From the IMG/VR virus record IMGVR_UViG_3300008108_005860: 64,000 nucleotides of DNA; one strand, 5' to 3'. The position numbers and the translations under genes are program-made. Shown here one piece after another: positions 1-64,000 of the stretch (the stretch's first letter is position 1; every line of letters begins with the position of its first letter). The stretch is from an uncultured virus (IMG/VR IMGVR_UViG_3300008108_005860) (taxonomy: Duplodnaviria > Heunggongvirae > Uroviricota > Caudoviricetes). The notes beneath the pieces are model-generated. The model worked only from the letters and a program-made list of their open reading frames with translations, was not told where the DNA came from and ran no database searches.

Positions 1-35
1 AACCTGAATACTGATACTCGTGAAAGGAAAACACA

Positions 36-260
36 ATGAACCAAACTTTAACACAATACGACACCCGCCACGGCGGAGCATATGACCGTGGATCAGCCGA
101 TGCTTACTATCGCAGATCCTACGATCCTCACCTCTTCCAGGGTGATACTTACTCCAGCAATCGTGTGGAACTGAAAGATATGACCGCGGACGAGATCACG
201 GCCTATACAGCAGGCTATCGTGATCAAGAGGAGTCGGGTGATTTCAAGGACTGGGGTTGA
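36..260 (+). CDS. hypothetical phage protein (74 aa)
   Basis: ORF with AAGGA RBS upstream; phage-like small protein (RHGGAYDRGSADAYY); no functional motif. Confidence 0.75.
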   Translation: MNQTLTQYDTRHGGAYDRGSADAYYRRSYDPHLFQGDTYSSNRVELKDMTADEITAYTAGYRDQEESGDFKDWG

Positions 261-287
261 TTAGATTAAAAACAAAGGAGTTAGCAA

Positions 288-449
288 ATGGGATATTTTT
301 CAAACTTGGCTATTGACATCGAAGAGGCTTTGTTCCAAGGTGCCACCGTGGAGCAGATTGCCGAACGGTTCAACTTGTCAGTGCCGGCAGTAAACGCCTA
401 CATCGAGCAATTGGAACAAGCGGATCGCGAGTTCTATGCTCCGGACTGA
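288..449 (+). CDS. small hypothetical protein, possible HTH (53 aa; not in ORF track)
   Basis: AAGGAG RBS at ~275-280, ATG 288, TGA 447-449; GATVEQIAERFNLSVPAVNAYI resembles a helix-turn-helix. Confidence 0.7.
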   Translation: MGYFSNLAIDIEEALFQGATVEQIAERFNLSVPAVNAYIEQLEQADREFYAPD

Positions 450-452
450 ATC

Positions 453-650
453 TTGTTCAATCCCTTGACTCAAAACATCGTGTGGCAGTTGCACACCAAA
501 GATCTTCGCAAGGATATGGCTGCCTGGACGGATCATCGCCTGCGAGATTTTGAGTCAGGATTTAAGAGTCAGACTCATAACATCGCCCGCGCATACCTCG
601 AGGAAGTAGCGCAAGAATGGCAACGACGACAAAGGAAACAAGATGTTTAA
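453..650 (+). CDS. hypothetical protein
   Basis: fills the gap between neighbours and overlaps the next start; TTG start uncertain. Confidence 0.5.
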   Translation: MFNPLTQNIVWQLHTKDLRKDMAAWTDHRLRDFESGFKSQTHNIARAYLEEVAQEWQRRQRKQDV

Positions 651-1344
651 ATTTCAGCATATCGTAAAATATCAGCAGGCCGACGAGCGTATCCGACAGA
701 ATCGTTACGAAAGCCGATATTACAACACGGAAGGCCATTCCCGCGATGGCGATGTGTTGATACGATTTACTGTGGAGAAGTATGCCAGGGAAGAGGATCA
801 GCACAATCAATCTCTGCTGTTGGAACGTGCTAGATCGCTTGGAGCACGGTATCTCATACAAGGTCAGCGTGGTCCACAGATCGTGATTCCAGGCTTTGTT
901 GACGGCACCGCTGATATTTTCAAAGACTACCAAACGAAACTGACCGACACCTGGGAACAAACCGACAATCGATACATGGGATATGCAGATATTCGCAGTT
1001 TCAACAGCAACGGCGCCACGGCTGTGAGTTGTCGTGGATATCGCAAATCATATGGTCATGCCATGCCCGGAACCACAGGCTTCTACGATGTTGCCACCGG
1101 CCGAAAGATCACGGGCAGACAAAACATACTGAAAAGATTATGGGACCTGGGATTCCTAGCCGACCGAGCCGTGGTGTTGTATGCCGCTGACTACAGAGAT
1201 GGATCACCTGCCGATGTGGAAATGTATCAACAAATACGGCCACGTATAAGAACCTTGGCCTGGAACAGTCCTTTGGTCAAAGGATTGGCTACAGGCATGA
1301 ACAAAATCAGCAAAGCCTGCGATTGGCCGCAGGAATTCAAGTGA
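643..1344 (+). CDS. hypothetical protein (233 aa)
   Basis: long ORF with AAGGA RBS; no motif recognised. Confidence 0.75.
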   Translation: MFKFQHIVKYQQADERIRQNRYESRYYNTEGHSRDGDVLIRFTVEKYAREEDQHNQSLLLERARSLGARYLIQGQRGPQIVIPGFVDGTADIFKDYQTKLTDTWEQTDNRYMGYADIRSFNSNGATAVSCRGYRKSYGHAMPGTTGFYDVATGRKITGRQNILKRLWDLGFLADRAVVLYAADYRDGSPADVEMYQQIRPRIRTLAWNSPLVKGLATGMNKISKACDWPQEFK

Positions 1345-1559
1345 TCTCATATCCACGTTTTCGTATTTTCGAAGATGATTTTGGTATACGCAATCTAGGT
1401 TACACCAAAAGTGTAATGCTAACTGATCTTGTTTATTTTGCGGACCAAGAGCAAGAGTTGGATCAATGGTGCCAGGAAAACGGCGCTGTGAGATCTGGCA
1501 TGATCATTGACTTTCCCAGAGAGGCTGTGCTATCATTGTTTATTATTAGGTGGGCTTGA
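1341..1559 (+). CDS. hypothetical protein
   Basis: GTG 1341 overlaps the upstream TGA (GTGA coupling); abuts the next ATG. Confidence 0.6.
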   Translation: MISYPRFRIFEDDFGIRNLGYTKSVMLTDLVYFADQEQELDQWCQENGAVRSGMIIDFPREAVLSLFIIRWA

Positions 1560-1964
1560 ATGACTAAACCTTTGCGTGACGATCTAATGGTACAGCAACA
1601 GATCTCAGGTGCTTGGCAGCACTTTGTGGGAGTGATCATGCTGAACCAAACTGGCAGAAAACCTGTTAAAACGGTATTGCCAGAATTTTTACATCGTTGG
1701 CCCACTCCAGAACAGTTCTTGACCGCACACCATATGACAGTAAAACGTGTGATAAGATCCTTGGGAATGGTCACAGTTAGGTATCGCAGACTGCGCGGCA
1801 TGACCCAGGACTTCTTGACTTGGAACGGTGAAGATGCTACAATGTTATATGGCATCGGCAAATACGGATCAGACTCCTACGAGATTTTCTTTAAAAACAA
1901 TCTCCTCGTTCAGCCCACTGACAAAGAACTACTGCGATATCTACAGCAACATGAGCAAGGATGA
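1560..1964 (+). CDS. MBD4-like HhH-GPD DNA glycosylase
   Basis: W...IMLNQT...FLHRWPTPE...LGM...LYGIGKYGSDSYEIF...VQPTDKEL follows the MBD4 catalytic domain (LHGIGKYGNDSYRIF...VHPEDHKL), including the catalytic Asp. Confidence 0.85.
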   Translation: MTKPLRDDLMVQQQISGAWQHFVGVIMLNQTGRKPVKTVLPEFLHRWPTPEQFLTAHHMTVKRVIRSLGMVTVRYRRLRGMTQDFLTWNGEDATMLYGIGKYGSDSYEIFFKNNLLVQPTDKELLRYLQQHEQG

Positions 1965-2217
1965 ATATTACGCCAATCGAGATGCCAGGCTCAACACAGT
2001 CATGGCCGATGACAGCCAAGCCAGAATGCTGAAAAGTGCTTGGGAACAATGGAATCCAGAAAACCGGCCGCCCAGCAAAATCGAACAAGACAAGTTTAGA
2101 AGTTGGTTGTTAGACACGTATGGTGTGAGATTGACTCGCAATCACCTGGGTTATCAATTGCCATTTGAAATCATAGATGAAAAGAAATATCTACTGTTTA
2201 CATTGAAATTCAAATGA
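1951..2217 (+). CDS. hypothetical protein (MSKDEYY..., 88 aa)
   Basis: ATG 1951 more plausible than 1828; ATGA overlap with the next gene. Confidence 0.6.
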   Translation: MSKDEYYANRDARLNTVMADDSQARMLKSAWEQWNPENRPPSKIEQDKFRSWLLDTYGVRLTRNHLGYQLPFEIIDEKKYLLFTLKFK

Positions 2218-2684
2218 CGGCCGAACATGATACCCTGTTGAAACATCTGCGTGGAGTCCAGCACATAGTTATCAACGACTGCCACGGAGGGTTTGGTCTC
2301 AGTGCCATGGCCATCGAACGCTATCACGACATCATGAATCGGCCCGTCTGGATCGAAACAAATCGTATGTGCAGTTTAGTAAAAACGGTTTGGTTGGTGC
2401 CCTTGGACCAGCGTTTGGAATTGCCGGGACCCAAAGAATGGCAGACCATGACTGATCAAGAAAAACTCAACTATAACGATCGTTACAACAATCAGGTTTG
2501 GTCAGATCGAGATCTGGTCAGAGATGATCCTGTGCTGATACAGGTTGTGAGAGAGTTGGGTACCCGAGCCAACGCACCTGTGGCCAAATTAAAAATAGTA
2601 GAGATTCCAGCCTCGGTAGAATGGCAGATTGAGGAATACGATGGCAAAGAATGGGTAGCCGAGCGACACAGGACTTGGGACTGA
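2214..2684 (+). CDS. hypothetical phage protein
   Basis: IVINxCHGGFGLS...RDDPVLIQVVRELG...LKIVEIP...WQIEEYDGKEWV pattern recalled from phage hypotheticals. Confidence 0.8.
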   Translation: MTAEHDTLLKHLRGVQHIVINDCHGGFGLSAMAIERYHDIMNRPVWIETNRMCSLVKTVWLVPLDQRLELPGPKEWQTMTDQEKLNYNDRYNNQVWSDRDLVRDDPVLIQVVRELGTRANAPVAKLKIVEIPASVEWQIEEYDGKEWVAERHRTWD

Positions 2685-2685
2685 T

Positions 2686-3082
2686 ATGGATGTCATGATC
2701 GATTTAGAAACCTTGGATGTCACGCCCGGCTGCGGCTGCCAAGGAAGAAGCCTTTACTGAACAGGGCCGTATTGCCTTTTACGATGCCATACTGGGCCTG
2801 CAAAAGTTCTGTTGGAACGAGCGTGCGGTATGGGCGCACGGAAGTTGTTTTGATATCATAATCGTTGAAAACGCCATGCGGCAACTGAGTATCAACATTC
2901 CTTGGAACTTTTGGGCAGTGAGAGATACTCGCACACTGTTTGAAGTGGCCAATGTACGCACCGCCGATGATGGACTCAGCACCAGTCACCGCGCAGTAGA
3001 TGATGCGGCCAGACAGGCCTTGACTGTGCAACGAGCATATCAACGACTCAAATTAGTTGACCATAGAGTAAATTTAGCATAA
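2686..3082 (+). pseudogene. DEDDh 3'-5' exonuclease (Rv2179c-like), internally deleted and frameshifted
   Basis: ATG 2686 encodes MDVMIDLETLDV (ExoI DxE) and stops at 2760; the rest (VWAHGSCFD, RDTRT, HRAVDDA) is in another frame; junction is tandem CGGCTG-CGGCTG at 2727-2738. Confidence 0.75.
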
Positions 3083-3085
3083 AAT
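3057..3085 (+). promoter_or_regulatory. sigma70-type promoter for the tRNA
   Basis: TTGACC (3057-3062) - 17 nt - TAAAAT (3080-3085), 9 nt before the tRNA. Confidence 0.7.
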
Positions 3086-3094
3086 ATAGAATAC

Positions 3095-3171
<77 letters not shown>

Positions 3172-3188
3172 ATTTGAAAGGAAGTCCT

Positions 3189-3320
3189 ATGTTAGGCAGA
3201 GGTTTATTAACTTTAGCAGTGGCAGTTGCAGTGGTAGCATTGGTTTTTCACTCAGTTCCAGCAGCCATTACCGCTGGTTTATTAGGTGTCTTTGGCGCCA
3301 CAGCCAAGGGCTTAGAATAA
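3189..3320 (+). CDS. small membrane protein (43 aa)
   Basis: AAGGA RBS, ATG 3189, hydrophobic LLTLAVAVAVVALVF. Confidence 0.65.
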   Translation: MLGRGLLTLAVAVAVVALVFHSVPAAITAGLLGVFGATAKGLE

Positions 3321-3329
3321 GGATACATC

Positions 3330-3584
3330 ATGGCCGAAGGTCGCACCTCAGAAGTAGCAGTAGAAAAAATTGGCAGCAGATACGATCTAGTGTTGGCTGC
3401 TAGCCAGCGTGCCAGAGAACTAAGTCGTGGCGATGCCAGCAGACTAGAAAATCGTGATCTGCACACACCATTGGTACAGGCCATCAGAGAGATTGAAGCG
3501 GGCTTGATTGGTAGAGAGTATGTAGTCAAAAGCGAGCGCACGTTGTACCAGCGTCCGCGCCAAAGCAATCCCCGAGGAAAATAA
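3330..3584 (+). CDS. rpoZ: RNA polymerase omega subunit homologue
   Basis: AVEKIGSRYDLVLAASQRAREL...VQAIREIEAGLI closely parallels proteobacterial omega ([21 protein letters not shown]...ALREIEEGLI). Confidence 0.9.
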   Translation: MAEGRTSEVAVEKIGSRYDLVLAASQRARELSRGDASRLENRDLHTPLVQAIREIEAGLIGREYVVKSERTLYQRPRQSNPRGK

Positions 3585-3585
3585 A

Positions 3586-4470
3586 ATGACACCACAGAAA
3601 CGAGCCAAGTTTATAACAAAATGGATCAAGGATTACACCAAGCGACACAAGATTGACAAACTGGTGGTAGGTATCTCCGGTGGTATTGATTCAGCGGTGG
3701 TATCAACCTTGTGCGCCGAAACCGGAGTAGATACCATAGTGGTATCCATGCCCATACATCAGCGCCCTGAACAACACTATCTGTCAGACAATCACGGCAA
3801 ATGGCTGCAGGGCCGTTACAAAAACGTCACACACGTGACTGTGGATCTAACCAAGACCTTTGATGCTTTCAAAGATAACTTCAAAGTCCTGCCCAATCTA
3901 TTGGCCTTGGCCAACAGCCGTAGCCGACTGCGCATGGCCTGTTTGTATCAGATAGCGCAAAGCCACGCAGGTATCGTAGTAGGAACCGGCAACCGGGTGG
4001 AGGACTTTGGCGTAGGCTTCTATACCAAGTACGGCGACGGCGGTGTAGACATTTCGCCCATTGGCGATTGCATGAAAACCGAAGTATGGGACATGGGCCG
4101 TGCGTTAGGAGTGGACGAAGACATTATTAATGCCGCACCCACTGACGGACTCTGGGACGATGGCCGCACAGATCAGGATCAACTCAAGGGCATTTCCTAT
4201 CCTGAACTGGAACGTGCCATGATGCAGGACACCACAGGCACCAAACCTGAAGGCAAGCGCGAGCGTGAAGTGTTGAAACGGTATCGAGAGATCCGATCCA
4301 AGACACAGCACAAGATGCAGCCTATACCTGTGTGCATGATGCCTGCGGAAGAAATCGTGTACAAAAAACCCGCGAAAAAAGCAGCCAAGAAAACTGCCAA
4401 GAAAACAGCAAAATCTTCTCGAAAATCAGAGAAAACAGCTGGTTTTCCCAACATTGTCCTGGTAAAATAA
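3586..4470 (+). CDS. nadE: NH3-dependent NAD+ synthetase with Lys/Ala-rich C-terminal tail
   Basis: GISGGIDSAV PP-loop, NxxSRLRM, GTGN, GFYTKYGDGGVDISPIGD, PTDGLW. Confidence 0.93.
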   Translation: MTPQKRAKFITKWIKDYTKRHKIDKLVVGISGGIDSAVVSTLCAETGVDTIVVSMPIHQRPEQHYLSDNHGKWLQGRYKNVTHVTVDLTKTFDAFKDNFKVLPNLLALANSRSRLRMACLYQIAQSHAGIVVGTGNRVEDFGVGFYTKYGDGGVDISPIGDCMKTEVWDMGRALGVDEDIINAAPTDGLWDDGRTDQDQLKGISYPELERAMMQDTTGTKPEGKREREVLKRYREIRSKTQHKMQPIPVCMMPAEEIVYKKPAKKAAKKTAKKTAKSSRKSEKTAGFPNIVLVK

Positions 4471-4480
4471 TAGCTCCAGA

Positions 4481-4513
4481 TTATTTTAGGTCCTTCAGGG
4501 CCTAAAATAAGTA
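4481..4513 (+). promoter_or_regulatory. 13-bp hairpin overlapping a TAAGTA late-promoter-like motif
   Basis: TTATTTTAGGTCC-TTCA-GGGCCTAAAATAA inverted repeat (one G-T pair); TAAGTA at 4508-4513. Confidence 0.5.
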
Positions 4514-4537
4514 TCACTACTACTATCAGGAAATTTT

Positions 4538-5308
4538 ATGGCTACCAAAAATTATGTTGTTTGCGCTCACCGTCGTATCAATAGCACCAAGTGGGTATGG
4601 AAAGACACTGCTGCCGAAGGCGACATCTATCAGACCTACCGCGAAATGTGCCGTCACAGTCTGTCCAGTCTCAGACACTTTTTAAAAGGCAAATGGGAGT
4701 ATATCCTGTTTGACGAAGAGATTGACAACATCAATGAAGCCATGCCGTTGAACAATGATCGTATCTATGAACTATGGCATAAAGAACCTTGTAACATCTT
4801 GTGGGTAGGCCCAGATGTACAAGCCATTGACGATGTAGAGATCTTTGGAAAGTTCAAAGAATTCCGTTTGTTCAATTGGACTGACCCCAAGTCTTGGTCA
4901 GAACCAAATCAGTACAACAAGTCATTTGAGAACCTGTTCAACAACGATCTGCAGTATTATCCCAGCACCATGGATCCCGAACTGTGGAAGATCGAGAGAG
5001 AAATGCGTGGTCAGTGGGATGACAGTGATGGAATGAGCAGCTACAATAATCAGCAGATCATACACAACACCATGTTTTGGAACCAAGGTTTGGAATGGGC
5101 AGATGCCCACCGTCCTTACTTATTCTATCAAGCACAATGGTTGCCCACTTGGCGTACTCAGCAAGAACAGGATCAGTGGAATACCTGTGCCATGGAGGAT
5201 GCCAAAATTGTTCATTGGCACAGCAGCCGTCACAGTCCTACCAAGTTGGCCTGTATGCAGAAATTTACCAATCTCTTGGAAATTCCCCTGGTTGATGATC
5301 TCAAATGA
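4538..5308 (+). CDS. hypothetical protein, possible GT-A-type sugar transferase
   Basis: first gene of the sugar operon; NILWVGPDVQ at a DxD-like position; late KIVHWHSSR resembles the GT8-like His motif. Confidence 0.45.
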   Translation: MATKNYVVCAHRRINSTKWVWKDTAAEGDIYQTYREMCRHSLSSLRHFLKGKWEYILFDEEIDNINEAMPLNNDRIYELWHKEPCNILWVGPDVQAIDDVEIFGKFKEFRLFNWTDPKSWSEPNQYNKSFENLFNNDLQYYPSTMDPELWKIEREMRGQWDDSDGMSSYNNQQIIHNTMFWNQGLEWADAHRPYLFYQAQWLPTWRTQQEQDQWNTCAMEDAKIVHWHSSRHSPTKLACMQKFTNLLEIPLVDDLK

Positions 5309-6318
5309 GAGTATGTGACTGGATAGCCCAATTCCTATACGATCGTGGAGTAACATATGTACACGGTCTCATGGGAGGTGGTGCTGCCGGTCTCAACGAT
5401 GGCTTTATCAAGAACGGCAAAATCAAGTACATCTGCTATCATCACGAGCAAGGTGCCGGACACGCTGCCATTGGCGAAAGCAAGATCACTGGAAAAATAT
5501 CTGTAGTGAATCCCACAACCGGTTGTGCCGGAACCAACTGTGCCACCAGTGTGCTGAATGCTTGGCAAGATTCTGTGCCTGTGCTATTTCTTTCGGGAAA
5601 TGTGAGACTAGACACTTGCTCGGGTTGGATCAACGACACCAAAAACATCCATATCCGCAAGTACGGTATCCAAGAACATCATGTGGTAGATACCTATCAA
5701 TCAATGACCAAGATGAGTCATTTTATTACCGATGCTAGAGATGTACCTATCACACTAGAATATGCTTGGCACCTCATGACTGCTGACAGACCTGGACCTG
5801 TTTGGATAGACATACCAGGTAATATACAAACCATGGCCATGCCCGATGATCCAAGACACTACACAGGTCCTGTGCCAACTGAACCCTTGCAGTATGATTT
5901 TGATGCTGTTCGTGGAGCACTGGCTGTGGCAGAACGTCCCATAGTCTTGGCTGGCTATGGCGTAAGACAAAGTGGAACTGTTGATCAATTTTTACAATTT
6001 GTAGAAAAATATCAAATCCCTTATGTGGGAACCTACGGTGCCAGAGATTATGCCGAACACTCACACCCGTTGAACATTGGCACAGTGGGTCAGCGCGGCA
6101 GTCGGGCAGGAAACTTTGCTATGCAAAACGCAGATCTGTTACTGATCCTGGGGTCCAGTTTAAACGCCAGTGTTATAGGCTATGATCCTCGGCAGTTTAG
6201 TCCCGTGAGTTTTAAAATCGCAGTAGATATCGACGGCAATGAATTGGCCAAAGACATAGTCCACGTAGATGTAAATCTGCAGATGGATCTAGGAGATTTC
6301 TTTCGAGGTATGCTATGA
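5305..6318 (+). CDS. ThDP-dependent enzyme, N-terminal half (acetolactate-synthase/YerE-like)
   Basis: HHEQGAGHAA, RPGPVWIDIP, ERPIVLAGYG, MQNADLLLILGSSL. Confidence 0.88.
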   Translation: MRVCDWIAQFLYDRGVTYVHGLMGGGAAGLNDGFIKNGKIKYICYHHEQGAGHAAIGESKITGKISVVNPTTGCAGTNCATSVLNAWQDSVPVLFLSGNVRLDTCSGWINDTKNIHIRKYGIQEHHVVDTYQSMTKMSHFITDARDVPITLEYAWHLMTADRPGPVWIDIPGNIQTMAMPDDPRHYTGPVPTEPLQYDFDAVRGALAVAERPIVLAGYGVRQSGTVDQFLQFVEKYQIPYVGTYGARDYAEHSHPLNIGTVGQRGSRAGNFAMQNADLLLILGSSLNASVIGYDPRQFSPVSFKIAVDIDGNELAKDIVHVDVNLQMDLGDFFRGML

Positions 6319-7052
6319 CAAGACAGCAATGGATTGAGCGCTGCCAGCACTGGAAACATAAATGGCCAGTCATGCAAGATCAATTTAGAGATGACAGCAA
6401 TGGATTGAATCTTTATGCTGTGTTGGATGCTGTGAATCAGCACAGTTCGTCCGATCAGGTCTTGATGGGCGATGCTGGCAGCATCAGTTACACAGGACCA
6501 GTGGCACTCAATCCCAAATCAGGACAGCGCATGGTGTTTAGTCCGGCGCAGGCTGACATGGGCTGGGCATTGCCTGCTGCCATTGGAGTTGCCATTGCCA
6601 GCAACCAGCCAGTGATCAGCATCATTGGCGATGGCAGTTTCATGAGCAACATACAAGAGTTGGCTGTGGCCAGAGAGTATGAGTTAAACATCGCTTTTGT
6701 TATTTTGAACAATCGTGGATATCTCAGCATCAAGAACACGCAACAGAAATACTTCCAAGGTCGTGTGTATGGCACCAGTAGTGATACCGGTCTGTGGTTT
6801 CCTGACTTTGATCGCATCGCACAGGCCTTTGAACTCAACTATTACCGCGCAGAAACACAACAAGACCTTGACCATTTCAAGGCCTGGTTTGGTGTGCCAG
6901 GTCCTAAGATCATTGACTGCATCTGCACCACAGAACAAGAGATACAGCCCAGCCAGGCCTTAAAAGACGGCAAGCAAGCAGGTTTGCACGATATGGCTCC
7001 ATTCTTAAGCGATGAAGAATTGGCTCAGGAGATGATAGCGGAGATATCGTGA
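6315..7052 (+). CDS. ThDP-dependent enzyme, C-terminal ThDP-binding half
   Basis: MGWALPAAIG, GDGSF...NN ThDP motif; ATGA overlap with the N-terminal half. Confidence 0.88.
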   Translation: MTRQQWIERCQHWKHKWPVMQDQFRDDSNGLNLYAVLDAVNQHSSSDQVLMGDAGSISYTGPVALNPKSGQRMVFSPAQADMGWALPAAIGVAIASNQPVISIIGDGSFMSNIQELAVAREYELNIAFVILNNRGYLSIKNTQQKYFQGRVYGTSSDTGLWFPDFDRIAQAFELNYYRAETQQDLDHFKAWFGVPGPKIIDCICTTEQEIQPSQALKDGKQAGLHDMAPFLSDEELAQEMIAEIS

Positions 7053-7846
7053 AAGTAGCAGTACTAGGAGCCAGCGGCTTTCTAGGCAGCTACATCTGTC
7101 TCAATCTACGCAATCACGTTGTCTACCCTGTATCTAGAAGCACCGTAACCTTGACTGACTATACCAGCGTCAGTGATTGGATAGATCTTTATCAGCCCGA
7201 TGTTGTAGTCAATTGTGCCACTGCTGGTGGCAAGACTCGCCTGGGCGATTGCAACTATCAAGATCTACAAAACAATCTCGCTATCTTTTTAAACTTCTAC
7301 AATCTCAGGCATAGATTCAGCAAGTTCATAAACATAGGTTCTGGGGCAGAGTTTGACAAGTCCAAATCCATTGATCGCGCTCGGGAGTCTGAAATCTTGA
7401 CAAGTGCTCCACAAGACAGTTATTCCTTGAGCAAAAATATCATTGCTAGAACCTGCCAGATGGTTGACAATTTTTACACCATACGACTGTTTGGTGTGTT
7501 TGACAGCACAGAGCCAGACTTTAGATTACTCAAAAGGTGCCTTCAACAGACAGAGATCACGGTGCAGAACGCAGAGTTTGACATGATCTCAGCCAGTGAT
7601 TTCCTGCGTGTGTTGCGCTACTACATTGAGAACGATAATTTACCGCAGGATATCAACTGCGTGTATCAGCACAAACACGATCTAGAAAGTATTGTCAGGC
7701 GTTTTGCCAGCATACATAATAATAAACTGCGCATAGAAGTGCAGATACCTGCGGATCCAAAAAACTACACCGGCGATGGTCGTGCATTGGCCGAGATGGG
7801 CATTGATCTAGCGGGCCTAGATCAAGGATTGGAACTGTATCAATGA
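7049..7846 (+). CDS. NAD-dependent epimerase/reductase (extended SDR)
   Basis: GASGFLG Rossmann motif, GSGAE, YSLSK catalytic motif. Confidence 0.85.
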   Translation: MKVAVLGASGFLGSYICLNLRNHVVYPVSRSTVTLTDYTSVSDWIDLYQPDVVVNCATAGGKTRLGDCNYQDLQNNLAIFLNFYNLRHRFSKFINIGSGAEFDKSKSIDRARESEILTSAPQDSYSLSKNIIARTCQMVDNFYTIRLFGVFDSTEPDFRLLKRCLQQTEITVQNAEFDMISASDFLRVLRYYIENDNLPQDINCVYQHKHDLESIVRRFASIHNNKLRIEVQIPADPKNYTGDGRALAEMGIDLAGLDQGLELYQ

Positions 7847-8790
7847 GAAAAAGAGTTGTGTACGTCACAGGATGTTTGGGCTTCATTGGCTATCATGTCA
7901 CACAGGCCTGCTTGAATCGTGGCTGGTATGTCTTGGGTGTGGACAAAGGTACTTACTGTGCCAATTGGAATCTGTTGGCCAATCTTGAACGCCATCAAAA
8001 TTTCAAATTCATTGCCAGTGACATCAACGATCTAGAGCGTTTGGTAGATTGCGATTATGTTATCAACACTGCTGCAGAGACTCACGTGGACAACAGCATT
8101 GTATCTAGCAAAGTGTTTCTAGAGTCCAACATCAACGGTGTGCATCATCTGCTGGAACTGATCAGACAGAAAAGTCTGTTCACCATGCCTGTGATGCTGC
8201 ATTTTAGCACAGATGAAGTGTACGGCGACATTGAAGTTGGCGCACATTCTGAGTCAGATCTGTTGAAACCCAGCAATCCTTATTCGGCCACCAAGGCAGC
8301 TGCTGATCACTTGGTCACAAGTTATGGCAGGACCTATGGTGTTCCTTACATCATTCTACGGCCTACCAACAATTATGGTATTGGACAGTATGTGGAAAAA
8401 CTCATTCCCAAAAGTGTCAAGTATCTTTCATTGGGTCGTTGCATCGATATACATCAAAACGGCACTCCACGCCGTACCTGGTTGCACGTTTCGGACACTG
8501 CCAATGCTGTGTTGACCGTAATTGATGCCGGAGTCAAAAATGAAATATACAATATTTCTGGTAACCACGAGTGTGCCAACATCGAAGTTATCAACAAGAT
8601 AGTGACCCAAATCAAAGGCACCAGCAACAACATAGAACAATACCTCGAGCACATGACCAGACCCGGTCAGGATGTTCGTTATGCCATAGATGACACCAAA
8701 CTGCAGACTCTGGGTTGGCGTGCCACTGCACTATTTGACAACGAGTTAACAAATATAGTAAAATATTATCAAGATAACTTTGTTTGGTAA
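7843..8790 (+). CDS. rfbB: NDP-glucose 4,6-dehydratase (RmlB/RfbB-like)
   Basis: TGCLGFIG, AAETHVDNSI, STDEVYG, PSNPYSATKAA, NNYG, RPGQDVRYAID. Confidence 0.88.
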   Translation: MRKRVVYVTGCLGFIGYHVTQACLNRGWYVLGVDKGTYCANWNLLANLERHQNFKFIASDINDLERLVDCDYVINTAAETHVDNSIVSSKVFLESNINGVHHLLELIRQKSLFTMPVMLHFSTDEVYGDIEVGAHSESDLLKPSNPYSATKAAADHLVTSYGRTYGVPYIILRPTNNYGIGQYVEKLIPKSVKYLSLGRCIDIHQNGTPRRTWLHVSDTANAVLTVIDAGVKNEIYNISGNHECANIEVINKIVTQIKGTSNNIEQYLEHMTRPGQDVRYAIDDTKLQTLGWRATALFDNELTNIVKYYQDNFVW

Positions 8791-8791
8791 A

Positions 8792-9958
8792 ATGAAAGAA
8801 ATAACACAGGCCGCACTGCGCATCGACGGACAACCTATGTTTAGGGTGTTGGATCGCGCACGTCGCTTAGAAGCCCAAGGCCAAGACATCATACATTTGG
8901 AGATAGGCGATCCAGACTTTGGTACACCTACCAATGTCACTGACGCGGCCATAGAAAGTCTACGTGCTGGGCACACTCACTATACCAGCAGTTATGGACT
9001 GCCAGAGTTCAGAGAAGCCATTCGTTTTGCCACACAACGCAGTCGAGGCTTTGAACCTGACTTGTCGCAGGTGTTGGTCACGCCCGGTGCCAACACACAG
9101 ATATATTATGCTGTCATGTGCTTGGTTGAACCCGGCATGGAAGTGATCGTGCCCGATCCAGGATTCAGTACCTACTACAGTGTGATAAAGATGCTGGGTG
9201 CCAAGGCTGTGCCAGTGAGATTGAAAGAAGAAAATCAGTTTCGCATGGATCCCAAAGATATTGAAGCAGCCATAACCGATCGTACTAGATTGATCATTAT
9301 CAACACACCGCACAATCCCACTGGATCGGTCATGACACAACAAGAAGTTCGCGCAGTCTATGACATAGCGGTCGGCAACGATGTGTATCTCTACAGCGAT
9401 GAGATCTATGCACGTATGAGTTATGGTGATGTGTTTTACAGTCCCAGTGTATATGATCAGTGCCGCGAACACGTGATACTCAGCAACGGATTTAGCAAAA
9501 GTTTTGCCATGACCGGCTGGCGGCTAGGCACACTGGTTGGCCCAGAAGTAGTAGTAGAACGCATGGCGGCACTGTTACAAACTGTGGCCAGTTGCGTACA
9601 ACCATTTATCCAACGTGCTGGTATTCGTGCCATCAACGGAGACCAAAGTGAAGTTGCTGCCATGATGCAGGAGTATCGTGCTCGCAGAGATCTACTGGTT
9701 GCGGGCTTGAACAGCGTACCGGGATTCAATTGTCTCACACCCGATGGCGCATTTTATGTATTCCCTAATATCAAAGCCACTGGCATGACCAGTGATGCAT
9801 TGGCAGAGTATCTGTTGGAGGATGCCGGAGTAGCACTATTGCCTGGCACTTGTTTTGGTGCCAACAGCGAAGGTTATCTAAGACTGTGTTATGCCAACAG
9901 CAAAGCCAACATACGAGAAGCACTGCAACGTATCAATACATCCATGAGGAAATTATGA
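8792..9958 (+). CDS. PLP-dependent aminotransferase class I/II
   Basis: IGDPDF, NTPHNPTG, SDEIY, GFSKSFAMTGWRLG, GAFYVF. Confidence 0.9.
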   Translation: MKEITQAALRIDGQPMFRVLDRARRLEAQGQDIIHLEIGDPDFGTPTNVTDAAIESLRAGHTHYTSSYGLPEFREAIRFATQRSRGFEPDLSQVLVTPGANTQIYYAVMCLVEPGMEVIVPDPGFSTYYSVIKMLGAKAVPVRLKEENQFRMDPKDIEAAITDRTRLIIINTPHNPTGSVMTQQEVRAVYDIAVGNDVYLYSDEIYARMSYGDVFYSPSVYDQCREHVILSNGFSKSFAMTGWRLGTLVGPEVVVERMAALLQTVASCVQPFIQRAGIRAINGDQSEVAAMMQEYRARRDLLVAGLNSVPGFNCLTPDGAFYVFPNIKATGMTSDALAEYLLEDAGVALLPGTCFGANSEGYLRLCYANSKANIREALQRINTSMRKL

Positions 9959-11274
9959 AAGAAATACTAGATCAAGTCAAACACTACATCGATCAAAAAC
10001 AAGCAGCCAAGACCTGGGTGGCAGGTCGGGACTTTGTGAACTATGCTGGCGCATACTACGACAGCCAAGAGTTTGTGGCCGGAGTTGAATCACTGCTGTC
10101 TGGGTGGTTGGCCATGGGCGGCAAGGGCCTAGAATTTGAACGAGCCTTTCCGCAATACTTTGGCAAGAATCTTGGCATCGTGACCAACTCGGGTTCTTCC
10201 AGCAATCTCTTGATGATGTCATCGTTGACCAGCAAGCGTGGCCATCACTTGCCACGTGGAACCAAGGTATTGATTCCTATAGCAGGATTTCCAACCACAC
10301 TCAATCCCACGCTACAGGTAGGATTTGAACCTGTGTTTGTTGACATCGAATTAGATACACTGAATTTGGATCTAGCACAGGTTGAGCAGACTTTAGAAAA
10401 AAATCCCGACATCCGTGTGATCACATTTGCCCACGTGCTGGGCAATCCACCAGACATGGATAGACTCATGCAGATAGTCAAGCATCACAATCTCATACTG
10501 TTAGAAGACTGCTGTGACGCATTGGGCTCTACCTATGATGATCAACCCTTGGGATCTTATGGACTCATGGCCTCCTGTAGTTTTTATCCAGCACATCATA
10601 TGACCATGGGCGAAGGTGGCTTTGTGGCCACGTCAGATGTGAATCAAGATGTGATCCTGCGCAGTTTACGCGAATGGGGTCGCGGTTGTTACTGTGTTGG
10701 TCCCGAGGCCAACAAACTCAAATGTGGCACTTGCGGCAAACGATTCTCAGAGTGGGTACCTTGCATGGCCGGAGAGATCTTTGATCACAAGTATGTTTAC
10801 GATGAAATCGGTTACAATCTCAAGCCCATTGAATTACAATGTGCCATGGGACTGCAACAGTTGAACAAACTGCCAGAGATACATCAACTGCGTCGTCGCA
10901 ATTATCAACTGCTGTTTGATATCTATCAACCCTACGAAGAGTTCTTCCACTTGCCACGTGCTCGTGCCAAAAGCAATCCCAGCTGGTTTGCATTTCCCAT
11001 AACCATTCGCAAAGATGCGCCTTTCAAACGCACCGACATCGTAGACTACTTGGAAGATAACCTGATCCAGACTCGGCCTTACTTTGCAGGCAATGTCATG
11101 CTGCAACCTGCTTATAGCCACTTGATGGATCCTGTTAGGGCCAGGGACGACTTTCCCAATGCCACACAGGCCATGACCAACACCTACTTCCACGGCACGT
11201 CACCTGTGATCACTCCCGAGCAGATTGCCTACATTGGTGAAAAGGTCCAAGGATTCCTTAGTTTATACGCCTAA
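9955..11274 (+). CDS. rfbH: NDP-4-keto-6-deoxyglucose 3-dehydratase (RfbH/E1, DegT family)
   Basis: NSGSSSNL, EDCCDALGS, SFYPAHHMTMGEGG (His in place of the PLP Lys), Cys-rich WGRGCYC...CGTC Fe-S segment, DHKYVY. Confidence 0.88.
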   Translation: MKEILDQVKHYIDQKQAAKTWVAGRDFVNYAGAYYDSQEFVAGVESLLSGWLAMGGKGLEFERAFPQYFGKNLGIVTNSGSSSNLLMMSSLTSKRGHHLPRGTKVLIPIAGFPTTLNPTLQVGFEPVFVDIELDTLNLDLAQVEQTLEKNPDIRVITFAHVLGNPPDMDRLMQIVKHHNLILLEDCCDALGSTYDDQPLGSYGLMASCSFYPAHHMTMGEGGFVATSDVNQDVILRSLREWGRGCYCVGPEANKLKCGTCGKRFSEWVPCMAGEIFDHKYVYDEIGYNLKPIELQCAMGLQQLNKLPEIHQLRRRNYQLLFDIYQPYEEFFHLPRARAKSNPSWFAFPITIRKDAPFKRTDIVDYLEDNLIQTRPYFAGNVMLQPAYSHLMDPVRARDDFPNATQAMTNTYFHGTSPVITPEQIAYIGEKVQGFLSLYA

Positions 11275-11289
11275 GACCTGTGTAAAATA

Positions 11290-11344
11290 GTGTTGTTTTT
11301 ACGCAACACCCAAAGTTGACCAAAAACTCCAGATCTGCTATACT
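11290..11344 (+). promoter_or_regulatory. strong sigma70-type (early) promoter with upstream palindrome
   Basis: TTGACC 11316-11321, 17 nt, extended TG-N-TATACT 11336-11344; GTGTTG-N8-CAACAC at 11290-11309. Confidence 0.8.
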
Positions 11345-11376
11345 ATGGGTATAGTAAATAAAAAGGAGCCAACAAA

Positions 11377-11763
11377 ATGCCTTCAACTCAAGAACTTGTG
11401 CTAGACTTGCAGTTTGAATCGTTTGACGTTAACGAAGCCGCAGAGAACTGGAATATGGACAGCCAGAAAGACTGGCAGGTGTTCAACAATTTCCTGGTAG
11501 CAGATGCCACAGAGTACGAAGAAGCCATGCAGGGTTACTTTGACTTCTATGAAACCACCGAGGATGAGTTCACAGCATTTTCCTCTGGAGTTGAGTATGC
11601 CGTAGCCAAGATGAACTCTGCATTACAGGCCGCGGGTTCAGATCTCATCATCAAGTATTGTGACCTTGTGGACGGTGGTGGCTTCATACTTTCTAACCAA
11701 GGTATGTCAGAGCGTGCCTGGGCCAAAGCAGCCTTCTCAAAGAAAACCCGGAAGTTTGGCTAA
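11377..11763 (+). CDS. acidic hypothetical protein
   Basis: AAGGAG RBS, first gene after the promoter. Confidence 0.75.
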   Translation: MPSTQELVLDLQFESFDVNEAAENWNMDSQKDWQVFNNFLVADATEYEEAMQGYFDFYETTEDEFTAFSSGVEYAVAKMNSALQAAGSDLIIKYCDLVDGGGFILSNQGMSERAWAKAAFSKKTRKFG

Positions 11764-11788
11764 TTTCAAATATCAATCAGGAGATCAA

Positions 11789-12052
11789 ATGTCCGCTTTA
11801 CAAGTTTACCTAGTGCATAAAAATCGTTATCGCGCAATCTTTGGCAGTCCTGCTCTCAGTCTCGACTCAGCACAGGACCGTCAATCTTTGGCTGATAGCA
11901 TTGACGCCGAACTGTCGCCCGAGAACTTGACCTGCGATGGCGAACTGCCGCGCGAATCAGTGGCCAGTCGTTATCGCACACTGACAACAGTGGCTCGTGA
12001 ACTGCAGAAGTTAGACCCTGCCGTAAAGTTCTACGAGTACGACGGCGCCTAA
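11789..12052 (+). CDS. hypothetical phage protein
   Basis: AGGAG RBS, ATG 11789; LSPENLTCDGEL motif. Confidence 0.75.
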   Translation: MSALQVYLVHKNRYRAIFGSPALSLDSAQDRQSLADSIDAELSPENLTCDGELPRESVASRYRTLTTVARELQKLDPAVKFYEYDGA

Positions 12053-12065
12053 GTCGGAGACATCA

Positions 12066-12173
12066 ATGTTTTTAAAAATGGTGAAATTTCTTGTGCTGTT
12101 ACCATTTGCCGTGATTGTGGCATTTTTGATACTGACAGTGGGTTTTTGGTTTTTTGTACTTTTATTCAGTTGA
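12066..12173 (+). CDS. small single-TM peptide (35 aa; not in ORF track)
   Basis: GGAG RBS; MFLKMVKFLVLLPFAVIVAFLILTVGFWFFVLLFS. Confidence 0.55.
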   Translation: MFLKMVKFLVLLPFAVIVAFLILTVGFWFFVLLFS

Positions 12174-12198
12174 CTGAAAAATCAACAATCGTTATACT
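12170..12198 (+). promoter_or_regulatory. sigma70-type promoter
   Basis: TTGACT 12170-12175, 17 nt, TATACT 12193-12198. Confidence 0.78.
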
Positions 12199-12231
12199 AG
12201 CATTTCAACCGTAACTTGATAGGAGTAGTGT

Positions 12232-13323
12232 ATGTCCGAAGCCCGTACCGTAACCAGTAAGCAAGCCCGCAAGAGTATCCTGCGGTGCTTTAAATCCAAG
12301 CGCCCACTGTTCTTGTGGGGTCCTCCAGGCATTGGCAAGTCTGAACTGGTGGAGAACATTGCCACTGAGATGAATGGCTATATGATTGACCTGCGCCTGG
12401 CGCAGATGGAGCCCACCGACTTGCGTGGCATTCCGTTTTACAACAAAGACTTGAACAAGATGGACTGGGCCGCGCCCGTGGACCTGCCCGACGAAGAATT
12501 GGCCAGCCAGTATCCCATCGTTATCTTGTTCTTGGACGAGATGAACTCGGCCGCTCCGTCGGTACAGGCCGCGGCATATCAGTTGACACTTAACCGTCGC
12601 ATTGGCAAGTATCGACTGCCCGACAATGTGGTAATCGTGGCCGCTGGTAACCGTGACTCAGACAAGGGCGTGACTTATCGTATGCCCACGCCCTTGGCCA
12701 ATCGCTTTATCCACCAGGAAATGAAAGTGGATTTCAACTCCTGGCAAGAGTGGGCTGTGCTGAATCGCATCCACAAAGACGTGGTAGGTTACCTGAGTTT
12801 TGCCAAGGGCGACTTGTACGACTTTGATGCTAAATCGGCATCACGCTCGTTTGCTACACCGCGTTCCTGGACCTTTGTGAGCCAATTGCTGGACGACGAA
12901 GAAGATGATGACACGCTGATGAATCTCATCGCTGGTACTGTGGGCGAGGGCTTGGCTGTGAAGTTTATGGCTCACCGCAAAGTATCTGCCAAGATGCCCC
13001 AGCCTGAAGACATCCTAGACGGCAAAGTCAAGGATCTGCAGGTGAAGGAAGTGTCGGCAATGTACAGTTTGGTTACCAGTCTCTGCTATGAACTCAAAGA
13101 GGGCCTTGGCCGTGCCAAAGACTCCAAGAGCAAAGAAGAGTGGAACAAAAAGGTCGATAACTTCTTGGGCTATATGATGGCGAACTTTGAAACAGAGCTC
13201 ACTGTCATGGGTGCTCGTGTGGCATTGACTGTGTACGAACTGCCCTTTGAAACTACCAAACTCAAGAACTTTGACGAGTTCTACAAGAAGTTTGGCAAGT
13301 ACATCCTCCAGGCAGCCAACTAA
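12232..13323 (+). CDS. MoxR-like AAA+ ATPase
   Basis: Walker A GPPGIGKS, Walker B LFLDE, AAGNR, LANRF, TPRSW. Confidence 0.9.
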   Translation: MSEARTVTSKQARKSILRCFKSKRPLFLWGPPGIGKSELVENIATEMNGYMIDLRLAQMEPTDLRGIPFYNKDLNKMDWAAPVDLPDEELASQYPIVILFLDEMNSAAPSVQAAAYQLTLNRRIGKYRLPDNVVIVAAGNRDSDKGVTYRMPTPLANRFIHQEMKVDFNSWQEWAVLNRIHKDVVGYLSFAKGDLYDFDAKSASRSFATPRSWTFVSQLLDDEEDDDTLMNLIAGTVGEGLAVKFMAHRKVSAKMPQPEDILDGKVKDLQVKEVSAMYSLVTSLCYELKEGLGRAKDSKSKEEWNKKVDNFLGYMMANFETELTVMGARVALTVYELPFETTKLKNFDEFYKKFGKYILQAAN

Positions 13324-13331
13324 AAGGCTCA

Positions 13332-13378
13332 GGGAGCGGGTGCCTGCTCGGACACAGGCTGTTACGAAACCCGCTCCC
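13332..13378 (+). other. GC-rich nested stem-loop after the AAA gene
   Basis: GGGAGCGGGT/ACCCGCTCCC 10-bp stem enclosing a GCCTG/CAGGC inner stem; no U-tract. Confidence 0.6.
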
Positions 13379-13388
13379 ACCTCTCGCT

Positions 13389-13727
13389 ATGATCATTTTC
13401 AAACTACAAGCCTTAGACCGTAGACATTCTGGAAATCATATCTACGGTTATCGTGCTGAGCGACTGCACCAGCGCAATCCCATAGAAGGTAGAGCCAGTA
13501 TGAAATGCTTTGCCGAAGCCAGGGCTTACCTTTGGCAGGCCTTTGGCTGGAGTGCCGATCTTGATGAAATGTTTGCGGTGTATGGCAACGATGACAAACC
13601 GGTATGGTGCTGGCGTACCAACCATCTATCGGGACATTACATCTACCTTAAATCGCCCAAAGAGATCAGTGTATTCTTGCTTAAATATGCAGAGCAGACC
13701 CAGGTTGACCCAAAAATCAAATTCTAA
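13389..13727 (+). CDS. hypothetical protein
   Basis: ORF between the AAA and vWA genes. Confidence 0.7.
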   Translation: MIIFKLQALDRRHSGNHIYGYRAERLHQRNPIEGRASMKCFAEARAYLWQAFGWSADLDEMFAVYGNDDKPVWCWRTNHLSGHYIYLKSPKEISVFLLKYAEQTQVDPKIKF

Positions 13728-13733
13728 TATAAT
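13705..13733 (+). promoter_or_regulatory. sigma70-type promoter
   Basis: TTGACC 13705-13710, 17 nt, TATAAT 13728-13733. Confidence 0.8.
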
Positions 13734-13756
13734 AATAGAAATACTTAGGAGTCTAT

Positions 13757-15034
13757 ATGTCCACAGCAACTACAGAAAATAAAAAACAAAAGTTCGCTAA
13801 TCTCTTGGGTCCTACAGATAGGGCCTTGGATGTCAAGATCCGTGAAAAACTCATTACCGGCCGCGTGGGCCTGTTGATCAAGCAACCTTTCTTTGGTAAC
13901 CTGGCTACTCGTCTCAAACTGACCAATGCCGACGAATGGTGTAGCACTGCCGCTACCGACGGCAGGAATTTTTACTACAACAGCCGTTTCATCGATATGC
14001 TCAAGCCCAAGGAAGTAGAGTTCTTGTTTGGCCACGAAGTGCTCCATTGCTGTTATGATCACTTTGGGCGACGTGGCGAGCGTGATGCTCAACTGTTCAA
14101 CATCGCCAATGACTATGCTGTCAATGCTGACTTGAAGAAACACCGCGTGGGCGAGATGATTACCACGGTACCTGCCTTGTACGACTCCAAGTTTGAAGGT
14201 TGGTCATCGGAGCAGATCTATGACTATCTGTACGAGAATGCTGAAAAGATCAGTCTAAATGATTTGCTGGACAAACTCATCGACGAACACTTGGACGGCG
14301 ACGACGACGATGGCGAAAGTGAAGGCAACAGCGACGGCAAAGGCAACAAAGGCCGTCCACGGCTCAGCGAAGAAGAGCGTCAAAAGATACGTGACGAGAT
14401 GAAAGAAGCCATGATAAATGCGGCCAATCAGGCCGGCGCTGGCAACATTCCCGCAGGCGTGGCTCGTATGATCAAGGACATCACTGAGCCCAAGATGAAC
14501 TGGCGCGAACTGCTTCGTATGCAATTACAGAGCACTATCAAGACCGACTTTACCTGGATGCGTCCCAGCCGGCGTGGTTGGGATATGGACGCTGTGATGC
14601 CAGGTATGCGCAACGAAGACGCCATTGATATTGCTGTGTTCATTGATGCGTCAGGATCCATTGGCGACAAGATGCTCAAAGACTTCTTGGGCGAGATCCA
14701 AGGCATCATGGAATCCTTTGAAAGTTATAAAATCCACGTGGTCACTTTTGATACTCACTGCTACAATCCTGTTACCTATAATTCCGATAATTTGGATGAC
14801 ATTTGTGACTATGATGTCAAGGGTGGTGGTGGCACAGACTTTACCTGTATCTTTGATTATCTCAAGGACTCGGCTGTGGAGCCCAAGAAACTGGTGGTGT
14901 TCACAGACGGATTGCCTTTTGGTTCCTGGGGTGATCCCAACTACTGCGACACAGTTTGGATCATTCATAGCAATCCCGGATGCCAAGCGCCCTTTGGTCT
15001 CTCTGCAGAGTATGACAAACAGGATAAACATTAA
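13757..15034 (+). CDS. HExxH metallopeptidase-like + vWA domain protein (DUF2201-like), partner of the MoxR ATPase
   Basis: TAATDG, HEVLH, NIANDY; C-terminal IDASGSI MIDAS, GGGGTDF, VFTDG. Confidence 0.88.
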   Translation: MSTATTENKKQKFANLLGPTDRALDVKIREKLITGRVGLLIKQPFFGNLATRLKLTNADEWCSTAATDGRNFYYNSRFIDMLKPKEVEFLFGHEVLHCCYDHFGRRGERDAQLFNIANDYAVNADLKKHRVGEMITTVPALYDSKFEGWSSEQIYDYLYENAEKISLNDLLDKLIDEHLDGDDDDGESEGNSDGKGNKGRPRLSEEERQKIRDEMKEAMINAANQAGAGNIPAGVARMIKDITEPKMNWRELLRMQLQSTIKTDFTWMRPSRRGWDMDAVMPGMRNEDAIDIAVFIDASGSIGDKMLKDFLGEIQGIMESFESYKIHVVTFDTHCYNPVTYNSDNLDDICDYDVKGGGGTDFTCIFDYLKDSAVEPKKLVVFTDGLPFGSWGDPNYCDTVWIIHSNPGCQAPFGLSAEYDKQDKH

Positions 15035-15284
15035 ACCCCAGGATTGGTTTGACACCCGGGAGCTGTCATGGGCTCCTGGTCATTTTACCCGCTGTCCGCA
15101 GACAGTATCCAAAAGTGCCCGAGTCCAACGCTGGATCGTTGAAAACACCCAGGGACGCTATGCTTTCCACGTGTGGGTAGAGCAGTTGCCCAAGGTAGTG
15201 TCTCGAGAGTGCGTGAGTTTTGAAGATCCGCAAGAAGCCCTGCTATTCTCCCTCTGGCACCAGCAAGAACCCGATCTGTTTTAA
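15012..15284 (+). CDS. hypothetical protein (MTNRINIKPQDWF...)
   Basis: ATG 15012 overlaps the end of the vWA gene; SFEDPQEALLFSL C-terminus. Confidence 0.65.
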   Translation: MTNRINIKPQDWFDTRELSWAPGHFTRCPQTVSKSARVQRWIVENTQGRYAFHVWVEQLPKVVSRECVSFEDPQEALLFSLWHQQEPDLF

Positions 15285-15327
15285 CCAAAAAATCTAAGCA
15301 TAAAATTTCCATACAGTAAATATCTGT

Positions 15328-15552
15328 ATGGAAAATCCTTCATTCTCTGTCAATGACTTGCTGTTCATTAAAAATCTCATTGAGGTTATAAATCGTCGCG
15401 GCGGGTTCCAGCCAGCCGAAATGGTGGCCGTGGGCGAGTTCTACAATCGTGTTAGTGCTTTCTATGATTACAGCGTACAGCAGATGCAACAATCCCCGTC
15501 AGACAAGGATATCCCAGCAACAACTACCGGCCCCGAGCCAAAGGAGAAATAA
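15328..15552 (+). CDS. hypothetical phage protein
   Basis: preceded by TAAATA (15317-15322); RGGFQPAEMVAVG motif. Confidence 0.75.
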   Translation: MENPSFSVNDLLFIKNLIEVINRRGGFQPAEMVAVGEFYNRVSAFYDYSVQQMQQSPSDKDIPATTTGPEPKEK

Positions 15553-16233
15553 ATGGCATTTTTAAAACACATCGGTAAACACGGCGACAAGCGAGTCGTC
15601 ATTGTTTTTAAAACCGTACCCAACGAAGATCATATGTGTTTGGTTATCTACCCAGACGTGTTGCCTGTCAGTTTCCATGACAGCATCATGAAACTGCTGG
15701 AAAGCGAAGTAGGACAGCAGGCCACTGACTTCAGCGAAGCATTACATCGTAATCTTTTGCCCGATGGACGCGGAATACTCACAGCCATCCACCAAGAAGG
15801 TTTCTTGAAAAAGATCAACACCAATCAAGTCATCGTCACACCCACACCTACCAGCAGTGTTCGCTTGGATGAACTAAACAAAATCTTGACCGAGATGGCG
15901 CAAGGCGAAGATGCGGTCAAGCGTTTGGCTGAATTGGACAAGCAACAAGGTCTGCAAGTGCCCACTGCTAAACAATATCGTCCCACCGACGTTCCAGCAG
16001 GATCGGATCGTGCAAAAGCACTACAGGCATCAGGACAAGATGCATTAGATGACGGCAGTATCAGTAAAGGACTGCGTGATCAAGCTGCAAAAATGGCTCT
16101 GGAGGCAAAACAACTATTGGCTGAAAGCGATCGTCTTCTCAAAGAAGCGGCTGCTATGGGCGCAGGTGTAGCACCTGCGGCTGAAAAACGAGGCCGTGGT
16201 CGTCCTGCCAAGAGTGCCGCGAATGCTGGGTAA
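15553..16233 (+). CDS. hypothetical protein with C-terminal AT-hook
   Basis: AAGGAG RBS; ends in KRGRGRPAK. Confidence 0.8.
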   Translation: MAFLKHIGKHGDKRVVIVFKTVPNEDHMCLVIYPDVLPVSFHDSIMKLLESEVGQQATDFSEALHRNLLPDGRGILTAIHQEGFLKKINTNQVIVTPTPTSSVRLDELNKILTEMAQGEDAVKRLAELDKQQGLQVPTAKQYRPTDVPAGSDRAKALQASGQDALDDGSISKGLRDQAAKMALEAKQLLAESDRLLKEAAAMGAGVAPAAEKRGRGRPAKSAANAG

Positions 16234-16555
16234 AACTGTTGATATAAATCTAGATTGCGATCATTGGGAAGAAATTGTAGAGGCCGTCGACAAGACCGAT
16301 GTGCCTGTACAGTGTCTCAAGAGACTGACAATCAAATTAGAAAACGGCAGGCGCCGGCAGATCAGCATCACTAAACTGAGAAAACAAGGTATGCCGGAAG
16401 AACAGATCCAGATCATAATCAATCATACCTTGGAAATGATGGCAGCCGAAATCAAAAGCATTGATTTTATAGTAGATGTTGAATCTGTGGCCAAGATGGT
16501 GAAACCTTACAGCAAAGAACTGCTGGATAAGATATCAATCAAAGGTCGTGCATGA
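16223..16555 (+). CDS. hypothetical protein
   Basis: ATG 16223; coupled to thyX by ATGA overlap. Confidence 0.7.
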   Translation: MLGKTVDINLDCDHWEEIVEAVDKTDVPVQCLKRLTIKLENGRRRQISITKLRKQGMPEEQIQIIINHTLEMMAAEIKSIDFIVDVESVAKMVKPYSKELLDKISIKGRA

Positions 16556-17232
16556 ATGTTCGTTTGCTATCCTACAGCCAACCCACAGGTGAATATCGAG
16601 ATCTGGGTATCGCAGATGCGCAGGAACTCATTGCGTATTGCGCCCGTGTCAGCAATCCTTCCAATCAACTCAACAGCGAAACATCAGAGAAACTCATCAG
16701 ATACTTGGTCAAGCACCAACACTGGTCGCCACTGGAAATGGTGTCAGCCTGTTGCGAAATCACCACCACAAGAGATATCGCAAGACAGATACTTAGACAC
16801 AGAAGTTTCTCATTCCAAGAGTTTAGCCAGCGATATGCTGACCCTACTCGAGACCTCAGTTTCGTTCGTAGAGAAGCAAGACTGCAAGATACAAAAAATC
16901 GACAAAACAGCATCGCACTTGACACCAATGATGCCAAGCATCGAGAACTGGAACGTGAGTGGCAGGACCAACAACGGGAAGTCATACGAGCCGCACGAAA
17001 CGCCTACAGCTGGGCTGTCACTAACGGCATAGCCAAAGAACAGGCCCGTGCCGTGCTACCCGAAGGCCTGACCGAAAGTAGGCTGTACATGAACGGCACC
17101 TTGCGTTCATGGATACACTTTATTGAACTACGCTCGGGACATGGCACACAGTTAGAACATCAGCAGGTGGCCCGAGCCTGCGCAGAAGTCATCGCTACAG
17201 TATTTCCCTTGACACATGAGTTCGTCAACTGA
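16552..17232 (+). CDS. thyX: FAD-dependent thymidylate synthase
   Basis: HWSPLEM, RQILRHRSFSFQEFSQRY signature, AKEQARAVLP, NGTLRSWIHF. Confidence 0.95.
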   Translation: MNVRLLSYSQPTGEYRDLGIADAQELIAYCARVSNPSNQLNSETSEKLIRYLVKHQHWSPLEMVSACCEITTTRDIARQILRHRSFSFQEFSQRYADPTRDLSFVRREARLQDTKNRQNSIALDTNDAKHRELEREWQDQQREVIRAARNAYSWAVTNGIAKEQARAVLPEGLTESRLYMNGTLRSWIHFIELRSGHGTQLEHQQVARACAEVIATVFPLTHEFVN

Positions 17233-17482
17233 CCTTCATACCTATACTGTGTTTGAATGTTCAATAGGTGATGTAGAAGATCCTGATATCTATGCGGCAC
17301 AACCCATGTACGAATGGCAACAGACCGACGCAGGCAAGTGGGTCATGGAGAATGCTGCGGAAACTCCCAGTTATCACATCGGTGCCGATTACAACACCTA
17401 TGGTTATCGCTGTAGCATTCGTGCCAGTTTTGCAGAACGTCAAGCAGTAGAATACTGCTTACGATTCGTCAAAGAGAAATAG
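17216..17482 (+). CDS. hypothetical phage protein
   Basis: GDVEDPDIYAAQP...GKWVMENA; last + strand gene, 3' end overlaps the convergent gene. Confidence 0.75.
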   Translation: MSSSTDLHTYTVFECSIGDVEDPDIYAAQPMYEWQQTDAGKWVMENAAETPSYHIGADYNTYGYRCSIRASFAERQAVEYCLRFVKEK

Positions 17483-18046
17483 ATCCACCGGCACACATAG
17501 CCTTAGCGTTCCTGCATAAGGCATCACAAAATGGTACAAGAAACTGGGAAATATGTAAACATCGCCAGTTCGAGGCTGTATGCGAGTATAATCAAATTGT
17601 TTTTGTTTTTGTTTATTATCATAGCCTCGATTGGCGTTAGATCTAGGATCGCAGAATATCAACTGTCCTCCTTGGGTGGATTCTTCGGCCAACAGATAAA
17701 ACACACCACTGTAATGACTACCACTGTGATTGTGCAGGATCAAATGATAATTTCCTTGATTTCCAGTAAGCCATGATTTAAACTTATAGGTTTGGAAGTC
17801 TGTGATATGTTTGTCAATGGTATCTACAAGATACTGATCAAAAGCAGGATATACTTCTTGATCGATCCATTGATCAAGTTCAGGTAGATTGAGATCCAAG
17901 ATGTTCTCCTCATAAATTTCTTCGGTTGGCTTGGCAAAATCTACATTGACCATCAGCGCATCCACTACCTGCTGACGTATGTGATCATTCTTCATGGTTG
18001 TATACTGCACAGGTGTTGGATACAGTAGATTCATTCCTGGATTCAT
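17459..18046 (-). CDS. 2OG-Fe(II) oxygenase-like protein
   Basis: HNH...SGVFY...LIFCDPR...GDVYIFPSFLYHFV...R double-stranded beta-helix signature. Confidence 0.82.
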   Translation of the reverse strand: MNPGMNLLYPTPVQYTTMKNDHIRQQVVDALMVNVDFAKPTEEIYEENILDLNLPELDQWIDQEVYPAFDQYLVDTIDKHITDFQTYKFKSWLTGNQGNYHLILHNHSGSHYSGVFYLLAEESTQGGQLIFCDPRSNANRGYDNKQKQKQFDYTRIQPRTGDVYIFPSFLYHFVMPYAGTLRLCVPVDLFLFDES

Positions 18047-18483
18047 AGCATGAATTCTCTTTCAAAATAGTTTCTTATGTCGGGTATCATTCCTTGATCC
18101 ATGTTATTGGGCAAGGCCGCAATGATCTTGATGTAGGTTTCTTTGTCTTGACTGTAGGGAACAAAGTAAGGATCATTGCCGTACAGCAGATCAGGATCAT
18201 CTAGCACAGTTAAAAAATCTTCACCAAATTCTTGATTCAACCATCGAGCATATAAGACAGCAACTGCATAACTTTTACCAGGATATAACCATCCAACTTC
18301 CTGCTCAGTAAAATACTTCACAGCAGTTGACACAACATCAGTGACTATTTCAATGTCAAACTGATTTAGATCGTCACCGTGTTCTTTGGTAAGTCTGTGA
18401 TATACTTCCTGTCTTACTTTCCACTCTTTCATGATATCAAGTGTACTGGCGAGCATACCACTGTATGAGATGTTTGTATCCAT
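18043..18483 (-). CDS. hypothetical protein coupled to radical SAM gene
   Basis: overlaps both neighbours; YPGKSYAVA...LDDPDLLYGNDPYFVPY; exact start uncertain. Confidence 0.7.
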   Translation of the reverse strand: MDTNISYSGMLASTLDIMKEWKVRQEVYHRLTKEHGDDLNQFDIEIVTDVVSTAVKYFTEQEVGWLYPGKSYAVAVLYARWLNQEFGEDFLTVLDDPDLLYGNDPYFVPYSQDKETYIKIIAALPNNMDQGMIPDIRNYFEREFML

Positions 18484-19354
18484 TGCAACTCATGGATATA
18501 TCTCGCACTTCACGCAAGTGTTCGCTTAGACAGCGTCCGTGGAATTCGCAATCACGGCAGTATTCGTTCACACTAACACGTTGTTTTTCTCGTTCACACC
18601 ATTGTTGATATTCTTCAATGGAATCCATTTCTAAGAAATACTCGCGATCATTGATGTCAAATTCCAACACAGCAAATCTACCGCTGGGAGTAATATACAC
18701 GTGATCATCACTGTAACTGTGTCCTTGCCCGTCTAATACCTGTTGTATAAGGGCGGCGTTGACAAACTGGAATTTTTTTGGCGTGGCAGCGGTGAGCCAG
18801 CGTATCACATAGTTTTCAAAATCTTTGTCGGTTATCTGGAGATCATTGGCCTGATTGCGACTATAGGGTTTGATTTCTACTGAACGTAGATTAGGTATGA
18901 GATTGAACATATTGATCATGTAGTTGGGATCCAGTGTGATCAAGTGCGGACTGGCCAGCATGAGCACGCTGAAATCCGAAGAAATCATGGTCATGTTCTT
19001 GTAAACCAAATCATATTTTTCTCTGGCGCTGAAGTCGTAACTGACACTGAGAGAATAGTTAGGATCTTCGGTGATTTGGTTTACTGCGCTAAGGTTTGTT
19101 ATCATGTTGAGATTTTTGCAGTATCGTTTCAAAATCACAGTCATGTCTTCAAAGTACTGTTTAGGCAGCAGGGCCACTTCGCCGCCGTAGACATCAATCT
19201 GATCAATGATGCCATAATGTGCTACAACTTCTTGTAATCTAGACTCCAATTTATCAAGTTTGATTAATTTTTGACTAGACAACTGTCCTTCTGTTAGATA
19301 ACAAAATTTGCAACGGAAGTTACAATAATACCAAGGATTAAGGGATATGTTCAT
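18437..19354 (-). CDS. radical SAM protein with C-terminal Cys cluster
   Basis: CNFRCKFC, YGGE; C-terminal CRDCEFHGRCLSEH...SCNG; ATG 19354 follows TAAATA. Confidence 0.88.
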   Translation of the reverse strand: MNISLNPWYYCNFRCKFCYLTEGQLSSQKLIKLDKLESRLQEVVAHYGIIDQIDVYGGEVALLPKQYFEDMTVILKRYCKNLNMITNLSAVNQITEDPNYSLSVSYDFSAREKYDLVYKNMTMISSDFSVLMLASPHLITLDPNYMINMFNLIPNLRSVEIKPYSRNQANDLQITDKDFENYVIRWLTAATPKKFQFVNAALIQQVLDGQGHSYSDDHVYITPSGRFAVLEFDINDREYFLEMDSIEEYQQWCEREKQRVSVNEYCRDCEFHGRCLSEHLREVRDISMSCNGYKHLIQWYARQYT

Positions 19355-19438
19355 AGGTAAGATATTTAGCGACCGCTCGAGGCAGATCAAAGGTATTTGG
19401 GCAGCATAAGCCACTACCAATGATCACTGATATACTAA

Positions 19439-19537
19439 TCAATATATGTAAGGATCTTGTTTCCTGCTCTGTCTGATCTTGCGTCTATAACGCAATTCGT
19501 TAAGCAGCTTTTGGATAATACGCTTGATTTTTCTCAT
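19439..19537 (-). CDS. small basic peptide (32 aa; not in ORF track)
   Basis: MRKIKRIIQKLLNELRYRRKIRQSRKQDPYIY; overlaps the end of the SGNH-like gene and fills the gap. Confidence 0.55.
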   Translation of the reverse strand: MRKIKRIIQKLLNELRYRRKIRQSRKQDPYIY

Positions 19538-20309
19538 TGAGGTAATCTCTTACAAGTTTAAAAGCATCTGCGTGAGCCTCTTCTGTGAAATGTTCGTCTC
19601 GGCGGGCATAACCGTTGTCTCTGGCCCACTCTACGAAACCTTTCAATGGAGGATAAAAAAACCACGGATCTTGATCAATCATGTTAATCAAGCAATTCAC
19701 GCTGGGATCATCAAAAGTTTTACGGAAAAAAGAGTGAGCCGACGTAAACATATATGGAATGCTGTTTAGTTTAAGGTAGTTCTGTAAAAACACAATCTCT
19801 TTCACAGTGCAGTAATATTCATATACATCATCGCTACCAACATACCTATAGTAGTCTCTAAGAAACTTTATGATATCCTTGTCAAGGTGTGTAAATATTT
19901 TTTGCTTTGATTCATCTGGTCCAGGATAAAGATCCTTACTGTTAACACTGCGCCAAGGCCCGTGTGGCCCTAGAGCGTATCCTTCGGGATCTGTCTTTGC
20001 ATCATAAGGTTTACTCATTGGATCGATAGTAAATTTAAATTCTATGCGATTCAAAAAAGACCAGCTTACCACTACAAAAATATCTTGTGCCCGATTTTGC
20101 TCACAGGCCAAAATAGTTTTTCTAGCAATCGCAGAGTTGCTATTACCTGGATAAGCTGCACAAACATACTGGCGATTCAATGACTTACTAAGCAAAGCAG
20201 GCCACGTGTTCAGACTATAGCTGAAATTGTTACTGGGATTACAATCCAGTAGATCTAATCCATAGGTGAAACTATCGCCGCCAGCTATTAGTATTGGTTG
20301 ATTTGACAT
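19500..20309 (-). CDS. SGNH/GDSL-like protein
   Basis: GGDSFTYG block I, PGNSN, C-terminal DEHFTEEAH. Confidence 0.6.
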   Translation of the reverse strand: MSNQPILIAGGDSFTYGLDLLDCNPSNNFSYSLNTWPALLSKSLNRQYVCAAYPGNSNSAIARKTILACEQNRAQDIFVVVSWSFLNRIEFKFTIDPMSKPYDAKTDPEGYALGPHGPWRSVNSKDLYPGPDESKQKIFTHLDKDIIKFLRDYYRYVGSDDVYEYYCTVKEIVFLQNYLKLNSIPYMFTSAHSFFRKTFDDPSVNCLINMIDQDPWFFYPPLKGFVEWARDNGYARRDEHFTEEAHADAFKLVRDYLNEKNQAYYPKAA

Positions 20310-20346
20310 AAAAGATACTCGTAACCTGTATTTTTACTTAGTTTCA

Positions 20347-21420
20347 CTACGCTGTCTCATATTCTTTTACATATTCTGTTGGTTCCAAGTCCACACCATT
20401 GGCTTCAATGATGTCGGCAGCAAGAGTTTTCATTTTACTACAATGGCGTTCGACCAAATTGTACCGTTTGAGATCGGTTATGGTTTTGCGACAACCATTG
20501 CAGATATCAAACATAGGGCAACTATAACAACTCTGCTTGAGAGTCTGAAGATCGGGTTGATCTTTCAGTATCCTGATTATTTTTTTGCTATTCATCTCTT
20601 GCTCAAAATCTATAGCATATTCTTTGTCGTCGCCAAAGGCTCCGCAACTGTAGTAATCTCCGGATGGCTGTAGAGTCCTAATACCTGCATCACAATCTCT
20701 GTTTTGTGGACATATGGTTGCTTCACCGCGCAGTCGTTTCATCATGGTCTTGGTACTGTGTTCCCAAGGATATAATTCTTGTCGCCAGATTTCGAGATAT
20801 ATCTCGTAGATATCTGCTAGCACGAAAGGACGACCTTGCTGGCCCATGATGATGTTACGAAACTTCACAGGAGGTCCCGAACTAAAGGCATAGTTTAACT
20901 TGCACTCCACGTTCATCTTCTTGGCCAGTCTCACATTGTCGAGAGCACGATCTGCATTTTCTTCGGTTATTACTGTGATAAAGTCTGGCCTATATCCACA
21001 ATAGCGTAGCATGGCGTCGCTGCATTTCCAAAAGTCTTCTTCTGAAAATGGGGTAAGATCACCTTTGAGACGTCCTCCACCATATTGGAAGCTGGTGGTT
21101 ATGCCCATACGCTCATGATTGAATAGATCTACCCACTTTTGGGGATTCTTGTAAAATGGCCAAAGATTAGTGGTAAAACTAATAGAGGTATCATACTCAT
21201 GTAAGTCCAACCAGTCAATGATCTTCCAGTAGTATGCTGGCGACATCATGAGTGGATCGCCACCGTTGACTATGATTGTTTTGGTGTCAGGAAAACGTTC
21301 AAGAAATCTAAAAATTTGATCGTGCCCAAGTTCAGCACTTTTGTCGTCGGTGATGTTGGTACTGGAGCAAAACGTACATTTGAAATTGCAACTCTCAGTT
21401 GGTTTGATAATTAGATCCAT
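20347..21420 (-). CDS. radical SAM/SPASM-type protein
   Basis: IKPTESCNFKCTFC, NGGDP; CPQNRDC...YSCG...CYSCPMFDICNGC...HC auxiliary cluster. Confidence 0.9.
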   Translation of the reverse strand: MDLIIKPTESCNFKCTFCSSTNITDDKSAELGHDQIFRFLERFPDTKTIIVNGGDPLMMSPAYYWKIIDWLDLHEYDTSISFTTNLWPFYKNPQKWVDLFNHERMGITTSFQYGGGRLKGDLTPFSEEDFWKCSDAMLRYCGYRPDFITVITEENADRALDNVRLAKKMNVECKLNYAFSSGPPVKFRNIIMGQQGRPFVLADIYEIYLEIWRQELYPWEHSTKTMMKRLRGEATICPQNRDCDAGIRTLQPSGDYYSCGAFGDDKEYAIDFEQEMNSKKIIRILKDQPDLQTLKQSCYSCPMFDICNGCRKTITDLKRYNLVERHCSKMKTLAADIIEANGVDLEPTEYVKEYETA

Positions 21421-21426
21421 GATACC

Positions 21427-21514
21427 TCAATATTCTAAATTAAAAAAATAAGACGAAGTGACTCGAGAATTTTTTGAAACATCGGCTCTGTGCTTGAAAA
21501 TAGTCATTCAGCAT
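21427..21514 (-). pseudogene. probable relic of a deleted 2OG-Fe(II) oxygenase gene
   Basis: frame 21507-21427 gives IFKHRADVSKNSRVTSSYFFNLEY, echoing the C-terminus of the 21790-22326 oxygenase (FWHRADDTKIRRRVASFDF); out-of-frame start MLNDYF at 21514. Confidence 0.5.
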
Positions 21515-21803
21515 TTGGCTGTTCAAATCCATATTTGTTGATACATTCAGCAGCATACTCAGTGTCACCGATACTGTCGACGCCTTTGATTTGGCAGATC
21601 TGCCTATTGACTTCACGTATACGTTCTTTGACATATGCACCATAAGGTTCCATGTTGTTGATCATGCGCATATACATATCGTACAGTTCAGGATCGTGTT
21701 GGAAATCGTGTAGTTTAGTGATCCAGACATTGTACAACTCTGCGCAAAGATCTCTTTCTTTGCTATATTCTAGTTTGAGTTTTAACAGTTCATTGAGTTC
21801 CAT
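21504..21803 (-). CDS. hypothetical helical protein (99 aa)
   Basis: overlaps the upstream oxygenase stop. Confidence 0.7.
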   Translation of the reverse strand: MELNELLKLKLEYSKERDLCAELYNVWITKLHDFQHDPELYDMYMRMINNMEPYGAYVKERIREVNRQICQIKGVDSIGDTEYAAECINKYGFEQPNAE

Positions 21804-22326
21804 TTTTCAATCCTACACAAAAATCAAAACTGGCCACTCGTCGACGTATCTTTGTATCATCGGCTCTGTGCCAAAATCCGCGAAGATTATTGACCATGAA
21901 AACATCACCTGCCCGGGGCTGGAATGTGGCAGTCTGTTCCTGGCCTTGTAACACTCCCCATTTGAAGTTTATGCTGCCACCTGTTTCAGCATGGGTGTCA
22001 TCAAAATAATACAAAAAGAAAATGTCATAGTTTTCAAACATATCTGTGTGCCAACCTTGATTGTCACGATCCACGCCATCCCAAACTATGAACTTGTTGT
22101 ATTCAGCCGCGGGCCATTCGGGATCTATGTACTTGGTTTTCAAATACAAAGCCAAGGTTTCTAATCTCTTGGCCAGTTCGGCACTGACATCTTGCTTGCC
22201 GTTATCTCTAACACGTTCTTCCACATTCAACAGTTTGAATTCATCGATGTTGATCAATGCCAAGGCGTCGGGCTCACTGAGTTGTACAAATCCTTTGCTA
22301 TAGATATCTTTAATGTTGTAATACAT
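21790..22326 (-). CDS. 2OG-Fe(II) oxygenase
   Basis: WHTD...FLYY...GG...PRAGDVFMVNN...WHRA...RR (HxD...H triad plus 2OG Arg). Confidence 0.82.
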   Translation of the reverse strand: MYYNIKDIYSKGFVQLSEPDALALINIDEFKLLNVEERVRDNGKQDVSAELAKRLETLALYLKTKYIDPEWPAAEYNKFIVWDGVDRDNQGWHTDMFENYDIFFLYYFDDTHAETGGSINFKWGVLQGQEQTATFQPRAGDVFMVNNLRGFWHRADDTKIRRRVASFDFCVGLKNGTQ

Positions 22327-24040
22327 GATTCATGACTCCGTTCATTATCAAAGGTTTGTTGGCGTTCAACATTTCCTCTATCACAAGCACCCTAAACCTA
22401 TTGCCTAATTTCCTTATGCTACGCGGTTCAGTATCGGGATTGAAAATATCTGCTATCATATCATGTATGGGGCCGTAATCATCCAACTGTTGGATAACCT
22501 TGTAGGCTATTCTAGCACACTCCTTGGGTGTTGTATAGTCTTTTAGTGGATCAAAAAAATGTTCTAACACATAAGGTCCTGCTTGATTCATAAACCACAT
22601 TTCTAACATTTCTTCCCTGGTAAAACTATAGCAACTCCTGATAGTTTTAAAGTAAGTGCGTTTGTTTTTGTACAGGCTGTTCCAATTGTCTACACCGTCT
22701 TCGTCGATGATGTCGCTGTAGACTTCTACAGTTTCGATCTTGTATTTAATTTTATAAACATCGCTGTTGAGTTCGCTATCGGGCAGAAACATATAGTCAT
22801 GTCTGAAACTGGACCAGCCGCTGTTATTGCCCACTGTGGATCGCGCTTGGAAGTTATACATGATCTCAAATTCTGTGTAGAAATCATCAATGGTTGACCC
22901 GGGCATGGCCAGGATCAATTCCACGGCAGGAGTAGGAAAGCCCTGTTCTCTACAGCGTTGATTGATGTGTCTGCTGAGTTCTATTTTATCTTCTAAACTA
23001 AGATCCACACGATTGGCCACTTTCATGGCTTCGTCGCTGACGCTTTGTATACTGACCGTAGGCACCACACTGATAAACTCGGTCTCTCCCCACATATCAG
23101 TACCCCCTTCGCTGGCACTGTGCCTTTCTGGACCACGTCCCACAACATCAAACCAAGCATCTACTAATCGTTTTCTTCTAGTGAGGTCACGACTTTTTAC
23201 TGTGCTGATGTCTGTGAGATTGAATTTGTTTTGCCATGCAAACCGAAACAGTTCTATATCACGTTGCTCGAACACACCAAAGTTTGCATCGGTGAGATAA
23301 GCATCGCGGAATCCCGCGGCTTTGAGCGCCAGGATGTCTCGCTTGACCACTGCTTCTGATTTTTTGTATATTTTAGTGCCAATGCCACCGCCCCATTCAC
23401 AGAACACACAACTGTATGGACAACCCCTAGTGGACTCTAGCACTATAAAAGGCTCTATGCGTTGGGACCTGGCATATTCTACTATTTCACTCAGATAAGG
23501 CAAATGGTCTTCGTAGACGCTGTAGTCATAGTCTATGAGATATGAACGTTCTCGTTCGCTGTTCAATTCCCAACTGATGTCTGCTTTGCGTGCCCGACCT
23601 TGGTTGTCAAAATAACTGTTGATAAAGTCTTCAATAAATGTTTCGCCGGGCTTGGTAGGGCGGCAAATATAATCATAGTAGGTTCTGGTGGCCAAAAACT
23701 CTGGTTCGTTGGTGCCAATGTGCGGACCGCCCAGGATAGTTATCTTGCCTTGTGCTTGGGCTATCTTGGCTATTTCATCACAGATGGTATAGTTCCAAGC
23801 ATAACTGCTAAACATGATCGCATCTGCTTGGGCAATTTCTTGATAGACTTCTTTATAAGTCTCATATCGATCGAACTTGTAAGGAGCCGGCAACCACTTG
23901 ACACGATCAGCATACTTGCCATTGCGCTGATAATGACTTTGACACAGCAGGTAAGTGACGTTGTTGGCCAGGCTCCAATCCGCATGGGGTGGATTTACAA
24001 AAGCCAGGGTTAGTGAATTATGTTGTTTTTGCATCTGCAT
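22310..24040 (-). CDS. cobalamin-binding radical SAM protein (class B methyltransferase-like)
   Basis: N-terminal B12 domain (FVNPP...FSSYAWN...ILGGPH), ESTRGCPYSCVFCEWG, LTDANFG; start 24040 or 24034. Confidence 0.88.
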   Translation of the reverse strand: MQMQKQHNSLTLAFVNPPHADWSLANNVTYLLCQSHYQRNGKYADRVKWLPAPYKFDRYETYKEVYQEIAQADAIMFSSYAWNYTICDEIAKIAQAQGKITILGGPHIGTNEPEFLATRTYYDYICRPTKPGETFIEDFINSYFDNQGRARKADISWELNSERERSYLIDYDYSVYEDHLPYLSEIVEYARSQRIEPFIVLESTRGCPYSCVFCEWGGGIGTKIYKKSEAVVKRDILALKAAGFRDAYLTDANFGVFEQRDIELFRFAWQNKFNLTDISTVKSRDLTRRKRLVDAWFDVVGRGPERHSASEGGTDMWGETEFISVVPTVSIQSVSDEAMKVANRVDLSLEDKIELSRHINQRCREQGFPTPAVELILAMPGSTIDDFYTEFEIMYNFQARSTVGNNSGWSSFRHDYMFLPDSELNSDVYKIKYKIETVEVYSDIIDEDGVDNWNSLYKNKRTYFKTIRSCYSFTREEMLEMWFMNQAGPYVLEHFFDPLKDYTTPKECARIAYKVIQQLDDYGPIHDMIADIFNPDTEPRSIRKLGNRFRVLVIEEMLNANKPLIMNGVMNHVLQH

Positions 24041-25037
24041 ATCTAAACGCTTCTGCAAATACACAACCATCTACATCTCTTATGAGATGTTTGTATTCGT
24101 TCTTGATAAAGCAAGTGAAACTACAACGTGAATAAAACTCACAACTGAGACAATCTTTTTCTTCCAAGAATATCTGTATGATCTTGCTAGAACCAAGTTC
24201 TTGGCTGCGGGGATCTTTTAACAGCACAGTGCCGCTGCAGCCCTTGGGGGATGATCCATCTGTCATGATAGTGTGGCTGCTGCCTCTAGTACAAGACATT
24301 TTCTTTTGTTGATTTTGATTGAGAAAGTACGCGATGTTGTTGCAGCGAGGATACTTGTCAATCATGAATCGATAGTATTCTAATAACTGGCTTTCCCGAG
24401 GCATGAGTGCTGGATTAAAATTCTTTCCAGGCAAAAGTTGATCCCAATCTGTTTCAAATGTTTGATACAGATAATCATAATAGGCATCACCTGCTATAAT
24501 TTTCTCGATGTTTTGTCGGGTGATCACAGTTGAAATCAAATGTACATAGGGTTGGAACTTTTCAATGTTGCGTTTGAATAGTGCCAGTTCCTGTGCGTTG
24601 AATCTACCAGCCGGATCGTAACTTACATTCATGGTCAATTGATTGTTGCGACAAAAGTCCAAGACTGCGTCAATTTGTTCATACACCAGATTGGTAACAA
24701 AAAGAAAATCTACAGTTTTTCCGCTGGCCACATTGTGTTTTACAGTGTCAATAAATTCCTGATACACCTCAATGAATCCTTGTTTGATCCAATGATCCTG
24801 GAACAGTTCTCCGCCCATGATATGTATTACAAACTGTTGCTTGGGACTGGTATTGATGTAATCTACTACCAATTGAGACTTGCCAATGATACTATCTCTG
24901 TTGGCGCCAGTGGTATCATCATGATTCTGAGGACAAAAAACACACTTCATATTGCAGTGCTCAAAGAACAGCACCACGACTTCTACATAGTCGATGATTT
25001 TGTTCTCAATGATTTTATAAAAGTCTAGATCACTCAT
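24018..25037 (-). CDS. radical SAM protein with C-terminal Cys cluster
   Basis: FEHCNMKCVFC, MGGELF; C-terminal CLSCEFYSRCSFTC...C. Confidence 0.88.
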   Translation of the reverse strand: MSDLDFYKIIENKIIDYVEVVVLFFEHCNMKCVFCPQNHDDTTGANRDSIIGKSQLVVDYINTSPKQQFVIHIMGGELFQDHWIKQGFIEVYQEFIDTVKHNVASGKTVDFLFVTNLVYEQIDAVLDFCRNNQLTMNVSYDPAGRFNAQELALFKRNIEKFQPYVHLISTVITRQNIEKIIAGDAYYDYLYQTFETDWDQLLPGKNFNPALMPRESQLLEYYRFMIDKYPRCNNIAYFLNQNQQKKMSCTRGSSHTIMTDGSSPKGCSGTVLLKDPRSQELGSSKIIQIFLEEKDCLSCEFYSRCSFTCFIKNEYKHLIRDVDGCVFAEAFRYADAKTT

Positions 25038-25094
25038 GGCAATATTGGTCCAAAATACTTAGCCAATATTATCAGTGGTAATGGCAATAAAAGG

Positions 25095-26207
25095 TCAGGT
25101 GCAACCGTTGATGACAAATGGTCTCAGTAACTCACGGTTGTTTTTTCTAGCGTCGTTTATGTAATTAAACAATGTAGCATTGATTTTATGTGACTCGCTA
25201 GACGCAATAAATGGCAAAACATCCATGACACGATCTCGATACTGACTCCATTGTGCCGGATTATTGATGTGTTCTATGCCGGGGAAGAATCCAATGGGTA
25301 CTTCGTTCAAAGGCAAGCCTTTGAGATCTCTAAAAACTTTGATCACTGTTTTTGACAATTTGGCAATTTCAGATTCAGATACTCTGCGCCAGTTAGCATC
25401 AAAACTAACTGTAGAAACATCTCTTGGGAAAAACCTATCGTCAAACAACAAGCGTGTGGATTCGGCTTGCTGCAAAATTCCAATCATTTCCAAAATTGGA
25501 CGATCCGAAAGATTCAAGACGCTTTTGGTTTTTTCTGACGTCAGCGTGTCAACTATGTGCTCTCTGGCTTCCAACGCACTCAAGTAGGCGTGCTTGATAC
25601 AAAAGCCTTTGATCTGTTCACTGAATATGTCTTCGCATTGACCATTGTAACTGTATGTTGCCAATACAAATTCTATGCTTAGATCGGCTCTTTTTTCAGC
25701 AAAAAAACTATAGAAATCAACAGGGTTGGTTTGTCCCTTGAAAAATTCAGCAGATACTTCGGCTTCTGTAATGGCAGCTTTATTTTTAAGGCGTGCATGA
25801 TTTTGAACAGGACTAGAGAATGTAACATTACTACTTAACAGGCTTTGTCTAACAGTGTAGAAAGCCAAGATCTGATAGATGTCCTTGACCGTGGCCAAAG
25901 GCAATGCAGCACGGAAAAAATTAGTTCCTATTTTGACAAAACTGTCTCGATCTGCGTACACTGTCACTGGCGCATTTAACTCGTCTTGTTTTGATCCAAG
26001 GAAATTCAAGAAACTCAGATAGTCTGGATAGGTTTTGCCGGCGCCAATCACACCTTCCACGCTTTCATTGTAATCTAGCAGTTGGCCAACAGAGGCAAAT
26101 TCACCTCCCATTGGGTGACCAAAATCCTGACTCAATACCACACGATGTTGTGCGGTATCCAGCGTTTCATCTAAAGCTAGATATACTCTTTTAAAGAGAT
26201 GTAGCAT
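25095..26207 (-). CDS. hypothetical protein (370 aa) in radical SAM cluster
   Basis: long ORF coupled to the upstream gene; no motif recognised. Confidence 0.8.
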   Translation of the reverse strand: MLHLFKRVYLALDETLDTAQHRVVLSQDFGHPMGGEFASVGQLLDYNESVEGVIGAGKTYPDYLSFLNFLGSKQDELNAPVTVYADRDSFVKIGTNFFRAALPLATVKDIYQILAFYTVRQSLLSSNVTFSSPVQNHARLKNKAAITEAEVSAEFFKGQTNPVDFYSFFAEKRADLSIEFVLATYSYNGQCEDIFSEQIKGFCIKHAYLSALEAREHIVDTLTSEKTKSVLNLSDRPILEMIGILQQAESTRLLFDDRFFPRDVSTVSFDANWRRVSESEIAKLSKTVIKVFRDLKGLPLNEVPIGFFPGIEHINNPAQWSQYRDRVMDVLPFIASSESHKINATLFNYINDARKNNRELLRPFVINGCT

Positions 26208-26922
26208 CTTGTTGTTCCTTAAGTTCTTGTGTGGCCTGACTCAACAATTCTTGCCACTGTTTACTATTTATTTTTTCTTCTAATATGCCCCAGGTGATCA
26301 AAAACATGGGATTGTTGTTATTGGCCCAGAACGAGTAAAGATTACGCCCTTTGAACATATTTTCACTAAAATAGCGGCTGTAGTATCGCAGATTAGATGC
26401 GTCCAAGATCTGATAAAAATAGAAAAATTCTTCGTTTTTCAATAGACTTATCCAATTGATTCCTTCAATGGAGTCTGTGTCATCTTCCGGATAATTTTTG
26501 ACTTCTTGTTTGGCTAGTTCGTCATTGATAGCATAGGTGTTGAACAGAACCAGGCTATCCAATTTCTGTACCCAGCATTTGACCAATTCTATATTTTCCT
26601 GTATGAAGTTGGTAAAATATCCTGGCTGTATCAGGCCCTTGTATTCAAACAGCACGCCCATGGCTGCACGTTCCAGCGTGGGAATATTGACCAGCGTGGT
26701 GCTGGCAAAGTAGGTTTGCAATAGTTTGGCATGATCGGGATCGTTAAAATCTTCAATGTCTATATCGCAATTGAGATCCAAATTACCAAGATAAGTTAGG
26801 AGTTTTTGTTCCTGCAGTTTGGAATTTTTATAGTCTATTAGATATCTAGTGGATTTGTCACTGAAATAAATTTTCAAATTTTCCAATGATATGGGTGCGG
26901 TGGTAGTGATTACATTTGACAT
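26191..26922 (-). CDS. hypothetical protein (243 aa) in radical SAM cluster
   Basis: ATG 26922 is one nt after the stop of the CH-tag gene; no motif recognised. Confidence 0.8.
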   Translation of the reverse strand: MSNVITTTAPISLENLKIYFSDKSTRYLIDYKNSKLQEQKLLTYLGNLDLNCDIDIEDFNDPDHAKLLQTYFASTTLVNIPTLERAAMGVLFEYKGLIQPGYFTNFIQENIELVKCWVQKLDSLVLFNTYAINDELAKQEVKNYPEDDTDSIEGINWISLLKNEEFFYFYQILDASNLRYYSRYFSENMFKGRNLYSFWANNNNPMFLITWGILEEKINSKQWQELLSQATQELKEQQDATSL

Positions 26923-26923
26923 T

Positions 26924-27667
26924 TTATCTTCTTCCTCTTGAATTGTGGCAGCTGGAATGGCACTGGGCATGACAGGTGCTGTATGACATTGATATAGTGC
27001 CAGCAGCAGTGTATGCCGAGGACCAATTGCTCATCAATGCAGCCCAATATGTGTTGAATGCCACTGCTGCCGCACCTCCCAAGGTTCCATTTGTGCTGGC
27101 ACTAATCACACGATCAGTGGCGAAATTTACATTAGTGCCGGGATTGGTTATGTTACCTGCGGATAATGCATAGCCAGAAGTTACCAAGGCCTTGCCTGAA
27201 TCTGTGTAAGTGCCTGCAGGTGCTATATCACCTGTGACTACGGTTATGGCCTGTACACGTCTATAGATAAGGTATCTTTGTAGTTCGCCGTAAAAAATCT
27301 GGCTAAATCCTGAGAAGTTGCCTGCAGATATGGCCTGTGACGCACTGGCTGGATATGTGAGACTTACATTGGCAGTGGCAGATATGATCTGCCCACCAAC
27401 ATTGGCAATGTTGCTGTCTGTGAGCACATTGGCCACTTGATTTGATGTAGGCGCAAAAATACCTAAACCGGCATAGTAGGCATTGGCTGCAGCTCGATAA
27501 GCTGCAGGCACAGTTCTGGTAGGGTAACTACCGGTGTAGAATAACACATTGTTGTTGGGACTGTTGGCATTGGTACTGGCCAAATAGTCATTGAGAAAAC
27601 TCTGGATTATACTTTGCGCATTGCCCGGATTTCGTGATCTTACTAAATCACCGGTGGAGATGGTCAT
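26924..27667 (-). CDS. virion-like protein with C-terminal CHAQCHSSCHNSRGRR (putative modification substrate B)
   Basis: Ala/Gly/Ser/Thr/Asn-rich body; the only Cys and His residues are in the last 16 aa. Confidence 0.8.
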   Translation of the reverse strand: MTISTGDLVRSRNPGNAQSIIQSFLNDYLASTNANSPNNNVLFYTGSYPTRTVPAAYRAAANAYYAGLGIFAPTSNQVANVLTDSNIANVGGQIISATANVSLTYPASASQAISAGNFSGFSQIFYGELQRYLIYRRVQAITVVTGDIAPAGTYTDSGKALVTSGYALSAGNITNPGTNVNFATDRVISASTNGTLGGAAAVAFNTYWAALMSNWSSAYTAAGTISMSYSTCHAQCHSSCHNSRGRR

Positions 27668-27669
27668 GC

Positions 27670-28437
27670 TTATCTCCTGCCGCGACTGTTATGGCAGCTG
27701 GAGTGGCACTGAGCGTGACAAACTGTTATACTGACATTAGTGATGGGTCTATTATTGAAAGATTTTTTAAGACTGTTGAAATAGTTATTGATACCCCAGA
27801 CCTCTCTATTGGTGGGATTGGCAGTGTTTTCATTTCCTGCATAGGTGGCATTGGCAATGCTACCATCAAATGTATCTGTGTCAGTGTGTCCGCGCGGAGT
27901 GGTAGGATTTACAAAGCTGGAGGAAAATTGTGCAGTTGAAAAACTTGCTTTGAAAGGTCCGTACACAGATGGTGGTGGTGCAATATCTCCAGTGGTGATT
28001 TTTGTAGCTCTACACCAGTTCACAGTTAAAAAATTCCTGGCCGATTGATACAGCACCGCAGTTGAACTGGGCAGTCCGTTGCCCGAATAGTGGCTGGCAA
28101 AAATAACATAATCTACACTGGGATCACTTGGATATGTTTTTTTAAAATCTCCGGGCACAGCATTGGCGGTGGCCCAGGCATTGCCTGTTGAAGAACCTGA
28201 TCTTCCATTGCCGCCAAATACAGCAATCCATTGTGTATCACCTGTGGGATATTTTGCGGGCAATGTGCCCGAGGCAGGCCCCCAAGCAATGCCATCAGCA
28301 AAATTCACTGTGCTGTTGGCCACATAAGCTACACTGGTGCCGTTGCCCTGTGGGCCAGTGGCGCTGACGGCATCATAGCCAAAAGCGCTGATGAGATTAG
28401 AAGCATTGATAATGTATCCGGACTGTAATTGAGCCAT
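27670..28437 (-). CDS. virion-like protein with C-terminal CHAQCHSSCHNSRGRR (putative modification substrate A)
   Basis: same composition and identical C-terminal 16-mer; shares internal TGDIAP with its neighbour; preceded by TATAAATA. Confidence 0.8.
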   Translation of the reverse strand: MAQLQSGYIINASNLISAFGYDAVSATGPQGNGTSVAYVANSTVNFADGIAWGPASGTLPAKYPTGDTQWIAVFGGNGRSGSSTGNAWATANAVPGDFKKTYPSDPSVDYVIFASHYSGNGLPSSTAVLYQSARNFLTVNWCRATKITTGDIAPPPSVYGPFKASFSTAQFSSSFVNPTTPRGHTDTDTFDGSIANATYAGNENTANPTNREVWGINNYFNSLKKSFNNRPITNVSITVCHAQCHSSCHNSRGRR

Positions 28438-28442
28438 AATAC

Positions 28443-28450
28443 TATTTATA
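28443..28450 (-). promoter_or_regulatory. T4-type late promoter consensus TATAAATA
   Basis: exact TATAAATA on the - strand 5 nt upstream of ATG 28437; related TAARTA motifs precede several other genes. Confidence 0.65.
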
Positions 28451-28456
28451 CAAAAT

Positions 28457-29530
28457 TTAAACTGGGACTATTTTAAACATTTTGGCGGGAATTTTGTAGG
28501 AATCTTGGGCTGTACCATACTTTAGTTCTCGCATGAGGCTCTTGGGCGCACCGCAAACGTCGCCTTGCCAGCTCAATTGATGACAATCTGATCCGCATTT
28601 GTCAAATACATCACAGTCATAACACAGGGTATTCCTGTGCGATTCGCAGGCTATGTTGTTTATGCGCTGCGGGTGGGTCAGGACATCTTGTATGCCCATG
28701 GAAATATGTCCAAAATTTTCTTCGGGCGCAGCATTGGGACAGCCACCTATTGTTCCATCCGCATTGATGGTAAAAAGTTTTTGTTCGCAATCTCTGCAGA
28801 AAGTTCCTGCTCCAGTAATGTTACGTTCGAACTTGCTGTAGATATTTTCCATGAACTCATTGGCAAACCACGATCTTGCATCGTATTGCTGTATCTGACG
28901 GTGCATTTTTAAAAACCATTGATCCTGATCTAGATTTCGGGGGAAAATATCTGGATGCTGTCTAGCATTGCCGTTGTTGGTCAAGCGTTCTAGATCCATT
29001 TCTTGAACACCTAAATCTCGCACCCAGCGCAGCAGTTCAATGGGTTCTATATTGATAGTATCCCGTGTGACGCTGATAAACAGTTTTATGGACACTCCTA
29101 GGCTCAGCAACCTTTCAACGTTTCTGCGCCACAATGATTCTTGTCTAACATTGGCAAATCTAATAGCCGGATCCCAACTGGTGCCTATGCGTCGACCCAA
29201 TGGACCCAAGATGAAATCTTCAATGTCTTGATTTAGTTTAAAGGTTAGATTACTGGTGCAGCCAAATGAAGCAACATCAAAAGTATCACGCAATTGATCA
29301 TATACACGGATCATATCTTGCACTGGGGCCAGAAATGGTTCGCCACCGTGGAATTCATAGTGCATGGTGTGCCCTGCGCCCACGTGCTGGTGGAAACGCT
29401 GGAAAAAATCAATCACGTGATCTGGATTCCAGAATATCTTACGCCCTTGGGTACCAGATGTAAAACAATGCCGGCAATTTAAATTACAGGTTTCAGTGGT
29501 CTTGAGATAACTTAGATAATTCATTGACAA
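28457..29530 (-). CDS. radical SAM/SPASM protein (peptide-maturase-like)
   Basis: LKTTETCNLNCRHC, FHGGEPFL; FCRDC...INADGTIGGCPN...CYDCDVFDKCGSDC...C SPASM-like domain. Confidence 0.9.
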   Translation of the reverse strand: MSMNYLSYLKTTETCNLNCRHCFTSGTQGRKIFWNPDHVIDFFQRFHQHVGAGHTMHYEFHGGEPFLAPVQDMIRVYDQLRDTFDVASFGCTSNLTFKLNQDIEDFILGPLGRRIGTSWDPAIRFANVRQESLWRRNVERLLSLGVSIKLFISVTRDTINIEPIELLRWVRDLGVQEMDLERLTNNGNARQHPDIFPRNLDQDQWFLKMHRQIQQYDARSWFANEFMENIYSKFERNITGAGTFCRDCEQKLFTINADGTIGGCPNAAPEENFGHISMGIQDVLTHPQRINNIACESHRNTLCYDCDVFDKCGSDCHQLSWQGDVCGAPKSLMRELKYGTAQDSYKIPAKMFKIVPV

Positions 29531-29994
29531 TCTATCAAGTAAGATTCTAAGCCAAAACTCAGCATGAGACTGTCTTCCTGGTTGACAGCTTCATGTGGTA
29601 CATTGGCTGGAATCAACAGTGTATCACCTGCTGTGAGTGTGCGCCATTCTCCGTCCACAATCATATTTTTGGTGCCTTCAATCACTTCTAAAAATACTGG
29701 CATGGGATCTGAGTGTGAGCCAAAACTCTGCGAACCCGGAAAGGCTCTGTAAGCGTGACAAGTCACTGGCCCAACATGATCATACATGATTTTCAAACCA
29801 GCACATTTTATAGCCAACTCGCGAGAGTAGCGTTCTAGGCCTTCGAGTTTGATGGCATGACCATTGTAAAGTTTTGATAATTCAGCGTGATTGTGAACAA
29901 GATAGTGTCCACCATTTTTTATCACGCTGATCAAATTATGCCTATAAACAAACTCTCGGCCAATAAAGGCTTTGAATTCGTTTATGCTATTCAT
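29521..29994 (-). CDS. JmjC/cupin-type oxygenase (ROXA/YcfD-like)
   Basis: CHAY...SFGSHSD...VIEGTK...LTAGDTLLIPANVPHEA: HxD...H triad and conserved Lys. Confidence 0.75.
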   Translation of the reverse strand: MNSINEFKAFIGREFVYRHNLISVIKNGGHYLVHNHAELSKLYNGHAIKLEGLERYSRELAIKCAGLKIMYDHVGPVTCHAYRAFPGSQSFGSHSDPMPVFLEVIEGTKNMIVDGEWRTLTAGDTLLIPANVPHEAVNQEDSLMLSFGLESYLIDCQ

Positions 29995-29996
29995 CG

Positions 29997-32402
29997 TTAC
30001 AGTATAACAGCCTCAACCATTGCTTCAGTACCAGGTTCTGCATAAGCATTATGTAGTGCTATGGCAATCGGTACATCATTATTTCTGGCACATACACCAG
30101 GAACGTCACTGGGACCCAGTTTATCACCTTTATGGACCACGCCCGTGAATCTAACTGGCACGCGGCCGCGCAAGGCCACAGGAACACCGCCCACCAATGA
30201 CATATTCATTAGATATGCAGGATTGGTCGATATCACTCCCAGGGGATGATCTTGATTGGTACACTCAGTAATTTCGGCATCTCCGCCTACGGTTACCAAG
30301 GTTCCAGCAACGTATTCTCTATCTGCTAGATAAAGTTCGGCCAAGTCAGCATAACGTGCATATGTAGCGATACCAATAAAATTGTTGGCTGTGATATTAC
30401 CGCCACTGTCTCTCAGTGCAGTGGTATTTGCTGTGCCTAGTATGGTAGCAGGATATACTGTGCTACTAAAATATGTGCCCACAGCGTTGCCTACCGCACC
30501 ATTGGCGTGTAACATTCCACCAATGGCTCCACGATATAGTCCAGTGTGATAACCACCTGTGCCTGTGATATAAAGATTGCTTACCGCAGCACCGTTGAAG
30601 CTGCTGTTAGAAACGGCACCATCGGCAAAGATATTACCAGTGGCGCGTAGATCTCCTAGGCTGCCACCAACGTTGGGATAATCGCTGGTTATATTCAAAC
30701 TGCGATTGAGTACCCAGCGCTGGGCATCGTAGCCCGGACTGCCCGAACCCGAGGCTTGCACCACTCCTGTGAACTTCAATTGGTTACTTGCACCAACGTT
30801 GGCTGCATTGCCTAAAAGTATGCCAGCGCCAGTTAATCCAGTAATGATATTGGCAGTGACTGTGTTGTCCGACAATGTGATATCTTTGTCAGCAGTGGTA
30901 ATGGTTTCTACGTTGGTTTCAACTGTGTTGCCCAGCACATAAAGATTACCCTGGATGCGCACATCTCTGTAAAAATCATACAGCACATTGGCTGTGAGAT
31001 TGGTAAATGTCAGGATGTCGCCTACTCCACCGGGAACTGTGCTGGTGCCCCAGGTATGGATGATACCCACATTGCCGTTACCAAGATTGTTTGGAGGACG
31101 TCCAATGTATACAGCATTGTTGAAACTACCGGTGCCATTGGCACCCACGATTCGGATATTGCCTTCGCCTGTGGTAGTGTTACCGTCACCTACATAGATT
31201 CCGCCGTCGGATGGTATGGCTATGTCTGTGATGTTGGCTGCAGGCAAGTCGCCTAGCAAAGCGCCAGACAAGTTACCAAAAAATGTTTTGGCATATACCG
31301 CATTCAATGCTGTGCCAGTATTGGGATTCTGTCCCAGATTGACATTGCTGTATCCAGTGAATCCGTTGCCAAAACTTACAATGATGTCGCCACGTACAGC
31401 CAAGGCAGCGTTGCCAATAGCATTGTTAGATGCATCAAAGGCTGCTTCTTGTATGCCCAGGCCTTTGACATAGGGTTGATATTTGCTGCTGGGCTGTATC
31501 ACACCATATATCTGTGTGTTGGTATTGCCCATGGTATTAAATATGGCAGAATTTCCAGCCACAGATGCGAGATAACTGGCTCCATAGGCTGTGATGCCTT
31601 GACTTGTGGTAATGCCGTTGCCAGCTATCTGTGTAAATGTTCCAGGATTAGCACTGTTGCCTACAGCAATATAATTTAACAATCCACCGTTATATGCGCC
31701 CAACTGCGTAATATTAGCCTGCACTCCATTAAGATTGCCATAGATGCCTTGTCCGCGTACATCCAGGAAGGATGTGCTGTTGTTGGCACCATTGCTGAAT
31801 CTACCAACGTACATACTGTCAGTGATATCTGCAGTGTTACCATATAAATTGTTGACATCGATGCGGCCGTCGCCGGTGTTGGTTGTGAAGTTGCCTACGT
31901 TGGCATTGATCACAGCCACATTTACTGTGTCTTGACGTGTAAGCGGGCCAATGGCTTGCCAGCCCGGATTTCCAAATGTGGTTTTTGTAGTGTCTCCACT
32001 GTACACTATCAACTGCGCAATGTTGCTTGCGCTGTCAACATACATCCATTGATCACCCTTGGCAGGTGCGCTGGGCGCATTGGCCGAGCGTGCTGGCATG
32101 ACTCCTTGCCAGGTAATGGCATTTCCAGTATATGTTGCTCCGTTGGGTATGTTGCCCTGTGTGGCGATTTTTAACTGTGTGTTGGTTAGATCATACCAAA
32201 GTTGTCCTGTCAATGCGTTGGTGGGACGATTGTTGGCTGTGGCTGCACCTGATTCCAGTAAGCGTATAAAATCCTGATCTACGAACTGTCCATAGTTGGC
32301 AAAGTCGCGACCAATCAGCGTCATGGTTGACGTTTGGTTAATGGTTCCATCCGCTATGTTAGCGAATATTGCACCTCGGGTTAGCGTAACTGAATAAGGC
32401 AT
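29997..32402 (-). CDS. tail fibre/spike with C-terminal intramolecular-chaperone (autoprocessing) domain
   Basis: N-terminal LIGR..YG...GQLWYD attachment module; G/N/T-rich beta repeats; C-terminal YADLAE...GVISTNPAYLMN...VALRGRVPV. Confidence 0.82.
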   Translation of the reverse strand: MPYSVTLTRGAIFANIADGTINQTSTMTLIGRDFANYGQFVDQDFIRLLESGAATANNRPTNALTGQLWYDLTNTQLKIATQGNIPNGATYTGNAITWQGVMPARSANAPSAPAKGDQWMYVDSASNIAQLIVYSGDTTKTTFGNPGWQAIGPLTRQDTVNVAVINANVGNFTTNTGDGRIDVNNLYGNTADITDSMYVGRFSNGANNSTSFLDVRGQGIYGNLNGVQANITQLGAYNGGLLNYIAVGNSANPGTFTQIAGNGITTSQGITAYGASYLASVAGNSAIFNTMGNTNTQIYGVIQPSSKYQPYVKGLGIQEAAFDASNNAIGNAALAVRGDIIVSFGNGFTGYSNVNLGQNPNTGTALNAVYAKTFFGNLSGALLGDLPAANITDIAIPSDGGIYVGDGNTTTGEGNIRIVGANGTGSFNNAVYIGRPPNNLGNGNVGIIHTWGTSTVPGGVGDILTFTNLTANVLYDFYRDVRIQGNLYVLGNTVETNVETITTADKDITLSDNTVTANIITGLTGAGILLGNAANVGASNQLKFTGVVQASGSGSPGYDAQRWVLNRSLNITSDYPNVGGSLGDLRATGNIFADGAVSNSSFNGAAVSNLYITGTGGYHTGLYRGAIGGMLHANGAVGNAVGTYFSSTVYPATILGTANTTALRDSGGNITANNFIGIATYARYADLAELYLADREYVAGTLVTVGGDAEITECTNQDHPLGVISTNPAYLMNMSLVGGVPVALRGRVPVRFTGVVHKGDKLGPSDVPGVCARNNDVPIAIALHNAYAEPGTEAMVEAVIL

Positions 32403-32427
32403 TTCTTGCTCCGTTATTGATATTTAT

Positions 32428-33033
32428 TTAGGCCGCGCTCAAGTTAGTCAGCGTCTGTATCCTAACTGTGTATTCTATCTGTATCTGTCGATTTAGACTT
32501 TTTTGCACGGGATGGAAAATCACGTGTGTTACCAAGCGCAGGGGAAGATCTTGCCCTTGCCAGGTTTTTAGTCCTATTTCGTCAAACACATACTCTCCAT
32601 TAAAATTTGTGCTGTTATCAAAAGCCTGCTGATCACTGGGCTCACCGTAGTCCAACAAACAAGTTACCACGATATCTGTGTAGACTCTACCAGGTATGTG
32701 TACCACTGTGAGATAGTTGCGTAGTGGATCAGGATTGGCTGCTGAATTATCGTCTACTACTTTGGCATATGTTTGATTGTATAAATCAGCATTTTGATTC
32801 ACTGTGTTAGGCGGCAAGTATGTGATCACGCCTGTTGCATCTACTGTGCTGCCACCGTTGCCAAAAGCCATTTCATAGATATATCCTGTGTTGCGATTGG
32901 CCAGGCTTTCTGCTAGACTGCGACTCATGTTCTCGTAGTGTATGGCATTCTTTTTGTCAACAAATACCTGTCCTGTTTTGGGATCCGAGATTTTGACAAA
33001 TCCTTGTATCATCGCTGGAACGCTAGACAGCAT
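32428..33033 (-). CDS. putative virion structural protein
   Basis: KKNAIHYEN...MAFGNGG...FDEIGL...THVIFHPVQKSLNR; located in the tail module; start may be 33012. Confidence 0.7.
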   Translation of the reverse strand: MLSSVPAMIQGFVKISDPKTGQVFVDKKNAIHYENMSRSLAESLANRNTGYIYEMAFGNGGSTVDATGVITYLPPNTVNQNADLYNQTYAKVVDDNSAANPDPLRNYLTVVHIPGRVYTDIVVTCLLDYGEPSDQQAFDNSTNFNGEYVFDEIGLKTWQGQDLPLRLVTHVIFHPVQKSLNRQIQIEYTVRIQTLTNLSAA

Positions 33034-33176
33034 TATCCTCTCCCCCGATAGTGCATCTGTTGATTTTTTGGATCAAAGATACGGATATGATCTTGTACCA
33101 AAATACCCAGATTTTCATCCACAGGTTTTGTGGGTTTCTGGGATTGTTGTTTGTTTTGTGGCTCTTGATTTTGCAT
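33033..33176 (-). CDS. small hypothetical protein (47 aa)
   Basis: ATG 33176 follows TAAATA; HIRIFDP echoes FVKISDP at the start of the next gene. Confidence 0.6.
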   Translation of the reverse strand: MQNQEPQNKQQSQKPTKPVDENLGILVQDHIRIFDPKNQQMHYRGRG

Positions 33177-33195
33177 TCTGTTATTTATCGCTATT

Positions 33196-36100
33196 TTATA
33201 CGTCACCTTGCAGGAATCGACCTGCAACTGTGGGTTGATGCTGCAGTCTTATACCATCTCCTGTGGCATTGTACCAATTTTTGCTAGAGTCAATACCAAC
33301 TACCACTGTTACCCCATTGGCTGGTGCTTCTGCCAGTGTAACTACAGCAGGCATCACACCCACTGAATAATAATCTGCGGCGATAGTGATTATAGCGTTG
33401 GCTGCGGGCGTTTGAGCAAATGCTACCTGAACTGGGTCGGTATCTATCACAGCATATGTGTCACTGATATGCACCCAAGAATTACCATTGGGTGGGGGAT
33501 CTATCACTACATTGGGATGACTATTGCTCAACGAAATGCCGGTGGGTATTACCACTTGATTGTTGATCACCACTATAACATTGGCCACGTTGCTGACAGA
33601 AACATTATTGGCTATAAACACGTTGGTATAGTTATCGCCAAAGAATACATTGGCATTGGGTGTGGGCAGCAGTGCTCCGTTGATTGCTACCATGACTTGA
33701 TCATAACGGTCAACTGCGATATTACCTATGTCGCTGCCAGAAACGTTGGAATCTGTGGCAGTAAATGTATTGACCACGCCGTCGGCTGTAATACTGGCCA
33801 TACGCATGGCGATCTCTGTTCCTGCCACGGCCAATCTAACTTCTTGTTGGATATCAGCCATTATGGTAGCAGTGGCAAAAGTACGGGTGTTGCCATCTCC
33901 TGTGAACTGCTCAGCCGTTATGCGATCTCTATAGGCTATGGGAATGATGTTGGGTGTGGCAGCATCTACTACCGTACTGCCCACTTCGTGATCCTGTGCG
34001 GCAGTTCCACCGATGCCACGTATCAATCCCGATATGGTATTATTGCTATAGTCGATGTATCTGTAGGCCAAACGCTCCGATCCTACAAATGCTACTCCAA
34101 TCTGATTCAGTGACAGTTGTGGCAATGATAACTTAGATGCGTCTTCTAGATAAATGATGTCATCGGTGAATTGTACCCTTACCGTAGTCTCTGTGACATT
34201 GAGTTCTGTCATACGGTACACAGCGGTGTTGTCATTCATGTCTTTCCAGACTTTGAAATCCAATTCATCGGGCACTGAATTCTGGCTGGAATCAAGAATT
34301 TGCACTACATCTGTGTCGGGCAGGCCGTTGGCCACGATACGCACAGCAGAGCCTTCGGCGACATAATCTTCGTTAAAGAATAATCTGTTGCCATTGAGCG
34401 TGGTCCATGGTCTGTAGCCGTTGGTCACGGGATCCTGCACAGGATAGACATTTTCGATCTGTGTGGGAGTAAATGTCACTGTTATATTAGATCTAGAAGA
34501 ATACTGTGTGGTATCGATATAGACCTGACGTTGAGCATAATCTGTGCCTGTGACCAGTGTGTTGGTGCGTAGATAATTACCAGTTACCAGCATACCTGGT
34601 ACGATTCTTGTAAAGTCAGGAACAAAGGACAAGGGATAGTACTCTGCTGTAAAGGTTGTGGCGATATAACTTTGCGTACCTATCTGCTGACTTCCTGCTG
34701 ACTCGCCTACGCTGACAAACTGACTGGTGGTCTGATCATAGGCCACGCTGGTAATATTAGCGCTGGTCAAGGGTTGCATTTCTGTCCACGTAGAAGCGTT
34801 GTCGTAACCATTCCAAACCGTACCATTCTGTCCCACCAAGACAAATTTATTAGCACCATAAGCGACGGAATTCCAATTGATCATATCAGTGACAATGGTT
34901 ACATTGCTGTTGACGCTGACATTACTGGTCATCAGTATGGTGACATTGGGATTGATAGCAGTCACGGCATAGTCTACTCCGCGTGTCAAAGCATTGCCGT
35001 TTAATAATACTGAAATTTCCTGTGTATCTGTGGCCAGCAGTGTAGAAGTTGTGGTTGTGAATGTGCGATTATTGGCGTTAGACTGAATAAAAGATTCTGA
35101 TCCTGATTCTGAGATCAATACAAAACTGTTGCCAAATGAATCAACACTGACTACAAGTGCGCCATTTTCCCCGCCTATCACTGTCTTGACTGTGCTGCCT
35201 GTGACAGCTACATTTACACAACGTAAATTTGAAGATGTGGGTACTAACATCCTTGACCATACCTGACCATCTGCAGATTTGTAGGCCTGCCCTGAATCGC
35301 CCACAGCGATAAATGCCATGGGACCCGAATTAGCACCTGTGTAAGTTATGTCTCTAAAGGTCGCAGTGCTACCTATGTCATACACCGTCCAAGTGTTGGC
35401 ATCGGTACTGACCAAACTCTTGCCGTTGCTGCCTACTGCTACAAACTTTCCTAGTCCAAAGGTCACTGATTCGATATTTTCATCGGTGGTGGCATCTACA
35501 CGCACAAAGTCGCTGCTGCTGCCAATACTGCGATATATGGTGCCGTTGTCTCCAACTAGCACGTAGGTATCTCTGGAACTTTGGTATCCATATTCGCTGT
35601 CATTCAAGGGCCATTCTTGATTATAGGCCTGCCAAGTGGCTACATTTGATGTACGTAGGATAGTACTACGGCTACCAACAGCACACCAATCTCCTACAGT
35701 ATTGCCGCTGGCTATCACACCCCAGATATCCTGTGTAGTGCCATCGCTGGTTGCAGCCTGCTGCCAAGATCCATTGGCTCCCGATGTGCTGTAAGCAATC
35801 ACACCACCTGCAGCCACGTAAGCATAATTACCACTGGCATAAGCGCCCTGAGCGATATTGGCAGTAGTTCCGCTAGTTATCTGTTGCCAGCCCTGTGCCA
35901 CGTCGTTGCTGAGGTAAAGATTGCCGCCTAAGCCGCCGGCTAAAAATACATTGGCGTTGCCGATGCTGCTGCCAAACACTGTGTTCAACGTTACCGCCGC
36001 ATTGGGTGCAACATTGCCTTCAAACCATGTGATATTATCATCACTGTAAATGGTAGTGCTTTGGTCGCCTACTGCCAACCAATAGTTGCCTATATAGTTA

Positions 36101-39100
36101 ACATCATTTAAATTTTCAGTGGTTATATCCACGATAGATGCAGTGACTTCAGCTACAGCACCACCGGCTGTTGGCGGATAACTGACAGAAACGTTAGGAG
36201 CAAATTCATATCCCGATCCACGCTCTGTGATTATGATGCCGGTTACCCCAGCATCGTAGTATTCACCAAATACCGCTGCAGCATTTCTACCGTTATCTCT
36301 GGCAGCAAATGTTGTAAACGGATCAACTTGATAGTAAAGGGGCGGAAATACGCCAATACTGCTATTACCTGTATAAATTGTCGTGACGTTTCCGATATAC
36401 ACCTGATTGTTGCTATTGTCGGTAAACTCTATGTTCATACCAATCTGCAGTTCTGCTATGCTGTCCAGAACTATGTAACTCTGATAGACGTTACCTGTGG
36501 TAAGACTATTGCTGTATCCTGCCACTGTATAAGGAGTAAACGATACGGTAGGACTATTGTTAGCAGCTGATGTCAAATCGTAGGAACTATAGTTGACGCC
36601 ATAGCTAGTCATCTGCAAGAGATTTAAATTGCCAGTGACTGCTGCGATAGCAGTGGCCGAAATAGACGGTACATCGTTGCCCACAGGTGTTATAGTCACT
36701 TGTATGTCGTTGAATACAGTACTATATCCTGTGCCGCCTGAAAGCAGTGTGATAGAAGTAATATTGCCATTGGCGTTTAGTGTGGCCACCGCATTGGCTC
36801 CGGTACCACCTATGCTGTCGGTGAATCCAATTATGGGAGCAGTATTATAACCAGTGCCGCCGTTGACCAATCCAATATAGGTCACAGGGCCTGTCAAAGT
36901 AAGATATGCATTGGCTGTGGCTCCCGATGGTACATTACCCGAGAACGTGGTGATGTTTGACTGAGAGATTACTACGTTGGGAGGACGTCCATACAACACA
37001 CCGGTGTTGGCGATGTCGATACGACCTACTCCACCTTCGATAGCAGGAAAACCCAAAGTGGTAATACCTGTTCCGTTGAAAGGTCCTTGGAATTGTACTG
37101 TGGGCGGTGCTACATAACTGTTGCCCGGATTAACAACAGTGGTAGCAGACACATATCCAAAGAATCTACGTACCCAGACACTGCCATCGGAACTGGCCAG
37201 CATCATAGCATTTTCACCTGCCGCGATAAATTCAGCGCCGTCATAACTAACAGAACTTAAATTTTCAACAGTACCACTGGTTTCCTGTGTCCAATTCAGT
37301 GCATCGGCGCTGGCGAATATCACGCCACTGTCACCAACAATCACAAACTTTCCTGCGCCATAAGCCACAGCGCGGAAAGCATAAGTGTTCAAGGGCAGGG
37401 CGAAACCTTCCTGTGTCCAATTTACGCCATCACTACTACGCAGAATATTGCTTTCTAGACCCACCGCTATATAGTATCCTGTTCCACCTATATTACCATA
37501 GGCCACACTACGCAATGGCAACAGTGCCACGGGATCAATGTTGGTCCACTGGCTAGCATTGTTACTCATAAGGATATTATTGTTATCGCCCAGTGCCAAG
37601 ATGTTTGGACCAGTGCTGAGACCATATAGTGTGTTGTTCAAATAGGGAGCAGTGATGTTACTGTACTGTCTTGTCCATATCTGTCCATTACCTGGCAAGG
37701 CTCGATCTACTGCCACTGCCCAGTTGGTCTGCAGATCTCTGTTCTTGAACTCTCTGACTTGTTCTACTGCAGTTCCATAGGGTATACCTGCGCCGGACAC
37801 CAAGTCGCCCACATTGATATATTGTCCATCTAATACTATCAAGACGTTGCCATAACTCAACATTTCTGAAGGTATGGCAGTGTTAGCCGAGTTGCTGGTG
37901 CCGTTGGGGTAAGGATTGAGATTGCCTATGTCAATGCCCGAACCATAGGCTGCGTAGTCAAACCACAGACCCTGGCTATTCCAGATACCGGCGGTATCAG
38001 TGCCCACTGTAATAAAGTTATTGCCGGCAGCCCAACGACCGTTGGTGCTGATAGACAATTCAGGAGTCACTGGAATAATGGTCTGTCCCAGAGATACTGT
38101 GTTGAGGAAATTCTGTTCAGCGGTTTCTTGCCAAGTTGTCAAGCCAATATTGGAACTGGCTGCAGGCAATGCCGAGGAATAGATATGAAGATTACTGCCA
38201 CCAACATCAAAGAAATATTCAGCAGCAGCCCAGACCGCAATCACTATCCTTGTGCCTGCAGCAGGAGCATCACCGAATACAATATCATAAGTGTCAGTGA
38301 TCTCTTGATATCCGCTAGTCCAGATACTAGTAGTCACTGCCTCATTGTCGAGATACACTATGACGTCGTCTGAAACTATAGCGTTGGGGGCTACGTCTCT
38401 TTGCCATCCTGCAGCAAATGTAGTTTGTGTGCCATCGGCCGTGTATTCTACACAGTGCGGGCCACGCAGTCTGCTGCCTTCTAATTCTACTATAGCCGCT
38501 ATGGGATTGGTTCCAGTCAATGAGTTGGTCACAGCAAACACGTTTGCACTGCTGCTGCCTGTATAGTATTCTACCACAGGTAGACTGTAACTATAGTTGG
38601 TGCTTTGATATCTTTCGCCTATCACTGTGTAATCGACTCTGCTGTTGGCTGCAACAGCGTTGGCAAAATTAATTCTAGTAATAGGATAGATGTCATTGTC
38701 ATCGGGCAATGGTTCTTCGGGACGGTAAGCAGCAATGGTATAATCTGTGCCCTGTGTCAAAGCTTGCCCATTCACAAACACTGGCAAGGACCATACCTGT
38801 GTGTACTGCACTGGTACATCTATGTTGCCGTTGGCGCCGACACCATCCACATAAACTTCGCTGGAGCGCAATATCTGATTGCCGCCGCCCAGTCCCACTG
38901 CGATGATCATTATCTGCTCGTTGACAGTGGGCGCAGTGGTCAATTCAATGTTTTGCAGTTGCCAGTCAATGACATAATCAACTGATTCCTGCAGGCGGAG
39001 TTTTTCTCCTGTGCCTGATTTTTTGAACACCAGTACCTGTTCGGGGAATTTAATCAACAGTTGGAAACTGTAGGTATCAGTGACTCCATCTCCTGCAACG

Positions 39101-42100
39101 ATCCTGCCATTCAGTGGGCTGGAAAATCCTGCGCCTGTGTTGTCTTGGCCAGGTATGGTATACACTGTCAAGTCTAAAGTGTCAAACACCGCACCGGGTA
39201 CCAGTTCCTCTGGAGCGTGGCTGCTGTAGGTATCTACATAGGCACCACCATACACATTGACATCCCAGGCATTCAACGCAGGTATGATTCCAGTGCTGCT
39301 GTCCAAGGGATATGCGCCGCCGTTGATTATGGTTTGTAGTCTTCCGCTATCGGATTCAAAAGGATCAGTGCTCCAAGGACCTGTGTCCCAGGTACCCAAG
39401 TATCTGCGATCAGTGATCACACCAGGATAGGTCAATCCAGTGATCAGTTGATCCAGGATCAGTCCTGGCTGTCCAGGTGCGCCAGTATAGTAACCGTAGG
39501 TGCGATCTACTCCTTCAAGGTCGCCTGGAGGAACTGTTGTCCAGTGATTAAAATCAAACTGTGTGTTTTGATTATAGTCAAATCTGCTGCGATAAACCAC
39601 TCCAGAAAATTTAGTCAGTTCGCCTTCACGATACACAAATCCCGGAATCCACTCTGTGAAACTGGGTCGCAGATTCATACGATTGTAAATCAAGGATGTG
39701 TCAAAACTGCGCACTGGTCCGGAACTGGTCACTGGATAGGCAGTGGCCTGCGTGCCCGAATCTTGATCAGGCGCAGCGATGGTTATCGTGGGCTGTGAAA
39801 GATATCTGCCACCGAGATAATTTATCAATATGTTTGAGATGCTGCCATTGCCGTTTAGGATAGCAGTGGCCCTGGCAGAATCTGCTGTGGTTCCGTTGAT
39901 GGTCACAGCAGGAGGTACTGTATATCCACTGCCTGGATTGGTTACCATGATGTCTACTAGATACAGGCCATAGTTGTTGTACCAGTTGCGATAAGGCAGG
40001 GTGGCCCAGATTGGATTGATTTCAATGGTGCCTACTGCGGTGGTAGTTTCGTATTGGCCAGTGATACTGTAGGTAGATTGGCCCAAAGAGTTGTATCCAA
40101 TAAAGGAAACTACCTGCGTCCTTGGAGAGATAATACTGCCCACAAGATTAGCACCAATATAAATTGATCCTTTTAACATTTCCGTCACAGTCAGCACAGT
40201 GACACCACTACCTCCCGATGCTGTGATATAGCCTTCGAACTGAGCATAAGGACCAACACCGTAGATGCCATACTTGTCATAGTTCACATAGTCAGGATCA
40301 TTTTCCAATATGGGACTGATGTAAATGCCGTCAGCGGCATTGTAGGTTGCAGGTACATCAAAGTCTGTGATATCACCAGGATACACATCTGCCACAGTAG
40401 CGTAAACCAAACTAAAGTCTTTGATAAACACGTGATAAGGTTTGACTTCTTCTATGTAACCATACACAAAATCTTTGTTGTCTCGCTTGAATGTCCTGTA
40501 GGGCAATAACTTGCGTACAGGATGCGTAATATCGATCAGGGAAGTTTTGTAAAGCCAATTACAATCAATCTGCTCACCTAGTATAAAGTTAAACATCAGA
40601 CTCATCAGTTGATTGCGCAGGATCAGTCTGGAGCCTGTAAGTATCTCAAAGTTAATACTATCCACAATGTATCTAGTTTCCAACTTGGGATCTAATTCTG
40701 GGTCTCTCAGTTGGGAATAGTCATAGATCTCATTACTGATTTGTATAGTACCATTTTCTAAGCCTACCCTAGTAAATTCTGTTACTGTTACCCACTCCAG
40801 TGTCACGGGATCTCTGTAACTGTCTATCACTTTGTTCTGATACAGTTCAAATCCAATGGGATTATTTCTAGTGACTCTAACTACACCGTTGTCTGGCAAA
40901 GGTATCAGTTCTGCTTGGCTGAGATAATCTACTGTGAACAAAGGCCTTTGCAAAGGATCAAATCCTTCGGCATACCAGTTCACATATGACCAATATGCCG
41001 GAGTGTTGTATGTCTGCACACGGATCACTGTGGTTGTAGGAGTACCTGTAGAATCCAATGACACCTGATGTATGGTCCAGAAATTGTTATAACGATTGTC
41101 AAGGTCTACCAAATAACGATAGCCCACAGGAACCAACGAGAGATTCTGATATCCCAGCTCAGTCAAGTTGGCCACTTGCACATTCCACCACAGCTGTCCG
41201 TTGGCATCAGTTTGACCGTACTCGGGAGCCAATTCCTTAGAATCCAACAGTTCCATATTGGAATCTTCCACAAACGGGAAGGTCAACAATATTTCATTGG
41301 CAGTGGTAATGTAGTTTTTCAGTGCCAGGAATCTGTCACGGAACATACTTTGTCTAGGATTAAAGTTTATACCATACAGCATACCAGGAGGTAAGTTAGG
41401 ATCTGGTACTGTGTTACCCAGCGCGTCTATGCCTGACAGACTGTCCACAAACTTGGCATAGGTGGTATCGTCCATGAACTGTCTGGGATTATCCTGTTGG
41501 ATTAAATCATATTCCACGTGTATGTTGTTGTCTTGTGGAACCGTATCATAGGAGATATGTAAAACATTTTCTTGGGCTACGAAATCGTTACCGCTGTTAT
41601 AAATGGCCACAGTGCTGGGATTTATGGGTGCTAGATAACTTATGCCCGAACTTCTTGGATTAAAGATGTATTGAGCAATGGCAGCACAACTAAGAGTCTT
41701 GTTGGTGTAAGGTGGCACGCCTTCCAGGCCCGACACCCAGAAATAATACTTGGTAGCCACGCTATTGGTATCGGTAATGATCTGGTAGGCCGAATAACTG
41801 GTTAAACTGCGTGGTGTCCCGGGTCCTGTATAATCTGCCGGCGGTACATCGCTTTCAATCCATTGATATATGTCGATGCTGCTGCCGGGGAAGGTGCTAC
41901 CCCAAATTTTGGCAGCCTGGTTAATGTCTTGCAAGTGGTACTCTAGGAAACGCACACTGTTGATATCCCACCAGATGTATCCATATTGCGATTCGCCCCA
42001 ATTTACACCAAAGTTATTGATGTCGCCTACATTATAACCCGCCGGATCAGTGGCACTGATAAGATCGATATTCTGTTGTGCCGCTCCCAAGATCCTGCCT

Positions 42101-45100
42101 TGTATGGGATCAATGAAATCGAGATAGTTCAAAGTGATCTTAGATTGTTTATTGAATATGGTTACTTCGTTCAGCAGATGTATGTCTACTTCGTTGGGCT
42201 GCTGTCTTAGATTCTTCCATCCTGTGCGGCGACCCGAAAATACCAGTGTACGACCTTGCATGACATTGTCAACTTGATATCCCGGAGAACCCACAATGAT
42301 ATTGTCGCCTAATATGCTCACAGCATAGCCAAAATTTTGTCCTGCGCGAACCAAGTAGTCCACCAACTGTTGATCCCATACTAGTTTGCTGGGATTATCC
42401 TTGCTGGCATTGGCACTGACCAACAGATCATAAACATCTACCGATCCTGATTTGGCATAAAGATCATCAAATCTCGTTGTACGGCCGTCAAATGTTGTGG
42501 TATCTAGATCAAAGGTTGTCTCGGCAGCAGCAGTACCGAACTCACTGCTGATCACTGTTTGATTGGTAATCCAGTCTTGATCTATGCGGAAGCCGAATCT
42601 ACTGCCGTATGCAGGATAACTCCCGCCTATGATCTGCGCTCCAGCACCGTAATAAGGAGACAATCCCAACTGATACATGGCCCCAGAGGTGTAAGTTGTT
42701 TCCGTTCCAGGCAGCACACTTAATAATTCATTGGGAATAGCAGCATTGGCATTTATTACCGACAGTTGTAGTTTTCCTGCAGCATTAGCGGCCTGCAGAT
42801 TGGATATGCCTTGATTGTTAATTACATTTACAACTCCATCAAGGCTTCCATCAAATGCAGTGCCTTGGCTGGTACTGGCATTGTATGCTGGCGTTAATCC
42901 CGTGGTGTCAATGTATCGTAGGACCTGACCTCCACTAGCATAGTTGCCCCATCCTGTGCCATCAATGAATATGCCCACGGTACCACCGGGTCCAGTGTTG
43001 CCTATAGGCGATACTGGAAATATCAATGCTGGATCTGTATAAAGAACGAAACTGTTATAGGTGCTGCCTGATCCGTGATTGTATACTCCTATGTTGCCAG
43101 CATAAACCACTGTGTTGTTGATGGCAGCAGAATTGCTTTCCAATACCACTGCGGTACCTCTCGTGATATTTGGATTGGTGGAAGTCAGCACCAGGGTCTG
43201 TGCCACATTACCTTCAGTGGCCGACAAGATGTCAAATATACCAACGCCGCGGAACAGTTCCATCTGTGTAGTGCTATTGCCGTTGGCTTTTCTAGCCAGC
43301 CAATAAGGATTGGCAGTGGTATTGTTGACATTGGCTATGCCCTGCACTTGGGAAATTTCCACTGGATTGAACACCTGTATAGCCAGACCCAGATCGATAT
43401 TGGCTGCTACATTACTGGTGACCACTACTTTGCTGCTGGCTGTGACATTGCTAATAGTACCATAATCAAAAATGTTAAATGTAGTCGAACCCGTGACACG
43501 TACATAGTATGGTTTGTTATTGAGATTGAGAACGCCGCCATTTAGACCGTTGATGACAACTGTTTCGCCGTTGTAAAATCCATGCGGAGACGATGTTGTG
43601 ATGCTACAGACATTGGATAATGAAACCGATGTTATATTTGCAGCATCAAATTCTACATAATAGTTGTCGAGTCTTAGACTAGAGCCTGCTGTGACAACAG
43701 GATTAACTGTGGTCCCTGTGATGCTGCCATAAATTGCTGTTTGATTTTCGATCCTGGCTGCAAAACCTGCACCCAATACCGAAGTATTGCCGTTGGGCGC
43801 GCCTACCAAGATTGCAGATCCGCTGGAATTAAAACTTACTGCTGTGCCAAATTCGCTGCCGCTGGCATTAGACTGCGGATTGGTAACGATCTGGATAGTA
43901 GACAGTTTGTTGTAACTGATATCTACAATATCTCCCACAGAATCAATCACGCCTTCGTTGAATCTCACAGCAGTATTGCCTGTGTAATCCGTGCCCGATA
44001 CCGGTTCATAAACATAACTTCCAATGGTCATGCCTGTGTCAGGATATAATAATTGACCGTTGAGATAAACCTGCGGCTGACCAAGAATGGGAGAAGGAGT
44101 AGAGTACAGTCTAGTGCTGACATTACTGACCATGTGAGACACAGTGCCCCGGTCATAAACATAGGCCACACCGTCGGCATCTATGTCAATATTACTAGTG
44201 TTTGCATCTGCATCGCCCACCGCCAGCACTGAACCATCATTGTCAGTAGCGCAACTGATACCAAAAGACAGTCCTGCATGGTTGACAACATCTGTGACAG
44301 CGGTAAAATAATCTTGAGCCAAGTAAGTTACTGCCTGGGATGACGTAGCAGGCGGCGTAAAGTTAAAAACTATCTGACGATTAACATAATCATAGATGTA
44401 ATCTCCGTCTACGGCTGGAGAATTATTAAATCTCATTAGTTCGCCGTTGTAGTAAACTCCCACTGATTCGGGATCAGGAGTTGCGCCTGCCAGCATATCA
44501 ATGGGGAACGATCTAGTGATACCATTGGGTTTCAATGGATTGGCACCAAATCCCCAATATGCTGAATCAGGATCTGTGCCCCAGCGAGACACATATATCA
44601 TGTTGGTAAACGTGATATCTACATTGGTACCCGTGAGCGTGATAGCCCGATCAATGGTCACTGCATTATTGGTGGTATCAATGGATACAACTTTGCTGCC
44701 CACTGCTATACCCATGCCAGAAACTTGTTGTCCCGCAGCCAATCCATTGATGCTGGTAACTGTAAACACAGTTGAACCCGAAGTAATACTATCTACTGCT
44801 TGAATCACAGGAGCTGCCGGTGGTACACGGAAACTGATACGTGTGGCATTGGCTGTGTAATCTTGATTGTAGGCCTGTACTGTGCTGTTTAGAGTCACAG
44901 ACCACTGTGATCCACGATCAACCAGTACTTTATTGTCGGTTGGGAAAATAAACTGTACACCGTCACAGGTAAATTCAGTGGCTTGTTCCTGGAATCTATT
45001 ACGCTGATATGCCTGTACTTTTTTATCAACCGGATTGCTCACATAAAGCCAGTATGCATCTTGGCTGAATTTTATGTCGCCGGAGAATTTGCCATCTACG

Positions 45101-48100
45101 CCAGTGCTGCCGCCAGGCAATAACTGCCGTGGTTCAAATCCACGATCAGTTTTCTGCATGATCACAACACGGAAATCAGTGTTGAAACCAGGCACAGTAC
45201 CTAGTCCTACACTAAAGGCAGCCCAAATATTGCCAGAAGCATCGCCCACACGTCCAAAATCACTGTAGTTGGTCCAAACAGAAGGCACAGCCACAGGAGA
45301 CTCGGCAGTGTAAACATTGCCATCGAGATAGTAGGGTATGACCACTCCTGTGGTATAACTGCCTGGAGCACCTATCAATATGTTGGCATTATCGCTGGTT
45401 TGGCACACTGCTGAACCAAATAATTCTGTGCCAGCATATTCGTAATCTTTGATATCAGTATAAGGCGTTTGTTTTTCTAAAGTTTGCCAGCGGCCTGATC
45501 CATTGTTATCTACCCATACCTTGTTGGTCTTGGTCAAGTCAAACAATATAGGTAAATCGGCAATGTCGCTGGGCTGTGCCACGTGTACTGAAGACAGTTC
45601 AAAAACCACGCCTTCGCCCACAAGTGTGGTCACGCCGTCGGGCAATTGGCTGTCTATCAACACTGTGCTGGTACTAGGAACGCTGTTGACTCTGAACGCG
45701 CCCTGTAAATCTACATTGAATTCTTTGATGATTATGGTCTGATCTGCAGTAAGTCCGTGATTGCCAGAGAATATAAGTAGAGTCTGGCCATCCAGATTGT
45801 CTTGTGCCAAGACCAGTGTGTTGACTAGATTCTGGCATTTGTATACGTCCCAGTCCGATTGATTGATCTTGGCCACCCATACTTCTGCAAGATTGGTGAC
45901 TTTGTCTAATTCAGCACTTAGACTGTTGAGGTCGTCGATGCTGAACAACTGTATTTCAACATCGCGGCTGTCAACATATCCTGCCGTGGGCAAAAACTTG
46001 TCAGGGTATGTCTGTTGTAATTGTGGCAGTATCTGTGTGGTATTCACCGGCTGACTGACTGCATACAAGTCTGTGATCAATGTGGCTTGATCGGCTTCTG
46101 TGGATTCGCCCAGGACCACAAACTGGCTGGTACTGGGATTGCCGGTAAGTTTGGTAGCATCTAATGTAAAATCAACAAAGGCGTTGGTAGCCGTGGCACC
46201 ATAAGTGGCACGCTGTATAGCCCAGTTTTCGTAAACATCGTAACTGAGATCATCGCCATTGACCACTGCCTGATCGTAAAAATAAAGACTGCGCGGTGTG
46301 CCTTTGGTACCGATAAAATCTTGATAGGCATTCATTTGACTCACAGTATCAAGTTCGATACTGGCCATGTATTCTCTCGGGCGGAATCCTGTGAGTCCAA
46401 ATCCCAAAAGTTCTGAATCGGCGTCTAAGTTATCAGCGTGCTGATCGTAAAACTGTGTGCTTTGTATGGCCTTGAGGGCAAGGTTGGGCAGCATACCTTC
46501 TTGGTCTGGACGATAAACTATTTTGTTCCAAAGATTGTAATCAAATGTATCCGCAGGATCCACAGTGACATTGGCCTGATAATAAAAATTTTTGAACTTG
46601 ACCACTTGGCCTTTGGCATACTTTAGGCCCGAATCCCATTCGGTCACGCTGGGCAAGTTTATGATAAAGCCGGGTGCATCCATGGTGCCATCCCATTCGG
46701 CCGACTTGATACCTTGATATATCAAGCGCCCCTGGCGCAGTCCTGTCAATGGCTGATAAATGATATCATCAAAGTCTGTGACGTTGTCAACGATGATGAT
46801 ATGTTCATAGTTGGTGAGTTTGAGATTAACATATCCAACAGTGTTTTCATTCAGCGCAGTGAGTTCAAACAAGTTGCCATCTCTGTACACGCTGTAGTCT
46901 CGCAAACGCAGGGCTTGCTTGTTTTGATTGACCAGAATGTCTTCGCGTTTGGATTCCAGTAGATTCACTACCACTGCATTCTGTTTATAAAATTCTAATT
47001 TGGCGCTGCTGGGATTGAGCTGTATCAGTGCGCCTACGGCCCATCCTTGATTGTACCAGTACACAAATTCCTGTGCCATCTGCTCCCAGTTTAGCAGTAC
47101 AGTGTTTTCTAGTGTGTTATAAGCGAATCCCGATGTGTTCAAGAATTTGCCATAACTCAACAAGAAGTCTACCACTGCGTTAACACTGCGAAAGATATAA
47201 CCATAGGGAATCAAGACCACTGTGTCTGAAAAATCTTTTTGCATACGTATGGTAGTATTACCAATGTTCAGTGTGGTATAGTTGTTGTTGATGATGCTGG
47301 GCAGGATTTGGAAATACGGATTGGCTATGCTGTTGCCGTACACAGCCCAACCCGATTCGGTGCGTTCAATGGTCACTGCCGAATAGTTGATGCTGTCAAA
47401 CACTTCATTGCGATACAAAAGTATGTTGTAGTTTTCGTCAGGAATCAGCAGACTGCGATTGTAAGTGGCCGGACTTGTGCGATCACTCAGCAACTGCAGA
47501 TATCTTTTGTCAGTGAAACCTGCCACACGATAGGCCAATCGTATGTCTAGATTGTTGATCCTGGCTTCAAGATTGGCAGTACCGGGCAATCCATAACTCT
47601 TGTTGTAGTCAATAATGAAATTAACATAAGAATTAACTGCTGTGCCCTCGCCATAGATCTGTAAATCATTTGATGTCAGTCTTTGGCGACCGTTGTAGAG
47701 CCATTGATCAAATTCAGTGTTGAATTTATATTGATCCCGATCAATGTAATAGTTTAGATACTGAGCTGGCTTTAATAAAAACAAAAGTCTTTGTATGGCA
47801 AACGGCCAAGCAGAGGATTTGCGCCACGCTGTTTCTGCAGGCGATCCGCCACCAATGCTCCAATTGGCCTGATAAGTGGCTGGGTTGTAGTCTGCGACGA
47901 TGGTGGTAAAAGGCAACAACAGATTGCCCTGCGCATCCACAGGCAAGATGTCTAACAGGCCAGGACGTGCATAAACTGTGTCAATCCTGTCATTGCCTGG
48001 CTCGCGGATGCGGCCCGCGGCAATGTCTTCCCACATATAGAGATTACCTGAGGTATAAGGTGCTGGTCCATATTCAGCGTCCCACCATAGGGGCTTGTTG

Positions 48101-51100
48101 CTGAAACCCAGCATCTGCCAAGGAAAGTTCTGTGGCTCATCGGTGTCGTAAAACAACCAATAGATCTGGCGCCAGTAACCAGGCATGGGAATAGCATCAC
48201 CGGCGTCCAGTCCTTGGGGATACGTGATTTTAGCACCAGTCTGGCTGTAGTTCCAGGTTTTTTCGTTGGTGACCAAGAAATCTTGTTGCTTGTAGTCCAC
48301 ACGATTGCTGCCTAACCAGCGTACAAATTCATTGTTCAATATAGTCTGGCTATTGATATTGTCTGCTGTGACACCACGAAAGGCGCCAGGCAAAAATTCA
48401 TTGTAGTCTAGCGGATAGTCGGCGGTGCCCTTGATGTTGCTGTAGATACGTGTTTCGAATTCTAATAGTACCTGATCCCTGTAGTCGCCAAACGCAGGCG
48501 TGATTGAGCCGTCGTGTCCACGTATCACAGTGGTGGGAGTGGTATAGGTAGTGTCTACATATATCTCTGGAAAGTATGCAGGAAACAGTCTCAGACTGCT
48601 GGGAGTGGCAGGAACAAAGTTGCCATAGGTCTGTTGATATTCACGTATGACCACGATATCTTCGTCGGCCAGCACACTGGGTACCAGAGTCACAGTATTG
48701 GTCACAGTATCAACTACATAATCTCTGTCCCGGCACAGTATCACATCATTCACATACACATTCAAACCTTGATAATTGGCTTCGCTGTAATTATATGTGT
48801 AAATGAGATCAAAACTGGTGCTGCTTTCTTCGTACCAGGTATATGTGGTGCTTTCAAAAATACCTGCTGTAATACAATCACTCCAGTAAAAAGGATTATC
48901 GCTGGAACGATTGGACTTTAAGGCATCAATGGCCGAGTCTAATATTTCTGCTGTGGTTTCATTGATAAATTCGTTTTTCCAAACGTAATCTAAAACAAGA
49001 TCTTTATATCGTTGGTACTCCACAGCACTGTAATACAATGCGCTGGATATAGAATAATCCTGCTCGCGCAAGAATACTGCTGGTATGGCCAATGCAGCCG
49101 AGTGTTGTATAAGGTCGATGCCATAAGGCACTAGGTTGCCTAAATCGCGGCTGTTGTTGGCAGCCAGAACCTGACCTTCAAAGCCTTGTATATTTTGACA
49201 AATGCCTATATAATGATCTCGCAATGTGCCCAAGGTGCATTCTGTGACATCTTGATTGAGAGCATTTACTGTCAAATTAGTGGGCACTGAAAAATATCCT
49301 GTGCTGCTGGTCTGAGCGCTCAATGCTGCCACTACCACCAGACTGGTGGGCTCGGGATCAACTGCAAAAGTTATTTCGGTTTGTACGCCTGTACCGGCTC
49401 CGGATTGTGCATTTGGGTAAACTTCTAAATTACTGCCATCCAAGATTCTATAGGTATATGTTCCTGGATCCTGCAGCACATCATTGACTGATATGCGCAC
49501 GATGTTGGTGATGCTGGGATATTGATCTTGCTCCAGTACTGCAACATCTATCTTGATGCTGCCTTCGGTATAATCAAATTCAAAAATTTGCGGCTGCTGG
49601 CTCAGCAAAGGAACATTGGTAGTATTAGGTGTAAGGCTGGCAGTTTGATAACCTATCAATCTATCATAATTCACACGATCAGTATATTGATGTACAAATC
49701 CGGTGCGCAGTCCCACTAGATCTACAGTGAGATTATTGAGATAGGTAAACGAATCTCTGTAGAAATTAAAGAAAAATAGTATGTCTCCCACATTGTTGAC
49801 GCCGCTGTACTGCAGTGGAAATTTCAACACAGCGTCGGCCACTCCGGTGCCAACTGCATAACTGAACAGCGGAGATCCCACAAAGTTGGTGTCGGGATAC
49901 ACTGTGGCGTTGCTGAAACTGGTTCCGTCTTGATCAAAAACATCAAACAATGGTGCTTGATTGGGATGGGTCTTTTGCTGTGTCTGTTGGATGGTGCTCC
50001 ACTCACCGTTGCTGTAGTAAAAACTATAGCCCTGCTGGCTCTCACCCAAGGTACACACTGTGACCGATCCTTCGGCAGCCACTTGGCCTTCAATGGCTTC
50101 AAGATACAGTAGGCTTTGTCCACCCGGCACAGGAGTGATCTGCTGTACCAGATATACTTGCCGTGCGACTTCGGGATTTTCGTCCGCAGCAAAAATAACT
50201 TTCATTCCTGCAAACAACTCAATGCCGTCAATGGTAAAACTGGGCTGACCTGCCACTTGTGTAAAAGCATTGGTCACTGAGTAGTCTATCAAACTGATGG
50301 GCTCCAGTCCTTGGGTACCAAAGCGTATGAGTTTGATGTCAGGACGGAATTCCAAGATAGGACGCTTGCCGCGGAAGTTGTCGTCGATCACTGCCACGGT
50401 GCCGTTGATTTCGGCAGAATAAGTCAGCACATCCACGTGGAACCAACGGTTGCTCCTGGTCCAAGGATTTAGATCTCGGCTGGCGCGATTGATGGTCACA
50501 TAGTCTATGTCGGATCCAGGAACCAGTCTTGCTCCGTCCCACAGTGTGGTATCCCAAGGATAAACGTCCCAAGGAATAGGCTCACGTTGAACTGTGGCAG
50601 GATAATTGTAAATTTCAGGAATAACAAAATCATCCACTGGCAGCAATTTAATACCCCCAGCAGTGCCCACACCTTCTACATAAAAATCTCGATTCCTATA
50701 AAACGCAGGAGTGATATTGCCAACAAATTGGATACGCATACCATTGCTGAATGAGATTGTTTTGTTCCAGGTGGCAGGACTGACCAGCCGCACATTGTCA
50801 GTGGTATAGGTCTGCTTGCCTACAATTTGCTGTTCAACATTAAAAGACTGCAGTGTGGCAGGGGCAGTTAATCTTACAGTTTCGGGTCCTTGGAACTGCC
50901 AGTAATATTGATTGTAGTTGACTGACTTGTCCCAGTCGATGAAAAAATCCACAGCATAATATTCTTGCTCAAACAGTTCGTCAGGACGTGTGATAGGACC
51001 GTTTATTTTTTTCAGCGCATCAAGATATCCGGGATAGGTCAGTGCATCGATAACACGCCGGCTGCCGTCTTCCAAGAATATGGTGGCAGGTTCCAACTGA

Positions 51101-51297
51101 TAGTCTCTGCGTGTTTTGTCTGGTTCAACGATGTAACGATCTTCGGTGGTCACACCTGGACCAAACTTCTGTCCTATAAAACCCTGCGCACGCTCATAGC
51201 GCGGCTCTTGTACCAATTGATCCAAGGTGGCGTGTAGCACCTGTTTGTTGGTGGGTGTGCGGAATATTTCAGGTAAAAAATCTACTGTGCGTGCCAT
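33196..51297 (-). CDS. giant 6033-aa virion (baseplate/tail-associated) protein
   Basis: uninterrupted 18.1-kb ORF next to the baseplate wedge gene; FG-GAP-like, BNR-like propeller, CBM-like and GxGY repeats. Confidence 0.85.
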   Translation of the reverse strand: MARTVDFLPEIFRTPTNKQVLHATLDQLVQEPRYERAQGFIGQKFGPGVTTEDRYIVEPDKTRRDYQLEPATIFLEDGSRRVIDALTYPGYLDALKKINGPITRPDELFEQEYYAVDFFIDWDKSVNYNQYYWQFQGPETVRLTAPATLQSFNVEQQIVGKQTYTTDNVRLVSPATWNKTISFSNGMRIQFVGNITPAFYRNRDFYVEGVGTAGGIKLLPVDDFVIPEIYNYPATVQREPIPWDVYPWDTTLWDGARLVPGSDIDYVTINRASRDLNPWTRSNRWFHVDVLTYSAEINGTVAVIDDNFRGKRPILEFRPDIKLIRFGTQGLEPISLIDYSVTNAFTQVAGQPSFTIDGIELFAGMKVIFAADENPEVARQVYLVQQITPVPGGQSLLYLEAIEGQVAAEGSVTVCTLGESQQGYSFYYSNGEWSTIQQTQQKTHPNQAPLFDVFDQDGTSFSNATVYPDTNFVGSPLFSYAVGTGVADAVLKFPLQYSGVNNVGDILFFFNFYRDSFTYLNNLTVDLVGLRTGFVHQYTDRVNYDRLIGYQTASLTPNTTNVPLLSQQPQIFEFDYTEGSIKIDVAVLEQDQYPSITNIVRISVNDVLQDPGTYTYRILDGSNLEVYPNAQSGAGTGVQTEITFAVDPEPTSLVVVAALSAQTSSTGYFSVPTNLTVNALNQDVTECTLGTLRDHYIGICQNIQGFEGQVLAANNSRDLGNLVPYGIDLIQHSAALAIPAVFLREQDYSISSALYYSAVEYQRYKDLVLDYVWKNEFINETTAEILDSAIDALKSNRSSDNPFYWSDCITAGIFESTTYTWYEESSTSFDLIYTYNYSEANYQGLNVYVNDVILCRDRDYVVDTVTNTVTLVPSVLADEDIVVIREYQQTYGNFVPATPSSLRLFPAYFPEIYVDTTYTTPTTVIRGHDGSITPAFGDYRDQVLLEFETRIYSNIKGTADYPLDYNEFLPGAFRGVTADNINSQTILNNEFVRWLGSNRVDYKQQDFLVTNEKTWNYSQTGAKITYPQGLDAGDAIPMPGYWRQIYWLFYDTDEPQNFPWQMLGFSNKPLWWDAEYGPAPYTSGNLYMWEDIAAGRIREPGNDRIDTVYARPGLLDILPVDAQGNLLLPFTTIVADYNPATYQANWSIGGGSPAETAWRKSSAWPFAIQRLLFLLKPAQYLNYYIDRDQYKFNTEFDQWLYNGRQRLTSNDLQIYGEGTAVNSYVNFIIDYNKSYGLPGTANLEARINNLDIRLAYRVAGFTDKRYLQLLSDRTSPATYNRSLLIPDENYNILLYRNEVFDSINYSAVTIERTESGWAVYGNSIANPYFQILPSIINNNYTTLNIGNTTIRMQKDFSDTVVLIPYGYIFRSVNAVVDFLLSYGKFLNTSGFAYNTLENTVLLNWEQMAQEFVYWYNQGWAVGALIQLNPSSAKLEFYKQNAVVVNLLESKREDILVNQNKQALRLRDYSVYRDGNLFELTALNENTVGYVNLKLTNYEHIIIVDNVTDFDDIIYQPLTGLRQGRLIYQGIKSAEWDGTMDAPGFIINLPSVTEWDSGLKYAKGQVVKFKNFYYQANVTVDPADTFDYNLWNKIVYRPDQEGMLPNLALKAIQSTQFYDQHADNLDADSELLGFGLTGFRPREYMASIELDTVSQMNAYQDFIGTKGTPRSLYFYDQAVVNGDDLSYDVYENWAIQRATYGATATNAFVDFTLDATKLTGNPSTSQFVVLGESTEADQATLITDLYAVSQPVNTTQILPQLQQTYPDKFLPTAGYVDSRDVEIQLFSIDDLNSLSAELDKVTNLAEVWVAKINQSDWDVYKCQNLVNTLVLAQDNLDGQTLLIFSGNHGLTADQTIIIKEFNVDLQGAFRVNSVPSTSTVLIDSQLPDGVTTLVGEGVVFELSSVHVAQPSDIADLPILFDLTKTNKVWVDNNGSGRWQTLEKQTPYTDIKDYEYAGTELFGSAVCQTSDNANILIGAPGSYTTGVVIPYYLDGNVYTAESPVAVPSVWTNYSDFGRVGDASGNIWAAFSVGLGTVPGFNTDFRVVIMQKTDRGFEPRQLLPGGSTGVDGKFSGDIKFSQDAYWLYVSNPVDKKVQAYQRNRFQEQATEFTCDGVQFIFPTDNKVLVDRGSQWSVTLNSTVQAYNQDYTANATRISFRVPPAAPVIQAVDSITSGSTVFTVTSINGLAAGQQVSGMGIAVGSKVVSIDTTNNAVTIDRAITLTGTNVDITFTNMIYVSRWGTDPDSAYWGFGANPLKPNGITRSFPIDMLAGATPDPESVGVYYNGELMRFNNSPAVDGDYIYDYVNRQIVFNFTPPATSSQAVTYLAQDYFTAVTDVVNHAGLSFGISCATDNDGSVLAVGDADANTSNIDIDADGVAYVYDRGTVSHMVSNVSTRLYSTPSPILGQPQVYLNGQLLYPDTGMTIGSYVYEPVSGTDYTGNTAVRFNEGVIDSVGDIVDISYNKLSTIQIVTNPQSNASGSEFGTAVSFNSSGSAILVGAPNGNTSVLGAGFAARIENQTAIYGSITGTTVNPVVTAGSSLRLDNYYVEFDAANITSVSLSNVCSITTSSPHGFYNGETVVINGLNGGVLNLNNKPYYVRVTGSTTFNIFDYGTISNVTASSKVVVTSNVAANIDLGLAIQVFNPVEISQVQGIANVNNTTANPYWLARKANGNSTTQMELFRGVGIFDILSATEGNVAQTLVLTSTNPNITRGTAVVLESNSAAINNTVVYAGNIGVYNHGSGSTYNSFVLYTDPALIFPVSPIGNTGPGGTVGIFIDGTGWGNYASGGQVLRYIDTTGLTPAYNASTSQGTAFDGSLDGVVNVINNQGISNLQAANAAGKLQLSVINANAAIPNELLSVLPGTETTYTSGAMYQLGLSPYYGAGAQIIGGSYPAYGSRFGFRIDQDWITNQTVISSEFGTAAAETTFDLDTTTFDGRTTRFDDLYAKSGSVDVYDLLVSANASKDNPSKLVWDQQLVDYLVRAGQNFGYAVSILGDNIIVGSPGYQVDNVMQGRTLVFSGRRTGWKNLRQQPNEVDIHLLNEVTIFNKQSKITLNYLDFIDPIQGRILGAAQQNIDLISATDPAGYNVGDINNFGVNWGESQYGYIWWDINSVRFLEYHLQDINQAAKIWGSTFPGSSIDIYQWIESDVPPADYTGPGTPRSLTSYSAYQIITDTNSVATKYYFWVSGLEGVPPYTNKTLSCAAIAQYIFNPRSSGISYLAPINPSTVAIYNSGNDFVAQENVLHISYDTVPQDNNIHVEYDLIQQDNPRQFMDDTTYAKFVDSLSGIDALGNTVPDPNLPPGMLYGINFNPRQSMFRDRFLALKNYITTANEILLTFPFVEDSNMELLDSKELAPEYGQTDANGQLWWNVQVANLTELGYQNLSLVPVGYRYLVDLDNRYNNFWTIHQVSLDSTGTPTTTVIRVQTYNTPAYWSYVNWYAEGFDPLQRPLFTVDYLSQAELIPLPDNGVVRVTRNNPIGFELYQNKVIDSYRDPVTLEWVTVTEFTRVGLENGTIQISNEIYDYSQLRDPELDPKLETRYIVDSINFEILTGSRLILRNQLMSLMFNFILGEQIDCNWLYKTSLIDITHPVRKLLPYRTFKRDNKDFVYGYIEEVKPYHVFIKDFSLVYATVADVYPGDITDFDVPATYNAADGIYISPILENDPDYVNYDKYGIYGVGPYAQFEGYITASGGSGVTVLTVTEMLKGSIYIGANLVGSIISPRTQVVSFIGYNSLGQSTYSITGQYETTTAVGTIEINPIWATLPYRNWYNNYGLYLVDIMVTNPGSGYTVPPAVTINGTTADSARATAILNGNGSISNILINYLGGRYLSQPTITIAAPDQDSGTQATAYPVTSSGPVRSFDTSLIYNRMNLRPSFTEWIPGFVYREGELTKFSGVVYRSRFDYNQNTQFDFNHWTTVPPGDLEGVDRTYGYYTGAPGQPGLILDQLITGLTYPGVITDRRYLGTWDTGPWSTDPFESDSGRLQTIINGGAYPLDSSTGIIPALNAWDVNVYGGAYVDTYSSHAPEELVPGAVFDTLDLTVYTIPGQDNTGAGFSSPLNGRIVAGDGVTDTYSFQLLIKFPEQVLVFKKSGTGEKLRLQESVDYVIDWQLQNIELTTAPTVNEQIMIIAVGLGGGNQILRSSEVYVDGVGANGNIDVPVQYTQVWSLPVFVNGQALTQGTDYTIAAYRPEEPLPDDNDIYPITRINFANAVAANSRVDYTVIGERYQSTNYSYSLPVVEYYTGSSSANVFAVTNSLTGTNPIAAIVELEGSRLRGPHCVEYTADGTQTTFAAGWQRDVAPNAIVSDDVIVYLDNEAVTTSIWTSGYQEITDTYDIVFGDAPAAGTRIVIAVWAAAEYFFDVGGSNLHIYSSALPAASSNIGLTTWQETAEQNFLNTVSLGQTIIPVTPELSISTNGRWAAGNNFITVGTDTAGIWNSQGLWFDYAAYGSGIDIGNLNPYPNGTSNSANTAIPSEMLSYGNVLIVLDGQYINVGDLVSGAGIPYGTAVEQVREFKNRDLQTNWAVAVDRALPGNGQIWTRQYSNITAPYLNNTLYGLSTGPNILALGDNNNILMSNNASQWTNIDPVALLPLRSVAYGNIGGTGYYIAVGLESNILRSSDGVNWTQEGFALPLNTYAFRAVAYGAGKFVIVGDSGVIFASADALNWTQETSGTVENLSSVSYDGAEFIAAGENAMMLASSDGSVWVRRFFGYVSATTVVNPGNSYVAPPTVQFQGPFNGTGITTLGFPAIEGGVGRIDIANTGVLYGRPPNVVISQSNITTFSGNVPSGATANAYLTLTGPVTYIGLVNGGTGYNTAPIIGFTDSIGGTGANAVATLNANGNITSITLLSGGTGYSTVFNDIQVTITPVGNDVPSISATAIAAVTGNLNLLQMTSYGVNYSSYDLTSAANNSPTVSFTPYTVAGYSNSLTTGNVYQSYIVLDSIAELQIGMNIEFTDNSNNQVYIGNVTTIYTGNSSIGVFPPLYYQVDPFTTFAARDNGRNAAAVFGEYYDAGVTGIIITERGSGYEFAPNVSVSYPPTAGGAVAEVTASIVDITTENLNDVNYIGNYWLAVGDQSTTIYSDDNITWFEGNVAPNAAVTLNTVFGSSIGNANVFLAGGLGGNLYLSNDVAQGWQQITSGTTANIAQGAYASGNYAYVAAGGVIAYSTSGANGSWQQAATSDGTTQDIWGVIASGNTVGDWCAVGSRSTILRTSNVATWQAYNQEWPLNDSEYGYQSSRDTYVLVGDNGTIYRSIGSSSDFVRVDATTDENIESVTFGLGKFVAVGSNGKSLVSTDANTWTVYDIGSTATFRDITYTGANSGPMAFIAVGDSGQAYKSADGQVWSRMLVPTSSNLRCVNVAVTGSTVKTVIGGENGALVVSVDSFGNSFVLISESGSESFIQSNANNRTFTTTTSTLLATDTQEISVLLNGNALTRGVDYAVTAINPNVTILMTSNVSVNSNVTIVTDMINWNSVAYGANKFVLVGQNGTVWNGYDNASTWTEMQPLTSANITSVAYDQTTSQFVSVGESAGSQQIGTQSYIATTFTAEYYPLSFVPDFTRIVPGMLVTGNYLRTNTLVTGTDYAQRQVYIDTTQYSSRSNITVTFTPTQIENVYPVQDPVTNGYRPWTTLNGNRLFFNEDYVAEGSAVRIVANGLPDTDVVQILDSSQNSVPDELDFKVWKDMNDNTAVYRMTELNVTETTVRVQFTDDIIYLEDASKLSLPQLSLNQIGVAFVGSERLAYRYIDYSNNTISGLIRGIGGTAAQDHEVGSTVVDAATPNIIPIAYRDRITAEQFTGDGNTRTFATATIMADIQQEVRLAVAGTEIAMRMASITADGVVNTFTATDSNVSGSDIGNIAVDRYDQVMVAINGALLPTPNANVFFGDNYTNVFIANNVSVSNVANVIVVINNQVVIPTGISLSNSHPNVVIDPPPNGNSWVHISDTYAVIDTDPVQVAFAQTPAANAIITIAADYYSVGVMPAVVTLAEAPANGVTVVVGIDSSKNWYNATGDGIRLQHQPTVAGRFLQGDV

Positions 51298-51299
51298 GC

Positions 51300-54200
51300 T
51301 TAGTAACTAACCGTGGTTTGAATACGTAACTCAGATGGTGTCAGTGCTGCGATAATCTCCACGTCATTGACTGTGGTGGCATTGACAAATATCTCTGTGG
51401 GGGCAGAACGTATTTCATACAAATTACCAAAGGCCTTGTTGGGATCCTGTGGTACCAATACCACAGACGAAATCAGCGTGCCCAGGGTATCGTGTAAATA
51501 GGCCGACAACTCAGAAGCATAAAAAGTTTGACCAAAGTTCCAGTTGTCTATGTCAAAATAGGTATTGAGGCTGGCCACCACAGCAGACTTGACTTCTTGA
51601 TCTGATGCAGTGGTGTTGGAATTTTTCACCACTTTGAACAGAGCTCTGAGTTCAGGATCGGCCTTGGCGCCAAACAAAGGTTTAAAGGTCACAGAATTCA
51701 ACACTATGTTGTCACTGAGCATTTTGTATTCATTGAGTCCTTGATATGCCTGTCCTAATTCACTCATGGTAGGCACAGCGGGTTTAGGCACAGTGTTGGT
51801 AGTGTCTGTGATCCAGTTGCGATATTCATTGTAGTAACTGTTTGTGACCACATAGATATCAATGATATTGCTGGTACCGGGATCTATCCTGCGTGTGTTG
51901 GGACTGTTATGCCGATACTGGAAATACAAGCCCGCACGCCCAACTTTGTATTGGAAATCACTTCTGGCAGTAAGGCTGCGTCCACCATAGACATCTACTT
52001 TCAATTCCCAAAAAGTCTTGTCTTGATAGGCAAAAAATAACTGTCCAGCCGGATATGCTGCCATCTGTGCTTCAATGGCTTCTTTGGTTGCATACACCTT
52101 GTTCATTACATATTCGGGTATCAAGAGATATCTTTCTAGATCATCAAAATCTAGTGTTCTCTGCAGGAAAACATATTTGCTGTCGGGATCCACATCAGGT
52201 GCTACCACTATATTAAACACGTCAGGATCATCCGCAACTGTGTCTTGATCATAGTCGCCAAATGATACTTCTACGCCAAAGTCGTTGACGTAGCCATCGC
52301 TTTCGGTCTGCTGACCAATGATATCTAATATCACATCTTCTAATAGACTGGCACTGTACGGTGGTGTGGCGTTGGCATCGGGATTGCTGCGTAGCACACT
52401 GATGTAGTCATTGACTATGCTGCCTTTTTTGACATCAAATATACGTCCTGCAGAATCAAAAAAGAATCTACACTGGCTCACCGATCCAAAGATATATGTG
52501 AGATTGCGATAAGTCACAGTATAGTTGACACCGTCGGTGATGAATTGAAACATCCAAGCAGCGTCGCTGTTGGTATTGCTGAGATCTTTTGCTGTGGATA
52601 TGTTAAAGGCAGCATCTACGTCAAGATTGGTGTTGCTGATAAAATACCATTCGCCAGCAACATTGTCATAGCCTAGACCAAAGTTTCTATAGATCAGAAT
52701 ATTTTGCACCATGAGATTGGTCAATTCAGTGCCGAACGTGTTGACAAACACAGGAATAACTTGAGTAGGTATAGCGCCCTGTGGTACGAAATTGTTGAGG
52801 CTCACTGGACCTGTACCGTCACTGTTGTCGCCGCGACCTTGGTTGCTGCCGTCGCGGATCACACGAGTAATAGTAGCCCAGATCACTGTGTGATCGCCCT
52901 GTTGTACAGGTGTGCGTGTTTGCAGTCTATTGGTAGCGTCAAAACAACTGCCCAAGGGTGCTTCAAATTTTACCAATGCGCTTTGTTTGATATATGCTAG
53001 ATTGCCACTGGCGCCTGCGCCAATGGCCACAGGATATTGCTGTCCACCTGCTGCAGGAATGTTGGCAAACCAACCAGTACAGGTATTGGTAGTGGCTGAA
53101 GTCTGATGCCAGAACAAGTAGGGCACAGCAGGCTCAGGCAAACCGCTTTGTCCATAAGGATTGATCACGCTGTTCAATGCTGGTCGTGGAAAATTCTCAT
53201 AATAGAACTGCAGCATCTCTTTGGTGCGTGTTATAGGTTGTACTCCGTTGATGATCACTGAATTGATATCTGACACATCTAAAAAGTCAAAAGCAAAGTC
53301 CGGAGTCTGTTCTTCTTCATACAGCACGCCATCGTCGGCAAATATATTAGTTGAAGAATATTTGCCAGTGATGTCCAGGAAATCTAAATTACGAGCAGCG
53401 CCTATCACACTGCGCACAATAGATTTGGATTTGATGATTGAATTATATTGGCTATAGGGAAACTGATTGTAGTCCTCACCGTTGACCATGCGATTCTGTG
53501 TGTAAAATCTCGACGGAGCACGCTGCTTGATTTCAGTGATGCCTTCTCTGGCCTGGCTGTTGGTAATATTCTGCTGTAGATTCAGAGTGTATGTTATGGT
53601 CTGTATTTTGTTGTTGCGGTCAACATACCCCAGCTGCAGTACCACTGACTGCATTTCTTCAGGATTGATGGTATAGGTTAGGCCATTGCTTTGGCGAACA
53701 TATGTGCGGAATGTGCCCACAGGTGCTTCGGCAAAAGTGTTATCTCCAAAGTTAAACTGTATTTGATCATTGGATCTGCTGGTAATTGAATAAATGGTAC
53801 GCAGACTGCGCTCGGAACTGCCCAATTGGCTAGCAGTATAGATACTTTCTTTTGGAGTCCAAAGTCTGGTGATATTGCCCACTTCATCCAGTTGATAAAG
53901 CCATACGTCTTGGTCATTGATACCTTCGATATTGATATTTTGATTGTTGTTGTTGATTTTTTCAGGAAAATTAAAATCCTGATTCAGCAATATACCCTGT
54001 TTGAAATACAAAAACCAGCCAGTGTTGGTAGAACCATAGCCCTGGCGATCGTTGCGATACAGGATATTAAACACTGAATTGGGCCTGGGCGCACGCTCAA
54101 CGATGGCGTCCTGATTTTGAATACTGACCGACACTGATTCAAAAGGCATGGATATGCCATCCACAGTGGCAGTAAACGGAATAACAGGCAGATAGCCTGC

Positions 54201-54776
54201 TTGCATATTCACCGAATATTCTTCAGTCAACACATTTAATATAGTGGCAGTACCGCCGGGTTTGCCCACACGCTGGCTGTTGACCAAGGTAGCATTGATT
54301 ATAGAAGTAAATTGATCATACCAACTTTCGTTGGTCAAATCATTCCAATTGATTGTGACGCCGGCTAGATTATTGCCTTGATAATCATACACATTTTCCG
54401 TGGTGCTCACTGACACCACCTTGAGATAGCCCTGTGCTGGTATATTGCGTTTGGGAGTGTAGTCTACTAGGTTGGCCAATTTAACCACCGAGTCTCTGCG
54501 CTCGGCTGTGTCAATGAAATTTTCTCTTGCATTTAAATCATTGCGGAAGGCCAGAGCCTGACCCATGAATGCCATGACATCCAGCAGTGCGATAAATTCT
54601 GAAGATTCTGTATAATCGTTGAATGTTTCGGGATAGTACAGACGCAGATAATCTACAAAGGTCTTGCGTATGGTTTCAAAGTCATAGCTTTGAAAGTCAG
54701 CCTGGCTGTAGTTTTGATAAAAACGTTTCCAGTCTTCCAACCCAAATACTGCAGTCTGTCTAGTTGTTGTGGCCAT
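51300..54776 (-). CDS. baseplate wedge subunit (T4 gp6-like)
   Basis: DFETIR...ESSEFIALLD...ARENFIDTAERRDSV; FGDN...P; EIKQRAP...QNRMVNGEDY. Confidence 0.82.
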   Translation of the reverse strand: MATTTRQTAVFGLEDWKRFYQNYSQADFQSYDFETIRKTFVDYLRLYYPETFNDYTESSEFIALLDVMAFMGQALAFRNDLNARENFIDTAERRDSVVKLANLVDYTPKRNIPAQGYLKVVSVSTTENVYDYQGNNLAGVTINWNDLTNESWYDQFTSIINATLVNSQRVGKPGGTATILNVLTEEYSVNMQAGYLPVIPFTATVDGISMPFESVSVSIQNQDAIVERAPRPNSVFNILYRNDRQGYGSTNTGWFLYFKQGILLNQDFNFPEKINNNNQNINIEGINDQDVWLYQLDEVGNITRLWTPKESIYTASQLGSSERSLRTIYSITSRSNDQIQFNFGDNTFAEAPVGTFRTYVRQSNGLTYTINPEEMQSVVLQLGYVDRNNKIQTITYTLNLQQNITNSQAREGITEIKQRAPSRFYTQNRMVNGEDYNQFPYSQYNSIIKSKSIVRSVIGAARNLDFLDITGKYSSTNIFADDGVLYEEEQTPDFAFDFLDVSDINSVIINGVQPITRTKEMLQFYYENFPRPALNSVINPYGQSGLPEPAVPYLFWHQTSATTNTCTGWFANIPAAGGQQYPVAIGAGASGNLAYIKQSALVKFEAPLGSCFDATNRLQTRTPVQQGDHTVIWATITRVIRDGSNQGRGDNSDGTGPVSLNNFVPQGAIPTQVIPVFVNTFGTELTNLMVQNILIYRNFGLGYDNVAGEWYFISNTNLDVDAAFNISTAKDLSNTNSDAAWMFQFITDGVNYTVTYRNLTYIFGSVSQCRFFFDSAGRIFDVKKGSIVNDYISVLRSNPDANATPPYSASLLEDVILDIIGQQTESDGYVNDFGVEVSFGDYDQDTVADDPDVFNIVVAPDVDPDSKYVFLQRTLDFDDLERYLLIPEYVMNKVYATKEAIEAQMAAYPAGQLFFAYQDKTFWELKVDVYGGRSLTARSDFQYKVGRAGLYFQYRHNSPNTRRIDPGTSNIIDIYVVTNSYYNEYRNWITDTTNTVPKPAVPTMSELGQAYQGLNEYKMLSDNIVLNSVTFKPLFGAKADPELRALFKVVKNSNTTASDQEVKSAVVASLNTYFDIDNWNFGQTFYASELSAYLHDTLGTLISSVVLVPQDPNKAFGNLYEIRSAPTEIFVNATTVNDVEIIAALTPSELRIQTTVSY

Positions 54777-54822
54777 AGTTATAGTTGTGTTTTAATATTT
54801 ATCTGACAAAAAAACAGGGGTT

Positions 54823-55197
54823 TTATACCTGCCCAGCCACGCCTGTGTTGCCGTCAAAAAATACCTGCAGCAACTCTACATCAGTGTTGGGAAGGAACTG
54901 TACTTCAATTTCCATGAGCATACCATTGTCAAAAGGAAACACGTTGATGGTCTGCAGGCTCAGTCTAGGGTCTTGTTTGATGATATCTATGCAACTCTGG
55001 CGTATGTTTTGCTGCACGTCCGGGGTCATTTGCTCAAAAATCATGGCCCAGATAGGCGACCCATATTGAGGGCGTCCTGGCAGTTCGCCTTGCTTGATGT
55101 TGAAAGCATTCAACAAATCCCTGATCACCAACTGCTGATCAACCAAGGTAAATTTTTTGTATGCCTGCTGTGTGTTGTATCCGATGAATGTTGCCAT
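54823..55197 (-). CDS. baseplate wedge protein (gp25/GPW-like)
   Basis: DLLNAFNIKQGE...PQYGSPIWAMIFE...DPRL. Confidence 0.85.
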   Translation of the reverse strand: MATFIGYNTQQAYKKFTLVDQQLVIRDLLNAFNIKQGELPGRPQYGSPIWAMIFEQMTPDVQQNIRQSCIDIIKQDPRLSLQTINVFPFDNGMLMEIEVQFLPNTDVELLQVFFDGNTGVAGQV

Positions 55198-55207
55198 GGT
55201 CTAGTAT

Positions 55208-56377
55208 TTAACCGCCCGAATAAGCAGGATTGCTGTATTTTTTAGCATATTCGCTGTCTTCAGCAGGTCTGGGATTGGGCAAGCCGCTGAGGCCGCGTTT
55301 TAATCGCTCATTGTTGATGTCGTCCCAGACCTGCGTGTCAGGTCCTGAATAGGTCAGATCCTCGTCTTTGGTGTTTTTGAATCTAGCAGCATTGATAGAT
55401 GCACCGGCCTGCTGTGCTGCAGATATAGTACCAGGATCAAAACTGGGCAGTCCCGGCGGCAGTGCTGATAAAAATGCACTATCTAATTTTGAACGATCGA
55501 TAGCGCCAATTTTGGTACCAGCAGTGGCCAAGGGATTGGGCGGATTTTGTGCTGCTTCTATGGCAGCCGTGGCTGCTTTTAATTTTGCAGGATCTATGGC
55601 AGGTATGCCGCCTGGCAGTCCTGGTATGGCAGGTATGCTGGGTATGGCTGGTAGCCCACCGGGCAAGGCTACACCTGGTGCTGATATTTTCAGTGCCTGG
55701 CTGAGACTGCTCACAGCACCAGTCAGCTGCTGATTGGCAGCAGCTATCTGTGCGGTGTTGACTCCCACAGTGGCTCCTGCCTGCTGCAGTGAATTTATAG
55801 TGTTGGTAACAGCCGCTGCGGCGTTGGTATTGATAGAGCCAGTCTGCGCCAGAGCAGCGCCAGCACCGGGTATGTAACTGCTCACTGTTTTGGCCGCTGA
55901 TGACACAGCCGAAGTCACGGATGATGTCACAGATCCCACCACATTGGTCAGACTGGACAATCCCGAAGTGGCCGACTTGGCCAAGGATGTGGGATCCACA
56001 CCTGATGCGATTTTATCTGCCACGGCCTTGACATCGCTGGCTATCTTGTCTGCTGTTTGCTTGGCTGCTTTGAAGAAATCAGTGGCAGTGGCCGCAGCTC
56101 CCTGTGCAGAAAAAGTGCTTTCTAAACCAACTTTTGCCTTGCTCAAGGCCGCATCCACGGTCAGTGTGCTGTTGGGCAAGAGGCCTTGCACAGCACTGGT
56201 GGCCTGCTGATTCAATTTCAACAAGTTGGCCCCAGCTGCTGTGAGATTGGTAGCAGCCTGGGTCATGCTAGATAAACCGTTGATGTTGATGCCAGCAGCA
56301 GTGACCGAACTGGCTATGTTCTGCACAGCGCCCACGGTCTGGCCTATGCTGGTAGGTATGGTTACAGGAGCAGCCAT
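55208..56377 (-). CDS. Ala/Ser/Thr-rich hypothetical virion protein
   Basis: low-complexity helical ORF within the baseplate module. Confidence 0.7.
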   Translation of the reverse strand: MAAPVTIPTSIGQTVGAVQNIASSVTAAGININGLSSMTQAATNLTAAGANLLKLNQQATSAVQGLLPNSTLTVDAALSKAKVGLESTFSAQGAAATATDFFKAAKQTADKIASDVKAVADKIASGVDPTSLAKSATSGLSSLTNVVGSVTSSVTSAVSSAAKTVSSYIPGAGAALAQTGSINTNAAAAVTNTINSLQQAGATVGVNTAQIAAANQQLTGAVSSLSQALKISAPGVALPGGLPAIPSIPAIPGLPGGIPAIDPAKLKAATAAIEAAQNPPNPLATAGTKIGAIDRSKLDSAFLSALPPGLPSFDPGTISAAQQAGASINAARFKNTKDEDLTYSGPDTQVWDDINNERLKRGLSGLPNPRPAEDSEYAKKYSNPAYSGG

Positions 56378-56970
56378 TACAGTTGATTTCCTAAAAATTG
56401 AACCACTGCGGCAAAACCATAGATGCTGGTCAGCCCCACGGTCATGGCCAAGACTTCGATGTCTTCGGTGCCGTTGATTATATTGCCACTGATCAAAGCG
56501 TTATAACTCAAAATATAACTGTCTTGTTGTAGAATATATTGTAAAGTTGGTCTGGACAAAATATCCTCGATGCTGTTCACATTGTATTGTCCGGTCCAGG
56601 CGGTGCGTAAGTTAAGCGCGTCATACACCTGGGATTCATTGAAATTCAAACTGGGTGGAACCAGTCCCACACTGTCTAGATTGGTATTGCCTGTGACGAA
56701 TTGATCAAACAACTGTGGTTTGATCAGGCCAAGATCGTAGATCTGCAGCAGATTCAATCCCAGGATGCCTATGCCACGATCCGTGCTCCAGGCAGCAGAA
56801 GGTTGTTCTACTGTTCTGATTCTTTGTGCCATCATTATTTGTTGTACCGCAGGTGTCAATGTGCCCAACAGCCTTGGCGGCAATGGCACATCTGACACAT
56901 CCACAGTCTGTACTATGACTGTTTTGACGCCAAGATTTAATTGAGCTGCCAATTCAGTGAGATTATTCAC
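56377..56970 (-). CDS. hypothetical baseplate-associated protein
   Basis: coupled to neighbours on both sides; GLIKP...WTGQYNVNSIEDIL. Confidence 0.7.
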   Translation of the reverse strand: MNNLTELAAQLNLGVKTVIVQTVDVSDVPLPPRLLGTLTPAVQQIMMAQRIRTVEQPSAAWSTDRGIGILGLNLLQIYDLGLIKPQLFDQFVTGNTNLDSVGLVPPSLNFNESQVYDALNLRTAWTGQYNVNSIEDILSRPTLQYILQQDSYILSYNALISGNIINGTEDIEVLAMTVGLTSIYGFAAVVQFLGNQL

Positions 56971-58411
56971 TGGTGTCTACTCCATAGTTGTGCATGGGAT
57001 ATGGTTCGTGAGTGGGCGCACGAGTGGCCACTGTTTGGATCACGTCTTTTTGTATGATCCAATTGCTGCCTTCAAACTCTGTGTCGGGCAGGCTGTTTTT
57101 CACCAACTCTGGAACCACTGGTACTGTTTCCGAACCTCCGGAATTAAGGCCTATCAAACTGGCGTCCATGCGCAGTTCTGCACCGCACTTCCAGGAACCC
57201 TTGCCGCCGGCTTCCAACAACAGGGTACCATCGGCCTTGACTTCGAATGTGGCCTGTGTGTAAACATTGATATTTTTATCGGCACGTAGATTAAACACAT
57301 CCTGTGTTTCCAGATTCATGGCGCCTTTGCTGCGCATACGGATCTGACCCTCGGCATTGATGTTGATGTCTTTGTCCGCGTGCAGATTCAGCGTGCCGGC
57401 TGTGCGCAAGTTAATGCTGTTTTCCGCATAGATGTCCAAGGCACCTTCTCTATTGAGTTCGATCCAGACATCGCCGCGCTTGCTGATGATGTGTAAAAAA
57501 CTATCTGAATCATTCATCAGAATCTGATGCCCTTGACAACTGCGAAGTCTGAACAGTTTGTTGTTGCCGGATAGATCACCGTCGTCCATGGCCAAGGTAT
57601 GACCGCCTGTACGTGCAATGACTTCTAACTCAGAGGGTGCCACGTCGCCTGAATCAATGTCAGACTGTATTTCATCGTTGGCGAATTTGCCCTTGTACAC
57701 AGGCTGCCCCGGTGTTGAAATACCAAACACACGACTAGGTGATTCGCGTTGGCTGTTGGTGGTTATGGGCCCACGCTGTGGATCGTCGATGATACCTTGT
57801 TGTAGCATCTGTGCAGCCTGATAGACATGCACTGCTTTGGGTTTGGTGTAATACTTGGGGTCAGATAATATTGTAGGATCTTTGGTATTGATTTCGATAG
57901 TAGGCAGCAAAGGTTTGCCAGCAAAACCATCAGGCGTGCCTTCCACAGCATAATAATCGTTGCTGTCTCCTGGTTCATTGGGATCGGCAGCAGCACCAAT
58001 GGCAGGAATCATGTGTGTCAGTGCTGGTTCGGGCACACAGCCAATGTAAAATCCTTGATTGGGATCGCCATACACAAATATCACCATGACCCTGGTGCCT
58101 ACATCTGGAGGAGTAGCCCAAAATCCATAACTTTGTCTGCCGCCAATGAAATCGCCTGCACCAGACGATGCACCGGTGTTGGGTGTAACTCCATAAAACG
58201 GACTCATATAACTCACTGTGTGCCAAGTGCTGGAATCGTTGGCCGAAGATCCCGGCATCTCGGGAATGTACACACGCAGTCTACCCGACAGTGTCACGTC
58301 TGTGCTGTCTTTGACTATACCAATGTAGGGCCCTGGATCTACCGGAGTACGGCCGCGTCCAAAGGTTAGATCCTTGGCTTGTCCGCGGTTGATTTCTATG
58401 TTATCGGCCAT
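56963..58411 (-). CDS. baseplate central spike (gp5/VgrG-like), no lysozyme domain evident
   Basis: N-terminal OB fold (GRLRVYIPE...PPDVGTRVMV), GH..MDD repeats, beta-helix, C-terminal PTHEPYPMH. Confidence 0.82.
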   Translation of the reverse strand: MADNIEINRGQAKDLTFGRGRTPVDPGPYIGIVKDSTDVTLSGRLRVYIPEMPGSSANDSSTWHTVSYMSPFYGVTPNTGASSGAGDFIGGRQSYGFWATPPDVGTRVMVIFVYGDPNQGFYIGCVPEPALTHMIPAIGAAADPNEPGDSNDYYAVEGTPDGFAGKPLLPTIEINTKDPTILSDPKYYTKPKAVHVYQAAQMLQQGIIDDPQRGPITTNSQRESPSRVFGISTPGQPVYKGKFANDEIQSDIDSGDVAPSELEVIARTGGHTLAMDDGDLSGNNKLFRLRSCQGHQILMNDSDSFLHIISKRGDVWIELNREGALDIYAENSINLRTAGTLNLHADKDININAEGQIRMRSKGAMNLETQDVFNLRADKNINVYTQATFEVKADGTLLLEAGGKGSWKCGAELRMDASLIGLNSGGSETVPVVPELVKNSLPDTEFEGSNWIIQKDVIQTVATRAPTHEPYPMHNYGVDTSE

Positions 58412-58427
58412 GTGTAATTATTTCCTC

Positions 58428-61400
58428 TTATGGTGCTATGATATCTGAAATGCCAGGTGCATCGTCGTTGCCGGTCTGTGCTTGATTTGGCAACAATTTC
58501 CTTCTGAATTGATCGCGGCGAGCTTGCCGTATCGCTTCTGCTGCTGCTGCCTGGCGCTGGGCAAAAGTTGGTGGCGCAGTTGCCGGCAATGCGCTGGTGG
58601 GACTTTGCGGCACAGTAGTGGGACCACCTTCTTGTGTGCGTAGATCATTGGAGCCGTCGGTATCAAACGCACCTGTGCTGGCTTCGGTGGTCTCTTGTCT
58701 AGCAGTAACTGAGTCAGTGTCGGTAACTGTGTCAACTGGAGTGCCTGTGGCTATTTGGCCAGCAGCACCGCTGGTATAGTCTCCTTTGACAAAGGCTTGA
58801 TCAGGATTCACATCGGCTAGGATTATGCCTTCTATGTCCTGTGTAAATCTGCCGTTTTGAAATTCACTGTTGATCTTGGTAAATTTGTAGGCATTGCTTT
58901 GGCGGCGCACAAACCCTTGGCGTGGTTCTACTTTGACTATGCCATCAGCGAGATTCCAGTCGTCGCCGGTGAGAAAAGTCACCTGGAAATACAATTCGCC
59001 AAGATTGCTGTTGAGTATGTTGGAATCATTGCCGCCAGCTGCTTGTGTGAGATTTTGTCGATTGATCAAGGCTTGATTCACATTGTACCAGTCCTGCAAC
59101 AACAGATCAGGATCACCAATAATTTTTAACTTGGCCTTGGCCAAATCTGTGAAACTGTAAATACCAGCGGCAGCACGAGCAGCCGGGTCTGTGCTGTCAC
59201 CCAGACTGCCTTGTTTGCCTGTTTCGGCTACCACTCGAAAGGCATAACTGGTGCCCACTTGGCCTGCGGCGGCTGCGGCTTCCTTGCCAGCATCTTGGGC
59301 CAACTGTGCGCCAATGCCAAAGGTCTGTCTATACAGTGCGTTAAAATCTTGTTCGTAGTTTAGCACTGCTGTGTTTTGACCAGTGAAGGTAAAATTGTAG
59401 AGTTTGTCAGGACCTCGCCAAGGGGCTCGTTTGAAATAAGGACTGCGCACGTCAGTGACACTGTACTCGCTGATGGCAAAAATAACCTTGTTGGCATAGG
59501 TTTTGCGAAGTTTATCGTAGCCCAAGATCTTGTTGAATGGGGTGATCTTGTACCATTTCACTGGTTTGGTTTGTTCTACTTTTTTGCCATAGAAGTCTTC
59601 TTCGCCTTGGGCGTCGGCATCTGTTGATCTTTCCTTGATAGCCAGCGATGCCTGAGATTTCACATATTCGCTGTTGCGTATCATCATATCCAACCACTGG
59701 ATGATTGGCGTGCCCGGCAGTATCCTCACATTCTTGGCATTTTTAGGCACCGCTGTGTTTTCTCTTGTGTTGATTGATTTGGTATCCGTGGGCACATCGC
59801 CGGCAGCACTGACCAGGCTGTTGTCTAGTCCTGCTGTGATAATTTTAGCGTTGCGTAGATTGTCGCTGGCAAATAACACTTCATACTCGTCGGGTATGTC
59901 AATGGCCTTGGTGCCTTGCTTTTGCGGCCGAGATAATCTTTGTAATTCTTGATTGATAGCCTGGCAAAGGCCGCGTGTGGGAATGTTTTGGCTGGGCTGT
60001 GCCGAGACTTTGCTGGCATCTCCGTAGAATCCCCCTTCTTGCGCATCGGCGTCGCTGGTTTCGGCCCTGGGATTGGCATCTTGGTTGTTGGCATTGTTAC
60101 TGGTACCAGGCACGCCATTAAAGATATCATTGAGATTGGTACCAGTCAATTCAAATCTAGCAGGACTAACACCTAACATGGCTGTTCTAGCCACAAAGCT
60201 GGGACCAAATATGCCCGAGCATTGATACTCTACTATACGTGTGCCGATGCGTGTCTTGACATCTGACAACATGAACAAAAATATCTTGGTAAGAACCGCA
60301 GACTCGCTGCTGCCGGCTAGATCCAGTTGATTGATATCTCCTTTGGGAGTAATCGGCTGACCATTGTTGTCATAGCCATAAAATCGTATGACCATTGCAT
60401 AGGTATGGGCATAGTATTGTCTAGCACTGTTGGGATCTTTGTTGGCCAATGTTGCTGTGGCACTTTGTAATCTATAGATAAATGTTGCGCCTGCTGGTTC
60501 CGTGATGGTAAAACTTAGCCTCCCTGTGGAAGAAGGCACGCCTTGTTCACTGAATCCTATCACGCTTTCAATGCGTAGATTGTCAAGTGTAAAATCGCAG
60601 TCGCTGAAATAAGAGTTGCGTTTGCCTGCTCCCACTGGGCTGCCACCAGATCGTATCAACAGTTGATCACCTGGCAAATTGATAGTTTCGCTGGTGGTAT
60701 CAGACTCCACAAATTTATTGTAGTCTTCAGGAGTCAGCAGATACAAACTGAGATTGTAGGTGTAACTGGCATATTTGTCCAAGGGATTGGTCACTGGTCC
60801 TGACCCTATGCCTAAACTATTGCTGTTACTAGACGGGGACGACGACGAAGACGCACGTATGGTCTGGGATACAGTTGGACCAGCGTCTTCTTGGCTGAAC
60901 GCAGTCTGCGGAAATCCTGCTGTGGTGCCAAAGTTGGAAGGCAGTGCTATGGCTCCGCTGGCCCCGGCAGCAATGCCGCTGGCTGTGCCTGGTATGGCAG
61001 TAACTGTGGCTGCAGGTGTACCCAACGGTATGCCCGGAGAAGGTTGACCGCCGGCGGCTGTGTTGGCATTGGCAGGATCCACTGCGCTGGCTGCACCCAG
61101 TGTCTGTGGCGTAGATGCTGTGCCGCCCGACGCTGCTTGACTGGTGGAGGTGGCAGTGGCTTGATTACGCTGTGCTCGTCCCAGTGAAATAGCCAGGTTG
61201 TTTTGAAACGTTGTCAGACCTTGGTTAGTAATTTCAGTTTTGGCGATAAAAGCAGGCACACCAAACTCACTGAATATGCTGTCAGCGGAATTTCTAATGG
61301 CTGCCAATTCAGCAAATGCAGTCAGCACTGCATCGCTGGCTGCTTGGTATCTGGAATACACTTGATCGTAAGTTTCACCTTGTTCCGTGGCTGTTTGGAT

Positions 61401-61490
61401 AGCTCTAATTTCAGGAGCCCACTTGCGGTTAAATTCCGCCTTCAGGGCTTCCCACTGTAAAACCAAAGTGTCTAGCGTGACTGTGGCCAT
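58428..61490 (-). CDS. putative baseplate hub/tail protein
   Basis: NPLDKYASYTYNLSL, FTITEP.G, KIIGDP, SEFQNGRFTQ; sits between gp53-like and spike genes. Confidence 0.65.
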   Translation of the reverse strand: MATVTLDTLVLQWEALKAEFNRKWAPEIRAIQTATEQGETYDQVYSRYQAASDAVLTAFAELAAIRNSADSIFSEFGVPAFIAKTEITNQGLTTFQNNLAISLGRAQRNQATATSTSQAASGGTASTPQTLGAASAVDPANANTAAGGQPSPGIPLGTPAATVTAIPGTASGIAAGASGAIALPSNFGTTAGFPQTAFSQEDAGPTVSQTIRASSSSSPSSNSNSLGIGSGPVTNPLDKYASYTYNLSLYLLTPEDYNKFVESDTTSETINLPGDQLLIRSGGSPVGAGKRNSYFSDCDFTLDNLRIESVIGFSEQGVPSSTGRLSFTITEPAGATFIYRLQSATATLANKDPNSARQYYAHTYAMVIRFYGYDNNGQPITPKGDINQLDLAGSSESAVLTKIFLFMLSDVKTRIGTRIVEYQCSGIFGPSFVARTAMLGVSPARFELTGTNLNDIFNGVPGTSNNANNQDANPRAETSDADAQEGGFYGDASKVSAQPSQNIPTRGLCQAINQELQRLSRPQKQGTKAIDIPDEYEVLFASDNLRNAKIITAGLDNSLVSAAGDVPTDTKSINTRENTAVPKNAKNVRILPGTPIIQWLDMMIRNSEYVKSQASLAIKERSTDADAQGEEDFYGKKVEQTKPVKWYKITPFNKILGYDKLRKTYANKVIFAISEYSVTDVRSPYFKRAPWRGPDKLYNFTFTGQNTAVLNYEQDFNALYRQTFGIGAQLAQDAGKEAAAAAGQVGTSYAFRVVAETGKQGSLGDSTDPAARAAAGIYSFTDLAKAKLKIIGDPDLLLQDWYNVNQALINRQNLTQAAGGNDSNILNSNLGELYFQVTFLTGDDWNLADGIVKVEPRQGFVRRQSNAYKFTKINSEFQNGRFTQDIEGIILADVNPDQAFVKGDYTSGAAGQIATGTPVDTVTDTDSVTARQETTEASTGAFDTDGSNDLRTQEGGPTTVPQSPTSALPATAPPTFAQRQAAAAEAIRQARRDQFRRKLLPNQAQTGNDDAPGISDIIAP

Positions 61491-61493
61491 GAG

Positions 61494-61793
61494 TTAGAGC
61501 CCCAGTGCTGCGCGAACATTGTCTCCGGATGGCAAATATATCTTTTGGCCTGTGACAAAGTCATTGATGGGATCTACCAAAGTATTGGGATTGCGCTGTG
61601 CAAACACCCACCATAATCTAGCATCACCATACAGGTCATAGGCCATCATGTCAGGGCGTAGGTTGTACACAGCAGAAATGGTAACGTATTCGTCGTCTAC
61701 GCTTTTTGGTATAGGACGATTGATCATGACATCCAAGTAGTTGTCTACCACGTTGGTGTTGAAATAAGGACTGGTAGCATCATATAATGGCAT
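61494..61793 (-). CDS. baseplate wedge gp53-like / LysM-like tail protein
   Basis: RPDMMAYDLYGDARLWWVFAQRN...GQKIYLP. Confidence 0.8.
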   Translation of the reverse strand: MPLYDATSPYFNTNVVDNYLDVMINRPIPKSVDDEYVTISAVYNLRPDMMAYDLYGDARLWWVFAQRNPNTLVDPINDFVTGQKIYLPSGDNVRAALGL

Positions 61794-64000
61794 TAGAAGA
61801 ATCCTTGTTCACGCAGGCCTTGCCCGGTGGCATAATTTTTAAGGCTAAAGACCTGTGCTTGTTGCTGGCGACTTATCAATGGTAGTAGTGTGATTGATAT
61901 GTCAATTTTGGTAGGCACATATGTGGGCTGACCTGCGATACCATAGTAATTAGTGATGTTTTGTGACACAGGATTATTTGCTCTAGCACCAGGATTGATA
62001 AAATTATCAAATGTATTTTTTAGACTGGTCAGCCTAGACAGCGTGGCACCCAAAGGACTGTTGCTGGCAGCGCCTTGTTGATTTCTAATACCAGCTAAAT
62101 TTACAGCACCGCCTGAATAATTTCTTGCACCACCGGCACGGATATAATCCACATCCGAAGGTAGACTATAGTTGAATGCGCTGAGCAAACAAGGATGTTC
62201 ATTGAATTGATAAACTCCAAGGCCGTCCAAATACAGCACCGGGGGCGGTGTGCCTGCCACGGGATTGGAGTCTTGTCCGTAAAACATTTTGCTGGCGCTG
62301 CGGAAAAAATGTATCACAGCCAACATATAATCAGCTTCGGCGGCGCTGTTGGCAGTGAACACACCAGTTACAGAAATTTCCTGTACGCTGGAATTTTTGT
62401 AGAAATATCCTTTGTAGTTGGTATGTACCAATTCGTAAGCATCATAATTGGCGCGATAGCTTGTTGATATTGTGGGAGTATATGGAAACACCACACCTTG
62501 TGTTTCTCTCAAAGGTTGTAATATGCCGGCATCGGGTGCTCGGTACAGATAGTTGGCACCCGGTGCTAGGCCAATTCGCAAACGCCAATCTTCGTTGGTG
62601 TTTTTGGCACGCAGTTGTTGTAGAGCCTGTGCTTGACGCAGTGTTTCTACTTCGGCCTGTGTCTGGGCACGAGCAGTCAGTGAACCGTCGGGGCCAACTT
62701 CGACTACATCGTCGCCGGTGCCTTCTTCACGTTCGCCGTAATCGCCTTCAACATCGCTGTAGGGATCCACTTCCACTTCATTGCTGTAATCAATGGGATT
62801 GTCTTGTTCTTGCTGTTCTTCTTCGCTGAGTTCTCGATCTCCAATGGCTGTGTAGGGATTCTCTGCTGTTAGGTTTCCATCCTCATCTTGTACTATAAGT
62901 TGATTTTCTCGTTCCAGATCAATCTGTTCATCTGTTAATTGAGCATCATCTCCGCCTTGGACATCATAAGGATTCTCTGCTGTTAGATTTCCATCTTCGT
63001 CTTGCTCAATCAGTTGATTTTCTCGCGCCAGATCAATCTGTTCATCTGTTAATTCAGCATCATCTCCGCCTTGTACAGCTGTGTAGGGATTCTCTGCTGT
63101 GAAATTTCCATCTTCGTCTACTGTGATCAGTTGATTTTCTCGTTGCTGATCGATTTCGTCGTCGGTTGCAGATTGCTGTGCAGATAATGCAGAATCTAAT
63201 TCTGGGTTTACTGTTGTGGTATTTGGAGTGGCATTGTTTATCTCCGCAGCCTGCTGATTAATAGCGTTGGCCGCGGGATCTGCGTTTCCGGTCACTGCTG
63301 GAGCCCCAGGTGCAGGTGCTGAGCCTCCCGAGGATACTCTGGCTAAGTCATCCTGACTTTGTGTCAAACTTTGTTCTTTGATGGCCAGCACGCTGTTGGT
63401 CTGGCCAATTTTGTTTTCTTGATCGGATATATCTGAGTTCAAGGCATTGCGTTTAGCCAGTATCTCTGCTTGCTCGGGGCTGCCTGGAGCAGCCGACTTT
63501 AGTTCCTCACCCAACTTAGCACGGGCCGCTTCCAATGACTTGAGCTGCGTCTGCTGAATCTCCAAGTCAGATTTTAAGTCATTGACCTGCGCTCGGTAAT
63601 CGTCTACCTGCGTCTGATACGCTCGTGACGTCGAATTGGTATCTGCCGGCCGAGTCAATTCAGGACTTATTGCCGTGTTTACTGGTGCATCTATACTCCT
63701 AGGTTGTGCTGTGTTGAAGGATGCTTGTGGAGATGCTGTGGCGGCACCTTCTACTGTGTTGGTCTGCACCAAGGTATTGTTGCCTTCGGCTCCGGCAATC
63801 TTGGTAGTGTTTACCGCGCTGTCGCCGCTGTCAAGAGCCGCCACCTGTTGGCGTGTGGCTTCGGCTTCTGTGGTTATTCTGGTCTGTGCTGTCTGGGGCA
63901 CTTGCGAATTGGTAACAGAGGATGTCACTGTAGTGCTGTTGATAGTTTCACTAACGCCAGGTTCATATGTGGTGGTAACCTCCCCGCCTTCGCCAGACTT
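61793..64000 (-). CDS. tail-tube initiator/baseplate protein (gp48/gp54-like C-terminal domain), 5'-truncated by window edge
   Basis: frame stays open to 64000; C-terminal GVVFPYTP...GTPPPVLYL...YSLPSDVDY...PTKIDISITL. Confidence 0.65.
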   Translation of the reverse strand, partial: KSGEGGEVTTTYEPGVSETINSTTVTSSVTNSQVPQTAQTRITTEAEATRQQVAALDSGDSAVNTTKIAGAEGNNTLVQTNTVEGAATASPQASFNTAQPRSIDAPVNTAISPELTRPADTNSTSRAYQTQVDDYRAQVNDLKSDLEIQQTQLKSLEAARAKLGEELKSAAPGSPEQAEILAKRNALNSDISDQENKIGQTNSVLAIKEQSLTQSQDDLARVSSGGSAPAPGAPAVTGNADPAANAINQQAAEINNATPNTTTVNPELDSALSAQQSATDDEIDQQRENQLITVDEDGNFTAENPYTAVQGGDDAELTDEQIDLARENQLIEQDEDGNLTAENPYDVQGGDDAQLTDEQIDLERENQLIVQDEDGNLTAENPYTAIGDRELSEEEQQEQDNPIDYSNEVEVDPYSDVEGDYGEREEGTGDDVVEVGPDGSLTARAQTQAEVETLRQAQALQQLRAKNTNEDWRLRIGLAPGANYLYRAPDAGILQPLRETQGVVFPYTPTISTSYRANYDAYELVHTNYKGYFYKNSSVQEISVTGVFTANSAAEADYMLAVIHFFRSASKMFYGQDSNPVAGTPPPVLYLDGLGVYQFNEHPCLLSAFNYSLPSDVDYIRAGGARNYSGGAVNLAGIRNQQGAASNSPLGATLSRLTSLKNTFDNFINPGARANNPVSQNITNYYGIAGQPTYVPTKIDISITLLPLISRQQQAQVFSLKNYATGQGLREQGFF
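62841..63165 (-). repeat. three tandem 114-117-nt coding repeats
   Basis: GGATTCTCTGCTGT recurs at 62856, 62970 and 63087; unit DEQIDLxRENQLIxQDEDGNLTAENPY..QGGDDA. Confidence 0.9.

Follow-up and report, generated by a model that had tools for sequence, protein, structure and literature searches.

Which molecule do five radical SAM (rSAM) enzymes and three oxygenases act on when their genes follow a phage fibre gene? The question is raised by a 64,000-nucleotide stretch (the window) from an uncultured virus of the Caudoviricetes (IMG/VR IMGVR_UViG_3300008108_005860). ORF inspection of the window places 15 ORFs on the minus strand at 17459..29994, immediately after the gene for an 801-aa fibre protein. 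The first-pass annotation had described five radical SAM enzymes, three oxygenases and two tagged proteins in a given order and in tight coupling, and we recovered this composition and order, with 9 of the 14 internal junctions overlapping or at most 2 nt apart (hand count). We consider it probable, with some reserve, that the enzymes cross-link and oxidise the tail of a small protein that stays on the fibre tip, and that Bdellovibrionota do likewise on a pilus-linked fibre. The features are as follows, with fractions counted over 46 well-covered viral tag loci (near-duplicates retained).

29997..32402, minus strand: fibre protein, 801 aa, C-terminal G2-type intramolecular chaperone (PHROG 19602 tail fibre, E 6e-8)
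29521..29994, minus strand: JmjC/cupin oxygenase, core (Pfam JmjC_2 and Cupin_2 above cut-off; 36/46 loci)
28457..29530, minus strand: rSAM/SPASM enzyme A, core (41/46)
28443..28450, minus strand: TATAAATA, directly before the first tagged gene, a match to the T4-like late-promoter consensus
27670..28437, minus strand: tagged protein 2, 255 aa (tail codons 27673-27720; PHROG 35144, E 4e-7)
26924..27667, minus strand: tagged protein 1, 247 aa (tail codons 26927-26974)
26191..26922, minus strand: U259, core, usually directly after the tag gene (44/46; PHROG 20767)
25095..26207, minus strand: U370, near-core (at least 33/46)
24018..25037, minus strand: rSAM/SPASM enzyme B, core (46/46; best NCBIfam match HxsB, E 2e-7, far below cut-off)
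22310..24070, minus strand: B12-dependent rSAM, accessory (KedN5 family E 3e-22, below cut-off; TokK E 1e-14; 14/46)
21790..22326, minus strand: Fe/2OG oxygenase, 178 aa, accessory (Pfam 2OG-FeII_Oxy_3, E 1e-4; family in 22/46)
21504..21803, minus strand: 99-aa ORF (5/46, all 5 with the B12 enzyme, counted among well-covered loci)
20347..21420, minus strand: rSAM/SPASM enzyme C, core (TIGR04085 SPASM, 28.2 bits vs cut-off 27; 42/46)
19500..20309, minus strand: weakly SGNH-like ORF (Pfam DUF6071 E 1e-4, GDSL_2 E 0.04)
18437..19420, minus strand: rSAM enzyme D, core, reduced C-terminal Cys cluster (45/46)
18043..18483, minus strand: U146, core (39/46; PHROG 20737)
17459..18046, minus strand: Fe/2OG oxygenase, 195 aa, TIGR02466-like, accessory, common (Pfam 2OG-FeII_Oxy_5 above cut-off; family in 30/46)

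Both tagged ORFs end in an identical 16-residue C-terminus, CHAQCHSSCHNSRGRR, of the type (Cys-His-x-Ser)3-RGRR. The DNA pattern of this tag has two exact matches in the window, against a mean of 0.37 in 100 shuffles when up to 2 mismatches were allowed. The two copies encode the tag with synonymous differences at nine of its 16 codons, and the bodies have diverged to 51 identities over 231/239 aa, which argues that the tail is held by selection at the protein level. With its tail removed, tagged protein 1 matched a family body profile built without the tail (E 2e-6); the body of tagged protein 2, scored as the identical copy in locus L052, gave no match to this profile (E 43), and the copy in a close relative, L074, matched it (E 1e-4). 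The family comprises 902 clusters at 50% identity (E up to 0.001). Two tagged genes are present in the window as annotated, but this is a minority state, found in 14 of 74 viral loci. The putative late-promoter match is the sole perfect copy within the window, and such a match lies near the start of 11/84 viral tag genes vs 3/224 rSAM A-D genes.

The three Cys-His pairs are invariant across tags. Ser occupies the three His-x-Ser positions, which the tag search pattern left free, in 151, 138 and 149 of 172 distinct tags, the substitutes being mainly N, A, Q and D; the first unit of the window tag is His-Ala-Gln. All three triads read His-x-[S/N/A/Q/D/K/R], never Gly, so that the C-beta-bearing third residue of triceptide triads is found in the 172 tags. 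The substitutes overlap the i+2 residues Ser, Asn, Asp, Ala and Arg given for triceptides in the available part of PMC11002830.

Enzymes and tag co-occurred in both directions, as the annotation had anticipated. Starting from the tag, at least one core rSAM was found in 46/46 loci and three or four in 42/46. Starting from U146 as bait (80 of 284 U146 loci taken in), the tag was found in 36 of the 40 loci that reach U259; two of the other four have a tag just beyond the fetched stretch, and the remaining two break off at the end of a contig. The kit is also present in the cultured jumbo phages Atu_ph07, RSL2, DT01 and Phosso, and gene orders are rearranged among loci with the tag still present. 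The kit can do without the B12 rSAM, the 99-aa ORF and the 2OG oxygenases. Methylation and 2OG-type hydroxylation, put forward in the annotation as acting on the tag, are add-ons outside the core (B12 rSAM in 14/46 loci). Its SGNH-like call survives as a weak match only, and because the ORF is also absent from 46/46 other well-covered viral tag loci, it is probably a passenger. We found no description of this system in the literature searched, and as far as that search reaches the kit is a conserved, undescribed set.

CxxxCxxC is present in all four SPASM-type rSAMs and the B12 rSAM of the window; enzymes A-C also carry the C-terminal auxiliary-cluster Cys that complete the rSAM/SPASM hallmark, of which D keeps a part only. 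In rSAM A, CxxxCxxC and seven SPASM-region Cys are invariant across 77 homologs; its best NCBIfam match is PapB (NF047865; E 2e-12, 46.8 bits vs a cut-off of 340), and the triceptide enzyme entry ChlB is its second-best PDB match (E 4e-9). The best equivalog of rSAM C is DynA (E 3e-13, below cut-off), and all kit rSAMs lie far under every curated maturase cut-off in NCBIfam. The JmjC/cupin oxygenase has invariant H94, D96 and H134 among 47 homologs, and its profile matched quercetin dioxygenases and other cupins best in the PDB (E 7e-10), followed by the histidyl hydroxylase MINA53 (E 4e-5). H93, D95, H153 and R162 are invariant in the Fe/2OG oxygenase at 21790..22326, and the B12 rSAM is a probable C-methyltransferase. 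The U259 model is confident (pLDDT 92) with no clear PDB match, making this protein a candidate scaffold or recognition factor; U370 had no family match in NCBIfam, Pfam and PHROG searches, and U146 has conserved PAKSY and GNDPYF blocks and no PDB relative that we could find. The tag is nearly invariant, yet accessory enzymes range from none to five or more per locus, so that some enzymes may act elsewhere.

Judged from sequence, HXS is the closest known system and the kit is not a member of it. In the accessible part of PMC13128918, HXS rSAM enzymes act on basic His-x-Ser repeats of a folded protein that remains a protein, the process needs small accessory proteins, and the effector binds DNA; the kit resembles this maturation, with three His-x-Ser repeats per tail. 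Its repeats differ in lying at the C-terminus, with a Cys before each and RxRR at the close, and the kit has four core rSAMs plus oxygenases, a product whose homolog in Atu_ph07 is virion-associated, and fibre-gene neighbours in phages and predatory bacteria. The best HxsB and HxsC scores were 30.4 vs 370 (TIGR03978) and 28.4 vs 267.9 (TIGR03977). Triceptides (minviopeptin MicB/MicC, PMC12912966; HaaB/YhhB, PMC11002830; each as far as the available text goes) are similar in their aromatic-x-Ser/Asn/Ala/Asp triads, three per substrate, and in having SPASM rSAMs and an alphaKG oxygenase within the cluster, and minviopeptin documents both a His-Ala-Ser cyclophane, made by MicB, and Gly cleavage by an alphaKG enzyme, MicC (PMC12912966). 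They are short, released peptides made with one rSAM, whereas the kit has a folded substrate of 125-430 aa with invariant Cys. The 3-CyFE families XyeB, GrrM, FxsB, YhhB and AmcB all scored below 27 bits against cut-offs of 310-450. Ranthipeptide and CXXX-repeat maturases (PapB, TIGR04115, CteB) share a Cys at every fourth residue, but the kit tags lack CX3D, the PapB motif; besides the PapB score given above, SCIFF/TIGR04115 reached 25 vs 350 bits, and no precursor model matches the tags.

Phage kits are usually positioned after a fibre whose chaperone is self-cleaving. In the window, the fibre chaperone (about 29997-30350) has its ADLAE motif 117 aa before the C-terminus by motif alignment, and Pfam Peptidase_G2 matches at E 1.5e-5, 24.9 bits vs a cut-off of 25. 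A fibre homolog was found near the kit in 34/46 viral loci and went undetected near it in 12/46, as well as in RSL2 and DT01. We propose the 801-aa fibre as the docking partner of the tagged protein. T-even gp37-gp38 offer the example of a fibre-tip adhesin on a chaperone-matured trimer; like such adhesins (also phi29 gp12 and Bdellovibrio MAT fibres), the tagged protein is a small separate protein encoded beside a trimeric fibre whose chaperone cleaves itself, but no fold match to solved adhesins was obtained for it (no Foldseek match at E 0.001; best VIA Z 3.9). Its profile gave only a weak match to PilE (E 0.19).

The virion-like nature claimed for the tagged proteins is supported by a homolog in a single phage, Atu_ph07. 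Its gp170 (31.89 kDa, in agreement with the computed mass; body homology to the family E 3e-10) was detected in virions with 8 peptides and 35% coverage, in a table without peptide positions from which the kit enzymes are absent (PMC6102473 Table S5). This 32 kDa protein peaks in band 1, the uppermost of the denaturing gel; by our hand count of the same table, only 3 of 43 proteins of 25-40 kDa behave in this way. Because the particles were PEG-purified only and the described loading buffer lists no reductant (PMC6102473), its position could alternatively reflect disulphides or an SDS-stable oligomer. The fibre gp176 (66 kDa) peaks in band 4 among proteins of 50-58 kDa (PMC6102473 Table S5), which fits the 52.5 kDa predicted once the chaperone is cleaved.

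As to the particle, the annotation's picture of RiPP chemistry on a phage agrees with this homolog, but the same kit lies on chromosomes of predatory Bdellovibrionota, beside fibre genes; the system extends beyond phages. There it is accompanied by a short stub weakly like the phage chaperone and, in many cases, by a pilin-S74 fibre and a Tat-like protein as well, and the nearby fibres have a type IV pilin-like N-terminus. The stub aligned in register with phage fibre chaperones (hhalign E 8e-4, probability 24%, 106 columns, a weak homology), compared with E 0.56-0.86 for three controls; its top PDB match is the phi29 pre-neck appendage (E 0.22) and it has no Pfam match. In a sample of 301 genomes from the phylum around G002, the stub is present in 9 of the 10 that have U146, and the kit is patchily distributed (9/300). 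G147 has U146, rSAM-like genes and pilins, with neither tag pattern nor stub found in a genome that may be incomplete, and the G152 tag deviates from the motif. Five stub-only genomes have a different rSAM kit and an adjacent Cys-rich, Cys-tailed protein. The available text of PMC10769870 describes fibre parts common to predatory bacteria and phages, and MATs that open with a signal peptide plus a beta domain that is conserved, in contrast to the pilin-like fibres near the kit; the word "radical" is absent from its main text. The position of the kit beside pilus-anchored fibre genes hints at a shared, chemically armed prey-gripping tip. More tentatively, and as a possibility we would not call probable, large phages and predatory Bdellovibrionota would share such tips: a short chaperone-matured trimer, sitting on a tail fibre in the phages and on a type IV pilus-linked fibre in the bacteria, would carry a small protein with a tail rebuilt by four to eight rSAMs, and at least two interchangeable kits, of CHxS type and of Cys-rich type, would serve one and the same bacterial stub; the rebuilt Cys/His tail would then be a cross-linked, possibly metal-binding or subunit-stapling, device for seizing Gram-negative prey.

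The gene content, the co-occurrence, the presence and odd gel migration of one homolog in virions and the link to fibre genes are observed; every chemical step, the docking site and the function of the kit are our inference. A small folded protein, with two paralogs here, would be made late in infection, its last 16 residues serving as substrate. The four core rSAM/SPASM enzymes, with U259, U370 and U146, would introduce cross-links into the three Cys-His-x-Ser units, the likeliest being His(i)-Ser(i+2) C-C cyclophanes and/or Cys thioethers, and a His or Arg may be hydroxylated by the JmjC cupin. Where present, the B12 enzyme and 2OG oxygenases might add a methyl group and hydroxyls, or possibly cut the tail at the RGRR Gly. 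The mature protein would be retained on the particle, most likely at the tip of the adjacent trimeric fibre after self-removal of the chaperone, where its rigid His/Cys/Arg-rich tail may grip or attack the host envelope, or staple subunits. In Bdellovibrionota the same kit would serve the tip of a pilus-linked fibre.

It is rather unlikely that the invariant tail is instead a recognition handle (follower peptide), perhaps removed afterwards, and that what the enzymes modify is the variable body or the fibre next to it. The conserved part of RiPPs often serves as a handle, the number of accessory enzymes varies with the tag unchanged, and the basic RxRR end may resemble a processing signal; the allowed residues (His and Cys fixed, Ser/Asn/Ala/Asp at i+2) nevertheless look substrate-like, certain tags grow by whole CHxS units, and the body is poorly conserved, M1 and R89 being the only residues outside the tail conserved at 90% or more. 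We also find it unlikely that the tail becomes a protein-derived metal site or cofactor (cross-linked Cys-His ligands for Cu, Zn or Fe), turning the tip into a small enzyme or metal clamp instead of a passive adhesin. Three invariant Cys-His pairs, the Cys-His thioethers known from copper proteins and four to eight rSAM genes per kit, many for three simple cross-links, would suit it, but the last two tail blocks are of low confidence in the model (pLDDT 73 and 54) and no fold match suggests an enzyme. Its location would be the same as in the fibre-tip explanation.

An HXS-like entry blocker, acting in superinfection exclusion for the phage and as a periplasmic antiphage system in bacteria, is very unlikely. 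The chemistry on His-x-Ser repeats (PMC13128918, available part) and the patchy bacterial distribution speak for it; the tagged homolog in virions, the fibre-gene neighbours, a soluble N-terminal helix with no signal peptide evident by eye, and the lack of any match at E 0.1 (NCBIfam/Pfam) between a kit protein and HxsD (TIGR03976) or HxsA with its signal peptide and peptidoglycan-binding domain speak against it. Still more improbable is a conventional RiPP, with the body as a long leader from which a protease of host or phage frees the 16-mer to serve as diffusible antibiotic or signal. The core is C-terminal, and tailoring by rSAM/SPASM, B12 and 2OG enzymes is typical of RiPPs, but the body is well folded (pLDDT 85) and abundant in virions, and no conserved peptidase or transporter was found in the kits of the compared phages and Bdellovibrionota; the annotation was right that neither belongs to the core. 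That the enzymes serve to build a small molecule or to modify DNA, with the tagged gene a bystander, is scarcely credible: phage 2OG oxygenases can modify bases and viperin is the best NCBIfam match of rSAM D (E 2e-10, far below cut-off), but the tag co-occurs both ways through rearranged gene orders, also in bacteria, the enzymes have SPASM domains and the core holds no nucleotide-pathway genes.

If the tail is indeed rebuilt and kept on the fibre tip, this would be the first virion protein, as far as the literature searched reaches, to owe its maturation to a dedicated radical pathway of RiPP type. Enzyme discovery could draw on four SPASM families that are unclassified and on at least two proteins for which the fold searches gave no clear match, and Atu_ph07 and Phosso are cultured carriers that grow on laboratory hosts. 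It would tie prey recognition by large phages and by predatory bacteria together in a concrete and testable way.

By its gene content, the window comes from a large T4-like phage: its minus strand carries genes for the baseplate wedge, the hub and structural proteins (PHROGs), and its plus strand carries thyX (NCBIfam). Two further features are as follows:
33196-51297, minus strand: 6033-aa ORF, flanked by the baseplate wedge gene on one side and the fibre genes on the other
12232-15034, plus strand: MoxR-like AAA ATPase with a vWA/metallopeptidase-like partner, both named by eye from motifs
Very long 'virion structural protein' genes of the cultured jumbo phages Atu_ph07 and Phosso occupy the same place as the 6033-aa ORF. 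All 15 minus-strand ORFs that follow the fibre gene (17459..29994; hereafter the kit) are present as the first-pass annotation had listed them, and its report of two proteins with a common tail was borne out, both tagged ORFs (protein 1, 26924..27667; protein 2, 27670..28437) terminating in CHAQCHSSCHNSRGRR, i.e., three Cys-His-x-Ser units followed by RGRR. Sigma-70 promoter and terminator scans stayed at chance level, and the best share in the RNA runs was 0.07.

CxxxCxxC is present in all five radical SAM (rSAM) enzymes of the window, of which none reaches a curated NCBIfam equivalog cut-off and enzyme C alone passes the cut-off of the SPASM domain model. The invariant His-x-Asp...His triads are kept in the cupin family and in the 178-aa oxygenase family. 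The tagged proteins and three core or near-core proteins, U259, U370 and U146, matched no NCBIfam or Pfam family above cut-off; PHROGs covers the tagged proteins, U259 and U146, each as of unknown function. Profiles of U370 and U146 gave no PDB match below E 0.18, U259 had no usable match in the ESM Atlas, and a fold search with the U259 model returned no PDB match, from which neither novelty nor difference follows.

The kit is real, widespread and uncharacterised. By tblastn, U259 or U146 was found in 15 of 50,697 phage records, namely RSL2/RSF1/FLC relatives, Atu_ph07, DT01 and Phosso, and the gene order in RSL2, Atu_ph07, DT01 and Phosso is cupin, rSAM A, tag, U259, rSAM B, C and D, with U370 preceding U259 in RSL2. 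A degenerate tail DNA pattern gave at least 121 stretches of viral DNA, 80 of them with flanks; removal of L052, L053 and L075 (window-identical proteins or duplicate loci) and of L048, L057 and L060 (no full tag ORF) left 74, and 46 of these were well covered, having no less than 3 kb of upstream and 9 kb of downstream sequence. The proposed co-occurrence of tag and enzymes held in this set, in which near-duplicates remain: starting from the tag, rSAM B was present in 46/46 loci, D in 45, C in 42 and A in 41. The counts for the other kit genes were 44 (U259), 39 (U146), 36 (cupin), 34 (fibre) and at least 33 (U370), and those for the B12 enzyme and the SGNH-like gene 14 and 0. The reverse check, for enzymes without a tag, began from the best 80 of 284 U146 loci and agreed, the tag being present in 36 of the 40 that reach U259; two of the remaining four have the tag just past the fetched DNA and two are ended by contig edges. 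Divergent kits with five to eight rSAM genes and no detected oxygenase occur at L015, L023, L033 and L169 (also L020 and L050), and are possibly oxygen-independent versions.

The tail codons of the two window copies differ silently at 9 of 16 positions while the bodies are about 22% identical, and the tag DNA pattern occurs in the window above chance. Among 172 distinct tags, collected with a pattern that left the position two after each His unconstrained, this residue is Ser in 151, 138 and 149 for the three units; the remaining tags have N, A, Q, D, K or R there, and none has Gly. A profile search with the tagged family, tail included, gave 902 clusters at 50% identity; with this profile, the strict motif stands at the end of 136 of the best 150 clusters and CHxxCHxxC is found in 146. 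The tail-less family profile finds window protein 1 (E 2e-6), RSL2 ORF068 (6e-13) and the Atu_ph07 homolog gp170 (3e-10), and did not find window protein 2. A model built on the central family member L009, rather than on the window's own copy, folds well (pLDDT 85), with a long beta hairpin surrounded by helices; confidence in its tail is low. Fold searches with it gave no PDB match, from which neither novelty nor difference follows, and profiles found no solved relative; in BFVD it matched gp170, three Myoviridae proteins that are uncharacterised and two proteins of 173-178 aa that are either unnamed or uncharacterised. In the ESM Atlas, protein 1 gave leads only, all below 0.9. The only perfect copy in the window of TATAAATA, a match to the T4-like late-promoter consensus, directly precedes tagged gene 2, and the motif lies near 11 of 84 viral tag genes versus 3 of 224 rSAM genes.

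RGRR is unlikely to be an artefact of the Shine-Dalgarno sequence of the next gene, its three Arg positions being CGN-coded in 49, 49 and 56 of 161. Passages of PMC12912966 describe for minviopeptin an alphaKG enzyme that cuts at a Gly and leaves an amide; the idea that the Gly of RGRR requires a 2OG enzyme, for amidation, was rejected, with no association found (40/56 vs 8/13, p 0.52). The B12 enzyme was present in 23/56 loci with this Gly versus 0/13 (p 0.003, one of six tests, uncorrected for kinship) and in 8/17 versus 0/2 new loci, with one counter-example (L248/L272), and its tie to the Gly is a lead only. Two unusual loci were also seen. In L162 (3907-4266, minus strand; a 4.3-kb contig), a tagged protein carries many additional CHxx repeats ahead of its final tail, and in L202 rSAM A is separated from a short tagged gene (140 aa) by a Gly-rich 308-aa gene (271-1197, plus strand), which we take to be reminiscent of polyglycine adhesin domains.

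In 185,579 genomes, the tail DNA pattern gave 62 matches, and in 40 loci an ORF terminates in the motif. One of these 40 is spurious; among the other 39, a hand count gives 27 with Bdellovibrionota taxa in their titles, two of which come from one genome. Several bacterial tag loci lie on 1-2.8 Mb contigs surrounded by housekeeping genes. In a quick tree of rSAM C, from which no direction of transfer is claimed, one side of a branch consists of 20 Bdellovibrionota-titled rows (SH-aLRT 94). Rows with the titles Marinovum, Rickettsiales, Rhodobacteraceae and archaeon sit among viral ones, and a Flavobacteriaceae row sits among Bdellovibrionota; because of this placement, the five contigs (L137, L138, L161, L187, L176) are probably mis-binned. 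Besides the centre genome, which carries it, U146 turned up in 9 of the 300 Bdellovibrionota genomes sampled.

Next to the bacterial kits, three genes are found repeatedly: one for a protein that combines a pilin-like N-terminus with an S74 chaperone, one for a ~115-aa protein whose start looks twin-arginine-like by eye, and one for a ~200-aa protein, the stub. Proteins of the first kind, in which the N-terminus resembles that of type IV pilins and the S74 chaperone is C-terminal, were seen at eight loci (L132, L140, L144, L147, L153, L165, L172, L274), with up to three per locus; they apparently represent a pilus-anchored type of fibre that is undescribed and differs from MAT fibres. The stub aligns weakly with the phage fibre G2 chaperone, keeping register at the cleavage motif (E 8e-4, against 0.56-0.86 for controls), and its best PDB match, also weak, is the phi29 pre-neck appendage, with the same kind of site (E 0.22). 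It lies inside the fetched DNA of 14 tag loci, and elsewhere in 5/5 genomes whose loci had none. In the 301-genome Bdellovibrionota sample it occurs in 14, including 9 of the 10 with U146, an overlap inflated by kinship; in the five stub-only genomes a different rSAM kit and a Cys-tailed protein adjoin it, so that the stub comes with an rSAM kit in all 14. G147 departs from the pattern: it has U146, and neither tag nor stub was found. At its locus (L280), U146 is accompanied by rSAM-like genes that are degenerate, by several 2OG oxygenases and by three pilins; this is either an incomplete genome or a further variant.

In the different kit of the five stub-only genomes, a sister kit (L275-L279; G064, G101, G200, G249, G279), at least four rSAM-like genes adjoin the same stub and the same Tat-like gene. 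Flanking genes are common to all five genomes, which may therefore be one lineage. Its Cys-rich-ended protein (169-187 aa, C-terminal ...CHxxCGCHY) was matched by no precursor model, and its homology to the tagged protein was not established (E 0.013). Enzymes of the Campylobacter phage CP220 group share 47-49% identity with one of its rSAMs; fibre genes do not adjoin the CP220 homolog.

In one cultured relative, Atu_ph07, the tagged homolog is a particle protein. In the portions of PMC6102473 consulted, Table S5 lists gp170 in virions with 8 peptides and 35% coverage, at a mass (31.89 kDa) equal to that of the tagged ORF; gp144-169 and gp171-175 are all missing from it, and thus all kit enzymes are. 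According to the same portions, gp170 peaks in gel band 1, alongside 127 and 139 kDa proteins, where by hand count 3 of 43 proteins of 25-40 kDa have their peak. The neighbouring fibre gp176 (66 kDa) has its own in band 4, in agreement with the 52.5 kDa expected once the chaperone is lost. Two caveats apply: the particles were PEG-purified, and the recipe given for the loading buffer names no reductant. No virion table for RSL2/RSF1 was found in the literature searched, supplements apart, and the passages of PMC5468394 deal with RP31.

Taken together, the tail is probably cross-linked and hydroxylated by the kit: the four core rSAMs would cross-link it, the JmjC cupin would hydroxylate it and methylation would be optional. 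The cupin profile finds cupin dioxygenases first and then the His hydroxylase MINA53 (E 4e-5). Since the tail Cys are invariant, thioethers are also possible. The mature tagged protein would cap a chaperone-matured trimer and would help to bind prey or lock the tip together. The kit resembles tip adhesins on chaperone-matured fibres, including Bdellovibrio MAT fibres (PMC10769870, in part), without a fold match. The tail shares its substrate grammar with triceptides, although the enzyme families differ; its His+2 residues match the aromatic-X-X rule in passages of PMC11002830, and those of PMC12912966 document a His-Ala-Ser cyclophane in minviopeptin.

It is unlikely that the tail is instead a handle, and a little less likely still that it forms a metal cofactor; haem-c binding via CxxxCH was set aside, no export signal being seen by eye. 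Least probable are an HXS-like defence, a released peptide or small-molecule chemistry. Of the known systems, HXS (PMC13128918, in part) is nearest in its working, with rSAMs maturing a His-x-Ser protein, but the kit falls outside it by the HXS membership tests.

No description of the kit was found in the literature searched, whose coverage leaves out most subscription journals. In the parts of PMC8066314 consulted its genes appear as annotations only, the word 'radical' does not occur in PMC11242549, and passages of PMC5468394 report another annotated rSAM cluster, including an MgoB-like gene, in jumbo phages RP12 and RP31. The kit, with the chemistry that we so far infer for it, is directly testable.

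Follow-up and report, generated by a model that had tools for sequence, protein, structure and literature searches.

Introduction

Radical SAM (rSAM) maturation is well known on short secreted peptides and is only beginning to be described on whole proteins, namely CrpA and HxsA. The HXS antiphage system, as described, comprises the effector HxsA with five His-Xaa-Ser repeats, the rSAM enzymes HxsB and HxsC, and HxsD; HxsB and HxsC act on HxsA, whose maturation shifts an SHRSS motif by +8 Da; the His and Ser of this motif are essential (PMC13128918). In the archaeon Methanococcus voltae, the rSAM/SPASM enzyme CrpC is reported to install ranthionine thioether links on the Cys-rich protein CrpA (PMC13692751). 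Further enzymes of relevance are the His-cyclophane synthases HaaB and HtkB (PMC11499958) and the peptide cross-linkers PapB (ranthipeptide thioethers) and DynA (dynobactin).

Here we describe a group of rSAM genes whose candidate substrate is a short tail carried by two divergent proteins. The genes lie in a 64,000-nucleotide stretch of DNA from an uncultured virus (IMG/VR IMGVR_UViG_3300008108_005860), referred to below as the window. The locus resembles HXS in combining a whole protein that bears tandem H-x-S units with more than one co-encoded rSAM enzyme, maturation having been reported for HxsA. The two differ in that the tag studied here has a period of 4, an invariant Cys before each His and R-x-R-R at the exact C-terminus, in that it belongs to a phage fibre module and virion as opposed to a bacterial periplasmic defence effector, and in the larger number of enzymes (five rSAMs); the window proteins also fall outside the families HxsA, HxsB, HxsC and HxsD, with scores far below cut-off or no match. 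With CrpA/CrpC the locus shares a SPASM rSAM gene adjoining the gene of a Cys-bearing protein, the archaeal modification being RiPP-like and at the protein level. Substrate, organisms and number of enzymes differ, and this comparison is limited to the generic rSAM/SPASM core.

Results

Two divergent paralogues end in the same tail

The adjacent genes tagA (26924..27667, minus strand; 247 aa) and tagB (27670..28437, minus strand; 255 aa) encode paralogues that both end in CHAQCHSSCHNSRGRR followed by TAA. The two copies of the tail occupy positions 26924-26974 and 27670-27720 on the minus strand. A first-pass annotation had proposed that this identical 16-residue tail is conserved at the protein and not the DNA level, that it is under strong selection, and that the duplication is not recent. 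All three proposals are borne out, the selection being purifying. Twelve of 51 nt distinguish the two copies and affect nine of the 16 sense codons; every change is synonymous, Ser TCA/AGT and Arg AGA/CGC included, while the whole proteins are only 30% identical, TGDIAP being common to both. Tandem paralogue pairs elsewhere (n=24) behave in the same manner, their tags differing by a mean of 7.0 synonymous codons and 0.83 residues. Six-frame translation of the entire window contains 15 matches to C-x3-C-x3-C, and the CH-repeat tag occurs in two of them only, tagA and tagB. The identity of the tail in tagA and tagB is far beyond chance. The same tail also ends the ORFs recovered from viral contigs and is present at loci that were found without using it, as detailed below.

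Gene conversion was considered as the source of the identical window tails and rejected, because their DNA differs as much as that of orthologues. In a related phage (L061), both tags read CHSSCHSSCHGS, whereas both window tags read CHAQCHSSCHNS; the paralogous tags within the window and within L061 differ synonymously at 9 and 12 of 16 codons, and the orthologous tags at 8 and 6 of 13. The x residues of the repeats have changed in parallel in both paralogues of one genome. When 14 genome pairs, which are few and non-independent, are taken together, orthologous tags differ at 36 residues and paralogous tags at 20. This pattern suggests, at the level of sequence, that the tag is coupled to a genome-specific partner.

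The tail defines a large protein family

Judged by their sequences, tagA and tagB are old paralogues. They belong to a large family of small proteins, about 125-310 aa long, that had not been described before and comprises 895 clusters at 50% identity. The family tail has the near-invariant consensus (C-H-x-S/N)x3-R-x-R-R at the exact C-terminus. All 131 unique ORFs that viral contigs yielded terminate in it, as do 136 of the 149 top-ranking representatives from a profile search with the whole body. When loci were located through the neighbouring gene p259, using an alignment of 7 p259 sequences and leaving the tag out of the search, the tag was present at 78 of 79. In 90 sequences, the fourth position of the three repeats, which was left unconstrained, is filled by S 84, 72 and 84 times, and a stop codon directly follows RR in every one. 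Most family members carry three H-x-S units in the tag; those of the window have two (HSS and HNS) plus HAQ. Among tail-pattern matches in genome contigs, 8 of 47 were discarded as chance occurrences in repeats or wrong frames, mostly in high-GC genomes.

A variable tag in homologues had been named beforehand as the observation that would count against a selected peptide. The homologues instead keep C, H and R-x-R-R, with S or N at the fourth position. It is the remainder of the protein that varies: across loci the median identity of the tag-protein body is 0.25, versus 0.48 for R4 and 0.62 for R2 (two rSAM enzymes described below), and the bodies are the fastest-evolving part and often duplicated. 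The tagA body fits the main family HMM over its full length (E 3e-7), and tagB has 23 metagenomic homologues. PHROG 35144 matches tagB over its last 51 residues only. In tblastn searches against cultured phages, tagA had no match, and tagB matched RSL2 through its last 29 residues only.

One alternative is that the tail is an unmodified metal site, whose three Cys and three His hold Zn, Fe, Cu or an Fe-S cluster, either within one chain or in a trimer. Metal would then staple or oligomerise a fibre-associated protein, and the rSAM enzymes encoded nearby would act on something else. Cys and His are classical metal ligands, the tag is the sole source of Cys in 91 of 136 family representatives, and metal-binding trimeric folds have precedent in phage fibres, the T4 short tail fibre being one. 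This alternative does not explain why the fourth position is almost always Ser or Asn, why R-x-R-R is invariant, why the tag sits at the exact C-terminus, or why, within one genome, x residues change together in both paralogues, and we consider it unlikely. Further observations that bear on it are given below.

The tag genes belong to a conserved cassette in the tail-fibre module

The genes around tagA and tagB form a cassette encoded on the minus strand and situated in the tail-fibre module, with the tag genes placed between fibre/baseplate genes and the other cassette members, a location that would also suit a metal-stapled fibre component. FIB (29997..32402) encodes an 801-aa fibre protein with a PHROG tail fibre match and a C-terminal intramolecular-chaperone domain (Pfam Peptidase_G2 IMC domain, 1.5e-5, slightly below cut-off). 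It is followed by CUP (29521..29994), a cupin/JmjC_2 protein of the ribosomal-oxygenase type (Pfam Cupin_2 9e-12, JmjC_2 3.5e-9), and by the radical SAM/SPASM enzyme R4 (28457..29530; Pfam Radical_SAM), which lies immediately upstream of the tag genes. Directly after the tag genes is p259 (26191..26922), a conserved protein (phrog_20767, 4e-58). The listed p259 ORF extends to 26970, overlapping the tag; its homologues align from residue 17, and translation probably begins with the Met at 26922. Next are p370 (25095..26207), a conserved protein with homologues in 32 of 81 loci and no family match in Pfam, NCBIfam or PHROG; the radical SAM protein R3 (24018..25037; phrog_1802), which has a C-terminal Cys cluster; and B12R (22310..24070), a B12-binding, methyltransferase-like radical SAM protein (Pfam B12-binding and Radical_SAM; NCBIfam KedN5-type 3e-22, under cut-off) with homologues in 20 of 81 loci. 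The remaining members are OX2 (21790..22326), which is 2OG-Fe(II) oxygenase-like (Pfam 2OG-FeII_Oxy_3 9.5e-5, under cut-off); R2 (20347..21420), a radical SAM/SPASM enzyme and the most conserved member of the cassette; the radical SAM protein R1 (18437..19420; phrog_1802, 3e-40); p146 (18043..18483), a small conserved protein with homologues in 50 of 81 loci (phrog_20737, 4e-50); and the 2OG-Fe(II) oxygenase OX1 (17459..18046; Pfam 2OG-FeII_Oxy_5 7e-17, phrog_81).

The order FIB-CUP-R4-TAG-p259-p370-R3-(B12R)-R2-R1-p146-OX recurs across 81 viral loci, FIB homologues being present in 58 of them and CUP standing directly before R4 in most. In general terms, the cassette consists of a fibre gene, a JmjC cupin, an rSAM/SPASM gene, one or more tag genes, p259, p370, three to four more rSAM genes and 2OG oxygenases. 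There are five rSAM genes in the window (R1, R2, R3, R4 and B12R), and other versions hold further ORFs with a CX3CX2C motif (five in L002, two in L217). Carriers include uncultured large phages and the cultured jumbo phages RSL2, Atu_ph07 and pPa_SNUABM_DT01; the hosts of cultured jumbo phages with the cassette are Ralstonia, Burkholderia, Pseudomonas and Agrobacterium. The cassette is also found, with a patchy distribution, in chromosomes of Bdellovibrionota, where it is flanked by housekeeping genes. This strict synteny with rSAM/SPASM genes in both phages and Bdellovibrionota agrees with the earlier suggestion that the tag is functionally tied to the adjoining enzymes, and the metal-site alternative leaves the unbroken linkage to multiple rSAM genes unexplained. 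PADLOC returned generic viperin-like rSAM core matches and one candidate-family match for B12R, and the cassette corresponds to no defence system listed there. Our literature search, with subscription journals and bioRxiv supplements lying outside its scope, found no paper on the tag or the cassette; jumbo-phage genome papers, as far as their text goes, merely list cupin, rSAM and 2OG genes (PMC8066314, PMC5468394, PMC11898562).

The constant linkage to rSAM genes could also mean that the tag protein serves the enzymes, as an electron donor or cluster carrier whose tail binds an Fe-S cluster, the true rSAM substrate being the fibre or a small molecule. Enzymes of this class require a reductant and a supply of Fe-S clusters, and the tag is rich in Cys and His and always co-encoded with them. 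A redox carrier should, however, have a conserved body, and the tag-protein bodies are the most variable part and often duplicated. The Atu_ph07 member is furthermore packaged in virions in which the enzymes are not listed (rows from Gp57 up of the table discussed below). We regard such an accessory function as highly improbable.

The position of the tag gene recalls a second class of proteins. T4/T2 gp38 and Tfa, small proteins whose genes follow those of tail fibres, serve as chaperones of the fibre or as distal adhesins. The tag proteins resemble them in gene position after a fibre gene, a fast-evolving body, duplicated copies and the presence of one member in a virion. No similarity to gp38/Tfa was detected in Pfam, NCBIfam, PHROG or fold searches, the last made with a tagA model of pLDDT 74, and we know of no gp38/Tfa-type protein with a Cys-His tail or linkage to rSAM genes.

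The cassette enzymes look active and resemble peptide cross-linkers

The CX3CX2C motif of the SAM-binding 4Fe-4S cluster is present in R1, R2, R3, R4 and B12R. In R3 it begins at residue 28, with 8 Cys in the last 40% of the protein, and in R1 at residue 33, with 5 C-terminal Cys. Among 50 R4 homologues the motif is invariant, as are 7 C-terminal Cys, an eighth being nearly invariant. R2 passes the cut-off of the SPASM model TIGR04085 (28.2 bits; cut-off 27), and R4 falls slightly below it (23.8 bits). Given the invariant motif and conserved C-terminal Cys of R4 homologues and the SPASM score of R2, the cassette rSAM enzymes look active from their sequences.

The best full-length resemblances of these enzymes are to the peptide cross-linkers PapB and DynA. 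R4 has its best NCBIfam match to the PapB-type model NF047865 (46.8 bits against a cut-off of 340; E 2e-12; residues 9-318 of 357), and R2 to the DynA-type model NF041298, over its full length (49.5 bits, the cut-off being 450; E 3e-13). Likeness to PapB and DynA thus extends to full-length alignment and to the combination of CX3CX2C with C-terminal Cys clusters, and the tag offers the types of residue linked by PapB, DynA, HaaB and HtkB, namely Cys, and His paired with the second residue after it. The scores are nevertheless about a tenth of the family cut-offs. R3 matched HxsB with 30.4 bits against 370, and R2 matched HxsC with 28.4 bits against 267.9. HxsD had no match among the window proteins in NCBIfam, and no NCBIfam model matched the tag proteins. 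The tag has a period-4 Cys repeat, and R4 scored 25 bits (cut-off 350), over residues 10-68 only, with the CXXX-repeat maturase model TIGR04115. Models of anaerobic sulfatase-maturating enzymes (anSME; cut-off 349) gave 39.5 bits for R2 and 35.2 for R4; these enzymes act on the motif C/S-x-P/A-x-R, which is absent from the tag. In a PDB sequence search, R4 had no match and the sole match of R2 was anSME, over the N-terminal 78 residues only. All curated NCBIfam scores of the window enzymes for thioether and cyclophane maturase families are far below their cut-offs, and the chemistry is therefore not readable from homology.

Many, though not all, RiPP maturases bind the leader of their substrate through an N-terminal RRE. 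Pfam and NCBIfam gave no PqqD-type match for R1-R4, in which the cluster motif starts at residue 11-33 and leaves no room for such a domain; this is a further difference from PapB and DynA. The locus also differs from RiPP systems in its substrate, there being no short leader-core precursor, only a folded protein of 125-310 aa whose tag is invariant as opposed to variable.

It is conceivable that the body acts as a long leader and that the 16-residue core is modified, cut off and active when free, as a peptide, metallophore or redox cofactor. PQQ and mycofactocin derive from precursors with invariant cores, which the tag resembles in its C-terminal position and invariance, and the several rSAMs, the oxygenases and the B12-rSAM recall heavily tailored RiPP pathways. 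Yet searches of the window's cassette proteins against Pfam, NCBIfam and PHROG revealed neither a protease nor an exporter, the genes are embedded in a fibre module, and a "leader" of 110-290 aa that is folded, according to the model, and fastest-evolving is the opposite of a RiPP leader. The recovery of the body of the Atu_ph07 member in virions (next section) also speaks against excision, and we consider it quite improbable.

Structure predictions place the tail at the surface

The AlphaFold2 model of tagA is of moderate confidence (pLDDT 74) and predicts an alpha/beta protein in which the tail forms a short helix of low confidence that lies free on the surface, a prediction compatible with a metal site. 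Searches with the model gave no usable match (Foldseek/PDB best E 0.65; VIA-align wide best Z 3.3), and in Atlas tagA gave only leads below 0.9, whose cluster names are baseplate-like. The model of p259 has a pLDDT of 84.6 and likewise matched no fold (Foldseek best E 0.38; VIA best Z 4.7, over residues 1-57 only), nor was p259 matched in Pfam, a PDB profile search or Atlas. The idea that p259 is a degenerate rSAM protein was rejected (hhalign probability 0.2%). None of p259, p370 and p146 has a recognisable fold or family, and no recognition protein was identified. When R4 was modelled in complex with the tail of tagA (residues 185-247), SAM and three 4Fe-4S clusters, the prediction scored 0.01, which speaks neither for nor against binding.

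One member of the family is found in virions

The tag protein of Atu_ph07, Gp170, was detected in purified virions with 8 unique peptides covering 35% of the sequence (PMC6102473, Supplementary Table S5). Its listed mass of 31.89 kDa equals that computed for the Atu_ph07 tag protein. The rSAM proteins gp165, gp168 and gp171 and the p259 homologue gp169 are absent among the rows of Table S5 from Gp57 up (PMC6102473). A virion location is established for this one member of the family, Atu_ph07 Gp170.

Gp170 peaks in gel band 1, at the top of the gel, whereas other proteins of about 30 kDa peak in bands 7-8 (PMC6102473). An SDS-stable or disulfide-linked species of high mass would suit the oligomer expected of a metal site. 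The loading buffer, as described, lists no reductant (PMC6102473), and the tag holds all Cys of the Atu_ph07 protein; the top-band behaviour could therefore reflect plain disulfides through the tag, formed by free thiols rather than thioethers.

Discussion

We think it fairly likely that the rSAM battery has the tail as its substrate, and that a virion protein associated with the fibre thereby undergoes RiPP-like cross-linking at the protein level. Modification of the tag, the residues concerned and the role of the resulting module we infer from gene neighbourhood and conservation, on which everything in this reading rests; the target of the cassette enzymes could instead be the fibre or something else. 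R4, R3, R2, R1 and B12R, helped by the JmjC cupin and the 2OG oxygenases, would install covalent changes on the finished protein, possibly thioether links at Cys and/or links from His to the Ser beta-carbon in each CHxS unit; C-methylation of the tail and hydroxylation of Arg or His might also occur. The R-x-R-R end, together with the beta-strand that precedes the tag, may be the handle for the enzymes. The modified tail would not be released, remaining on a virion protein that works with the adjoining fibre, and the product would be a rigid C-terminal module, possibly holding metal or forming cross-links.

A more speculative extension, to which we assign a low probability, is that the invariant (CHxS)3-RxRR tail of a fibre-tip protein becomes, through a battery of paralogous rSAM enzymes and oxygenases, a rigid, multiply cross-linked module that is a device common to large phages and predatory Bdellovibrionota, directed at the Gram-negative envelope. 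If so, the module might form a metal or cofactor centre of protein origin, or a constrained strand like those of darobactin and dynobactin; its constant "business end" would attach to, or cross-link at, the envelope, and the variable body would adapt to the host. Such a protein would be the first virion protein matured by rSAM enzymes and would represent a new protein-level RiPP chemistry.

The family is found in jumbo phages whose hosts are plant and human pathogens, and in predatory bacteria. Modification of the tail would mean that viruses apply RiPP-type chemistry to their own structural proteins, and the locus would provide a compact, portable tag-plus-enzyme system for protein cross-linking. 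It would also point to a tool that phages and bacterial predators have in common for use against Gram-negative envelopes.

Identical tails on divergent proteins

The tag proteins tagA (26924-27667, minus strand, 247 aa) and tagB (27670-28437, minus strand, 255 aa) are encoded by adjacent ORFs that both terminate in CHAQCHSSCHNSRGRR-TAA, the two copies being the final 16 codons plus the stop. As the first-pass annotation had claimed, this tail is identical in protein and divergent in DNA, with 9 of 16 sense codons differing (12 of 51 nt), all synonymously, and the bodies that carry it are divergent (30% identity between the two proteins) and have TGDIAP in common. C-x3-C-x3-C has 15 six-frame matches in the window, and the CH repeat is found in the tagA and tagB tails only. 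As listed, the ORF of p259, a conserved cassette protein, has 16 extra codons at its start (26922-26970, minus strand) that overlap the tagA tail in a different frame; because homologues align from Met17, its true start is probably 26922, two bases past the tagA stop.

The strong selection on the peptide proposed at first pass is borne out by 24 distinct tandem pairs, in which the tags within a genome differ synonymously at a mean of 7.0 codons and by 0.83 residues, nearly all residue differences lying at the x positions of the repeat (3, 7 and 11). The view that the duplication is not recent also held: in the window and the related locus L061, body identity is 37-58% for orthologues against 22% for paralogues, and the tagA/tagB duplication is older than the split between these two genomes. 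Both window copies carry CHAQCHSSCHNS and both L061 copies carry CHSSCHSSCHGS; since tags match within each genome though the duplication precedes the split, the x residues changed in parallel in both paralogues. There was no sign of recent DNA homogenisation of the paralogue tags in the window and L061, as their synonymous divergence (9 and 12 of 16 codons) is no less than that of orthologues (8 and 6 of 13). Parallel change is the pattern that co-adaptation to one shared partner per genome would give. Over 14 genome pairs, which are not independent, the trend is modest: tags differ at 36 residues in total between orthologues and at 20 between paralogues, orthologues differing more in 7 pairs, less in 3 and equally in 4.

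Stripped of the tail, tag-protein bodies fall into several BLAST clusters; they constitute one superfamily, because the tagA body is recovered end to end by an HMM of the main cluster (E 3e-7). No cassette member evolves faster across loci than the body, which has a median identity of 0.25 compared with 0.34 for p259 and, for the radical SAM (rSAM) enzymes, 0.48 for R4 and 0.62 for R2. Bodies are Cys-poor, Cys outside the tag being absent in 91 of 136 representatives. An AF2 model of tagA (pLDDT 74, pTM 0.71) has an alpha/beta fold with a long helix and a beta-strand that runs into the low-confidence tail, and matched no PDB fold.

The tail is the hallmark of the family

When tagB was compared with cultured phages by tblastn, it matched through its final 29 residues alone, the match being to a protein of the Ralstonia jumbo phage RSL2 (186 aa, hypothetical) that ends in CHSSCHTSCHGSRGRR and is encoded between a cupin-rSAM pair and more rSAM and oxygenase genes. 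IMG/VR contains at least 121 stretches that fit a degenerate DNA pattern for CHxxCHxxCHxxRGRR. Among the matches listed, all 131 unique motif-bearing ORFs have a stop immediately past RR, and where the locus measures 5 kb or more (90 unique ORFs) Ser stands at the fourth position of repeats 1, 2 and 3, left free in the pattern, in 84, 72 (plus 16 with Asn) and 84 cases.

Because such a pattern presupposes the tag, loci were also located via p259 homologues alone. An ORF ending in (CHx[S/N])3-R[G/S/N/A]RR lies just ahead of p259 in 78 of 79 loci, and in the lone exception the sequence ends 69 nt upstream. Searching 1.84 billion representatives with a profile of the whole body (A4, 94 sequences) yielded 895 clusters at E<=1e-3 and 695 at the stricter E<=1e-10. 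Among the 149 top representatives, 136 terminate in the canonical tail, five others carry one additional residue ahead of RxRR, and the remainder look truncated or degenerate. Homologues thus did not show the variable tag that the first pass had named as refuting its reading. Variant tails do occur, one with a doubled tag, CHTSCHDSCHSN-VV-CHASCHDSCHSARGRR, and others with four CHxS units, not three; the loci are L232 (a 4.3-kb contig filed under a Dysosmobacter isolate) and L233 and L241 (Bacteriovoracia MAGs).

A conserved cassette in jumbo phages and Bdellovibrionota

The window (46% G+C) derives from a T4-like myovirus. On its minus strand are genes for baseplate gp25, a gp6-like wedge and a gp5-like hub, together with a 6033-aa ORF; genes of nucleotide and sugar metabolism lie on the plus strand, with NAD synthetase, two nucleotide-sugar epimerase-like proteins and an aminotransferase at 3586-11274 (+), and thymidylate synthase lies at 16552-17232. 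The 6033-aa ORF (33196-51297, minus strand) lies, as a single ORF, immediately upstream of the fibre gene and the rest of the cassette; the ORFs that relatives have at this position span ~1200-2200 aa, and Agrobacterium phage Atu_ph07 has a 13.3-kb "T4-like structural protein" gene. The nearest virus record, a 127,758-base fragment containing 100% of the window's sampled words, has tagA and tagB as its only tags and is rated 33% complete, from which we infer a genome of several hundred kb. The stretch 25000-30000 of the window is nearly whole (0.90-1.00 of sampled words) in contigs from 20 runs of 15 studies (2017-2025), labelled freshwater, lake water or "fungus" metagenome; 12 are marked as possible sources, and none of the runs is recorded as RNA.

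The cassette runs from 32402 down to 17459 on the minus strand and surrounds tagA and tagB with five rSAM genes and as many as three oxygenases. Its order is a fibre with a C-terminal intramolecular-chaperone domain (FIB), a JmjC-type cupin (CUP), the rSAM/SPASM enzyme R4, tagB, tagA, p259 and p370 (both of unknown function), the rSAM R3, a B12-binding rSAM (B12R), the 2OG oxygenase-like OX2, a small ORF (p99), the rSAM/SPASM R2, a 269-aa ORF (p269, 19500-20309), the rSAM R1, p146 (of unknown function) and the 2OG oxygenase OX1. p269 is particular to this window, with no homologue among 81 related loci; it has a weak Pfam match to DUF6071, and its N-terminus may carry a GDSL/SGNH-type hydrolase motif.

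The order FIB-CUP-R4-TAG-p259-p370-R3-(B12R)-R2-R1-p146-OX recurs in these 81 viral loci. At least one BLAST match was found for R4 in 65, R3 in 72, R2 in 58, R1 in 54, p259 in 58, p146 in 50, CUP in 49 and FIB in 58, counts that are rough because rSAM paralogues cross-hit and many loci are cut. In a second version (L002:3195-10718; similar in L020, L026, L027, L065 and L068), two ~126-aa tag proteins directly behind FIB precede a run of 340-420-aa ORFs, five of which have CX3CX2C and a C-terminal Cys cluster without matching an rSAM model at the thresholds applied; farther along this locus come R3 and R1, and R2 and R4 also occur in related loci. Cultured carriers are the Ralstonia RSL2/RSF1 group, Burkholderia FLC6/FLC8/S13, Sinorhizobium Phosso, Pseudomonas pPa_SNUABM_DT01 (tail CHTSCHTSCHSARGRR) and Atu_ph07 (tail CHSSCHASCHNSRSRR); the tag protein is annotated as "hypothetical" in every one examined.

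A pattern scan of prokaryotes, one genome per species, returned 47 stretches, of which 39 are genuine tails and 8 were rejected as chance matches (repeats or wrong frames). Going by record names, Bdellovibrionota lineages account for 27 of the 39, some on contigs of 1.3-2.8 Mb; most others resemble binned phage contigs and share the FIB-led order. In three Bdellovibrionota loci the cassette is flanked by housekeeping genes (LspA, LolA, an SMC-like protein, serine dehydratase and an Mrp/NUBPL ATPase), and in two of them it adjoins a fibre-like protein with a Peptidase_S74 (endosialidase chaperone) domain (L224:2172-3410 and L217:5080-6204). The link to chaperone-bearing fibres holds in phages and Bdellovibrionota, and tail and enzymes are coupled over a wide phylogeny. 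A tag-protein homologue occurs in 9 of 301 sampled Bdellovibrionota genomes, a patchy distribution that suggests transfer.

The enzymes retain intact catalytic motifs

R1-R4 all fall in phrog_1802 and are therefore paralogues. In 50 R4 homologues CX3CX2C is invariant, as are seven C-terminal Cys, an eighth being nearly so; R2 scores above the SPASM domain cut-off, and a similar Cys cluster is present in R3. Among NCBIfam models aligned over the full length, R4 most resembles PapB (thioether) and R2 most resembles DynA (dynobactin); there are weak matches to HxsB, HxsC and a CXXX-repeat maturase as well, and all of these score about a tenth of the cut-offs or less. The enzymes are members of the rSAM/SPASM class that lie outside every described family, and their chemistry is not readable from homology. 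None of R1-R4 has room for an N-terminal RRE. No recognisable fold or family was matched by p259 (model pLDDT 84.6), p370 or p146.

A tag protein in virions

Purified Atu_ph07 virions have been analysed by ESI-MS/MS (PMC6102473). In the rows of its Supplementary Table S5 from Gp57 upward, Gp170 (31.89 kDa) is called hypothetical and is supported by 8 unique peptides at 35.16% coverage. The Atu_ph07 tag protein, translated from the record, has a computed mass of 31.894 kDa and corresponds to Gp170, so one member of the family is a virion protein. The fibre-position protein gp176 is also in the list; the rSAMs gp165, gp168 and gp171 and the p259 homologue gp169 are absent from those rows. The tail as part of an excised RiPP or cofactor, a reading weakened by these virion data, is improbable.

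Gp170 is present in gel bands 1-9 and peaks in band 1, the gel top, where proteins of 75-139 kDa peak, whereas other 29-32 kDa Atu_ph07 proteins peak in bands 7-8 (PMC6102473); it runs far above its own mass after boiling in SDS. Possible causes of this shift are disulfide bonding through the tail, links that resist reduction and an oligomer stable in SDS; disulfides are among the options because the protein's only Cys are the three in the tail and the loading buffer, as described there, lists no reductant.

A proposed substrate for protein-level maturation

We consider it probable that the surrounding rSAM battery acts on the tail as its substrate and that the product remains attached to a virion protein associated with the fibre; any particular chemistry is far less certain. 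The battery could install Cys thioethers and/or His-to-Ser links in each CHxS unit, B12R might methylate the tail, and the cupin and oxygenases might hydroxylate it, which would leave a rigid module that holds metal or forms cross-links. An unmodified Cys3His3 metal site, in which the tail would bind metal as translated, is a distinctly less likely account, and an Fe-S or electron-carrier role is the least likely we weighed.

Maturation of whole proteins by rSAM enzymes has recently been described for HxsA, on which HxsB/HxsC produce a +8 Da change at SHRSS (PMC13128918), and for CrpA, matured by CrpC (PMC13692751). The proposed tag cassette would be alike in this respect and resembles RiPP cross-linkers, but is a member of none of the HxsA/HxsB/HxsC, CrpC or RiPP cross-linker families. 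We found no description of tag or cassette in the literature; the jumbo-phage papers, in the portions available, merely list cupin, rSAM and 2OG genes. The tag system is large, sharply defined and directly testable.
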